Shown here one piece after another: positions 1-64,000 of a stretch of DNA of 64,000 bases. The stretch's first letter is position 1. The number at the start of each line of letters is the position of its first letter. The stretch covers positions 1,426,001 to 1,490,000 of the forward strand of contig CM035354.1 of the NCBI GenBank assembly GCA_020137815.1, read 5' to 3'. Under the pieces are notes generated by a model that was not told where the DNA came from, did not search any database, and saw only the letters and a list, made by a program, of their open reading frames with translations. A program made the translations under genes and the position numbers. This DNA is from Hormiphora californensis. Lineage: Eukaryota > Animalia > Ctenophora.

Positions 1-2140
1 GACAGGGGGTTAGAACAATTCCTGCTCAGTAGACAGGGGTGGGGGGTTAGACAGGGGGTTAGAACAATTCCTGCATCAGGAGACAGGGGTGGGGGGTTAG
101 ACAGGGGAGTTGAACTCGCTGCTCAGTCGACAGGGGGGGGGTAGACAGGGGTTAGAACGTCCTGCACATGAGACAGGGGTGGGGTTAGACAGGAGGGTTG
201 AAACAATTCCTGCATCAGTGATACAGGGGGGGGGTAGACGGGGTTATTAAGCCTGCATCATGAGACAGGCGTGGGGATGGTTAGACAGGGGTTAGAACGT
301 TGCATCAGGAGACAGGGGTGGGGGGTTAGACAGGGGAGAACGTCCTGCATCAGTGAGACAGGGTGGGGGGTAGAACATGGTTAGAACGTCCTGCATCAGT
401 GAGACAGGGGTGGGGGGGTAGACAGGGGTTGAACAATTCTGCATCAGGAACAGGGGTGGGGGGTAGTGGTTGACCATGTATAAGGTCCAAATAAGGCACA
501 GAACTTTCTGAATCAGCTTTTCAAGACGAATCCAACGCAACCGAATTAGCTCTCTATTCATCGGAAGTGCTGGGTCTGGAACCTTCATTTTTAGTCATTT
601 TTTCGGTGCGCGGGCCGAATCAGAGGCCTTTATTTTGAAATCCAGGCCTCTGATGGCTCGCGCACCGAAAAATAGCAAAAATTGAGAACAAAAACGAAAA
701 TGGCCAACCCCAGTCACTTCCCGAAGATAGAGTATCGTCTTGAATTCTAAAAGTAGAAAAGCTGTGCAATGGTTACCTTACCACTAGTGGGGTTAGACGG
801 GGAGACGTCTCTCTGGACGGGGTTCGGGGGCAATTCTACAGTGACTGGGGGTCAAGGGTTGAACGTCATCAAGCGGGTGGGATTACGTTAGCAATCTGGA
901 TATAGCGGTGCGGAGTAGGGTTGCGTCACTATGTAGACGGTGGGGGTTCGTAGTCTGATATAACAGGGGTGGCAGGGTGAACGTTCCACCTCAACGGGGG
1001 GGAGGAGGGTAACGTCTGCATCCCAGTGACGGGGTGTGGGTTAGACAGGCGTTAGTGAGCCTGATCAGTGAACAGGGTGTAACAGGGGACAATTGTCAGG
1101 GGGGATACAGGGGTTAGGACCTGCATCATGAGAGGGTGGGGGGTTAGACGGGGGTGTTAGAACTCCCTGCTCAGTAGACAGGCGTGGGGGGGATGGAAAG
1201 GGGGTTAGAACGTCCTGAGTCAGTGAGACAGGGGTGGGGTATGGCTTTAGACAGGGCGGTTAGAACAATTACTGGATCAGTGAGACAGGCGTGTGGGGAT
1301 GGTTAGACAGGGGTTGAACGTACCTGCATCCAGTGAAAGGACAGGGGTGGGGTTAGACAGGGGGTTAGAACGATCCTGCATACAGTGGAGACAGGGCGTG
1401 GGGGGTAGACGGGCAGGGGTTTAGAACTTCCTGCAGCATCAGTGACAGGGGAGGGTACAAGGGGGGAAGTCTGATCAGGCGACAGGGTGGGGGGTTAGAA
1501 GGCCGTAGAAGACCTGATCAGACGGGGGTGAACGGGTAGCTTCTGACATCAGGGGTGGTTGACGTTAACGTCATGATCAGAGACGAGGGGTGGGGGGGTT
1601 TAGACAGGGAGACGCCGCCAGGTCGACGTGGGGATGTAAGTAAACGTCCTGCATCATAGAGGTGGGTTGAGTGTAGAACACCTTACGAACGGTGGGGATG
1701 GTTGACAGTGTGACGTCCTGCGTAGACAGTGTGGGGTTTAGCAGGGTTAGAACGTCCTGCACATTAACAGGGTCCAGTTAAAGCCGCATCAGGAGTACGG
1801 TGGGGGGGGTTAGACAGGGGTTAGAACAATTCGCCAGGAGGGGTTGACAGGGTAGAAGGCCACATGGACGGGTGGGGGGTTAGACAGGGGGTTAGAACGT
1901 CCCTTGCATCAGAGCAGGGGTGGGGGGGTTAGAACAGGGGGTTAGGAACAATTCCTGCATCAGTCGAGACAGGGGTGGGGGGTGTAGGACAGGGGGTTAG
2001 ACAATTCTTTCCTGCATCAGTGAACAGGGGTGGGGGGTTAGACAGGGGTTAGAACAACTCATCGTGAGCAGGGGGGTGCGGGGGAGCCTGTCAGGGGAGA
2101 CAGGGGGGGTAGGAGACAATCACATGTAGTGAGACGTGGG
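1..2140. repeat. G-rich minisatellite (unit about 45-52 bp, GACAGGGGGTTAGAAC(AATT/GT)CCTGCATCAGTGAGACAGGGGTGGGGGGTTA), degenerate or noisy left part
   Basis: Same unit as the clean array at 7351-8622. Many indels here suggest a low-quality consensus. Confidence 0.9.
464..786. mobile_element. Small palindromic MITE-like insertion in the minisatellite
   Basis: Inner inverted repeat TTTTTCGGTGCGCG..ATCAGAGGCCT / AGGCCTCTGAT..CGCGCACCGAAAAA centred near 635; degenerate termini TAGTGGT...ACCACTA. Confidence 0.6.
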
Positions 2141-2175
2141 TACTTCTTGGTTACTTTGAGAGTTTTAGTGATCCT

Positions 2176-5110
2176 CTAATCCACTAGGCCATCCTTGGCA
2201 TAGAACCACCCATACGCCACCAATAAGTAAGGAATATGTTTTGCTGCCCAGTATAACCATCGATTAGGTGGACGATCAGGAATGTTATCGAGGTGTCTTT
2301 TGGAGTGCAGTCCTTGAACGATGTTAGAGGATACGCCTAATGTAACACGTGCAGGTAGAGTGTTCCATAGCTTAGGAGCCTTCACCGAGAAGCTATTTTC
2401 GTAAAGTGTACTAGAGCGTTTAGTAGAAGTGTTACGATCAGGAGGAGGGGGATACACCGCACGGATGCCTCTTGGAGAGGATGGATTGAACTTTATGGAG
2501 CCAGGAGCTAGGCCGTGAAGAATCTTCCAGCATGGATAATTGAGTATCGCTCTCGGCGTCTCTGCAGAGACATGATACCAAGAGTCGATAGCCGATCCCA
2601 GTAGTCGGTGCCAGCTGATTCAATTTTGGGCAACGAAGGAGCGCCTGAACATTTCAAGAGTCCTAATGTCTGCAGTGTGTAAGGATCCCAGAGAGGACAC
2701 ACATATTCTAATGGCTTCGGGACGAGGTTTTGTAGAGGGTAAGCATGGTTGCGTTATCCCTGGCCCGGAAAACACTAAGAGCCCAGCTTGCCATCTTCTT
2801 CCCTGGCTAGCCAGACTGGATATATGCTGAGAACCTGAAAGGCCGGAGTGAACAGTGAAACCCAGGTCCTTAACAAATTCCTTCTCCTCTAACAGCCCAT
2901 CATCAGGGATGACGTACTTCCTAAAATTGTCGATGAAAGGGAGATGACGAAGGAGTGACCGATTTTCACTGAAGGGCTCTGAGATAAGTAAATCGAATTT
3001 ATTCGGGTGAAGTTTCATGTTGTTGAATGAGGACCATGTTAAAGTAGCATCGAGGTCCTCTTGAAGATCCAGGACATCTTGCTGGCAAATGATCCTCTTG
3101 CTAAGACGGGTATCGTCAGCAAAGCGACCAACCTTTGAATGAGATACAGCCAAATCCAGGTCGTTCACAAAAAGGATGAAAAGAATAGGAGCCAGAACGG
3201 TCCCTTGGGGAACACCGCTGATGATAGTAATAGGTCTGGAACTAGCTCCCTTGGACAGTAACAGTTGTGTTCTACCGGAAAGGAAGATGATATCAGTCAA
3301 CAATTAATGGAGGAATCCATAAGCATGGAGTTTCTTCAGCAGAAGGTTATGGTCTATGGAATCACAAAGCTTTTGATAGTCCAGGTAGATGGTGTCTGTA
3401 GCTTACACCTTCTATAAGACCATCTGAACATCACCTAGATGGTCTAGAAGTTGTGTAGACAACTTTCCCACTACGGAAACCGTGTCTGGTAGGGGAAAGC
3501 AGGTTGTTATTCTCGACATAGTCCACAAAATGCTTTCTGAGACCCTTTCAAAGCATTGAACAACATGTGACGTCAGGGAAATAGGCCGATAGTTACCAGG
3601 GTCGATGTGGACCCTTCTTGTGAGAGGTAATATCGTGGCCCGTTGTAGAAACACAGGACCTATTCTTTCTTCTAGTGAAGTTTTCCAAATTATTGATAGG
3701 GGGGTAGCGAGTTCAACACAGCAGTGTTTAAGTAGTAAAGCCGGTATACCATCAGGACCGGATCCGGAACTGGGTTTCAGGTCTTTAAGGACAGAGATGA
3801 TATCGGCATGAATGTCAGTCTGTAACATGTCGGGAAAAGGGAACTGAGGTACTGTTTCCGGGGCAGTCCACTGAAGGCCTTCAGCATTAGGGTCGCTGAA
3901 GGAGGAAGAGAATTTAGACTGAAGGAGGTCTGCATAGCTGCCAGGGTCAGTGACTGCAGAGCCATCAGGGTCAAAGAAGGCAGCTTGATGGATGAATCGA
4001 GCCGGTTTAAGTGATTTAGCGTAATTAAAGAAAACTTTGGGATTTAGTTTTAAGTTCCGATCACCTTCTGTCACGATTCTCAATTTTGTTCACGATTGCC
4101 TGGGCCATTCTCCTCTAGGGCAACCGATTTTTCTCTGGGGGACTGAGAGCAGCTGGGTTGGAAGTAGGGAGGGACATGAGAGCAGCTATCCTTGCTTGAC
4201 GCGTCGTTTTCTCCGCGGAATACCATTGGCACACTTTAGGCTTCCAGATGTAGGGCGTCTGAGGGGAGGTGATCTTGGCAGATCTGAAGGAGCCGCTGGT
4301 GAGGAGTGTTCGGGGAAGGATTCGGGTGACGTGGACGATTGAAGTCCGCCAGTCAAAGTCGGAGATAGGTTTCTTGAGTTTGTCTAAGTCACCTCGATTA
4401 AAATCTAGAGCTCGGAATCCAATGATGGGAGGAGACTGGTGTTCCCTGTTCTGATGGTGACGGAGACACTGAGAGAGCAACATCAAAACCAACCGGTTGA
4501 TCAGACATGCGAGTGTCGTAAGCTGTTATTCTAGTCGCTAAAGTGGGGGATTAGTCAAGAGTATGTCTAGAATGTTGTTACCTCTAGTCGCCGTATCAAT
4601 CACCTGGGTCAGAAGAACTCTGACATGAGCTCAAAAGAAATACTAGCAGCGCGGAGTTTCCACATTGTTGAAATTTAATGAGAGAGAATCCCAGTCGATT
4701 TCAGGGAAATTAAGGTCACCTCAAAAACGATGGTCGAATCATCTGGAAGGTCAGCTAAAGAGTCTCGAGCAAAATCTATTAGTTCGGTAAATTCCTGCAG
4801 AGAAGCCTAGTGCCTGTAAGAACCGCCACACCCATTTGATAGTTTGGAAATAGCAAATAACTCCCTGACAAACAGAATTGTACAACTGTAGGTGGATGTA
4901 GCAGGGAGGTTTCATGGGCAAAGAGGGCAACACCGCACCGATCCTTCTTGTCCCGGTCTGCCCTGTAAGAGAGTATCCGGGATGCGACAGAGGACCCTCT
5001 GTTGTATGACTTGAACCACGATTCGGAGACAAGAATGAGGAATGGAGTGATTGGATCCGCCTCGTCCTCTACCATCATACGAAGCGCTTCCATCTTCCAT
5101 TCATTTTTGC
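2176..5110 (-). pseudogene. LINE ORF2 (APE endonuclease + reverse transcriptase), frameshifted
   Basis: Motifs are split over ORFs 4779-5480, 4115-4492, 3412-4083, 2620-3303, 2438-2702 and 2176-2457. The frameshifts may be decay or assembly error. Confidence 0.85.
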
Positions 5111-5489
5111 TTCCTGCAGCGTGTTCAAGCCTCCAGTCCCAGCATTTAATAGTAAAGGATGATATAGGGTTGGTTGGGGGTTGTTTAACCGAACATTGAG
5201 GGTGTTTGGGAGAAGGAAGACGTCCTGGAATGCTCAGGACCTGATGGTATGTAGTCATTTCCCCTGGCTGGACTGGAGTTCGGAAGTGGGTAACAACAGG
5301 TTGGGAGGGTACCATGGTGCTGTAAAGTTGAGGAGGAGGTACCATGGCGTCGTACCATTGTGGGTTGCAGTACTGCTGGGGAGGAGGGTACCATAGGGCT
5401 GTATTGATGGGACGTTGGGCACTGCGGTATGGAACTGTGGAGGGTAGGCACCGTGGTATACTCTGGAGGAGGTGGTGCAAGGGGGCAGT

Positions 5490-6890
5490 TCAGTTGAGGA
5501 GGGGGAAACTGCGGTATTGTATGCTGTGTGTGCCGTTGGGCAGGTCTGCTGAAGGGGCATCGTGTGGTAGGTCAGTTGAGAGGGGGGTACCGTAGGATGG
5601 ACTGCTGATGAGGAGGTACCGTGGGGATGAACTGCTGAGGAGGGGGCGCCATGGGGTTGAAATGCTGGGTAGGGGGCGCCATGGGGTTGAAATGCTGGGT
5701 AGGGGGCGCCATGGGGTCGTCCCGATGTGGAGGGGGCGCCATGTGATTGAACTGCTGAGGAGGGGGCGCCATGGGGTTGAATTTGCTGGGAGGGGGCACC
5801 ATGGAATCGTCCCGATGGGGAGGGGCAACTGTGGGATTGGTCTGTTGGGAGGGGGCACTCTGGAGTTGATGGGAGCAGGTTGGTGGCAGTTGCGTGATCC
5901 CCTCATAAGGTGGGGAATATCCCTGACGGACTCTTCTAAGCTGCGGGTCCGAAAAAGGGGATCCGTCTGGGGTATGCTGTGCTGGACCCCGCGACTCTCT
6001 GCAGTTTTAACGGGAGGTTTGTGCTGCACGGAGGTAAGATGGGAATGGGTGCAGCTCCGCTTGTCAGCAACAAAATCTGGACAGGCCTCTCCTCTCCTAT
6101 TATACTTGCAAATCTTGGGGTGGAAGAGAGTACAAGACTTGGTGGGGGGACAGCCTTTAATAGCATCCGTGCCAAACTTTTGGAAAACAGCACATTTAGG
6201 GGGGTGGGCGTATAGACAGCGGCGGCCTCTGATGAGACGGTTACCGCTCTTGCCATGAGGGCAACTCCCGTAAAAATAACGCGGGCAATTATCAGGTTCA
6301 TCGTTACTCTTCAATCCAGCCTGATGAGCCAATCGGTATTCTGCTAGTTGAGCTGCAAGGGGGTCTTTCAAGCCGTCCTGAGTATCTTTGGGGTCTGTCT
6401 GGGAACCGTGGGTAACTTGGGGGCTATCTGGCTCATCGGGTGTCAAATCAAGAGCATCTTTCAGTACAGCTTGCTGAACAGCTTGATCGTTACTCTTATC
6501 CGAAGGAGCAGCTTGGCTGGGCAGAGCTGCAGTATCTGTGGGTGTGGGTAGGTCGGCTTGGTTCAGCCCAGACAAATCGGTTCCGGATGAGGGTGAGTTA
6601 ACCACAGCATTCAGTTGGCTAGTGTTAGGGGGCGGAGGAGTAGGAGTAGGAGATGGGGAGGGAGTATTACAGTACAACGCTGGGTTGTAAGAGCAACCGC
6701 TACAGAGGATAATGGATCCCCTTACTCGGGTCACCTCCTGATAGCACTGCCCGTGAGAGGGGGAGCCACAGACTAAGCAAAGAAACGTACCCAGAGCTCC
6801 AGCTCCCTGGACTTTGAAAATCAAGGGATGAAGGCCACTAGTGTTACATCGAGGACAAGTAACACCCAGTTTGAGGTCAAAGAATTCCAT
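5490..6890 (-). CDS. LINE ORF1 protein: PHD-like Cys/His finger, tandem CCCH-like fingers and Pro-rich repeats
   Basis: CPRC...CLVC..H..C...CSGC; CPRYFYGSCPHG..CLYAH; C..F...GC....CTLFH; C.Y....C.....CTHSH. A 30-bp repeat at about 5630-5830 reads (MAPPPQQFNP)n in another frame, implying a frameshift. The true start may lie near 7137. Confidence 0.75.
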   Translation of the reverse strand: MEFFDLKLGVTCPRCNTSGLHPLIFKVQGAGALGTFLCLVCGSPSHGQCYQEVTRVRGSIILCSGCSYNPALYCNTPSPSPTPTPPPPNTSQLNAVVNSPSSGTDLSGLNQADLPTPTDTAALPSQAAPSDKSNDQAVQQAVLKDALDLTPDEPDSPQVTHGSQTDPKDTQDGLKDPLAAQLAEYRLAHQAGLKSNDEPDNCPRYFYGSCPHGKSGNRLIRGRRCLYAHPPKCAVFQKFGTDAIKGCPPTKSCTLFHPKICKYNRRGEACPDFVADKRSCTHSHLTSVQHKPPVKTAESRGVQHSIPQTDPLFRTRSLEESVRDIPHLMRGSRNCHQPAPINSRVPPPNRPIPQLPLPIGTIPWCPLPANSTPWRPLLSSSITWRPLHIGTTPWRPLPSISTPWRPLPSISTPWRPLLSSSSPRYLLISSPSYGTPLSTDLPHDAPSADLPNGTHSIQYRSFPLLN

Positions 6891-7308
6891 GATAGATGAG
6901 GCAAGTCCGCCTTAGTAACACCATCTTCTTCATTCAGGAACATCTCCAGGCATCTGAATTCTAATGAATTTATTGATACATTTAACAGTCTCTAGGAAAT
7001 CAGTAAGAGTGGACCCTTGTGTGCATTGACATTGATGAAACCATGTTTTTGATGATGATATCGAGAATGTTTTTGACAATGGTTTTTCCAGAAAAGACTT
7101 TCACAGATAACACAAGATCCTTAACCTTAATGAACATGATTATAGTTACTGTTGTGAGTAGTGGATAGTAGAAGGTTGATGTGTGGGGTCAGGAGATGTG
7201 ATGATGTGAAGGATTGAATGGAGTGAGTTCTTGACTTGGCTTGACGTGGCTTGGTCTTGAAGAGCTTGCTACAGGGTAGTGTGCGGCACTCTTTACATCA
7301 TCGCACAC

Positions 7309-7350
7309 CTCAAATTAATTTGTTTAAAGTAGTGTTGAAAAGTTTGAAAC
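7309..7350 (-). other. Ctenophore-type spliced leader (SL) exon sequence
   Basis: Minus strand reads GTTTCAAACTTTTCAACACTACTTTAAACAAATTAATTTGAG. This matches the Pleurobrachia/Hormiphora SL as I recall it, lacking about 2 nt at the 5' end. It lies exactly at the LINE/minisatellite junction. Confidence 0.85.
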
Positions 7351-8622
7351 GGGGGTTAGACAGGGGGTTAGAACGTCCTGCATCAGTGAGACAGGGGTGG
7401 GGGGGTTAGACAGGGGGTTAGAACGTCCTGCATCAGTCAGACAGGGGTGGGGGTTAGACAGGGGGTTAGAACGTCCTGCATCAGTGAGACAGGGGTGGGG
7501 GGTTAGACAGGGGGTTAGAACAATTCCTGCATCAGTGAGACAGGGGTGGGGGGGTAGACAGGGGGTTAGAACGTCCTGCATCAGTGAGACAGGGGTGGGG
7601 GGTTAGACAGGGGGTTAGAACAATTCCTGCATCAGTGAGACAGGGGTGGGGGTTAGACAGGGGGTTAGAACAATTCCTGCATCAGTGAGACAGGCGTGGG
7701 GGGGGGGGGTAGGGCAAGGGGGTTAGAACGTCCTGCATCAGTGAGACAGGGGTGGGGGATGGTTAGACAGGGGGTTAGAACAATTCCTGCATCAGTGAGA
7801 CAGGGGTGGGGGATGGTTAGACAGGGGGTTAGAACGTCCTGCATCAGTGAGACAGGGGTGGGGGGTTAGACAGGGGGTTAGAACAATTCCTGCATCAGTG
7901 AGACAGGGGTGGGGGGGTAGACAGGGGGTTAGAACAATTCCTGCATCAGTGAGACAGGGGTGGGGGGGTTAGACAGGGGGTTAGAACAATTCCTGCATCA
8001 GTGAGACAGGGGTGGGGGGTTAGACAGGGGGTTAGAACAATTCCTGCATCAGTGAGACAGGCGTGGGGGGGGTTAGACAGGGGGTTAGAACGTCCTGCAT
8101 CAGTGAGACAGGGTGGGGGGGGGGGGGGGGGGGGTTAGACAGGGGGTTAGAACGTCCTGCATCAGTGAGACAGGGGTGGGGGTTAGACAGGGGGTTAGAA
8201 CGTCCTGCATCAGTGAGACAGGGTGGGGGGGTTAGACAGGGGGTTAGAACAATTCCTGCATCAGTGAGACAGGCGTGGGGGGGGTAGGGCAAGGGGGTTA
8301 GAACGTCCTGCATCAGTCAGACAGGGGTGGGGGGTTAGAACGTCCTGCATCAGTGAGACAGGGGTGGGGGGTTAGACAGGGGCCGTTAGAACGTCCTGCA
8401 TCAGTGAGACAGGGTGGGGGGTTAGACAGGGTTAGAACGTCCTGCATCAGTGAGACAGGGGTGGGGGGTTAGACAGGGGGTTAGAACAATTCCTGCATCA
8501 GTGAGACAGGGGTGGGGGATTAGACAGGGGGTTAGAACGTCCTGCATCAGTCAGACAGGCGTGGGGGATGGTTAGACAGGGGCCGTTAGAACAATTCCTG
8601 CATCAGTGAGACAGGGCGTGGG
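7351..8622. repeat. Homogeneous minisatellite, about 50-bp unit with two interspersed variants (GAACAATTCCTGCA / GAACGTCCTGCA)
   Basis: About 25 directly visible tandem units. Confidence 0.97.
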
Positions 8623-8748
8623 GTGGACCCATTAAATTCTCAGAATTTGCGGACATCCCCGTTGGATATGTATTGTATGAAAAGTATATTCTTGAAGACA
8701 TCTCAGAAAACAACAAACATATTAAGAGAAACAAACTTTGCAGCTGTA

Positions 8749-8893
8749 AGTCGGATTTTTGAAAACTGTCACCCCAATGACGCGCTGATGAAATTGATCA
8801 ATTTGACGCGCACACACACGTTAAAATGATGATTGTGACGGCAAAAACATTCCGCGCACGAAAAGGGGGGTGACAGTTTCAAAAAATCCGACT
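8749..8893. mobile_element. Inverted-repeat core of a probable MITE
   Basis: AGTCGGATTTTTGAAAACTGTCACCCC ... GGGGTGACAGTTTCAAAAAATCCGACT. Confidence 0.55.
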
Positions 8894-9074
8894 ACTCCAC
8901 TATGAAATACTTAATATCTTGAATTTAATCTTGAATCTTGAATTTAATCTTGATTCTTGAATCTACAAGTACTAGTATATCAGTTGATGAAAGTTTCTGG
9001 ACGTGACAATAGGACAATGAGATTATTGTAGGGAAAGTTAGAGAATGCAGCAAAGTGAGAAAGAGGTGTATATA

Positions 9075-9720
9075 CAGGGTGTTCATATGGGATCTTTACA
9101 AGCGTTGGGCTTCACCTAGAAAAAATTTGACAAAATTAGCTTATGAAACTTCATACTTGGACTATTCTATACCCTCATTCAAGGTTCCTGGTGTTTCCGG
9201 AGCTCTAATACCCCTGGAAGTGTGTTTTTGGCATCAAAACTACCAGAAGGAATTTTTTGCTGGTGCTGAGACTTTGCTAGAATGTTTTTTGGGTATTTTC
9301 TATATCAATTCCAAAGTTTCATGATGATTGGATGTGTTTTATGAACTCAAAATTTCGAAAAAAGTGCCTGAAAAGACTCTAAAACATCAATTTTTGCCGT
9401 TTTTGAGCTGTTTTTGAGCCTTTCCAGCCAGTTTATTTGGAACTTGGTGACTGAACCACATATCGAATCATCATGAAACTTTGGAATTGACATAGAAAAT
9501 ACCCAAAAAACATTCTAGCAAAGTCTCAGCACCAGCAAAAAATTCCTTCTGGTAGTTTTGATGCCAAAAACACACTTCCAGGGGTATTAGAGCTCCGGAA
9601 ACACCAGGAACCTTGAATGAGGGTATAGAATAGTCCAAGTATGAAGTTTCATAAGTTAATTTTGTCAACTTTTTTCTGGGTGAAGCCCAACGCTTGTAAA
9701 GATCCCATATGAACACCCTG
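9075..9720. mobile_element. Tc1/mariner-like foldback MITE (about 650 bp)
   Basis: Near-perfect inverted arms of about 255 bp starting CAGGGTGTTCATATGGG, flanked by TA on both sides (9073-74, 9721-22). Confidence 0.9.
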
Positions 9721-10380
9721 TAGTGTATATAGGTAGTGTATAGTTCTACTTAGTAGCAAAATAAGCTGAAGCACGAACAGCAAGCTGGGAAAGTTACATC
9801 CTACTGAATCAGAGAGTGTTCTGGACAATATATGTTTGTTTTAGGGAACTAGAATACAGTACAAATATCATATCATATCCTAGTTATCCAATATCCACTA
9901 TAATATAGATCAGTACAAACATCATATCATATCCTAGTTGTCAACTAGAGTTCAGCACAGCAGCACATCCAACCACATAATATAATAATCAAGTGAACAA
10001 GTGACCCAACTATGTAATGACTTGATTGCTTGGCCGTTTGCCATATACATATATTCGAGATTCTTCATGATCAGCGCTGCAGGGTTATTGCAGGGTTATA
10101 GCGATATTAATCAGTCAATGTAGAGCTGTCAGATCCATTATCAATCAATCAATATGCCACATGCGATAAAGTTTGTTAAATACCACTATTACCGTCTCAT
10201 GTTCACGTGGCAATTGGCATATATTGACTGATTGATAAAGTTCCCCTAACAGCTCTTTAGAAGCTTTTTAATCGTGTTTCAGAAGTTCTGGAAGCTTCGT
10301 TCAGCTGCTTGAATGTTTTTCTTCAAGTCATGTAGAACAGCTCATGACAACATATTAACTGCAACAGTAATCAATTGCAG

Positions 10381-13102
10381 ATTGGAGCGTACGGCCAAGG
10401 AACAAAACCAGTTTCACCCCAGCGATACTACGATCTGAGTCTCCGGAAAAACAAAGTTCAGACTTTCTGGAACCAACCTTCTCCTGAATTAAATAAAAAG
10501 TAATTAATCAATTAGTTAGATTAATAATTTGTAAGATTCTTTGACAGCTGTTCATGAGATCAAGACGAATATTTTCTGACATTGACAGCAAAAGTCTTTT
10601 TTTCCCTCTCTCTCTCACTTCCTCTCTCTATTCCACTTCCCAGGTTTGACTATAGTGAAGTAACGTCCAGCACGGAAAATGTGAAGGAATTCATTGCCCA
10701 TTTTATGGAGTTTGGTCTGGCTTTTCTTACCAATACCCCCCACCAAACTGGAGATATACTAAAGGTAATTGCACTTTTTTATTGGAAGAAGTTTTATATC
10801 TAAACGGGAAACAATTCATAACTTGATATACATGTGACATTTTAAAGGTCTGATACTGAGATACCATGTCCTATAATAGTGGGCGGACTCTAGTGCTAAC
10901 GGACTCTATCCTATATCCTACTCAGATTCTAGATACGTTGGAGGTTGGTCCTTATTGGGATAATATGTTTGGAACTGTATCACGTGTCAGCTTCATGAGT
11001 AAGTATAAGTAACACATGATATATGAGCTGTAGCTTGGTAACATAGACACCTGGCCACGGTGTCCTGGAATGAGGTTTTACCTCGCCTAGAGTGACCCGA
11101 GAAGTTACGGACCCTACCCCACGTATTTTTTGACGTAGAATCCGAAAAACATAAAATTAAAATCCTGTCATGTGCCGTTTTTGCGTAAAACGGCAAAAAC
11201 TGTCATTTTTAGCAATTTTCGTATTTTCCATGGCGCGACCGAGATTGAGCGGGGGTCGCACCAGGTGTCTATGTCACCAAGGGTCGCGCCAGTTGTCTAT
11301 GTCACCACCTCCACTCCCTCTTTTCAGATGATCCATCGAACCAGGCGTTTAATAACCAACACCTGGACCTACACACAGACATGCCATACTACACACAGAC
11401 CCCCTCTGCCTACTTCTTCCACTGTCTGGCCAATGAGCTGGAGGGGGGTGAGAGCTACTGGGCGGACACCTTTAGTGCTGTTCAAGAAATAAGGTAGGGG
11501 CATGCAGTAGCTGTCAGCGCGAACCACTCTCTTTGCTCGGCTCTTCTGCAGAGGGTAAGCGCGATGCCTGACAGATGTACTAGCTACATTTAGGTTTTGG
11601 TCGTCCAGTCCAATACTGCACTGATCTACGTGCAATTATTGCGAGCTATGAAGTATGGTTCTACTAAATATTGGTAGAAGCTGTGAAGATCACTAATCAT
11701 GAGTCCACTAGTCATGAGTCCACTATAATGGGCCTCATTGAAACTTTCAGCACAATTACCATGGTACTACCATATCATTAGTTTCTATTAAATTGCAACT
11801 AATGACCTGTGCGATGGTAGTAATGGCAGACATGTTATAGCTCCCAACTAGTAGTTGGGAGATAGAACACGTGTGATCTGAACAAGTCTGCAACTAAATA
11901 CTAATGACCTTTAATGCTCCAGCTCTGGTCTAGACACTAGTTACTTATTATGCTAGCTGCGTACCGGGTTCTTACTAAAACTCTTAAAACTAGAAATTCC
12001 TGGAATTTTAAAGAGCTTTTTAGAAAGAATTTCGAGTACTTGAGTTCTGCTTATTATAATAAGTTCCCCTGACCAAGTGCAAGAGAAATCTGCAGTGATC
12101 ACGACCTATCGCGCTAACCCTTTCTCTCGCTCTTTGAGCTTGGAGAGTGGTCGCACTGACAGAGAGAGAGAGTGGTCGCGCTGACAGAGAGAAATGGAGA
12201 TGGTGAAATGGTGATCACATACTGCATTATATGCGCAGCGAAATTCAAAATATATATCTCGGCTCAAACTCCAATTATTTCTCTGTTTCAGGGAATCTAG
12301 ACCGGATTACTACGAGTTACTGACTACTGTCTCCGTCCCGTTTCGTCAGTACGCCACGGGGTGGCACATGGCAGGAAGTTACCCAACTGTTGAGCTCATG
12401 AACGGGAACCTGTACCGGGTCAGGGACTGCATCTTTGTTATAGATACCTTCCAAATGACACGAGATCACCCCGCTGAGCTCAGAGAGAGGTGGTGGGAGG
12501 CATACAATCATCTGAGAGGACTGGTTACCGACACCAACCGGGCTGTCCAGGTGAGGTGGGGTGGGGGGGGGGAGTGAGGTCAGGGAGAGGTGGGGGAGGC
12601 ATACAATCATCTGAGAGGACTGGTTACCAACACCGACCGGGCTGTCCAGGTACGAGATATACTTAAAATATGGGGTGAGGTAGAGTGGCCAGGCCGGGGT
12701 AATTAGAGGGTACCGGGCTGTCCAGGTACGAGATATAGGGGGCTGCAGAGGATGTAGTTATCTAAAAGAGGGGTTGGGGAAATTAAAGAGGTCGGTGTGT
12801 ATAAATATACTCTTTTCGAAGGAGGCTAATTACTTCCACACCTTGGAGCGATTTCCTTGTCATACAGATCTTGTAATTACTGCTAATTATAATTAACCAC
12901 CCACATGCAGGTGAAGTTAGAGAGTGGGGACCTGGTGTTGATAGATAACTGGCGGGTTCAACATGCTCGTAATGCCTTCACAGTCAATGAGGCGAGTCAG
13001 GGAAAACACCGGGCTATGGAAGTGGTATATGTAGAGTGGAATCATGTCCAGAATAGGTTGCTGAGGAACGATGCCCAGACCAAACCCCTCATTTCAACTT
13101 AG
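10381..13102 (+). CDS. Fe(II)/2-oxoglutarate dioxygenase, gamma-butyrobetaine/trimethyllysine hydroxylase-like (TauD family), 5'-incomplete
   Basis: GT-AG exons with matching phases: 10381-10499, 10644-10764, 10926-10998, 11328-11493, 12292-12550, 12911-13102. Motifs FDYSEV, FGLAFL, LDLHTDMPYY (HxD), FHCL..E.EGGES.WAD and GDLVLIDNWRVQHAR (distal His and 2OG Arg). N-terminal exons were not found and probably lie left of the window. Confidence 0.9.
11034..11281. mobile_element. MITE with TIR CTTGGT(G/A)ACATAGACACCTGG in a dioxygenase intron
   Basis: 21-bp terminal inverted repeats. An internally deleted relative lies at 20255-20574. Confidence 0.7.
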
Positions 13103-13649
13103 CTGGACTAACTGATTCAGACTTTAAACCCCTCATTTCAACCTGATAGTGTATAAGGGACTTGATTCAGATGTGTGTAGTGTTTTTAAAACTCTTTTTC
13201 TGCGTTGAAGGCATATCTTTTGTGAGCAGAAATACCATTGAAAAGAGCGAGTGCGGGCAGCTAGATAAATGGTTTGTGTGTGATGATATTATCACGTACA
13301 CAGACCAACAGGATTTATATAGCTAGCTGCCCTCATATGAGTTGATTTTGTTGACAAAATGTATAATTGTAACCGTTTTCGTATTTTCTTCCAACCCCCC
13401 ACAAATCCAAAACACATTTTTTTTGCAAACGACTGGAATACTACAAATACATATTGACAGAAAGAATACACGTGGAAATTTGAAATGTTAATTGTTCAGC
13501 AAATACACAGCGATCAAAATGTGTTTCATGGTAACCTAGGCAACCGTTTCTCGTACCAAACTTTGAATTGATGTCTAGCTGAATCTTTTGAATCGTCTCA
13601 ACGTCCAGACAGGACCCTTCTTCTCATACATGGTCTCTCCTATACTACA

Positions 13650-19911
<6,262 letters not shown>

Positions 19912-20287
19912 GGTTGACCTGAAACAGATACTGTTGATCCCGGGGCACTTGCCAGTGCTAATATATTATTGGTACTGCTGCATTGTAGACCTGCAAAATT
20001 GCCCGAACCTCTTTCACCGCAACGGCAGAGAGGGTCTTGCATTTACTATACTGAAGGGGAGAAACTATAAATTTTATAGTTTTTTAAATAAAATCGAAAT
20101 TATTGGTTCAACAAATGCTACTAAAATACTTCCATATAAGGCGAGAATCGGGTCAATATGTCGTGGTGTCTACGAACTCTAGCTCTTAGCAACTATCTTA
20201 ATAGCAATAGTAAAACTTCAGGTGGTTTGCAGCAGTTGAGACAATGCCCCCAGCCTTGGTGACATAGACCTGGCGCCAGGTGTCTAT

Positions 20288-20563
20288 GGGTCACCACACA
20301 CCAAAGTTAAAATTAAAATTAAAATTTTGATTTTAAACCCGCACACACCAGCGGCCGTTAAAATTTCTCTCCCCATTCTAAAGGTAACAATCTCGCGCGC
20401 GATTTTAACGGCGTGTTAAAATTTTGTCATCCAACGCGACCGTCAAAATCGTGCGTGAGATTGTTACTTTTAGAATGGGGAGAGAAATTTTAACGGCCGC
20501 TGGTGTGTGCGGGTTTAAAATCAAAATTTTAATTTTAATTTTAACTTTGGTGTGTGGTGACCC
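20288..20563. mobile_element. Palindromic PIF/Harbinger-like MITE nested inside a shorter MITE (20255-20574)
   Basis: Ends GGGTCACCACACACCAAAG / CTTTGGTGTGTGGTGACCC with a 3-bp TSD TAT. A related left end occurs near 57077. Confidence 0.75.
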
Positions 20564-20711
20564 TATGTCACCAGCCCACTTGGACTGGTACAATTCAGGT
20601 AAACTAACCTGCTAGGGCCATTCCTGAGTCTCTGGTCCTCGTCCGCCAAGGATGAGTTATCACTACTTGGAGTAGGGGGAGGTAGGATCTCTGGCGAGGG
20701 GAGTTCGTTGT

Positions 20712-20754
20712 GTTACCATGGAGAGCTGCATCATATAATTGTTACCATGGTAAC
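20712..20754. promoter_or_regulatory. Two RFX X-box-like motifs upstream of the C2 gene
   Basis: GTTACCATGGAGAG (20712-25) and perfect palindrome GTTACCATGGTAAC (20741-54); function inferred only. Confidence 0.4.
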
Positions 20755-20904
20755 AGTAGTAGCATTGTTGTAGTCCCAGCTGAGCTGTTCAAGGTGGAGA
20801 TAGCAGCATTTAGCGGCACGATCGTTACTCGACCCACAGCACTTAGCAAAGTAGTTCCTGCAGTTAATGTGAATGTTATCATGAATTATAGCAGAGGTAG
20901 CAGC

Positions 20905-23600
20905 GCTATATATAGCAGACAAAACATCTACACACGTGTTTCTAACGTACCAAGATCAGTGCAATAAGCCTCTAGCTCACCAGCACTATATAGCAGATAA
21001 AACATTCTACACACGTGTATTTCTAACGTACCAAGATCAGTGCAATACATGTAGAGGTAGCAGTAGCAGTATACTAGCAGATAAAACATCTACACACGTG
21101 TTTCTAACGTACCAAGATCAGTGCAATAAGCTCAGCTGCAAGCAGTCTAGCAGATAAAACATCTACACGTGTTTTTAACGTACCAAGACTGCAATAAGCC
21201 TCTAGCTCACCAGCAGATAAACATCTACACACGTTTTTCTAACGTACCAAGATCATGCAATAAGCCTCTAGCTCACAGCACTATATAGCAGATAAACATT
21301 CTACACGTATTTGTATCATCTGAATACCATGTGAATCTGTAGAGGGAGCAGTTTCTAGCATATCTACAGATTAAACTCTACGTTTTCTAACGTACAATAG
21401 TGCAAATCATACCACACTATAGGATCAAACTACAAGTCGTTTTCTAACGTCACCAACAGTGATACCCCTCTCAGCCAAGCAGATAAAACATCTACCACGT
21501 TTTCTACGTACCAAACACATAAGCCCTACCACCAGATTAGCAGAAAACATCTAATGTTTACTAAGTAACCAAGATCAGTGCAATAAGCCTCTAGCTCACC
21601 AGCCTAGCAGATAAAACATCTACACGTGTATTCTAACGTACCAAGATCAGTGCAATAAGCCTCTAGCTCACCAGCCTGCTAGCAGATAACACTACATTTC
21701 TACACCAAGATCGCAATAAGCCTCTCCCCCAGCAGATAAACACTACCCGTATTTCACGTCCAAGATCATGCATAACTCTAGCTCACCCCGATAAACCCAC
21801 ATTCATCAATCACAGCCCGCTTAGTACAGTTTCCAACGTCCAAACCCCCAGATAGTCAATGTATTCTATCCGTCAGGCATAGCCACTCACCCTCGCCGAA
21901 GTAACACATGAAAGGTCTGTGCTTTTCAACGTACCAGATCTCTGAATAGCTCTTGCCTCACCCAGCATAATAGCAGATAAAACAATTCACACTTGTATTT
22001 CTAACGACCAAAGATAGTTGAAAGCCTCTAGCTCACAACACTGCAGATAAAACCATAACGTGTTTTCAACGTACAAGATCAAGTGCAATAAGCTCTAGCT
22101 ACAAGCACTATATTAGCAGCATATAAACTACTACAGCGTGTTTTTAACGTGGACCAAGATCAGTGCAAGAAGGGGAAAAGCCGTATGGGAACTGGGAATC
22201 CAGTACGCCGAAATTAACTTAAAGGAAGAAAACTGATTCGTATTTTCAGTTGAACAGCCGTTTCTGTACTCGAAATCGAAATGCTATCGCTGGTTTCTCC
22301 ATCTTTTCATTCCTACATCAAACATCCAAACCTTAGCAGCACGCAACACGTCCTCTCTCTCTTTCTCTCTCCCCCCTTTTTCCCCCTTTTTTTTCCCCCC
22401 CTCCTCTCCCCCTTCTCTCTCCCTCCTTCTCTTCTTCTCTTATCTCTCTCTCTCTCTCTCTCGTCCTCTCTCTCGCTTTCCCCCTCTCTCTCTCCTCCCT
22501 CTCCTCTCTCTCTCTCTCGCCTCCAGGCTTTCTCTCAAAGCCCTTTTTAATCTTATAACCTACCTTATTACAGCACAAATTTTTTCTCATTGTCCTCTCT
22601 CTCCCTCTCTTTCCCCTCCCCTCTTCCTTCTCCTTCTCTCCTCTCTTTTTTCTCCCTTTAACTACCAGTATCCCTCATATGCTTTGCAAATTGTTTTTAA
22701 TCACCTGTTAAAAAATGGAAAACCCAGAAGTACTCGGTTTTCAAGTACACCAGATCCTCTCATTTTAAATTTTTGAACTGAGAGAACTCGTCCAGCGCGC
22801 GATGTTTCGAGGTCAGTTCAGTAAATAGCCGTACTGGTGCGCGAACTCCAGTGTTTTTCTCAGTAAGTAGCCGTCGAACTGGAGTTCAGTTCAGTACGGC
22901 TGTTTTCCGCCTAAGCCTCTAGCTCACCAGCAGATAAAACATCTACACACGTGTTTTCTAACGTACCAAGATCAGTGCAATAAGCCTCTAGCTCACCAGC
23001 CTGCTAGCAGATAAAACATCTACACGTGTATTTCTAACGTACCAAGATCAGTGCAATAAGCCTCTAGCTCACCAGCAGATAAAACATCTACACGTGTATT
23101 TCTAACGTACCAAGATCAGTGCAATAAGCCTCTAGCTCACCAGCCTGCTAGCAGATAAAACATCTACATGTATTTCTAACGTACCAAGATCAGTGCAATA
23201 AGCCTCTAGCTCACCAGCAGATAAAACATCTACACGTGTATTTCTAACGTACCAAGATCAGTGCAATAAGCCTCTAGCTCACCAGCCTGCTAGCAGATAA
23301 AACATCTACACGTGTATTTCCTAATCATACCAAATCGTGCAAAAGCCTCAGCTATAGCAGATAAAAAGTATTTCTAACGTACCAAGATCAGTGCAATAAG
23401 CCCCCTAGTCTATATAGCAGATAAAACAATGTATTTTTAACGTACAAGTCAGTGCATAAGCCTTAGCTTCTAGCAGATAAAATGTATTTCAAGTCCAATC
23501 AGTGCAAAAGTACAAAAAGGCCTCTACGCTAATAATTTGCATATGCAAAACATGATTTAAAAAACCAAGATCAGTTTCAATAAGCCTCTAGCTCACCAGC
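20905..23600. repeat. About 60-70-bp minisatellite (GCAGATAAAACATCTACACGTGTATTTCTAACGTACCAAGATCAGTGCAATAAGCCTCTAGCTCACCA), partly noisy
   Basis: Clean copies at 20910-21300 and 22912-23330; degenerate copies between. Confidence 0.92.
22170..22911. mobile_element. Harbinger-like MITE inserted in the minisatellite
   Basis: Right end CTGGAGTTCAGTTCAGTACGGCTGTTTTCCGCC followed by TAA; degenerate inverted copy at the left end (GGGGAAAAGCCGTATGGGAACTGGGAATCCAG). Confidence 0.55.
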
Positions 23601-25653
23601 CCTGCGGAAGAAGAGATTGGACAGGGGGTCGGGGGTGGGGCTCTTCCCCTACTCCTCCCCAAATTTTAAAGGCTGCCGTTCCTACCGCGGGGGGGACCCA
23701 CTCAACGGGACCAGGATTCACAATTCGCATATTGTTATAGGGCCTACAAGACCCGCTAACAACCTGAGACCGAGGAGCCAACTTCGATAAGCCGTAACTT
23801 TCATGGTGGACGAGGGTAGGACTACAACCACGATATGATATCATTAGTGTGTAAGTACCTGAAGTACTCCCTCGCCCGGACCGGAATGGAATCCCCTCCC
23901 TGATCCGTAAAGTAGGTGCAGAGTACTGTGCACCTCTGGTACCATTGGCTGACTCACTTCGGACTAAGAAAATCCCAGAATACTACAAAATGGGTCACAG
24001 TTGTACCCCCTACAAAAGGGGAACCAGTCGAGCACAAAAATTACCGACCTTTCACACTGACGAGCATTTACTAACACTGTTCGACGCGTATCGTCCAGGG
24101 CCCAGATGTTGAACATTGTTGAAAAAAATGGCCTTTTTTTTTTTTTTTCAAAAACACAGCAGGGCTTTCCGCAAAGGACGATCGTGTTTGGACCCACTTC
24201 TTGGCCACATAGACTGGTTAGTAAAAGCTTATGCGGTGAAAAAGAGAGACACTGTGTACCTCGCTCCCCACTCCCGCATTTTGACTATGAGTCGAGCTTA
24301 CCGCTGACCTTTGGTCTATGCTCGTTAAACTGAGGCGGTAATGGAGTCCACTCTCAGATTGTTGAATGGCGGAATCTTTCCTACCGATAGGAAACAGAAA
24401 GTGTGCTTGACGTGACGCTCACAATCTTATCGCGTACCATAATACGCGGTGTAACCCCAGGAAGTGTGTTAGAGCACCGCTCCTCTTCTTAAGTCTTTAA
24501 TCAATATCTTGAGTTATGGAGTTGAAAGATGCCTTACGTTCAGCTTCTTCCGCTGACGAACTCGAGAGCGGCGATGGCAATATCTATTCTGCTGATACTG
24601 AACATGTAACAGCTGCAGCAGGATCTGATCGATGATGGCTAGGTCAAGGACGAACAATAATGGTCCTAAACGAAGACAACAATTGCCTTACGACCCACAG
24701 ACACAACCCAAACTCCCGATGAATCTCTTTCCTATGGCGGGCATTTGAGTACAGCCTACCAACCAGTGGCGGTGCCACAAATCTCACCTTCGATCATGTA
24801 AGGGATCTGGGATTAAAGTTTCCTTCCAGTGACTTAATCCTGGAGACCACCTTGTCAATCTGTTTGGCCCAAGCGAGGAAGATGCCATGGCCATGGTGTT
24901 CGGGTGGTTCTCGCAGTTCGGGGACCCCTGACTGATAGCGCTGTTTCTTAAAACCCTGGTCATAAGCTTGATGGAGTACTTTGCTCTCCAGTGTGGATCC
25001 CGCAAACCTGTATGTGATATCCAACTGATCGAGTCTGTTCAGCAGCGGGGCTTCACAGGCGAAATCTCCGCTGAAGGACCTTGACTACGGAACGCCTAAA
25101 AGAAGCCCTCGACTACTTGATGTCTCTGCAAAGACGGTACTTTATAGGTATGCATTGCTAATCATGCACAAGACCCTACCGTGGGCTGATACCGAATGAA
25201 CCCGATATTTAGCTTCAAAATCAATCAAAAAATCAACCGTACCTCCCGCCACGGTGCCAAAGCCGAGAGATACCTGACCTGTCAACGGGTAAAGAGCCAA
25301 AGAACTGGCACAACTGTTGAATAGCTCTTTTATCCTTCGGTGTGCGAATAATATCACAACGGCGGTACCGCAGATCAGGGCGGGGGGAGGGTGGCGGGGC
25401 AACGGGGGGTGGAATTGTCCTCCGGAATGATCTGAGGGAGATCGAGGACCCTGATTTAGTTTTAAATGTAAGCTGGGCGCGCTCCTTCTCCGTTATAACC
25501 CAAACGCCCCCTAACCCTTGACATATCAGCCCCAACAGAACTCTTTGTCTGACTGGTTGTTGGAGCCAGTTTCACTAAACGGTGGTCCGATTCCCCCTGG
25601 GATGACCTGACGTATCATGGCTAAACAACTCAAAGTATAAAAAAAAGTAAGTA
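23601..25653 (+). mobile_element. 5'-truncated, heavily frameshifted CR1-group LINE (RT region), not resolved by the ORF track
   Basis: Frame-hopping translation gives, in order: GP.GIP (about 23880), NYRP..LT (24040), FRKGRSCL (24167), GV..GSVL.PLLF (24450), FAD (24550), DHVRDLG (24792), IQLIESVQ (25019), KDLDY.ERLK..LMSLQRR (25075-25137). Its 3' end CTCAAAGTATAAAAAAAAGTAAGTA resembles that of the first LINE. Confidence 0.85.
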
Positions 25654-26821
25654 TCTCTCTCTCCTCTCTCTCCTCCTCAATCCATCTCCCATCTCCATCT
25701 TCCATCTCCATCTCCATCCTCCATCTCCATCTCCTCTCTATCTCTAACAATTCTCAGTCACGGGGGGGGGCCGCGCCTAGGGCGGGGGGGTCACGGGCGG
25801 AGTAACTTTTCATCAGCTACTACTATAGGTAACTTGGATAGCCTACATTGGCAGCAAGGTTCGAACAAGGAAGGCAGGGGGTGTGATTGGATCGATACTG
25901 GAACTGGTAGAGATTATAGCAATAGCAAACGTGTGATCTGAAACTTTACTCATGAGTGTAAGTGCACTGCTACTCCATCCCCCCGATATTAAGAGCATTC
26001 TCCACTCTGCATCGGATGGGTAAGCACTGGACAGAGATTTGCATTGCATTACGTTAGTCGGACCCTATTATTGCATGTCGTGTAGCTTGTGCCTGTTTCA
26101 ATGATAGTCCACTAACGGGGACATCCGTTTATTGCAGGGACAACAACCGCCCGACCGGAGACGGCCATCTTGGTATATTAGACTCTGGTGGAAAGGTGAT
26201 GTCAGTCAAGACTAGATCTGGTTAAGAGGATCAGGACCTGGTGATGGATATAGGTAATCAATAAACCACTACCTACCCTGCGGTTATATGTAACGGGCAC
26301 CCGCTAGGGGTGATCGCTCACCATATACGTGTACTGCCAGACCGGCGAAGCAGGGAGGGTGTATATGGTATAAAACCCTACCAAAGGAGGTGGTTTTATA
26401 CTTTATATCAGCAAGGATTTATTGATTATAAGTTTTTTATGGCGGCAAAACATCCTCTGCTTGGTTAATAGCGGGCGGGGCATATCAGACAAATTTTCAC
26501 CCGCTGAGACATTCATTAGGAAATGGAATTGAATTTTGAATACTTTGTTCAAGTGCTCACACTTCACTCTATGTTTCCAAATCCCCCTCTAAACGATATA
26601 CAGCGTGCCTACCTGTTTACCACTATATCTTGACTCAAGATGTTCCGTTCATTTAGACATAGCGTCATACCAAGCCTGGAATTATTTTCTCTTCACAAAA
26701 CTCTACATAAGGGCCGATCCAATATTCTTTCCATCATCTTGTACAGAGATGGTCGTGGTTGTCGGGTTAGATACCTCGTCAACGATCTTCAAACCTAGAG
26801 GATGATAGGGGAGTTCATATT

Positions 26822-26921
26822 NNNNNNNNNNNNNNNNNNNNNNNNNNNNNNNNNNNNNNNNNNNNNNNNNNNNNNNNNNNNNNNNNNNNNNNNNNNNNNN
26901 NNNNNNNNNNNNNNNNNNNNN
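26822..26921. other. Assembly gap (100 N)
   Basis: Run of N; flanking sequence is error-rich. Confidence 1.
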
Positions 26922-27119
26922 TATTTAGTTGTGACAGGGCGGTACTGTTCTACTAAAACTTGCTAGATACCTAAATCTGCATGAGATATTTAGGTTTGAA
27001 GATGATAATTAGTTGGACGACAGCTATAAGAATAGAACAAGGAAAGACAAACTATTATACTGCAAATGAGCTACACATGCCGGTCTAGTTGAATCGTTTG
27101 AGGGGAGCGTAAGAGATCT

Positions 27120-29920
27120 AAGGGGGAGAGGAGGCGAGAGTAGCGATCTGGACAACGTGGTGGTGTTAGATGGATAGAAAGACAAGATGAATGAGAGAGA
27201 GAGAGAGCGATCTGACGTGAGACGAGAGATTAGATTGTAGAGACGAGAGAGAGGAGAGAGTTTCGATGAGAGGACAGAGGATCGACAGGATGAGCGAGAG
27301 AGATCTAGAGAGATAGAGACCGATGGAGAGAGATAAGAGATGATCGACGAGAGGATAGAAAAGGACAGAGAGACAGAGATAGATGAGAGAGCGATGGGGA
27401 GATCGTTCGAGAGAGCGGGATTGGATGATGAGAGATGAGGATCGACATTGGGTGAATTCGTGACTTGAGAGGTTTAGATCAGGAGGACAAGAGACGAGAG
27501 GACGAGCATGACTTCGACGAGTTAATGAGAGGGAGAGAGAGAGGACCTAGAGAGGCGGAGTGATGAGAGATTAGAGAGATGCATGGTGGGAAGAGAGGAG
27601 AGAAAGTTAGAGAAAAAAGGATATGGGATTGGACTGCTATTTTAAAACACAAGACATTTCACGCCCTAAAAGATAGAAATTAGAGAGACAGATGCTATAC
27701 ATGACAAAGAGTGCTGCAGTTAGGAGAGCGTGAACCTCATGGTGAAGCACAACAGAAGGTTAAAGTTCATGCAAAATACAATTACCTTCATAAAACAGCA
27801 ATTAAATGGAGTAGCAGAGATGGTAGTATAACGCCCACTGCGCTTTTTTTTTAGGACAAATATCACCCGCGACGGTAGCCGGCTGATATGACTTGCATCC
27901 GAAAATGATAAATATTCATAACCTCCGGCTCTAAAAGTGCAATTTTTATTACACGCAAAGAATTCACCCAAAAAGGTGTGAAAACTCTTTCTTTTTGTGT
28001 GTACTGTTGTGGTAACTATGTTTCAACAGAGGAAAAGAGAGATTGGAAAAAAAAATTGCCACCTCACCCTCCCCTAAAAACTCAATTCACATTATTACTC
28101 CATACGAGAGCAGAAGAGGAGCCCCTGAGAGAGAAGGAGAGAGAGACGCACGAGAGAGGGGGAGAGGGAGAGAGAGAAGAAATGGGAGAAAGGAAGAGAC
28201 CCGACAGGAGAAGAGAGAAGGGCTAGAGAAGAGGAGAGATAGAGAGAGACGAGAACTTGAAGGGACGGTGCAAGGATAATCGCCAGATAAAACTCAGTCC
28301 AGATGGATAAATGTTTATGAGCGTACAAGCATAGTTAGTGTGTTGTATGTATTAGCCTAGAAATATAAGAGAAGTGCAAGGAAAAGAAGAGAGTAGGGAG
28401 GAAAGTGAAAGAGAGGTAATAAGAAGTTAGAGATGCACTTTTAATATCGAAAAAGCATAGAGACTGACTGTCCAAGGCAACAGCAGATCGTCGTGAAATT
28501 GGAACCAAGTCATGACCACTAAAAAAGAACCCAAATTCACGTCACGTGTGGAAAGGTATTAGCCAGCTGATAATAAAAGGAGGAAATGCGAGCTGAGAAT
28601 GGATAAATGGAAGATATACAATGTGACGCTAACGGAGAGAGATAGAGGAGATAGAAGAATAGAGAGAGAGGAGAGAGATAGAGGAGTTAGAGAGAGAAAG
28701 AAGAAAGAGGGATAGAAGAGAGAGGATAGAGCGAGAGAAGATTACCGGAGGCATTTATACCCCACACGAAGGAATATTGTTGCATATCACCACCCAACAC
28801 ACACACTCACTCCCACACACCGTTACTCAAGTACTACTGCTTGAACATCACGCAAGATGCAAAAAGATACCCCCTTCACGAGTAACCGATGTAAGAACTT
28901 TAACTACCTGTGCTAACTGAAGCCGCGGGACAATTTGATTAGACCCAAAAGACCACAACCAAGTTACAAAGACCAAATAGCCTCCAACCGCAAGAAAAGG
29001 TCAAACCCATAAATTGTGAATTGAATCGTTTATTCGACATATTACTATATGAAATATGTGGTAAGGGATAATTCAGAACGCCACAAATCAGAGCAGCTCT
29101 CTGACTGTGTGCGGAGGCTTGCCCATACTGTAAGGACTGTCTGCCGTGCTCTATCTTTCTATCTTCTATCATGTCCTCTTCGACTCTCTCTCTATCTTCT
29201 CTCTCTATCTTTCTTTCATGTCTATCTCTATATTCTTCTCTCTATCTCTCCCTCTCATATAATCTGCAAAGCGATCCTCTTTCTCCGTTTCGAGACCAAG
29301 TAGAAGATAATAGGAATGGCCGAATGGCTTCTTTTCCCACTCCTTGCATATTATTTATCGCTCGTCAGATTATTTCTCTCTACTTTTCTACACCCTAGTG
29401 TGTCCCGGCATCGGTATCGCATGAAAGCAGATGCATGGAGAGGAAAGTGAAATGGAGGAAGAATATAGAACGGACAGGTGGACAGGAGAGCTGCCCCCAA
29501 TTATACATGCAGATGTGTACACGGGGGGGGGGGGGAGGGAAGAGAGGGTGAGAACTGAGGAGGAGAGATAGAGAGAGAGAGGAGAGAAGAGAGAGAGAGA
29601 TAGATAGAGAAAAAGAGGATAGAAAAAGGACAAAAGAAGGTCTTTTGTTTGACCTACCCCCTCTCTTTGTTTCCCCATTTTTACATGGCATGGGGACGAA
29701 GTCGCGGAAATCCTAATACGCTCTGCCCCCCCCCCCCCCCCCAGCTGGGGGTCCAAAGAACACTATAGGGACTAACGAAGTTCAACTCTGACAGCACCCT
29801 GTTTTCCCAACATACCAGCATGTTGAGTATTCAGGAAAAGACAGATAGTTGCGTACAGAAGAAGGGGAGAGAAGAGAAGAACAAATCTTTCATTCCTTCT
29901 CTCTCTCTCTCGCTATCTCC

Positions 29921-29954
<34 letters not shown>

Positions 29955-30800
29955 AAGATGACGTTAACAAGATACCAAAATTGGAAAATGAGTAACAAGG
30001 TGCAATTAAAAAAGATGATTTAACAGCCACGATCGGAAGTAGGAGTGAAGGCAAGAGTGAAAATAACAGGGTTAGTGTTATCAGATAACACAAGAGAGAG
30101 GGAGTAAATATAATAGAAGAGTAAATTTACAAGTAGAAAACCTTTTTGAATAGCTAAGGAAAGGAAGCCAGCATGTACTAACAGCTGTGATTGAGGTAGA
30201 ATGCGGATATAGGATTAAAAGAAAAGCTGTCTATAAGGACAGATGGTATACGAATAGTCTCCTCGAAATGTTGTTCACGTCACACACTACTGAAGTGCTA
30301 GCTTCAGATCTGCTTTTGATACGAGCGATAACTGGACTCCCCCTTATCACAAGGCGTGGGAGGAAGGGAAGAGATAAGATTGACGCAACTGCCTGGGAGG
30401 AAGAGAGAGGGGAGGATAGAGGGAGAGAGAGGGAAAGAGAAAAGGGAAAGAAAAGTGAGCCGTATTACAGATAATGACGTCATATGAGAAGGGCCACTTC
30501 TTTTTCTTGATACGGGGCTAAGATGAAACGGCATTATTGTTTCCACAGGGGACCATGCGCCCCCCCCCCGTACCCACAATCAGGCACAATAGTGATACGG
30601 TTAATTGAACTCAACTAAGAGCTGGGGTTCATTATGGAATTCTAGAAAGACACGAGTGAGACGGAGAATGAGAGAGGGGAGAGCATAAAAGGGAGAGAGA
30701 GGGAAGAGAGACGCACAAGAGAGAGAGAGAAGAGAAGAAGAGAGAGACGAGACACCCGAGAGAGAGGAGAGAGAGAGATCGAGACAGAGGAGGGAAACAG
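27120..30800. repeat. Degenerate AG/CT-rich low-complexity sequence
   Basis: Irregular (GA)n tracts, probably a poorly polished consensus. Confidence 0.7.
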
Positions 30801-32336
30801 ACCCACCGCCACACACTTATTGGGGAAGGTGTGCCTTGTTGGAAACCCATAAAAAGGCTAAAAAGAAGAGGCCACAACCCCAGCGGGGGTATGATGGACA
30901 ACATTAGACTTGCAGGGAGAGAGAGAGAGAGAGAGCGTTGGTCAAATGAGTTATTGGCGTGCAAGTCAAATTTAGGGTGACACACGCAACATTTGATTCA
31001 GCTCCCCGCCATCCCCCAACGCGAAAACCCAGACCGACAACAGTTACTCACCAAGGACGTTTTCGGATATTGGAGAATTTCAAAAATCGCGCGCGCGTTA
31101 TTGGAAAATAAATATTTGCGCGTCGGAAACGGGGGCGCGCGCGGATGAAGTGATGATGGCAAGCTTCATTCCGTGTCATCCCTCGCGCGTTACGTACTAA
31201 CCCGTGGAATCTACAGCAGCGCGACCGCCGGTATGTACGCTGTCGAGATGTTTTTATTAGGATATCTGAAAGGAGGGGGAATTTCAGTAATAAACCTTTC
31301 AATATTAAGATTCATACACCCGGCCTTAAATTCATACTAAATTAATAAATGATTCTCTAAGTAACTAACGAGAAGATGAGTCGAGATCGTCAGATCGCGT
31401 TGAGTGACAAGTAATATTTTCTGACATTGACCACATGCATGTCACACACACACACACACACATACAGTGTTGGACAAATCAATTACATACAGTCGGACCT
31501 CGACTGGAATCCTTGAGATCGGCCTTTTCAATACCTGGTCGAGAAGGGGTAGACCGTGGTCCAATACTTGGTCCAATGTGAACTAGAGATGTTGTCTGCT
31601 CCGGAATTGTAATTGATGTGATATTCAGGGCTGGAAAACACATGGCTCTCAGAGATCGCGATCTGTTGGAACTTCTCCAGCAGCTCTCTGCTGGTCGTCA
31701 TAGAAATCAAAAACTCCTGAAATGAACGAAGTGTTGGTAAAGATATAGGCTTAAGTTGTTTGACAGGGTGGATCAAGGCAATGTTTAATTTATGCTTGTT
31801 GGGTATCAGTAGTAAGTTTATACGGAATTTACCGTCCCTCTTCCCCCATGAACAAGAACATGAAATGCTGAAATTCTAATGACCCACCCTTCATATTACG
31901 TCGTGATCTTCACTAACTTTTTCTCTTGTTTTTTGGGTTACTTAGCCACACGCTGAGCAAACCGCATTCCGCCCGGGTATGGGTAACTATGGCGCTAAGC
32001 TCACCCCTTTCTCGATTTTGATGAAATGGGGGAACCACTAACTTCACTAACTTGCCATACTACTTTTCATACTACCATGACTACAATGTTCGGAGGGTGC
32101 AGTCTGTGAGACAATGACCGGGAGAGTGTAAAACTGTAGACACCCTGTTTTATAGTGACGTTGGTGATGAAAAGACACACACACACACTTGATACAGTGT
32201 GTATCACCAAATAAAAAGTATTTTCGTCTCACAAATTATAAACTAGGATTCAGCTTTCTAGATTTATTCAATTATTTTTCACTGGCTATGAATAAAAAAC
32301 TAAGTCGAGATTACTGATCATGTGGGTTTGTAGGTA

Positions 32337-32519
32337 CAGTCGGACCCCGATTTAGTGGCATCCTCGGGGGGAAAAAATCCTGACCACTACATCGGCCCCG
32401 ATGCCACTAAATCGGGTGCAAATTAATGTTAATTTTGATATCGGGGGGAAAAAAAATCCGCCACAAATCGGGGTCCACTAAATCGGGGCACTAAACTCTC
32501 CCCCCAGGGGTTCGGACTG
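32337..32519. mobile_element. pogo/Tc1-like MITE family (TIR CAGTCGGACCCCGATT), copy
   Basis: TA-CAGTCGGACCCCGATTTA and internal (ACTAAATCGGGG) repeats. Confidence 0.75.
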
Positions 32520-33319
32520 ACCTTCATCGCTCCCAAGATCGTGAACCTTGATCCCCAACCCTGTGTGATTTCTACTAATCCCGGTATCAGGGTCAGACTG
32601 ATGATCAGACCAATATGATATTGATTATTGTCTTGAATAAACATGAATTTGTAAAACCCTTTATCATAGAAGAGAGAGGGGGGAAAAATCCAGTTTACAT
32701 CGATGAATTTATTACATTTTCTTCCTGAAACATTCCTTAATCAACAAAAACCATTTCCAGTGCCTTTCCTTTTCACAAGCATCTCCTCAAAGCAAATTAC
32801 ATTCTACAAATATTGTTTTTTCTCTCTCTCCCAAGAAACGGCTTCGTTCACTCATCTTGTGAGTACAGAAGAAACCACATCCTACTGCACGTGAACACAC
32901 TGAAGAAAAAATAAAATGTTCCAAGTTCATATTCTAGATATATGCTTATGGAAGTTGATTGCTGCGAAAAGGAATGAAACGGGAGATCTAGATGGTACAA
33001 TGGCTTACTACTGTGTGTCATTTCTTCTGTGTCTGTAATTTGTTTGTTTGTTTGTTTGTCAGAAGCACGTAGCGGAGCACCATCAATTTGTATCTAATAC
33101 GCACAGGCTACATAGGACAGGGGGCATGTGTTAAAATTGACGTATTATATTGGGGCCCCCAATATAATAGTAATACTTGATTACGAAGTTACCCCCTCCC
33201 TTGCCAGCGTGCGAAGGTCGCGAGGGATTATTTCGTAACCATATATAAGTAATACGTCATGCAGGGGGCCGCTGTTGCAACTGTATTTCTCTCCGGCAGA
33301 TTGAAATCATATTTAGCCA

Positions 33320-34060
33320 TATTTTTCAATGTATACTACATGATAATACATGGACCGCGTGGTACTGCTGCTGTAGTTATATAGTACATGAAACGTTTCT
33401 GCACGCAGTGGCCAAGCAACAGCCATTATACGCTCTGCACTGCAAGCGGTTATAGGAGGTGAAATGCACGAAGCGCATGTTGTTGGAGTGCATTCACCAA
33501 TATATTGCACGAGTTGAAACGAGTGCGATATAGGAGCGCTGCACATGCCGTGCAGGACGTTATTGAGTATATATTCGCGAGAAAACACATGACAAGCAAA
33601 ACAATCAAATTTGGGTGGTTACACAACAGAGAGATGTGACAAAGCAATAGACAAACCAATCAAAAAACACATATAAAGAGGACTAAAACACACTGCTACA
33701 TGTTTTACACACAAGAGGACTTTGTTTTGACTAGTTTTAACAGTGAAAAGAAGAGAGAGGAATGGGAGAGATACGAGAGAGGGAAGATTGGGAAATTTTT
33801 GGAAAAGCAAAACAACAAAACGTGATAAGTGGATAATTAGAAAGAGAAAGAGGGAGAGTGTGAGTGTAAAATGGCAGACTGTGTGTCGTGTTGTACCTTG
33901 TCAGGTCATATTTTGGTGTGTTTGTGTGTTAAAAAAACACTGCGAGAACCACTTTCTTATTATATCCCGCTACCTCTATATCTCGCTACGCTCCCGGAAG
34001 CACAGTGCCAAATTTCACCGTGCACATGGTCGCGCACAGGGGAGTGGACGTGCACTGTGC
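33320..34060. mobile_element. Diverged internal fragment of the piggyBac-like element at 58683-60242
   Basis: Colinear similarity to 58900-59600 (GCACATGCCGTGCAGGACGTTATTGAGTATATATTC, GAGATACGAGAGAGGGA, TATATCCCGCTACC). Confidence 0.75.
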
Positions 34061-34088
34061 CTAGCTGTTAATAACTTTTTTCATAGAC

Positions 34089-34170
34089 TACGTCGGCCCC
34101 CCGATTTTTTGCATCCTCGGGGAAAAAATCCTGCCACTAAATCGGGGGCCACTAAATCGGGGTCCGACTG
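34089..34170. mobile_element. pogo/Tc1-like MITE family, short copy
   Basis: Ends AAATCGGGGTCCGACTG-TA. Confidence 0.7.
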
Positions 34171-34501
34171 TATTGCCAATCTCCCTCTTGTGACTTGACT
34201 AGATGATAGAATATGTAGGTCATAGGTGCCCAGTGGAAAACCCCAACGGGGCACCTACCTATTCTATAATCTAGTGTGTGATCAGGTTACATAGTACCAA
34301 TGGTACCGTACCATTCGATCTAGTCTCTCTGTAGGGCCGTATCTTCACAGTTAGGAATCTTTTCTTAACATTTTTGTAGATTCTTAGTGCTCCCTCGTGA
34401 GACACAGGGACGGCACTCGTGGATGTCCGGGTGTCCGCGGACACCCAGGCCAAAAAGATGGAGAAAGAAAAGAAAAAATGGAAAAAACCAAAAAGAATGG
34501 T

Positions 34502-35029
34502 GCTCCAACCACAATTTACAATTACTACAGAGTACAGAAGGGCAATTCTTTATCTTGTGTTACCTGTTTGGAGGTGAGCATCAGCAGCTGCAGCCTGCAG
34601 CCCCATCTGAATATTTTTTTTTATGTATGTTTTTAGTTTTTACTTTTTAGTAAAGAGTAAAAACTAAAAACTGAATCGAAGAAACGATAAATTTGAGAAA
34701 TCCACGCGCAGCCCAGCTGTTTTGTCAGCACTGTATATGCTTTCGGCGTGGGAAATTCTCACGCTGCGCGCATTTTTCCCACGCCGAAAGCATATACAGT
34801 GCTGACAAAACAGCTGGGCTGCGCGTGGATTTCTCAAATTTATCGTTTCTTCGATTCAGTTTTTAGTTTTTACTCTTTACTAAAAAGTAAAAACTAAAAA
34901 CATACATAAAAGAAAGATATTCAGATGGGGCTGCAGGCTGCAGCTGCTGATGCTCACCTCCAAACAGGTAACACAAGATAAAGAATTGCCCTTCTGTACT
35001 CTGTAGTAATTGTAAATTGTGGTTGGAGC
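34502..35029. mobile_element. Foldback element (about 530-bp near-perfect palindrome)
   Basis: Arms of about 255 bp, GCTCCAACCACAATTTAC... / ...GTAAATTGTGGTTGGAGC, centre near 34767. Confidence 0.88.
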
Positions 35030-36740
35030 CTCAAACGACAGAGAGAGACGGAGAAATCATGAGATAGAGGGAGACAGTGAGCAGCGAAAAAATAGATAGA
35101 AAGAACGAAAGAGATTAAAGAAAGAGAAAGGGAAAAGGCGGAGATCGTCGGGGGGAAAAAAAATTTCTCCTCCCCCTGCTCTCTCTTGTTATATTCCTTT
35201 TCGTTTTTTTACTTATGCCCATTGTTTTGTTCTTTACCCAAAAACCCGGAAATTAAAAAAGGAAGAAACAAAGAGAAAAGAAGACCCCGAAGAAAGTTTA
35301 TCCAAATATGGAGAAAGGTAAAAAAAGTTTTTTAAATTGAAATTTACAAAGTGCCCTTTTAACTGTTCCAAAATTTTTGTTCCCCCTTTTTTCCCCCCCC
35401 CTTTTCCCCCCCCCCCCCCCTTTCCAAAACAAAAGCACACCAGCAGGGAAAAGGAGAGAAAAGGGAGAAACCTCCATATATTTTAACATCTAACTCCTTT
35501 CCCTCGTTCTTATTTGTTAGAAACAATTTTACTTTTACAAAATCAAAAAAATTTGAGAGTTTTCCCCCCGGGGGTGGAAAAAAGGGGAAGAAAATTGCGT
35601 AGGGAGGAAACAAGAAAATAGATAAGCTGGCTGAAATTGTTTTAAGTTACTTTTTTTTTTCCACAAGAGATGATTAAGTAAAAGGGGGGGGAAAAAGGGG
35701 AACCCTGGGGGGGAATCTTCTTCTTCCTTTTTAAAACCCTTCATTTAAAACCCCCCCCCCAAACAGAAGACGAACTCATGGATATACGGAATACATGAGA
35801 CAGCGAGAAAATATGACCGAACTAGATGTAACGTAATATAGGGAGAGGAGATTGATCTGCAAGAGACCGAATGATCTCCCTCTCCTCTCTACAAGCACGA
35901 GCGCGATATTCTGAACTCATTCCTCGATTTGCCTTTTTTTTCTTGTACTAATAAACAGATGATGTAGAAATTCCAGCACAGCAAAACCCAGAGCATGAGG
36001 AAGGTCCCAGTAAAAAGTTTATCCATATTTACAGGAAGCAAGAGATAGCAATATTGTCTTTCATAGAGAAGAGATAGCTTGAGAGTAGGGTGAAACACGT
36101 GACCTTTTAACTGTGCGAACTTTTGTGTACGTTACTTTTACAACAATGTACAAAGATTGTCTCTAGTCACCCCCCCCTCCCCCCCCCCCGTATAGAGAGA
36201 GCAAAAGAGCTAGCATGCGAGGAAAGCAGAGATATGAAGAGTGATCAGTAAACGCTCATATATCATGTAGCTATTTCGTACGATGGCTTGGCCACCATTG
36301 TCTTTCTTATTTTGGTAGAACAACATCTTTACTTTGCACACAGGAAACACAACCATACAAGATGAGAATATCGCGTCCTGTGCGAGAGAGAGATAGAGAG
36401 AGATGGAGGTAGAGAGAGAGAAGAGAGCGAGGGTAGAGATAAGGAGAGAGAGAAGAGAGATGAGATAGGAGTAGAGAATTAGTAGAATGAGATATGTAGA
36501 GAGGGAGGTCGTGAGTCTATAGTAGAAGTGAGAGTATCATAGTAAAAAGATAGAGAGAATGAGAATGAACGCGATAGAGCGTGCGCAATCGATTGCAAAG
36601 TGTCAAGTATCTAGAAGAGCTCATTGCATTTTGTAAGAACAACATTCTTTACTCTAATTGCTACAAGGAATAATCTAGAAGAGCTCATCAACTTCCAATA
36701 ACACTACCATATAAGATAGGAGAGTAAAAGAGGATCGTGT

Positions 36741-36744
<4 letters not shown>

Positions 36745-36811
<67 letters not shown>
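36745..36811. repeat. (GA)n microsatellite
   Basis: Directly visible. Confidence 0.95.
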
Positions 36812-36816
<5 letters not shown>

Positions 36817-38248
36817 GCAATCAATTACAAAGTGTCAAATATCTAGAAGAGCTCATTGCATTTTCAATACTATATTAGTACTATTTCTACTTCATGGACT
36901 GACTATGAAAAGCGAACGCAAGGCAAGCGTAAAAACAAAAGCCTAGTTAAGTGAGCAAAGCAAGGAAACAGTGCAAGATTGACTGAACAAAAAGTGTAAC
37001 TGAAAAGGTCTGACATGAAGGAGCTTTGGCGGGCTTTGGCGGCATTTTTCGTTTCCGTGGAGATGAGCAAAGTTATTTCAGCTTGAAATAGCATGTTCGG
37101 CAAAAAAGTAGCGCGCGCAGTAAAACTGGCAAGCCGCGGCGCGCGATGTTTTTGCGCGTCCCACAAAAAAATTTGCGCGGATTTCTATCGGACATGACCA
37201 CATAGTGAGGTCTCAGGGGTAAATAGCCGTGACCTGAACCTGAGATTCAGGCATGACTATTTTCCTCCATTGCTTGACTTTGCATTGCTTTGACTGTGTA
37301 ATAAGAAGTGTCCATTTTGACCCCACTAGGCCTCCCATTGAGGCCAGGCAACGTTTTGTCTTGGTAAAGTTGGTATGTAATTGCCCATTGTCTCACCAAA
37401 TGTACTGTCCTTTACGAACTGGACCGATAATAATAGCTGATCACGTAGTACCAACATGGTTCGACCACAAGATCGTGCAACAACCAGCACCTCTATAATG
37501 CACAGTTTTATATAACATAAACTTGTTGAGTCTCCCTCATTTATAACTATCCACGTCAGTTGTTGAAAAATGAAAAATCGCTCTTTTGTTAACTATGATC
37601 TACGTCAATCTGAACTAGGTAAAATATTTTTTTCGATCCTTTACGCAATTCAAAGATAACTGCGGTTACTGTGTAACCATGGTTACTATGTAACCAATCG
37701 GTTACTGAACTAGTTAGGTTACTACTAGGACTATACTAGGTTTATTCACCAAGGTTAAAACTTTTAGATGGAGAAATATTGATTGCCCCGAAGAGAAGTT
37801 TAGTATTTAGAAGTAGAAGTAGAAGGTTAGTATTTATTTGCAATGTTCCTTTTTGACGGGTAATCAATATTTCTCCAGCTATAAGTTATTCTCAGGAAAA
37901 GGTTTAGAAGATTTTAATAAACGATTTTAAGTAGTAAATATTAAAAGTAGTAAATATTATGGTTAACCGCTGCAACTATATAATCACCAATGTCGCGCCT
38001 AAAATTTACAGCCATCATGTTGAGCGACTTGAGAGAGCTATACTTGTCAGAGTGCCAGTTAATTTGTCTAGCTCGACCCTCTATTCGCCAGCTCCACAAC
38101 AACATAACAACAATCAATCGGGACGAAGCATATCCCTCCAAGTATGTCTATCATGTAATGTAACACTCAATAATCTCGCTGTAAAGATACGATAGATAGT
38201 TCCTGTCAGAGCATTTGCCTGACCGTGTGGAGCGTGCGAGACCCACTA

Positions 38249-41200
38249 TCACATAGAAGTGTCCCCCACTAACATTGTCATCCTACTCCTATCACGTGGC
38301 GTTCCCATCTTACCGCTCACTGTCATGGTCGTCTGCTGCTGTTTCTTTCTCCCCGCTGGAGATTGCACTGAGGAGTTCTGATCACGAGATGATCTAATCT
38401 TCTTAACGCGAGATCCGCACTTCCTGGGTAGTTGGGCAAAGAAGCTATCGTAGATAACAGGGTTTATTAGTGAGTTGAGGGGAAGGAAGATGGTGGAGAA
38501 GAGAGAGTAGTAGGAGATGAGGTTGAACACTTTGGCGTAGTGTAGGATGCAGGCAACCAGGAAGGGACACCTGCAGAGAGAGAGGGTTATCATTGTTAAC
38601 ATGGGTGTCAGACACCTGCAGAGAGAAATAACAGGTGTCAGACATGAATAATACAGTCGGATTTACCGGATTTACCGGGCAAAAGCCTTCCCTGAGCATC
38701 CCGGTAAATCGGGGTCCGACTATAGCACATCATGGGTGTCAGACATGAATAATAGTACGATTAATAATAGGACTGTACAGTAAGTTATAGGCATATCATC
38801 TGCATGAGTGCATGATGGTCGTGTTAGGGGAGGTGAGGAACGAAGGTGATGGTCGTGTTCACGCTTGTGTGGCTCACACCGTCATTTTATTGCGTGCTCG
38901 TTCGGTTGGTCAAGTTCACGCATGGAATCACGCCCCTCCACTACACAGCGGGGGAATGTTATAAATCAGGTATAACTTACCAACAAAATAGATCAGATAA
39001 AAGGATGAGGGTGATTTTCTGCTGGAGTGCGCCCCACCGTTTCCTAGCGTTGACCCTCCCCGCCGACTCCTGCGAGATGGTGTGCACGGAGATGTAGGAG
39101 GTTGCTATGACAACAAAACAGATACAATCCATCACTATGACAACCCAGGAATAGGTCCTCTGGGGGTCCTCCGGGGTCACAAAATACTTGAACAAACAAG
39201 AACTGCTACTCCCATAAAAGTTGAGTGATTTCAGTTCGATGGTCAGGTGAGGTTGGGAGGAGGGCGCTACGAACATCTTCCTGATCCTATCCTTCACGTT
39301 ACCAACATCTGCACTTGTCTCATTGAAATACTCCCGAACTACCCCCACCAAGTCTGCCTCTCGTCTGGGGCAGGAGATGAAGTTGGAACTGGGTAGGTAG
39401 AACCCATTGAGAAAGTAAGCGTCAATAAGAGGTCCAACTGTCGGTACCACAGCAACGAGAGTTGAAACCATGACAACGGATAAAACTCCAATAATGACCT
39501 TCGTGAAAAACGCTCGGTTCATCTGCTTAGAGTTAAACTGCCGCATTATGATCGCCCTGTACACACTAATAACCGTCATACTCAGAATTGAGAGTTGTGT
39601 GCCTAGAGTTGATAAAACACCCAACACTTGGCAGTTGAAGGAGGACTGCCAGTCGAATCTGTGAGCACAGAACTCCTCCCTCCACGCTATACTCTCCACA
39701 TTGAGGCCCACCAGGTACACAGCGACCAGGAAATCTCCCAACCCAACCAGGGAGATGAACACTGTAATGGTAAAGTTGATTTTAGTGTGTTTGGTGCACC
39801 CTACTAGGTGTCTAATGTTCCTAAAGATCACCACTGCATTGATGACAACAGCTGGCACTCCAATCAGCCATCCTAGGACTGCCAGGGGGGCAGAACTGAC
39901 AATCTTGTCCGTTCTACTGGGGCATCCTTCATGGCACTCGTCCCGGGAATTGGAACAGTCCCTGTGCTGATCACACACTTGGTCCCACCTGTAGTAACAA
40001 TTAGGTTAATAATACCTATGGGATTCCCATTGGGAACAGACAAACAAACAAACAAACAAACAGTAAACAAGAACACACAAAAACACAAACACACAAACAG
40101 ACAAACACCCGTACCTGATATACTCATTCTCAGTACAGCTGAAGTGGTTCACACATCCCTCCTCGTCTGACCGGTCCCCGCAGTCATCAATCAGGTCACA
40201 TACATGTACGTGACTTGTATAGTTCCCATTCTTACACACAAATATCTCCCTGTGTTTAGGAGTTGTCCCGACACCGGGGGGGGGGGGGGCCGGCCCCCTC
40301 TGGGATTTACAATTTCTTTGAAATTCAGGGGGATTTTTGGGGCACCGTCGCTGTGCGCTCCCAAAATGGGCCTTGGCCCCCCCTGAAAATCATCCGTGTC
40401 GTGGCCCTTGCTTATAATATGTGAGCTATATTAAGACGGATGGGTAATTTCATTACCAAATAGTAAACAAACAAACAGTAAACATTACCAATTAGTACCG
40501 ACCTGTGTTTAGGGGTTGTTCCATTATCCACCAGTTCAACAAACTCTAGAGTGTTGGAAGTGGTGAGACCTAGGTTCCGGTTGGGCAGCGAGGGGCATGT
40601 GGTCCTGTAGTGTATGGGCTGGGTAGATGCCAATAATGGGCAGGTTATATTCTCACCACAGTGCCCCAAACATGCTGCATATACGTAGTCCAGTCCATAG
40701 AGAGTGGAACAGTTGTATTGGACCCCCGGGAGAACGTATATTGTGATCGGCTTAGCTCCGTAAATCTCCGGGAGAAGAGTTTCTGCATCGCAGTTACTAT
40801 GGCTACCGATGCATTCCCGTGAGAGGTACCTCTCGAAATCAGTGTTGTTTACTGAAGCTGTTTCCAGGCTGTGTTTGAGCTTGGTAGTGGAGCACAGAAC
40901 ACCCTCAAGCTCCGGACAATCCTCCTTATTCCTACCATTGCACAGCTCCCTGGGGTCATAGAACACAGAGGGATTGGAGGGACATTTGAACATCACCCCG
41001 CATTCTGTTTCCAAGGTAACGTAAACAGTTGTGTTGTCATAGCGACACTCCTTCCACCTAGTTGCATCCTCATCCTCCCCTCCCACACAATCTCTCCTCC
41101 CATCCATAACCCAGGATCTCAAGATAGGGAGAGTAGTGGTATTGTCCCTGTAATCCCACCTCACCCTCCTGACACAACTCACATTAGTTTCCAACTCTGC

Positions 41201-44200
41201 ACATGACACAGAGTCAGGACACTCCTTACATGTTTGTTTGTCTGTGTGGTTGTTGGTTTGTTTGTCTGTGTTGGACCCGGAACAAATAAGGTGACGATGT
41301 ATCGATTCAGTTGTAGTGCGGGGTAGACACCACGTTGTAATGCCATCATCACACAAACCCCCCACAGCCGTGTCACACAACACATTGTCACTCACAGTCA
41401 CCCTCTTACCCTCCCTCTCACATTCAAGGGACCCACAACCGAGCTGATCAATACCATTTCGGCACATCCTGAACCCGGCCGCAGAGGGGAATGGACCACA
41501 TTTCTGGGCGGGATACACACCGCGTCTGAGGTTTTCATTGTTAGAAACCTGTCCTATACAATGTGAGATTGGAGTGCTACAAAGTTCCCCTTCCTGGTCA
41601 GCTCCGTTTTGACATGATGCAGTCCTGTTTAAACAGAGATCTCGGGGCGGAATCCACCGTCTGATCCCATCATCTGTCCCATTGCATTCCACCCCAAACT
41701 GGTGGCCACACCCCACCTCGTCCTCTCCGTAGTCACAGTCTTTAGTCCCGTCACACATCTTATCCATATCCAGCACAGTAGGGGAGTGGGGACACCTATA
41801 TTGGGAAGTAGAGGGGGGGGGGGTTGAGTTGGGGAGTAAATAGGGGGGTGGGGGTTGAGTGGGGGCGCCCATCACACACCTTCACCATGTCCAACACAGT
41901 AGGGGAGTGGGGGCACCTATATAGGGGAGTGGGGGGGTTGAGTGGGGACACCTTCACCCTGTCCAGCACAGTAGGGGAGAGGGGACACCTATATAGGGGA
42001 GTGGGGGGGTTGAGTGGGGACACCTATAATAGGAAATAGGGGGGAGTGAGTGGGGAGGGTTGAGTGGGGACAGTAGTCACCCATCACACACCTTCACCCT
42101 GTCCAACACAGTAGGGGAGTGGGGACACCTATAATAGGAAATAGGGGGGTTGAGTGGGGTATTGCAAGTACTGTAGTACAGTCGGACCCCGATTTACCGG
42201 GATGCTCGGGGGAAAGGGTTTTGCCCGGTTAATCGGGGTGCCCGGTATATCGGGGTCAAATACTGTTAATTTTCTATTTCGGGGGAAGATTATCCTCCCG
42301 GTAAATCGGGGCCCGGACTTACTACTACTAGTAAGTCTCTCTCTCTCTCACCTGTAAATGGTAGATTTGTCACACAGTTCCTGATTTACGGCCCCATTTT
42401 GGCACGTTTTCTCAGTGTTACAATGAACCTCCCTCATCGGACCTATCCCCGATCTGTTAGCCACCGAAAACCCTTTCCGGTATCTGTGGAAAGATATAGA
42501 AATATCAGGGGCCGTTAGCCAAGAGATCCTGTGATCTGGCACCGCGGACCCCACCTAAGCGCACTGTCGCAATTTGAGAATCAAATCGGGGTGTGGCGCC
42601 ACCAGACAGATAAGACTGTGGTAATATACCTGCAAAGGTAGTGTCCACACACGGGGTGATCCTTGTCAGCGCTGTAACGATAAGATGTGTCCTGCTTGTT
42701 ACTTCCACGGGTTACACAGACCTGACGGAGAGAGAGAGGGGGGGGGTCACACAGACATGATAGGTAGAGGGGGAGAGAAAGGGTTATACAGAATACAGAC
42801 CTGCAGATAACGAGATAGGGGGTCAGACAGACATAGATGGAGATAGAGGGAGAGACAGCCCTCTCGGGAGGGGGTTTTGTAGACATAGATAAAGAGAGGG
42901 GAGACATAAAGACATTGCATAAGACAATAGCTGTACCAACTTGCTCTCTTATGATTTTGTGGGACGGGTAGGGGATAAAGAGTGGCTCACATCTTCATTT
43001 TATTCCTGTAGGTCAAATAAAGAGAGACCTTTGACAAAGTTCTCTCTTTATTTTGGTCCTTTGTTCTTGCCAGGAATTCTACAGAATCACATCATATTGA
43101 TGGTCCATCAAGTATATTACAGGGGTAACATGGCACGGGAGACATAGCTGTACTATAACAGCTTCTCGGAAAGAGCCATCTCACGGCCGCCGGGGTTCTG
43201 AAGAATCTAATAATGTCTTTTATAATGTAAATCGTAAATCCACGGCCAGACAAGTATAAAATAGCAGCCAAGCTATTAATGGATGATCGATTAATATTAC
43301 TTTGTCGAGACAAAGTCCAAGTTATAACTTTATAACCTTTTATAACCTTTTATAAATGGTCAAACTTTATTATTTTCATTAAATATATTCTTTGAATGGT
43401 ATTACAGTCGGACCCCGATTTACCGGGATCCTCGGGGGAAGCCATTTTGCCCGGTAAATCGGGGTGCCCGGTATATCGGGGTAGAGCATATATATTTGAC
43501 CCATAAACCCTTCCCATAAATCCTACTTTTGTCCAAACTTCTATACCAAGACACCTCTAACTGTATAGTATACATTTATTGATGACAATATGATCATTGC
43601 TTCTGTCATTAGAATTAGAAATAGAAAATTTAAAAAATTCAAAAAAAAATTGTAAAAACTTTTTCTAAGGTAAACCACCCCGATCGAGTCCGAATCGTGT
43701 TTCGAATCGGTGCATCGTATCGCATGTCCTGCCGCTAATTAGACGGTTCGAAACGAACCGATATGTGATACCATGCCGAATCTGGGCACCCTAAGCGGGG
43801 TGAGGAAGTATCAAAGTTTCAAAATAACTTTTTCTCTGAAAATTTACGGGGAGCATCGATCAAAGCATTGACAATGATTCTGTAAAATTTCGCAAAAAAA
43901 GTTATGAAATTTTTCTAAGGTATACCAGCCACGTTCGAATCGTGTTTCGAATAGGTGCATCTTATCAAGTGTCCTGCCGCTAATTAGACGGTTCGAAACG
44001 AACCGATACGTGATCCCCATTAGACCTAGCGAATTGCAAATGCAAGTTTACCAACCGGCAAAACTTCGAAAATTTTCCAAAAAAAATCGGGGGAAAGAAA
44101 TCCTCCCGGTAAATCGGGGTTCCGGTAAATCGGGGCCCGGTAAATCGGGGTCCGACTGTACATAGTTCTGAGAAGTAGAAATGTTTGTAAGTTTAAGTGA

Positions 44201-46017
44201 GATAGAGCACCTATTATAATAGAGCACTTATATACAGTGATTCGACATATTATATGGAAATTCATTCATCGTCTCACGATGTGAGTCACATATATTGCCA
44301 CTAAGAGCTATATAGGTGTAAAATGAATCGATGCATTTTACTTAAGTACGCTGAATAAAGCCAATCCCAGTCTAAATGACCCTTGCTAAACATGACCGGA
44401 TTTAGACGGTCAAAGCTCCCCCTGACAAGGTATAGAAATTTGGAATCAATGCTTTTTCGTCGCCTTGCTCGACCCTGTTTCACCGCACCCTGCAAGGCGA
44501 ACCAAGTGTAAAGGAGGGTAATAGAACTGAATAGGAGGGTAATAGAACTGAATAGGACACGTGAAACCTGAGTATATCATTCAACATACCACTGACACCT
44601 GATATAATTCAAATATCATTCAACATACCACTGACACCTGGTATAATTCAAATACCATTCAGCATACCACTGACACCTGGTATAATTCAAACACAGTCGG
44701 ACCCCGATTTAACGGCACCCTCGGGGGAAAGGGTTTTCCTTCGGGGGGGGGGGGGGGGGGGGGGTCCGACTGTACCATTCAGCATATACCATGATAATGT
44801 ATCACATAATGTACTAGCTTAGTACATATACTAACATACCTGATAGAATGATGGATCATTGGGGCAGATCTCGGAGAAAGTGAACTCGTTACTAAACCCT
44901 CCAATAGTGTAATGAAGGTCAGGATCAGTCCAGCAGATGAAGGTGCAGTTGTACACACTGTTACAGTCCCTCATCTTATCGGGTCTGTATCGAACCAGAA
45001 AGTTCCGAACTATCTTCCACTCTCCATGGACAGGGGACCCTGGGTTGGGAAATAGAAATGGCAAAAGTGCGACATCATATAGGACTCCTTGGAAATTTCC
45101 CCAACCATGTCGAGTTTATTCACTATTTGTACCGTCTAGCGTTTCTCGCATCTCACGTGGCAATGAATATTATTAAATTATGTTCGTATTTGGAAGTTAT
45201 TCTATAGATACTCGAGGAAGCTGAACCTCGCATTTAGTATATTATATGTGCGTTTCTAGCAAGAGCTGTGCCTCTCAATCTACTCAAAAATCGTTTAACA
45301 ATATTTGATAGATCTTAAAATTATACTTGAGAGGGAAAAGAGAAAGGCAGAGAGAGGGACAGGGAGGGACAGGCAAAGAGAAAGGCAGAGAGAGGGACGG
45401 GGAAATCTCCGTGTTATCAAGGATGCTCCGGCCTGTCTCCGGAGACAGGGAGCATCTTTGATAACGGTTAACCGATAAGCTGGTTAATCTTAACGCATAT
45501 ATCTCTCAGTTAATGCTTCCATCCGTGCTACAGATTTTTTATTAGAACGTGATTCCAAGATCATTGAAAGCTGCAATCAGAGATCAGTTCCTTAAAAGAC
45601 TCGATCATATCGGTTATTTCGGCTACAATTTCTGTTTTTGTTTTCTATTTCTATATGAAGATTGAAGGATACCACCATGCTCCAGAAGAGCAGGTTCCAG
45701 TCATGAATGAAATTTAACTAGCTCCTCTGAAAGGCAAGTCATAGTCAAAGTCAGCTTTTAGAATTAGAAACACTAGCACACCCACCGGGTGCGTCTCAAG
45801 CATGGGTTCACCCTTATACGCTAATTTTTATTGTTGCCATGGTAACTGTATCGGTAACCATGAACACTTAACAGCTTTGGTCACATAATTGTTTTGATGA
45901 AGGAGCACTATCACTGAATCAACGGGCTGAATCAACGACGACTCCAACTTAAATAATAGAGATTTCAATCGTTTCACCTGATGTAAGATTGAAGAGAAGT
46001 ATCTGCAGGAACAACAT
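38249..46017 (-). CDS. LDLa-repeat class A GPCR (GRL101/RXFP-like 7TM, no LRRs), paralog 1, about 1073 aa
   Basis: Exons (minus): 46017-45978, 45039-44840, 42721-42630, 42483-42352, 41795-40503, 40249-40115, 39988-38981, 38570-38249; total 3222 nt in frame. Signal peptide MLFLQILLFNLTSGSPVHG. LDLa repeats CDGTKDCDYGEDE and CDLIDDCGDRSDEEGC. 7TM motifs GLGDFLVAVYL, LSTLGTQLSILSMTVISVYR, LSDLFCWCP, LPLNSLINPVIY. Confidence 0.9.
38654..38722. mobile_element. pogo/Tc1-like MITE family, minimal copy
   Basis: TACAGTCGGA...AAATCGGGGTCCGACT. Confidence 0.7.
41796..42135. repeat. Degenerate tandem copies of the acceptor and 5' end of exon 41795-40503
   Basis: Minus TATAG|GTGTCCCCACTC(CCCTACTGTG) repeated about 5 times. 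Confidence 0.85.
42179..42319. mobile_element. pogo/Tc1-like MITE family, copy
   Basis: TA-CAGTCGGACCCCGATTTACCGGG...GTAAATCGGGGCCCGGAC. Confidence 0.75.
43405..44158. mobile_element. pogo/Tc1-like MITE family, long copy (754 bp)
   Basis: TIRs CAGTCGGACCCCGATTTACCGGG / CCCGGTAAATCGGGGTCCGACTG with TA TSD. Confidence 0.88.
44694..44772. mobile_element. pogo/Tc1-like MITE family, short copy
   Basis: CAGTCGGACCCC...GGGGTCCGACTG. Confidence 0.75.
45833..45846. promoter_or_regulatory. Consensus RFX X-box in the first intron of GPCR paralog 1
   Basis: GTTGCCATGGTAAC; function inferred only. Confidence 0.35.
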
Positions 46018-46682
46018 GGGTATTATAACAAGGGTACACATGAACCTTCTTCTGACTGATTGATATTATTGTTTTGTTCTGACCCTCCCTTTACGTGCGC
46101 GAAAAACAGTCTAGCTAGGCAATATATATTGTCGACAAAGCGACAAAGCAGTCTGAATATGAGTTTCAAACAAAACTGTGCTCATGATATCTAGGCGCCT
46201 GTAACAATGAAAATGCGACGCGAACCAAGCAAGCCAAATTAATACGCTATTATACCAGATATATTCATGCCTATATCTATATTCAAATCAAATCAAATAA
46301 CAGATCTATAGCATATTTGACACACTATATTATGACTCAGCAGACAATCAAATGCAGAGACTGTCACGAACTGTCATACAAATTCTTCAAGTAAATTATA
46401 CCTTATCGTACTTAATAATACCATTATACATTATAATTTTAGCCAGTACACACACATGTTGGCCGCCATGCCCCCCGTACACACACATGTACTATAATGA
46501 ACATTACAAATTCTTCAACATCCTGATGATGTGAGACATTTGCTCTCGAGGTGCGGAAAGATAGTAAAACTTCTCTGCTCTCTCTCTAGTATTGTTAAGT
46601 AAGTGCAGTTCTCCAACCCTAACTCAGCAGCTTCAGGTATAACAGCTTCAAAGCGACACCTCTGAAATGGAAGTGGGCGCAT

Positions 46683-46925
46683 CTTAGAGTCTCTTTACTC
46701 TCTTTAGAGTCTCTTTACTCTCTTTAGAGAGAGAGAGATGCTGCCGTACAGTTCTCTTTACTCTCTTTAGAGAGAGAGAGATGCTGCCGTACAGTTCTCT
46801 TTACTCTCTTTAGAGAGAGAGAGATGCTGCCGTACAGTTCTCTTTACTCTCTTTAGAGAGATATATGCTGCCGTACAGTTCTCTTTACTCTCTTTAGAGA
46901 GAGAGAAAGATGCTGCCGTACAGCT
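46683..46925. repeat. About 42-bp tandem repeat (GAGAGAGAGATGCTGCCGTACAGTTCTCTTTACTCTCTTTA)
   Basis: About 5 visible copies. Confidence 0.9.
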
Positions 46926-47914
46926 GTGCTATTATCATGTGGGCACTCATGTGGTATAACAGTAGCTCATGTAGCTGTGCTTTTATCATGTGGGCACATT
47001 TCAACAGCTCGTTCGGGTAATGCTCCAATAAAGCTCCAAGAGTTTCAGGGAGATAATTAGAGATATATGGAGACTTTCTATCTCTACAATTACTAGAGAG
47101 AACTCATTCATAGAGAACTTTAAGTATTAATGAATTAACCATGGCTCCATGAGAGCATTCCCTCAGTACGAGACATAAATTATGAATACTTAGACGACTA
47201 AAAGAGAGATTGTTGTGTGAGCTCACCTTATTTATTGTAATAATCTCTCTTTTGCCCTCTAACCATTCATGATTTATGTCGTATTTAATCGTGCAGTTTG
47301 AAACTTTGCAAGATTTATAAATTCATATTCTAAATCTTTCTCTCAAATGCACATTGGGCAATAATCCAGTTCTTAGTTGTTGACCCCTAATTACTCAAAA
47401 AAGCTCTAAGAGGGTGATAAAATCATCAACGATACCGGAGATTCCCCACACTGAATCTCTATATGACTCTGTATGACTCTGTATTACGAAGCTAAGCTTC
47501 AATTTATTTGGAGCTTAGATCCTGAGAGTAAAACAGTGTCTTTAGTGTGCGAATATGAAACCATTGTCTTTCGCTAAACTAGTTTAAACAGCATAAACTG
47601 TCAAAAAGGGGAGAAAAAGTGCAATGACCTGAATCGATTACTCGAGATATTGACAAAAATATGTTTGAGAAAGGTGGTTGAGAAATGAGTTACACAACTG
47701 GTATAAGCCGGTACTACTATTTTAACTACTGTCATATCGCAATACTAAACCTTACTAATTATTTGTGTGACTCATGCATTCCCCTGCAGCAGACAGCTCT
47801 CAACAGTATAAATTATACCTTGTCTTCCTCAAGGTGTTATTAATACTGTAATACTACCTTGAGGTATTCAGGGGTATGTAAAATTCAAACAGAAAATAAT
47901 GCTTCACCCGGGCG

Positions 47915-48070
47915 AGGCTTGTTGAGTAAGGGGGCTTGTAAGGGGGCTTGTAAGGGGGCTTGTTGAGTAAGGGGGCTTGTTGAGTAAGGGGGCTTGTTGA
48001 GTAAGGGGGCTTGTTGAGTAAGGGGGCTTGTTAAGTAAGGGGGCTTATTGAGTAAGGGACCTTGTAAGGG
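47915..48070. repeat. 17-bp tandem repeat (GGCTTGTTGAGTAAGGG)
   Basis: Directly visible. Confidence 0.9.
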
Positions 48071-49215
48071 GGGGGGGGGGGGGCTTGTTGTAAACAAGGC
48101 GAGGCAGCTAATGATGCTGATACATAACTAGTAACTATACTAGCTATTGTCTTTAGTTAAACTATCACTGATAGTATGATACTGGACATGCATACTACTG
48201 CAGCAGACTGGCCTGGATGTGAATATTGATGTGTACCCTTTCTCATTCAAAGATCGGTGGCTGCAAGGTTACATGTGATTTTAGCTGTCATGGTTGGTCA
48301 CTAGAGTAGATCAGCTAGCTGCAGCACACTCGAGTACCAAACCATAAGATGACTTTCTCTAGACATCAGCTACCTCTCTAAATGTTTCATTCTTCTATTC
48401 CCCCTCTCCCTCTCTAAAGCCATTTACTTTGGACTATTTCAGCAAAGATTTCAGCCGCAATCTAAGATCTTTGTGACTTCTCTGCTGCGTTACTATATGG
48501 GGGGGGGGGGGGGGCATCAACCAACATATTATGCACATTGCATACTCTTGTTGCTCTATATCAAGTAAGACCAAATCACAATTCGAATATGATTTAATTC
48601 ATCTGCATTTAGAGAACTAGTGTACCTATTCGAATATGAGTTAATTCATCTGCATTTAGAGAACAATAGTGTACCCATTCACAGGTGAACTAGTGTACAC
48701 ATTCATGGGTGCACGCCTCAAGTAAGGGGTTTCGACAACCCACCCATGATCACAATCTACTGACTCAATGAATATAAAACAGGACCCATTATGATATGTA
48801 ATGGAACACTACAATAGAAACATATAAGGTCCGTGGAATATTTATACGTCCTGAATAAACCCCCTCTACTAATTTATACGTCCTCTTCACTATAAAGGCA
48901 ATTATACATATTGACATATCTCTACCATGGCTGACTTGCTATACTGTCCCTATTGTCACTATACTGTCCCTATACTGTCCCTATTGTCACTATTATTATG
49001 ATTATATTCCTAGCGGTCCGACTTTAAAAGATAAAAGCAGCTTTTCTATAACGATCTCCGAACCATCTGCTGCAGAGTTAAAAGCTCCTCTTCAATAAAA
49101 GAGACAAAGAAACGGAGAGATGCTGACTGCAGATGTATTTATGTTAATATGTTTATTTCAATATAGCGGACGTGAAAACTGGAGACAAAGTTATGAGACG
49201 TGTCCTTTCTATACA

Positions 49216-49220
49216 CTCTC

Positions 49221-49284
<64 letters not shown>

Positions 49285-49299
49285 CTCTAGTCTCTATCC

Positions 49300-49378
<79 letters not shown>

Positions 49379-49445
49379 CTTTCTCTCTCTCTCTCCCCTC
49401 TCTCTCACTCACACACTCTCTCTCCCCTCTCCCCTCCCCCTCTCT
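49216..49445. repeat. (CT)n microsatellite
   Basis: Directly visible. Confidence 0.95.
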
Positions 49446-50787
49446 TTTGACCCCTGGTAGCAGGAGGCTCGTCTGTGAAGAGCCGCTCACGACCTGTGTT
49501 GCCGTGTTGTTGCAACAAAGCGAAACACCCATATAAAATGGCCACAGGTGATGATAATTTTACCCCGTGTGTGCGCCAATCACTGACCTCTCATACCCTC
49601 TCTCTGTGCCAATCACTGACCTCTCTCATGACCTCTCTCTGCCAGTCACTGACCTCTCTCTCTGCCAATCTCTACCCTCTCTCATGTCCTGGAGGAGCTG
49701 AGACCCTTTGTTGTCTACAGCTACCTGCACACATACTCCCGACATAGTAGAGGCTATAATTGTAACTCCACGCCGCCGCCGCCGCAGTTCATCCCCTGCA
49801 CTGCCAGCTGCACGAAGCGCTGCAAACGAAGCCTGCATCACCAAACGCCGCCGCCGCCGAAGTTCATTCCCTGCACACTCCAGAAACCCCATTCTTCGAT
49901 CTGTGTCTCTCCTTGTCACGGCTACTGGCCTCCCACGCCAATGCTCTGACAGTCACATTTACTTTCTCAGTACTACCTAATAATTTTTATTCTGTTTTAC
50001 TGGTGCACTAAAATGTATATATTAATTAGATTTTACTTCATCGGTGCAGTGAAGTGAGTGGATGAAGTGGATCAAACGAGTAGTATATGTATTTAGGATC
50101 CCTAGATACATATCATATTCTCTGGGCACAAGACGGGGAACCGTATATCTTGGCAGCTGGAACATTCTCTGGGCACAAGGCGGGGGACTGTATCTTGGGC
50201 CTTGGCAGCTGGAACATGTCTGAATCAATTCGAGATTGAAGTGTGAGCTAAACAATTTGACTAGACTGGTGTAAGTTAGGGTATATTTAATCTCGAACAA
50301 TACTCCCCCGCCATCCATCATGGGGGGGGTGGATTTAACCTTAAACAAAATTGCGAGACCCTGCATGGGGCTATAATCCTCCGGACTAAGTGCGCACCGC
50401 CAAAAATGAGCTTAATATGAAGCTAAATGAGCCTCATTTACCCAAAAATGAAGTGGAAATGAATTCATATGAACTTCATTTCTGGTACAATAGCCTTCAT
50501 CGATTTTCTAGGGGGCCAAAACCTCCAATTTTCATTCAAATTCAAACAGCTACTTAAATTACTGGAATTAAAATAATTTTAAACATGTTAAAACATAAAA
50601 CCGATTGAAATGACGACACGGGGGAAATAAATAATAATAAACAGCAAACATAAAATATAACACAGTCACACTTGAGAGAGATCGGGCGTCTCAAATTTCT
50701 GGCAAACAATGCATTGTAACCTATCTGCATATATAATATCACACTAACATATATAAAATATCACCATGGCAACCTAGTGAATTCACC

Positions 50788-53700
50788 TCACAAGATAGTG
50801 TTTTCAGTACAAGGGTTCATATCGGTGGTACTCTTAATAACAGCTGTATCTTCTGTTAGATTGTTAGTGCTGAGTTGGGTTACCCCCGTGTTGTGCAGCA
50901 CCCCCGCTGTTGAAACATTCTTCGTTACCATGGAATCCGAGCGAAAGGAGTAAATGTGATGGAGGGAGTTCTCCCTGGCAACCACGGCAACACGCATTAG
51001 AAATCGTCTCATTATCCGGTATCCTTTGTCGGGGACGGCACTAAAGAACCCGTCATAAAGAAGGGGGTTAAGTAGCGAGTTGATGGGGAGGACGACCGTA
51101 GAGAAGGTGGGGTACAATGATGTGGCGTCAATCAGCTCTATGTAGTGGAGGAAACAGACGAGGATAAGGGGCACCCAACAAAGGGAGTCAGTGAATATTA
51201 TCAGAGATATTTTCCTTTGTAGTGCCCCGAACCATTGCCTGTTACCCACCCGCTCAGCCTTGTGTTGTGTATACACGTGCACAGAGAGGTAACTGAGTGC
51301 AATGATTACCAAACAGAACACGTTTAGGGTTAGGATACACCATGTGTAATGCCTCTGGGGGTCCTCGCTATCCACAAAGAATTTGAAGGTGCAGGAACCA
51401 CTGCTGCCATAGAAACCAAGAATCTTAAAATCTAACGCCTGATCCCCTCCATCCTCATCAAGGGGCTCTCCGAACATTCTCCTTAGGTTCTCCCTGACGC
51501 TCCGGACACTCGTATCAGCAGCCTCCACACTGTCGTTACCATAGTAGGTGCGGAGGAGTGGGAGGAACTCTGTGTTGCGTTGGTAACCCTGGAACAGCTG
51601 GGCATTTGCGATGAAGTAGCCATTGAAGAAGTACATCTCCCGTAACTTCTCATTGGTTGGGATGATCGCTATGAAGAAAGAAACCATGGTAACGAACACG
51701 CAACCCAGGAACAACTTCACTTTAAAGCACCCGTTGGGTATCTTGGCCTGTTCAACCCTCCTCATGACGTACGCCCGGTAAACTGCTATTAGCGTCATCG
51801 CCAGGACTGACAGCTCTGATCCAAATGTAGAGATCACCCCATAGAACTCACAGGTCGAGGATGTCATCCATGCCATCTCATTTTTACAAAAGTCTTTTCT
51901 CCGGGAGATATTCTCAATGCTGATACACAACAGATACACCCCTACGAGGAAGTCCCCAAAGCTGATGAGCGTGATGAGGACTGTGACGCAATAGTTGATC
52001 CGGGAGGAGAACTCCTCTTGGAATAGTTTCCTGGAATTCCGGTATATCACCATGGTGTTGATGATGGTTGCCGGGATGGCGATCAACCACCCAAACACCT
52101 GCAATACTTCTGACGTCAGTATCTTCTTCTTAGCGTTCTTGGGACACACCTCCGGATTACATTCATCCTTCCCATTACTACAATCAATCTTCCCATCACA
52201 CACCTGACTCGTCTTAATGATCTCGTGGAGCTGGCAGGTGAATCTGTTGGTGCAGTTTACCTCATCGCTGAAATCCCCACAATCATTAGTTAGGTCACAC
52301 ACCTGACTGTAACTGACACATCTCCCATTGGTACAGGGGAAGGAGTCCCCCACTACAAAGTTATTGTCTTGTTTCTCCACGAATACCAGGGTGTTCTCCT
52401 TGCTCAGTGTCATGGTTCTGTTAGGTAGCTGGAGACAGGATGTACTGTAGTCTATATCGGGGAGGGGGCACCTCGCATCCTCCTCCTCACACAATCCTAG
52501 ACATGCTGGATACACGTAGTGCTCACCGAACTTCTCCTTACACACTACCTTGGAGGGGGCTGATATCACGGTTGTCATGGTGCCATAGGACTCCATCCAG
52601 GGGTAGTCCCGGCACACGGACCCAGGGTTTATACACTCTGGGAGAACCTTGCGGGTCCGGCTCACAGACCGTACTTTTGAGTTGACATTCTTCCCCCGGG
52701 ATACTTTACACAGAGCCGCTTCAATCGGACACTTCTCCTTGGTCCTACCATCACACATAGAGTTGGGATCCAGATAGTTCGTGTTAGCATTCCTCGGATC
52801 ACAGATGAAGGTGAGGTTACAGGGCCAGTTGTGATCTTTATAACTGAAATCCTCCTTGGATTGATTCTTGTACCTGCACATTTTCCACATCCTGGGGTTC
52901 TCATCCTCCCCTCCCTCACAGTCCTCAACCCCATCCATAACCCAGGACTTCATGATCCTCATCCTCAGGGCCGGCTGGGCCTTGCTCCTGATCTTCCTGA
53001 AGCACTTCAACTGCGCCAGGAACTCATCACTGCAGTTTGATTCATCCAGCGCAAAGGGGCAGTCTGCCTTTCCATCACACATGAAGTGTCTGTGAACCTT
53101 ACAGTTCGTCTCTGGAGATTCACACTTGTTGGTTAGGTTGTCCGTGCAAAGGGAGTTGACACCCAAACACAATACCCGGTCTGTGAGTGTCACCTGGTGT
53201 CCAGTCCGAGGGTAGGTGCACTTGAACCAGACTTTACTATTAGTACAGTTGATCTGGTCCGTTGCATCCGTACACAGCCACTTGGACTTGGCTGGGTTGA
53301 TTGTCCCGCATCTCTGGAGAGGGTACACCTTCCTCTGCTTCCCATCCGGACTAGGACATGTTGCTACTGGGTTACTACAGGCTGTTGAGTTTCCTTGGTC
53401 TAGGTCCCCCTTGCAGATGGCCTCTGGTTTGTGTTGTGCATCATGGGTCTCATCACACATATTGAAGGGGTCAGCCCACACCTTCCACCCGTCAATACCG
53501 GTACACTCCACCCCGAATGTGTGGTTGCACCCCACCTCATCTTCGTATCCGATACAATCCTGGATACCATCGCACCTCCTGCTCATTGGGATGTTCTCTT
53601 TCGTGGGCTCCCCGCTCCCCTCACACCTGAAGTGGAGGAATAGGGTGATGTTAAATGGAGAGGAATAGGAAGTGGAGGAATAGGGTGATGTTAAATGGAG

Positions 53701-54804
53701 AGGAATAAGAAGTGGAGGAATAGGGTGATGTTAAATGGAGAGGAATAAGAAGTGGAGGAATAGGGTGATGTTAAATGGAGAGGAATAAGAAGTGGAGGAA
53801 TAGGGTGATGTTAAATGGAGAGGAATAAGAAGTGGAGGAATAGGGTGATGTTAAATGGAGAGGAGTGAGTAGTGTGTGTTGGTGATGAGCCTGGAGAGGA
53901 CCGGGTGGAGGGTATCAAAAACAAACACACATACACACATACAACTGCATGGAAGAATTAAAGATTTAGTGCAGTACTAAAATTCAATAATCAGCTAAGG
54001 CCAGAAACTTTCGGCTGAACATTTATGTCAGGCATCAGAAGCTGTATATTACAACAATGAAGTCTAGTTACCTGAAGAAGGCGTTGTCCCCGCAGTAAGC
54101 CTCATCGGGGGAACCGTTAGCACACTCTCCATAGTTCCCATTGCAGTGTACCCGACTCAGCTCATATGACCCACTCACAATAGTGGTACCAAAGATAGGG
54201 TTATCCTTCTGGCAGATATAGTTGGAACAGAGGACTCGCTTGCCTCCATAACTGATAACTCCATCAGATTGGAAGAGACTCGTGTCAGGAGGGTGGATGC
54301 CACAGTTCTGGTAGAAACCCGGGTCACCACTGCACAGGTTCCCGAGGAAGTGGACCAGTTTGGGGTTGGATGAGGTCACAGGTGTAGGTCTCTCCCAGGT
54401 TGTGCCAGCAGTAGTAATGGTCAGGGTTGTCAGGGTGGGTGGGTTTGAGGAAGGAGTTCACCACTCGGACTGTGTAGTTTGCAACTGCGGGTGTACCTGC
54501 AGGGAGTTGTTGCATTGAGTAAGGGGTGACAACAACACGCAGGGATCAGGGGGATTGTAATTGAGAGAAACATAATCAATGAACACATGACATAATTAAT
54601 AACACGATTATAATTGGTGTTATATGTTCCAACATAACGCTGAGTTTCCCGATCCGAAGCCCCGGGCCCCGGGCAGCCTGGCAAGTGTAGCAACTAAAAA
54701 CATTTTGCCGAATAGTAGTTGTACCTTCAAGGTATTTGGCATTACATACCTTGACAAGAGGCAATGAATAGTAGAAACCACAGGAGCTGCGATACCAAGT
54801 TCAT
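50788..54804 (-). CDS. LDLa-repeat class A GPCR (GRL101/RXFP-like 7TM, no LRRs), paralog 2, about 1105 aa, one apparent frameshift
   Basis: Exons (minus): 54804-54750 (signal peptide MNLVSQLLWFLLFIASCQG), 54496-54072 (frame break near 54360-54400), 53626-50788 (single 2.8-kb exon). LDLa repeats CDGIQDCIGYEDE, CDGKADCPFALDE, CDLTNDCGDFSDE, CDGKIDCSNGKDE. 7TM motifs FGDFLVGVYL, FTDSLCWVP, LPINSLLNPLLY. Confidence 0.92.
53629..53865. repeat. 40-bp tandem repeat (x6) of the polypyrimidine tract preceding exon 53626
   Basis: GAAGTGGAGGAATAGGGTGATGTTAAATGGAGAGGAATAA repeated; on the minus strand the array ends at the acceptor AG. Confidence 0.93.
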
Positions 54805-55257
54805 CTTTACAATTCCAGCTCTATCGGATCAGTGCAGTGGGAGAACCATATTGTTATAATCGCTATAGGGAGAGGTGATTCATTAGAAAATGTAGGTTTT
54901 CGAAATATTATGTATGATGAATATTGCCCAAAGAGAAAGAGCAAGTCTTCAAAAAGGGATATGATGAATATGTGGTGATAAATGATATCAGTATTCAGTA
55001 TATTATATATTGGGTCGTGATAAATCACCCTGTAGGATCGTGTTGAATAAGCAATCATCTGATCTCTTGAACAGCAATCATATTACTCGAAATGTATGAT
55101 ATTAAATTCAGGTATCTCTCATACCATGATTGTTTATTCTCTTCCATCGTATTATTTAGTGATGGGGACCACTTGAACAGTATTCGTTGAACAATTCGTA
55201 TATATACGATCAGGTATGTTTAATATTTATACAGATATAAGGGATCCATTAAACTAA

Positions 55258-56260
55258 TAGTAGAGGAAAAACTGAAAAATTTAGGCAACTAATTGTTATA
55301 AAAGCGAAAACCACTCTATCAGACTAATTTTGATACGCTGAATCCAATGAGCAACTTACGCAAGCGCTCAGAGGTGGAGAAAGTGCCCTAATTGGCCATA
55401 ATTGGGTACCTGTATTTTCAGCCTGAGGTCAAAACCATAAGTACCCTTAAAATAGGAGTAAAGACAAATCTGAGGGCACTAAAGTGATCAGCGTCTTCGC
55501 ATTAGTGGGGGTAGGTGCCGGAATTAAGTCTCTATCTCATCTGGTTAATTGAATAATTGGATAATTAGATATGCGCATAACCGTATTTTGGCTATATGGC
55601 TATAGCCACTTAGGAATGGTTTAGAGACGTTTGATTGGTGCCATTTTGTAGGCAATGGCCAAGTTATGGGGGGTCGACGTCGGACTTCTAAGCTCTATCT
55701 TCAACCGTTTAGCCGTTATTTGGCTTTAAAGGTACTCAAAATGAGCGAAAAACGGTAAAAGCCCGATTTTGAGTACCTTTAAAGCCAAATAACGGCTAAA
55801 CGGTTGAAGATAGAGCTTAGAAGTCCGACGTCGACCCCCCATAACTTGGCCATTGCCTACAAAATGGCACCAATGAAACGTCTCTAAACCATTCCTAAGT
55901 GGCTATAGCCATATAGCCAAAATACGGTTATGCGCATATCTAATTATCCAATTATTCAATTAACCAGATGAGATAGAGACTTAATTCCGGCACCTACCCC
56001 CACTAATGCGAAGACGCTGATCACTTTAGTGCCCTCAGATTTGTCTTTACTCCTATTTTAAGGGTACTTATGGTTTTGACCTCAGGCTGAAAATACAGGT
56101 ACCCAATTATGGCCAATTAGGGCACTTTCTCCACCTCTGAGCGCTTGCGTAAGTTGCTCATTGGATTCAGCGTATCAAAATTAGTCGGATAGAGTGGTTT
56201 TCGCTTTTATAACAATTAGTTGCCTTTTTGGCTTATTTTTGGGCAGTTTTTCCTCTACTA
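55258..56260. mobile_element. 1-kb foldback element
   Basis: Termini TAGTAGAGGAAAAACTG / CAGTTTTTCCTCTACTA, near-perfect inverted arms of about 455 bp, TAA on both sides. Confidence 0.9.
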
Positions 56261-58130
56261 TAATGGAATTCTAAAGTAAACCGATCAATTCGAACAAATA
56301 TACCAAAAAATGATCTTATAAGGCTTTCAATAAATGCGAGTTATATTTAGTTATTTGATTATACCGTATAAAAACTAAAAGCAACACGTCATATAATATA
56401 ATATAAGTTTGTCTTGTTTGACCCTGTCTCGCTGCACCCCTCACAATTTTAAAAGGTGGTTTGAACATATTTGTCATTCCGTCAACAAAGGAGTAAGGGG
56501 TTATTTTATAGAAAAATAATTGGAGAAGTGAGGACTGCTAGAAATGAACATTGAACGTTCGGAGGAGAGTTTTTAATGAACTAGATAACATGAAGAGACC
56601 TGGTAGCGCGAGCGGCAATTAATCAAAGTCATTTTACTTTATCATGGTATTTTTGGGGCTGCTCACTGTAATGGAGATGCAGATAAGAAGGGGCAGAGCT
56701 GGAGACGATTAAGAGAGCTAGAAGAGCTTGTAATAAAGAAAAAAAGCTTTTACTAGGGCAGCTTGGCTGACTACATCAGCAGGAGTTGTTTTGTTGTCGA
56801 ACAAGGCATGGGAGCTATATGTATACGGGTTCTTAAATAACGCCCCCCAGAATTCATCTGATCTCTATTGAACTCTCTTATATATTTTGAATCTTCTTAC
56901 TCATCTGATCTCTTGAACAGCTTCTTATCTTACCAGCTTCTAACGCATCAGCGTAGACGGGTTTAATTTAACAAACAACAGTTCTACTAAATTATCAAAC
57001 TCCCCCACATTTCATAGTAGAAACAGATATGATGAGTATGTGGTATTATTGCCCCTCCACGCAAGCTCACAGCTTAGGGTCAGCACACACCTACGCCAAA
57101 ATCAAAATTAAAATATTGATTTTGGAGCCAGACACACCAGCGCTGTCAAAATTCTGTCCCCCCCCCCATTCTCACAGTAACAATTTCGTGCACCATTTTG
57201 ACTGTCGCGTTGGATGATTACAGATTTAGTCCTATCACTGCGCTGGCAAGCGCAAAGGTTGCCATTCCCCCCCCCCCCCTCAAAAAGCGCCGCCAGAAAC
57301 GCAGTTATACGTTTTATGGGTGTTTGGCTGAAAATCCAGATTTCAGAAGGCTATAGCGTGGCTCCCTTTCATCCGTTTGACTTGAAATTTGGAATGTATA
57401 CCCGGCTTGGGGTCTTTGACTCAAGTTCAAAATTTCAAGTCTCTATCTCATCTGGAACCGAAGTTACAGACAGGTCCCATTTGCCCTAAATTCAGTGTAA
57501 CAGGCATGCACGCGCGCGCGCGCGTACGCGCATAGGAGAGACGCTTTTTATAAGTGAATGTGACGCCAAACGAAAAGAGATAGAGACTTCATCTTTTCAC
57601 AGCTGGTAGATCTACTGGATGTGTGTGCATTAGTCGTAGTGGGGTCCCTTTTCATCGCCAGGAACGTCCTACAGAACGTCTTAAAGTCGTCATTTTTCAG
57701 ACTCTAACCAAAATTCTTTGAGCTCAATTTACACCCTGAAGACGGATTCTAATCGAAAATCGAAGACTATATCATGGAAAGAGAATTGTCTGAACTTTCA
57801 GAAACTATATCGTGAATTTTGAAAACCAGACGTATAAGGGTCTTAAAACGCGTCTAAAGTGTTATGACTGTTTAAAAACAGATATGACGTTATGGGTTTT
57901 TTCGCTATAGCGGACTCAAATCTCATCCAATCGATCTCAAACTTGGTCAGTATCTTCATCTAGGTGGGCCCGATAATATGACGTCATAATTTTGACGTTA
58001 CAACGTCGTGACGTCATTTTATGACGTCAAAATGACGTCAAAAATGAAAATTTCTCAATTTCGCGACTCTAACCTCTCTGTACCTATTCTACTAAATCTA
58101 CATGGATAAAAATTCCCAAAAATGATGCAA

Positions 58131-58333
58131 ATTATACCAAAACTAATTGAAATTAGTAGGCCGGAAAGGTTGCCTTAAGATTTGAGCTACCTTAGGCACC
58201 GTAACTTCCACGGGGTATAGACAGGTTACAGATGCTTCGTTTATCTTCAAAAGGGAATGTACCAGTGCCAAAGGTAGCTCAAATCTTAAGGCAACCTTTC
58301 CGGCCTACTAATTTCAATTAGTTTTGGTATAAT
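58131..58333. mobile_element. Small MITE with about 63-bp perfect TIRs
   Basis: ATTATACCAAAACTAATTGAAATTAGTAGGCCGGAAAGGTTGCC... and its reverse complement. Confidence 0.8.
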
Positions 58334-58363
58334 ACTTCCATACAATTATAGCTTTACCATATA

Positions 58364-58517
58364 CAGTCGGACCTCGATTTAGTGACATCCTCGGGGGAAA
58401 GGGTTTTGTCCACAAATCGGGGTCAAATACTGTTAATTTCCTATATCGGGGGAAGATTACCCTGCCACTAAATCGGGGTGCCATTAAATCGGGGGCCACT
58501 AAATCGGGGTCCGACTG
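58364..58517. mobile_element. pogo/Tc1-like MITE family, copy
   Basis: TA-CAGTCGGACCTCGATTT...AAATCGGGGTCCGACTG. Confidence 0.8.
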
Positions 58518-58682
58518 AAGTTAGTACAGAGTATAATAACGAAAGAAAGTAATTGGAACTAACTATCGAGGCAACTAGGAAGGAGGGGAGGAGAAGATTG
58601 TGCCAATATCGGCCTTAAAATAACATTAGAATAGATACAGAGGAGAAGAAGGTAGAACAAACAAAATACCCTGTTTTTCTAA

Positions 58683-60242
58683 CCCTTTGGGACCGATAGT
58701 GGCGCCATCGACAGAAATATCTGAAAATTGCTGGAGACACTCCTAACAAGCCTACTTGGAAGCAGAACCAAAAAACTCGTCTCTACGAACTTTGTTTCTG
58801 TGGGGTCACCAGTGACCCTATCGGTCTCAAATGGAATGCAAACAATTGAGATTTCGTAGCTATTTTGCCTCATAACTCGAAAACCGCTCATCTTAGACCC
58901 TATGTTTCTTCATAACACTTATATAGTACATAACGTTCTGCACGCAGTGCAAGCGCGCCATATACGCTCTGCACTGCAGAGCGTATATGGAGGTGAAATG
59001 CACGACAGCGCAGCTGGAGTGCATTTCACACCTATATTGCACGAGTGTAACGAGTGCGATATAGTAGCGCTTGCACATGCCGTGCAGGACGTTATTGAGT
59101 ATATATTCCGCGAGAAAGCACATGACAAGCAAAACAATCATAATTTTGGGTGATTACATAAAGAGAGATGTGCCAAAACAAGGTATAAACTAAGCAAAAC
59201 TACACAAAAATACACTTCTACACCTGTTACACACAAGGGAACTCGTTCTGTTAGTTTTAATTAGTGAAAAGAAGAGAGGGATAAAGAGAGAGATACGAGA
59301 GAGGGAGATTGGAATTTTTCTTCTTCTTGGAAATAGTGAACAACAAAACATGATAAGGGGATAATTAGTGAGAGAAAGAGGGAGAGTGAGTGTAATTTGA
59401 CAGACTTTGTGTCGCTTGGCACTGTGTCAGTCATATTCTGTGTGTTTGTGTGTGAATAAGGTGTAAAAACACTGAGGTGACACTGTTCTTACTTATATCC
59501 CGCTACCCCTATATCTGCACGCTCCCGCGGAAGCAGAGTGCATATTTCACCGTGCAAATGGTCGCGCGGAGCGGGAGTGATATGTGCACTCGCGGTATAT
59601 ATATAAACCCGGCCATTTTGCACATTTTACACACCCTATGGACCTCTGTATCTCATCTGTAGCCGATTTTAGAATTTCAAATTGGCCGAGATGAAAATTT
59701 TTATGAAGGAGCACGAATCTCAAAAAATTTTTCAGCGACTCTCTAAGATGTATAGATAACACTGATGGAGTCGGTTAGTCGCTAGCACCCGTTTGAAAAA
59801 TGCCGTTTTAGACCTTTATCGGTGGCCAATCCTTTAGAAATGCACGTAAAATCCAAATTTCTATATTAGCGTTAGGGGACGATAGGGTCACTGGTGACCC
59901 CGGCATTCTTTGCCCTCTGAGCGTTGTAAATTTGATCAAATCATCACGAAACTTCATACCGGGGTAAAACCTATGGTTTTCTTTTGATTTGTAGGTCCAT
60001 TATTGGCTTACTTATACCGTTTTAGAGATATGGCCAACTTTACACCAAAATTTCAACTTTTATGGCTTAGAGTTGGCATTTCTAGTAAACTAAGATGTTC
60101 AAAGCTTAAAATGACCCCAAAAACAGCCAAAAAGTGTCTATTCTAACCCGGAAAACCATTTAAACTTCTTAGATTTAGTTCGGACAGACGCTAGATGCAT
60201 AATTAGCGTGGGGTCACTGGTGACCCTATCGGTCTCAAAGGG
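58683..60242. mobile_element. Non-autonomous piggyBac-like element (1560 bp) with CTAA target duplication
   Basis: TIRs CCCTTTGGGACCGATAG / CTATCGGTCTCAAAGGG, internal subterminal palindromes GGGTCAC(C/T)(A/G)GTGACCC, CTAA on both sides. Confidence 0.8.
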
Positions 60243-61447
60243 CTAATACGTCAATCTAATCTCTATGTGCTGTAACGGCCTATTATATACCGCGAGTGCA
60301 CTTATAACTCCCCCTATGCTTGAGTATTTATACAGCTCTATATTCCACAGCTCGATATATTCACAAACTTTATGATGCATTTAAAAGGATAATGGCTCCA
60401 CGTACCGCGATGATCCCTTTTGTCTTTCCAGTTCCCAGTTCCCAGACATATGTTCTCAGAAATATGAAATATGAATGCAGGGCTTTTAGAATCCTCCAAT
60501 TTATGTATACACACAATGGGGGTAATAGTTGTAAGTTTTTAGTTTCTAAGAAAAGTTATCGAAAAGGGTAAATAAGGCTCACAACCATCCCAAACTCTCC
60601 TGGACAGTGGAACTGCTAACGATCAGCGGGTCCCAATAAACCGTGACAGCCAGGGTAAAATCAAAAGTCTAGACACCACCGGGTCCAGGTCAAAAACCAC
60701 TCTGAAGACGATCTCGAACCTTCATAAACAACTTCATTGACACGTGAGGGGCTGGGATTGAGGGATCAGTAGTACATAAATCATTTCAATTCAATATGAA
60801 GGTTCAATATGAAGGTTCAAAATGAAGTAGAAGAAGAAGAAGTTGGGACTGCCACATGGATCGAGAAATAGCCGCGCTGTCGTCGAAGAAAAGAAAAGAA
60901 AAAGAAGTTCGCAATTGACCTAAAGAGAAAATATAAATAGAAGTTTTAACTTTGCAACTTGTGTTTGAAATATATGGTTATTATCTCTTATCAAGCTTGA
61001 TTCAATATCTCGAAGTCGCGTGTGAAAATATCTGAAAACAGATCTTGTAACAGCCGAGGGTGTCAAAGGTGAGCTAGTTAGCTAGAGATTAAGACATTTT
61101 ATAGATATTAATTCAGAAAGAGAAGGAGAGAAATGTAAAGAGATAGAGGACGCGAGGACGGAGCTAGAATGTGATGATAATGTCGACAGTATAATATGGT
61201 ACAGTGATCGGTCGTCGGAGCCTGACATTAACCGGACCCCCAAATTTACTGGAATTGTATCTCCCCAGTGTCCGAGAACCATTGAAGTCGGAGAATTGGA
61301 GGATAACGATTGTAATTAGCAGGTCCCTTATAATATACGTACTAAATACTGTCCTATGTTTAGAGCCTAGTGATGAATTAGTGATGATGGAATTAGTGAC
61401 GGCCACGATCTGTTATCTAGAGCGATACACGAGCGATATCTCAAGAA

Positions 61448-61790
<343 letters not shown>

Positions 61791-62061
61791 ATGATCTACC
61801 GTTCCTAAATTGCAACAGCTGCAGATCCCATTCATGTTTATACAATCAACGCATATAGCTGAAAAGTACTGACAGCGGTATTAAAGAAGTCAGGGAGCGG
61901 CAGAGGGGCAGTACAGCTGACAGGGAGGGAGGATACAGAGGGGGTGCTATAAATGAAAATATTTACAGGCCACATACTACCACGTCCTTTTAATAGAGAG
62001 GGGATAACGTACCGGGCCATGTGCAAAGCGTCCATAGAAGGATCATGAATATGTATGAAGT

Positions 62062-62187
62062 CTTGCAGTCAATTGAAAACATTCCAGACCCAAGAAAAAG
62101 CTTGCATTCAATTGAAAACATTCCAGGCCTAAGAAAAAGCTTGCAGTCAATTGAAAACATTCCAGGCCTAAGAAAAAGCTTGCATTC
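62062..62187. repeat. 39-bp tandem repeat (x3)
   Basis: CTTGCA(G/T)TCAATTGAAAACATTCCAGGCCTAAGAAAAAG. Confidence 0.88.
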
Positions 62188-63531
62188 TCATTTCTCGGTT
62201 TAGGAAAGTGCCGCCCTCGGCCAACAGAAAGGAGAACTACAAAAAAAATTGAAATTTCCATTTTATTTACGATGAAAAATTAACACTACATACTGCTGCT
62301 TCTCTCTGCTCATTACATCATAATAGTTGCATTCATACATTTATGTGTGATGAACTTTTAATTGGTTTTAAAAACCACCGGAATTCTCTCTCCAACTGTA
62401 ATATATATCAGCACATCAAAACTCAATCAAGACTTGATCCCTCTGCGATTATTAGTCAAACCTTTCCTCATAATGGGCGCCGAGTGAAAGTCAAACTCTC
62501 TCTCTGGTATGCCGGGAATTATAATGACCTCGAAAAGATTCAAAGACTAAGATTCAAGATTCACTCGATATGTGGTAATGGGAGCTCCTAATGGGATACC
62601 CTCCCCCGATCTGAATATAATAATATTCTCCATTATGTCTCGACATAACATATATTGTGACCTGCATTCTTCCATAATATTCGATATGATATATCCAGTG
62701 GATATATTCTTCAATTTCTTATATCATCTAGAGATTCTTATCTTATATTATCTAGTATTATCCTCGAAGGGATCATGGTGAGATGTCATCTCCTGTCTGA
62801 GATGTCATCTTAATCTTCGTGGTGGGCCACCATGGTGATATAATCGGGAAATAATATCAGAGTGATATTATTTCCGATATTATCTTCTGTAGAAGCTTCT
62901 ACGGAACAGGGTTGCCCGGTGGATATGTGCGAGATATCGAAGATCGCGAATGGTACCAAGGAACAATTGGAAGGTGTGTGTGTGTGAACGGAAGACTGTG
63001 AGCTACATCTTTCATCTACAATATTTGATGAAGTATCTAGTGGATATATTCAAGGGGTTGGTTCGAGATGATCTTCCAGTGAACTAATATCAATCATGAA
63101 CCGACCGGATTAAGGGTACACCTGGCGTTTTTCATCATCGAGTGCCCAACCAAATGACTTCACCAGGGTTTAGGCCATACAAAATGGACCTCAAATATGC
63201 AATTTTAGCCCTAAAGTCGAATTCATATTTTTGCTACAGCCTATTTTCAAAGTGGCGTTTTTTCAATTTTTGGTGGAATTTTTAACCTCAGGACCACTTT
63301 TTTTGAGATAGAAACATTAAATTCTTGGAATTTGAAGAGAATATAAAGGTAAATAAGCCCAAAGAAGGATTTTTGAAATGGAGCTAATTTATGGCCATGA
63401 GAACGGTTTACTTTTTTGCTTCTTTGACACGCTGGCTGAGAATGTTCCCATGCTTCATTAGAGATGAAAATCGGGAAATAGTTGCTCAAAACGATTATCT
63501 ATGTGGCCCAAAAATTTTGGAACTTTCCCGT

Positions 63532-63998
63532 CAAAGATGTGGTGTACAGAGCTTGTTTTGTGAAACCCATCTTTTTGAAAAAGAGGGAAATTCCCTGTAT
63601 CTCAAAAACGGATGATCGTAGAGACCTGCGACCAAGCTTAATCGATTCAGAAGGTCCGATTTTGGGGGGGTCTTCTGAGAGACATTTTGCTCCTACTCCA
63701 ACCGTTTTTGCTGTAATTGCGAAAAAGCTATCAGCAAGTAAGGGGGAAATCAGCCCGAAGCAGGCTACTGGAATTTAGTTGTTCCCCCTTTTCATAGAAT
63801 TGGTTTTTTGCAAGTACAGCAAAAACGGTTGGAGTAGGAGCAAAATGTCTCTCAGAAGACCCCCCCAAAATCGGACCTTCTGAATCGATTAAGCTTGGTC
63901 GCAGGTCTCTACGATCATCCGTTTTTGAGATACAGGGAATCTCCCTCTTTTTCAAAAAGATGGGTTTCACAAAACAAGCTCTGTACACCACATCTTTG
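63532..63998. mobile_element. Foldback element core, probably running off the window end
   Basis: Inverted arms of about 185 bp (63532-63716 / 63815-63998); the same peptide appears on both strands in the ORF track. Confidence 0.85.
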
Positions 63999-64000
63999 GT

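What the first reader, a model, noticed from the sequence alone, without database searches (positions are those of the whole stretch)
2141..7350. A LINE retrotransposon capped by the spliced leader: retrotransposition of an SL-trans-spliced mRNA
Seen: the 5' terminus of a full-length CR1-group LINE (minus strand) is GTTTCAAACTTTTCAACACTACTTTAAACAAATTAATTTGAG (7350-7309). It abuts the target minisatellite directly, with no SL-RNA gene context upstream. Established: ctenophores use SL trans-splicing, and this 42-mer matches the Pleurobrachia/Hormiphora SL as I recall it. The known SL-linked retroelements (NeSL-1 in nematodes; SLACS/CZAR/CRE in trypanosomatids) are site-specific restriction-like-endonuclease elements inserting into SL gene arrays, which differs from this APE-type element in a minisatellite. 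Inference: the LINE transcript was trans-spliced and then reverse transcribed to within about 2 nt of the cap. The leader ends in an AT-rich ...TTAATTTGAG, so the integrated copy carries a ready-made 3' acceptor. Any read-through transcript could be re-trans-spliced there, regenerating an identical capped 5' end each cycle without an internal promoter. This would be a promoter-independent LINE life cycle that exploits host trans-splicing. Caveat: here the element is probably antisense to the dioxygenase host intron.
Basis: partly seen in the sequence, partly recalled or inferred. Interest (0 to 1): 0.95.

Follow-up and report, generated by a model that had tools for sequence, protein, structure and literature searches.

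The report
Comb-jelly LINEs start with spliced leader
A jumping gene (LINE) in a comb-jelly genome begins with the short leader that these animals splice onto their messenger RNAs, as do ten other elements in public contigs, so these elements likely copy themselves from leader-spliced RNA and likely get a fresh leader each round; whether they then need no promoter of their own is untested.

Summary
Confirmed and not a one-off. 7350-7309 equals nt 3-44 of the published Hormiphora leader and 42 of the 43 nt of the SL RNA exon in L022, which continues GTAAG where the window continues into LINE UTR. It heads a two-ORF APE-RT LINE set in a minisatellite. An exact 29-mer scan gave 34 loci: 23 mRNA-like, 1 SL/5S array, 10 retroelements from several deeply split lineages, all with 35-43 leader nt. 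The leader is unchanged where neighbouring UTRs differ by 27%. Read contigs join this family's UTR at the same base to the known leader and to a second TTGAG-ending block, probably another leader; a related species' family also runs into the leader. Best reading: repeated trans-splicing renews the 5' end. Promoter independence is unshown; the GAG acceptor is non-consensus. In print: leader-bearing LINE/LTR loci suggested in flatworms, SL-capped CR1 RNA in Hydra, dinoflagellate retrogenes; none found for ctenophores. The scan's notes report the same pattern in dinoflagellates, Perkinsus and Euglena.

The parts
7309..7350 (-). Copy of the spliced-leader exon, 42 of 43 nt, forming the 5' end of the element
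   Evidence: Identical to published leader nt 3-44 and to the exon of the SL RNA gene in L022
7138..7308 (-). 5' UTR, 171 nt, starting GTGTGC (not the SL intron GTAAG); two minimal upstream ATGs
   Evidence: covered by read contigs X1, X2, X5, X9, X12
5185..7137 (-). ORF1 region, broken by indels: PHD-like Cys/His pattern, CCCH-like fingers, proline-rich 30-bp repeats; 3' end uncertain
   Evidence: tblastn with P0121 7125-6087; ORF pieces; related to L020 ORF1, E 9e-9; motif names recalled, Pfam gave only a weak RING-like hit
2187..5075 (-). ORF2 region (APE endonuclease + reverse transcriptase), broken by indels
   Evidence: Pfam RVT_1 E 1e-11; P0001 (APE+RT) residues 1-972 map here
2141..2186 (-). 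3' end with a short degenerate repeat tail
   Evidence: Sequence
7351..8623 (.). 51-bp minisatellite, 5' flank, clean copies
   Evidence: TRF
780..2140 (.). Same minisatellite, 3' flank, noisy; unit continues in register across the insertion point
10381..13075 (+). Context: exons of a TauD-family dioxygenase gene on the opposite strand
   Evidence: Pfam TauD on 2 of 4 exon pieces scanned; frames

Best explanation
This is a full-length APE-type LINE whose first 42 bases are the host spliced-leader exon, and it was likely copied from LINE RNA that had been trans-spliced, with the leader likely renewed each round because the AG ending the copied leader would serve again as the splice acceptor. 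Steps: (1) shown: the leader exon, without SL intron or SL-gene upstream DNA, is joined at its last base to the 5' UTR in the window and 10 other elements; (2) inferred: RNA begins at or upstream of the copied leader, from flanking read-through or an internal promoter (about even odds); (3) inferred: the spliceosome replaces the old leader with a new capped one at the same base; (4) inferred: ORF2p reverse transcribes to 0-3 nt short of the cap (0-8 seen) and integrates the copy. The leader thus plays the part that an internal promoter or a 5' ribozyme plays in other LINEs: it restores a defined 5' end.
For: Leader status: 23 of 34 scanned loci have it at the contig start before an ORF, 20 of the 23 with non-transposon Pfam hits; L022 is the SL RNA/5S array. 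Generality: 10 of 34 loci are retroelements: 7 with ORF1 plus APE ORF2, 3 ORF1-like only (L032 folds like L1 ORF1p, E 1.6e-7). ORF2 lineages are under about 34% identical between groups and split in a tree. All 7 loci with 15 or more nt of upstream DNA other than L022 are elements, none a host retrocopy. Renewal: L003, L008, L034 join the leader at the same UTR base while their first 140 nt are 72-73% alike; chance of an unchanged 29-mer at that rate about 0.015 per lineage. Clipping is 0-8 nt, median 2, in 11 of 11 copies, with no deeper erosion seen. In X2 the UTR contig (depth 844) forks at 7313/7314 into the known leader (375) and a different AT-rich block ending in the same TTGAG (about 336 by subtraction); X5 shows that second block; both branches stop 24-27 letters past the junction, as shared leaders would. 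Organism B (X9, X12, two studies, about 91% alike) also runs into the leader. Hydra has full-length SL-capped CR1 RNA (legend).
Against: The scan required an exact 29-mer, so decayed leaders and leader-less families could not appear and the fraction of capped families is unknown. The acceptor would be GAG, while 6 of 6 inferred cis acceptors nearby are CAG. L016, L020, L032 keep TTTYAG just behind the leader, a better acceptor that should remove itself if used. The second block is not confirmed as a leader: no match in 34 loci, the window, viral or prokaryote contigs. Selection could keep a cis-copied leader unchanged. Contig depth is not copy number, runs are only guessed to be DNA, 14 pieces were not shown and rare variants are dropped. 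This copy is antisense to its neighbour gene.
Confidence: 0.68

Rival explanations
1. Source copies keep their own 5' end (promoter or outron plus acceptor), possibly the second TTGAG-ending block; trans-spliced RNA gives leader-capped progeny that are mostly dead ends, like processed pseudogenes.
For: About half of the 5' ends in X2 and the only one shown in X5 carry the second block; it matched no leader record. Human L1 copies that lose promoter sequence by splicing are usually dead on arrival (PMC11838501 passage).
Against: The block's contig stops 26-27 letters past the junction, like the known-leader contigs, instead of running into a longer element-specific region; it ends in the TGAG motif shared by ctenophore leaders, and the main leader made only 55% of detected leader sequences in H. 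californensis (PMC10282587 passage). Contigs of 7 families with open ORFs start with the leader.
Confidence: 0.17
2. One old capture per lineage: the leader became a fixed part of the element, copied in cis from an internal promoter and kept unchanged by selection for translation or stability.
For: A conserved motif follows the leader in L016, L020, L031, L032 (z 6-8, 0-1 of 300 shuffles); internal promoters are the usual LINE solution (PMC2861651 passage); exact-match ascertainment.
Against: Two different blocks at one junction in one family; 1-3 nt lost per insertion would accumulate under cis copying but does not; the leader matches the present SL gene in lineages under 34% alike.
Confidence: 0.1
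3. The junction arose by template switching or RNA ligation (U6-L1 type), by insertion into an SL RNA gene (NeSL/CRE type), or is an assembly chimera.
For: The window is error-rich here; the UTR starts with GT like a donor.
Against: 11 of 11 copies join at the last exon base with no SL intron; none of the 8 with 15 or more upstream nt has SL-gene upstream DNA; the 3' flank is minisatellite, not SL intron; the endonuclease is APE; separate short-read data sets hold the junction.
Confidence: 0.05

Closest known systems
Flatworm LINE/LTR loci with partial leaders (PMC12582326, section 6: 597 loci; PMC5832876: 6 in Schistosoma mansoni)
   Same: Genomic retrotransposon copies carrying the host leader, proposed to come from trans-spliced transcripts.
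   Different: There a side remark on discarded loci with partial leaders, assembly chimeras not excluded in one paper; here near-complete leaders at the exact 5' end of several families, with junction position and renewal examined, in a ctenophore.
Hydra SL-capped transposon RNAs (PMC12220107; about 30% of TE Iso-Seq reads; Fig. S5a legend: full-length CR1 with SL-B1)
   Same: LINE RNA is a substrate of host SL trans-splicing.
   Different: RNA level only in the passages read; leader-capped genomic copies were not described there.
Dinoflagellate SL-relic retrogenes (PMC12014239; Slamovits and Keeling 2008 as cited there)
   Same: Leader fixed in DNA by retroposition and re-trans-spliced later.
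   Different: Cargo is host mRNA and re-splicing uses an AG inside the leader, leaving tandem relics; here all DNA-type loci other than the SL gene are retroelements and no tandem relic was seen, as expected if the terminal AG is used.
SL-gene-targeting RLE elements NeSL, CRE, SLACS, CZAR (NeSL and CRE per PMC4640811 passages; others recalled)
   Same: Non-LTR element next to leader sequence.
   Different: Those insert into SL genes with a restriction-like endonuclease; this is APE-type, sits in a minisatellite and carries the leader as its own head.
LINE 5'-end renewal by internal promoter (jockey, I, L1) or HDV-like ribozyme (L1Tc; abstracts in listings)
   Same: Solves the same problem: restoring a defined 5' end each cycle.
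   Different: Here the host spliceosome and SL RNA would do it.
CR1-group LINEs
   Same: APE+RT ORF2, PHD-like ORF1, short repeat tail (group features recalled).
   Different: Clade not tested against named references; 5' end is host-derived.

Membership tests
Ctenophore spliced-leader exon | Sequence identity to the published leader | tested here: met
   42 of 42 nt equal nt 3-44 in PMC8527503
Ctenophore spliced-leader exon | Joined at its last base to many unrelated mRNAs | tested here: met
   23 of 34 loci; 20 of 23 with host-gene Pfam hits
Ctenophore spliced-leader exon | Encoded by an SL RNA gene with GT donor and stem-loops | tested here: met
   L022: GTAAG donor, three stem-loops, z -3.2, 778-bp repeat with 5S rRNA
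SL RNA gene (window site) | SL intron after the exon and SL-gene DNA upstream | tested here: not met
   Window continues GTGTGC into LINE UTR and is preceded by minisatellite
APE-type LINE | ORF2 with APE and RT domains after an ORF1 | tested here: met
APE-type LINE | 3' repeat tail and target-site duplication | tested here: inconclusive
   Short degenerate tail; no TSD recognisable in a noisy flank
CR1 group | RT phylogeny with named CR1/L2 references | not testable with these tools
   All 120 listed homologs were unnamed; PDB gave only L1, R2 and a group II intron RT
CR1 group | PHD-type ORF1; ORF2 without RNase H | tested here: inconclusive
   Cys/His pattern seen by eye, no Pfam PHD hit; P0001 has only APE and RT families
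SL-gene-specific RLE elements (NeSL/CRE/SLACS/CZAR) | Restriction-like endonuclease | tested here: not met
   APE domain instead
SL-gene-specific RLE elements (NeSL/CRE/SLACS/CZAR) | Inserted in SL RNA genes | tested here: not met
   0 of 8 copies with 15 or more upstream nt have SL-gene DNA
Dinoflagellate-type SL-relic retrocopies | Leader fixed in DNA at the 5' end of a retrocopy | tested here: met
   11 copies
Dinoflagellate-type SL-relic retrocopies | Tandem relic leaders from repeated recycling; host-gene cargo | tested here: not met
   Only L022 holds the 29-mer twice; no relic seen in UTR alignments; 0 of 10 loci in the two DNA-type assemblies are host genes
U6-L1-type chimera | Whole small RNA, or variable junction, fused to the LINE | tested here: not met
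   Junction at the last exon base in 11 of 11
Promoter-less, trans-splicing-dependent LINE (proposed) | No internal promoter; copied leader's AG used as acceptor | not testable with these tools
   Needs capped 5' reads and reporter assays; only indirect signs

The most novel reading that the evidence does not exclude
Ctenophore LINEs of several deeply split lineages have given up their own promoters: any transcript running through a copy is cut and recapped by SL trans-splicing at the AG of the copied leader, so the host spliceosome regenerates the element's 5' end every generation, and a large share of the 718 genomic leader copies counted in Hormiphora are heads of such elements.
Probability: 0.35. 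Interest if true: 0.85.

Novelty: new variant of a known kind. Interest (0 to 1): 0.66.

Why it matters
How a LINE keeps a complete 5' end through reverse transcription is a core problem of its life cycle, with known answers in internal promoters and ribozymes. Here the data point to a further answer, the host's SL RNA, in an animal and across unrelated LINE lineages. It offers a testable account of the 718 leader copies reported without classification in the H. californensis genome (PMC8527503 passages), warns that SL-gene counts and first-exon annotation in ctenophores are contaminated by LINE heads, gives a tag for finding full-length young LINEs, and hints at a second, uncatalogued leader class. 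Existing Iso-Seq and long genomic reads can decide it.

Tried and rejected
No genome is held for the window, so copies could not be counted. Rfam: no hit in the window. Scan of metagenome contigs with the window's first 28 UTR nt: 0; viral contigs with the leader: 0, with P0001: 0 loci. No RNA holder listed; the RNA-guessed run X14 held leader-joined contigs but had no cover on the UTR: no evidence either way. The second block was not found in loci, window, viral or prokaryote contigs, collections that would hardly hold it. The hairpin behind the leader folds no better than shuffles (z -1.5): dropped. Pfam and PDB sequence searches did not name the L032 family; only the fold search did. Atlas hits for L031 and L032 are leads only. 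A weak spider-toxin Pfam hit on an off-frame piece (E 0.034) is treated as chance. Derelle 2010 was not held; supplements of PMC8527503 could not be read and may bear on what the 718 copies are and on other leader classes. PMC3795323 lists no ctenophore leader. The APE tree's bootstrap had not settled and used 5 of 7 loci and the first 40 homologs of 960-1050 aa. Rejected: SL gene at this site, NeSL/CRE-type targeting, U6-type chimera, one-off event.
Full report
Observation. The minus strand at 7350-7309 holds the 42-mer, directly behind a clean 51-bp minisatellite. It equals nt 3-44 of the leader printed for Hormiphora californensis, where 56% of Iso-Seq reads carry it and 718 genomic copies were counted without, in the passages read, saying what they are (PMC8527503, passages; supplements unreadable). 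The host is therefore a pleurobrachiid-type ctenophore by leader identity. Behind the leader come a 171-nt UTR, ORF1 from 7137 and ORF2 5075-2187 with APE and RT. The minisatellite resumes in register at 2140; no TSD is readable. Many frameshifts are absent from read contigs at full depth, and repeat quality falls towards the left of the window, so they are probably assembly errors; intactness cannot be judged.

Is it the leader, and is the site an SL gene? An exact scan with the last 29 nt gave 34 loci (35 rows, L022 twice). In 23 the leader stands at the contig start before an ORF; 20 of these 23 have ordinary host Pfam families and 3 have none. L022 is the SL RNA gene, repeated every 778 bp with a 5S rRNA gene, with a GTAAG donor and three stem-loops. 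The same intron start and upstream letters appear as loose ends in run X1. The window has neither, so it is a copy of the spliced exon, 42 of an inferred 43 nt.

Is it a one-off? No. The other 10 loci are retroelements. L003, L007, L008, L015, L021, L034 form one group (ORF2 45-81% alike) and L020 another; each has a 400-470-aa ORF1 and an APE ORF2 (L003 below the Pfam cut-off but 81% identical to L034). Between these groups and the window's relative P0001, ORF2 identity is 21-33%. L016 and L032 carry only an ORF1-like gene; the L032 model matches human L1 ORF1p (E 1.6e-7, pTM 0.36), it ends in an AAT tail, and 18 relatives were found, most on contigs of 1-1.8 kb. L031 is ORF1-like on weaker grounds (atlas lead 0.91, shared UTR motif). 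In the two assemblies that look like DNA, 9 of 10 loci are elements and 1 is the SL array; in the six that look like RNA, 23 of 24 are mRNAs and 1 is L020 (DNA or RNA judged from content only). The scan cannot show decayed or leader-less copies, so no fraction of families can be given.

This family. Short-read contigs carry the junction in X1 and X2 (one sample) and in organism B, X9 and X12 (two studies, about 91% alike); they hold 24-27 letters on the leader side, below the tool's bar for a bridge. In X2 the UTR contig (depth 844) forks five bases into the leader: one branch is the known leader (375), the other a 22-letter AT-rich block before the same TTGAG (about 336 by subtraction). X5, another sample, shows only the second. 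Both kinds of branch end 24-27 letters past the junction, which with 31-letter words means a fork 3-7 nt behind the GAG, as expected for a block joined to many different sequences. I read it as a second leader class (about 0.75); I could not confirm it. If these runs are RNA rather than DNA, they would show LINE RNA with two leaders, which supports the same junction. Depth is not copy number and 14 pieces were not shown.

Mechanism. Joining at the last exon base in 11 of 11 copies, without intron, is the mark of spliceosomal trans-splicing, not of template switching or insertion into SL genes. Three points favour renewal over a single capture: the leader equals today's SL gene while adjacent UTRs of L003, L008, L034 are 72-73% alike over 140 nt with the junction at the same base; clipping stays at 0-8 nt, median 2; and one family has two blocks at one junction. 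If capped copies are the parents, the AG at that base is the leader's own. Against: it is GAG, whereas 6 of 6 cis acceptors inferred in the neighbouring gene are CAG, and three elements keep an apparently unused TTTYAG six bases further on, which L031 lacks. Outron acceptors are reported to be looser than intron acceptors in Schistosoma (PMC5832876 passage). The RNA's source is open. For read-through: L020, from an RNA-like assembly, starts with GTAAG and runs 351 nt into the leader on the same strand, one case only, and a donor upstream could divert splicing in cis (PMC4558846 passage). For an internal promoter: a motif 15-40 nt behind the leader is shared by L016, L020, L031, L032 despite unlike ORF1s, and the window copy is antisense to its neighbour. 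I put routine origin from trans-spliced RNA at about 0.9, renewal at about 0.7, promoter independence at about 0.35.

What is known. PMC12582326 (passages and section 6) set aside 597 flatworm loci with partial leaders beside LTR and LINE elements and suggested this origin; PMC5832876 (passages) noted 6 in S. mansoni and allowed for chimeric assembly; PMC12220107 (passages and a supplement legend) shows SL on about 30% of Hydra TE reads and on a full-length CR1 RNA; PMC12014239 (passages) covers dinoflagellate relics; PMC4640811 (passages) covers SL-targeting RLE clades; PMC11838501 (passages) covers L1 chimeras and promoter co-option; PMC10282587 (passages) says the main Hormiphora leader made 55% of detected leaders. 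Passages of PMC7986045, PMC12460157, PMC9911081, PMC11067881, PMC2861651 and PMC3795323 added no such case. L1Tc ribozyme papers were seen as listings only. Derelle 2010 was not held. Ten searches found no report of leader-capped LINEs in ctenophores nor a test of renewal; subscription papers and Repbase notes were not covered. CR1-group membership rests on recalled features and was not tested against named references. The scan's own unchecked notes describe the same pattern in dinoflagellates, Perkinsus and Euglena; none for this genome or sequence.

Verdict. Real, family-wide and shared by several lineages: a new variant of a known kind. The leader-capped copy itself has precedent; the evidence that the leader is the standard, renewed 5' end of animal LINE families, and the possible second leader, are new in my searches. 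Interest 0.66; 0.85 if promoter independence is shown.

Noticed in passing
L022:263-850 and repeat: SL RNA gene and 5S rRNA gene alternate in a 778-bp tandem unit; the SL RNA folds into three stem-loops with a U-rich Sm-like stretch between the last two.
   Followed up: partly
window 7313/7314 in runs X2, X5: A second AT-rich block ending in TTGAG is joined to this LINE's UTR; probably an uncatalogued second ctenophore leader.
   Followed up: partly
L016, L032: About 1.2-kb leader-capped elements with a single L1-ORF1p-like gene and no ORF2; L032 ends in an AAT tail; 18 related proteins found. Likely non-autonomous ORF1-only retroposons.
   Followed up: partly
L016, L020, L032, first 6 nt after the leader; L031: TTTYAG follows the leader in three elements; L031 shares the downstream motif but lacks it, as if spliced at that second acceptor.
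   Followed up: partly
L020, contig start: The contig begins with a GTAAG donor 351 nt upstream of the leader on the same strand, in an RNA-like assembly: possibly an intron read through into the LINE.
   Followed up: no
window 50788-53730 and 38977-41881 (-): Long single-frame ORFs with LDL-receptor class A repeats followed by hydrophobic, GPCR-like segments (Pfam LDLa; GPCR likeness by eye).
   Followed up: no
window 23837-24471 (+): Degraded fragment of another reverse transcriptase (tblastn E 3e-5).
   Followed up: no
window about 9060-9720: Long inverted repeat, MITE-like, seen by eye.
   Followed up: no
window 1-2140: Minisatellite copies are far noisier here than at 7351-8623, suggesting low-coverage assembly.
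   Followed up: partly
window 7309-7314: The ctenophore leader ends in the same six letters as nematode SL1 as listed in PMC3795323.
   Followed up: no
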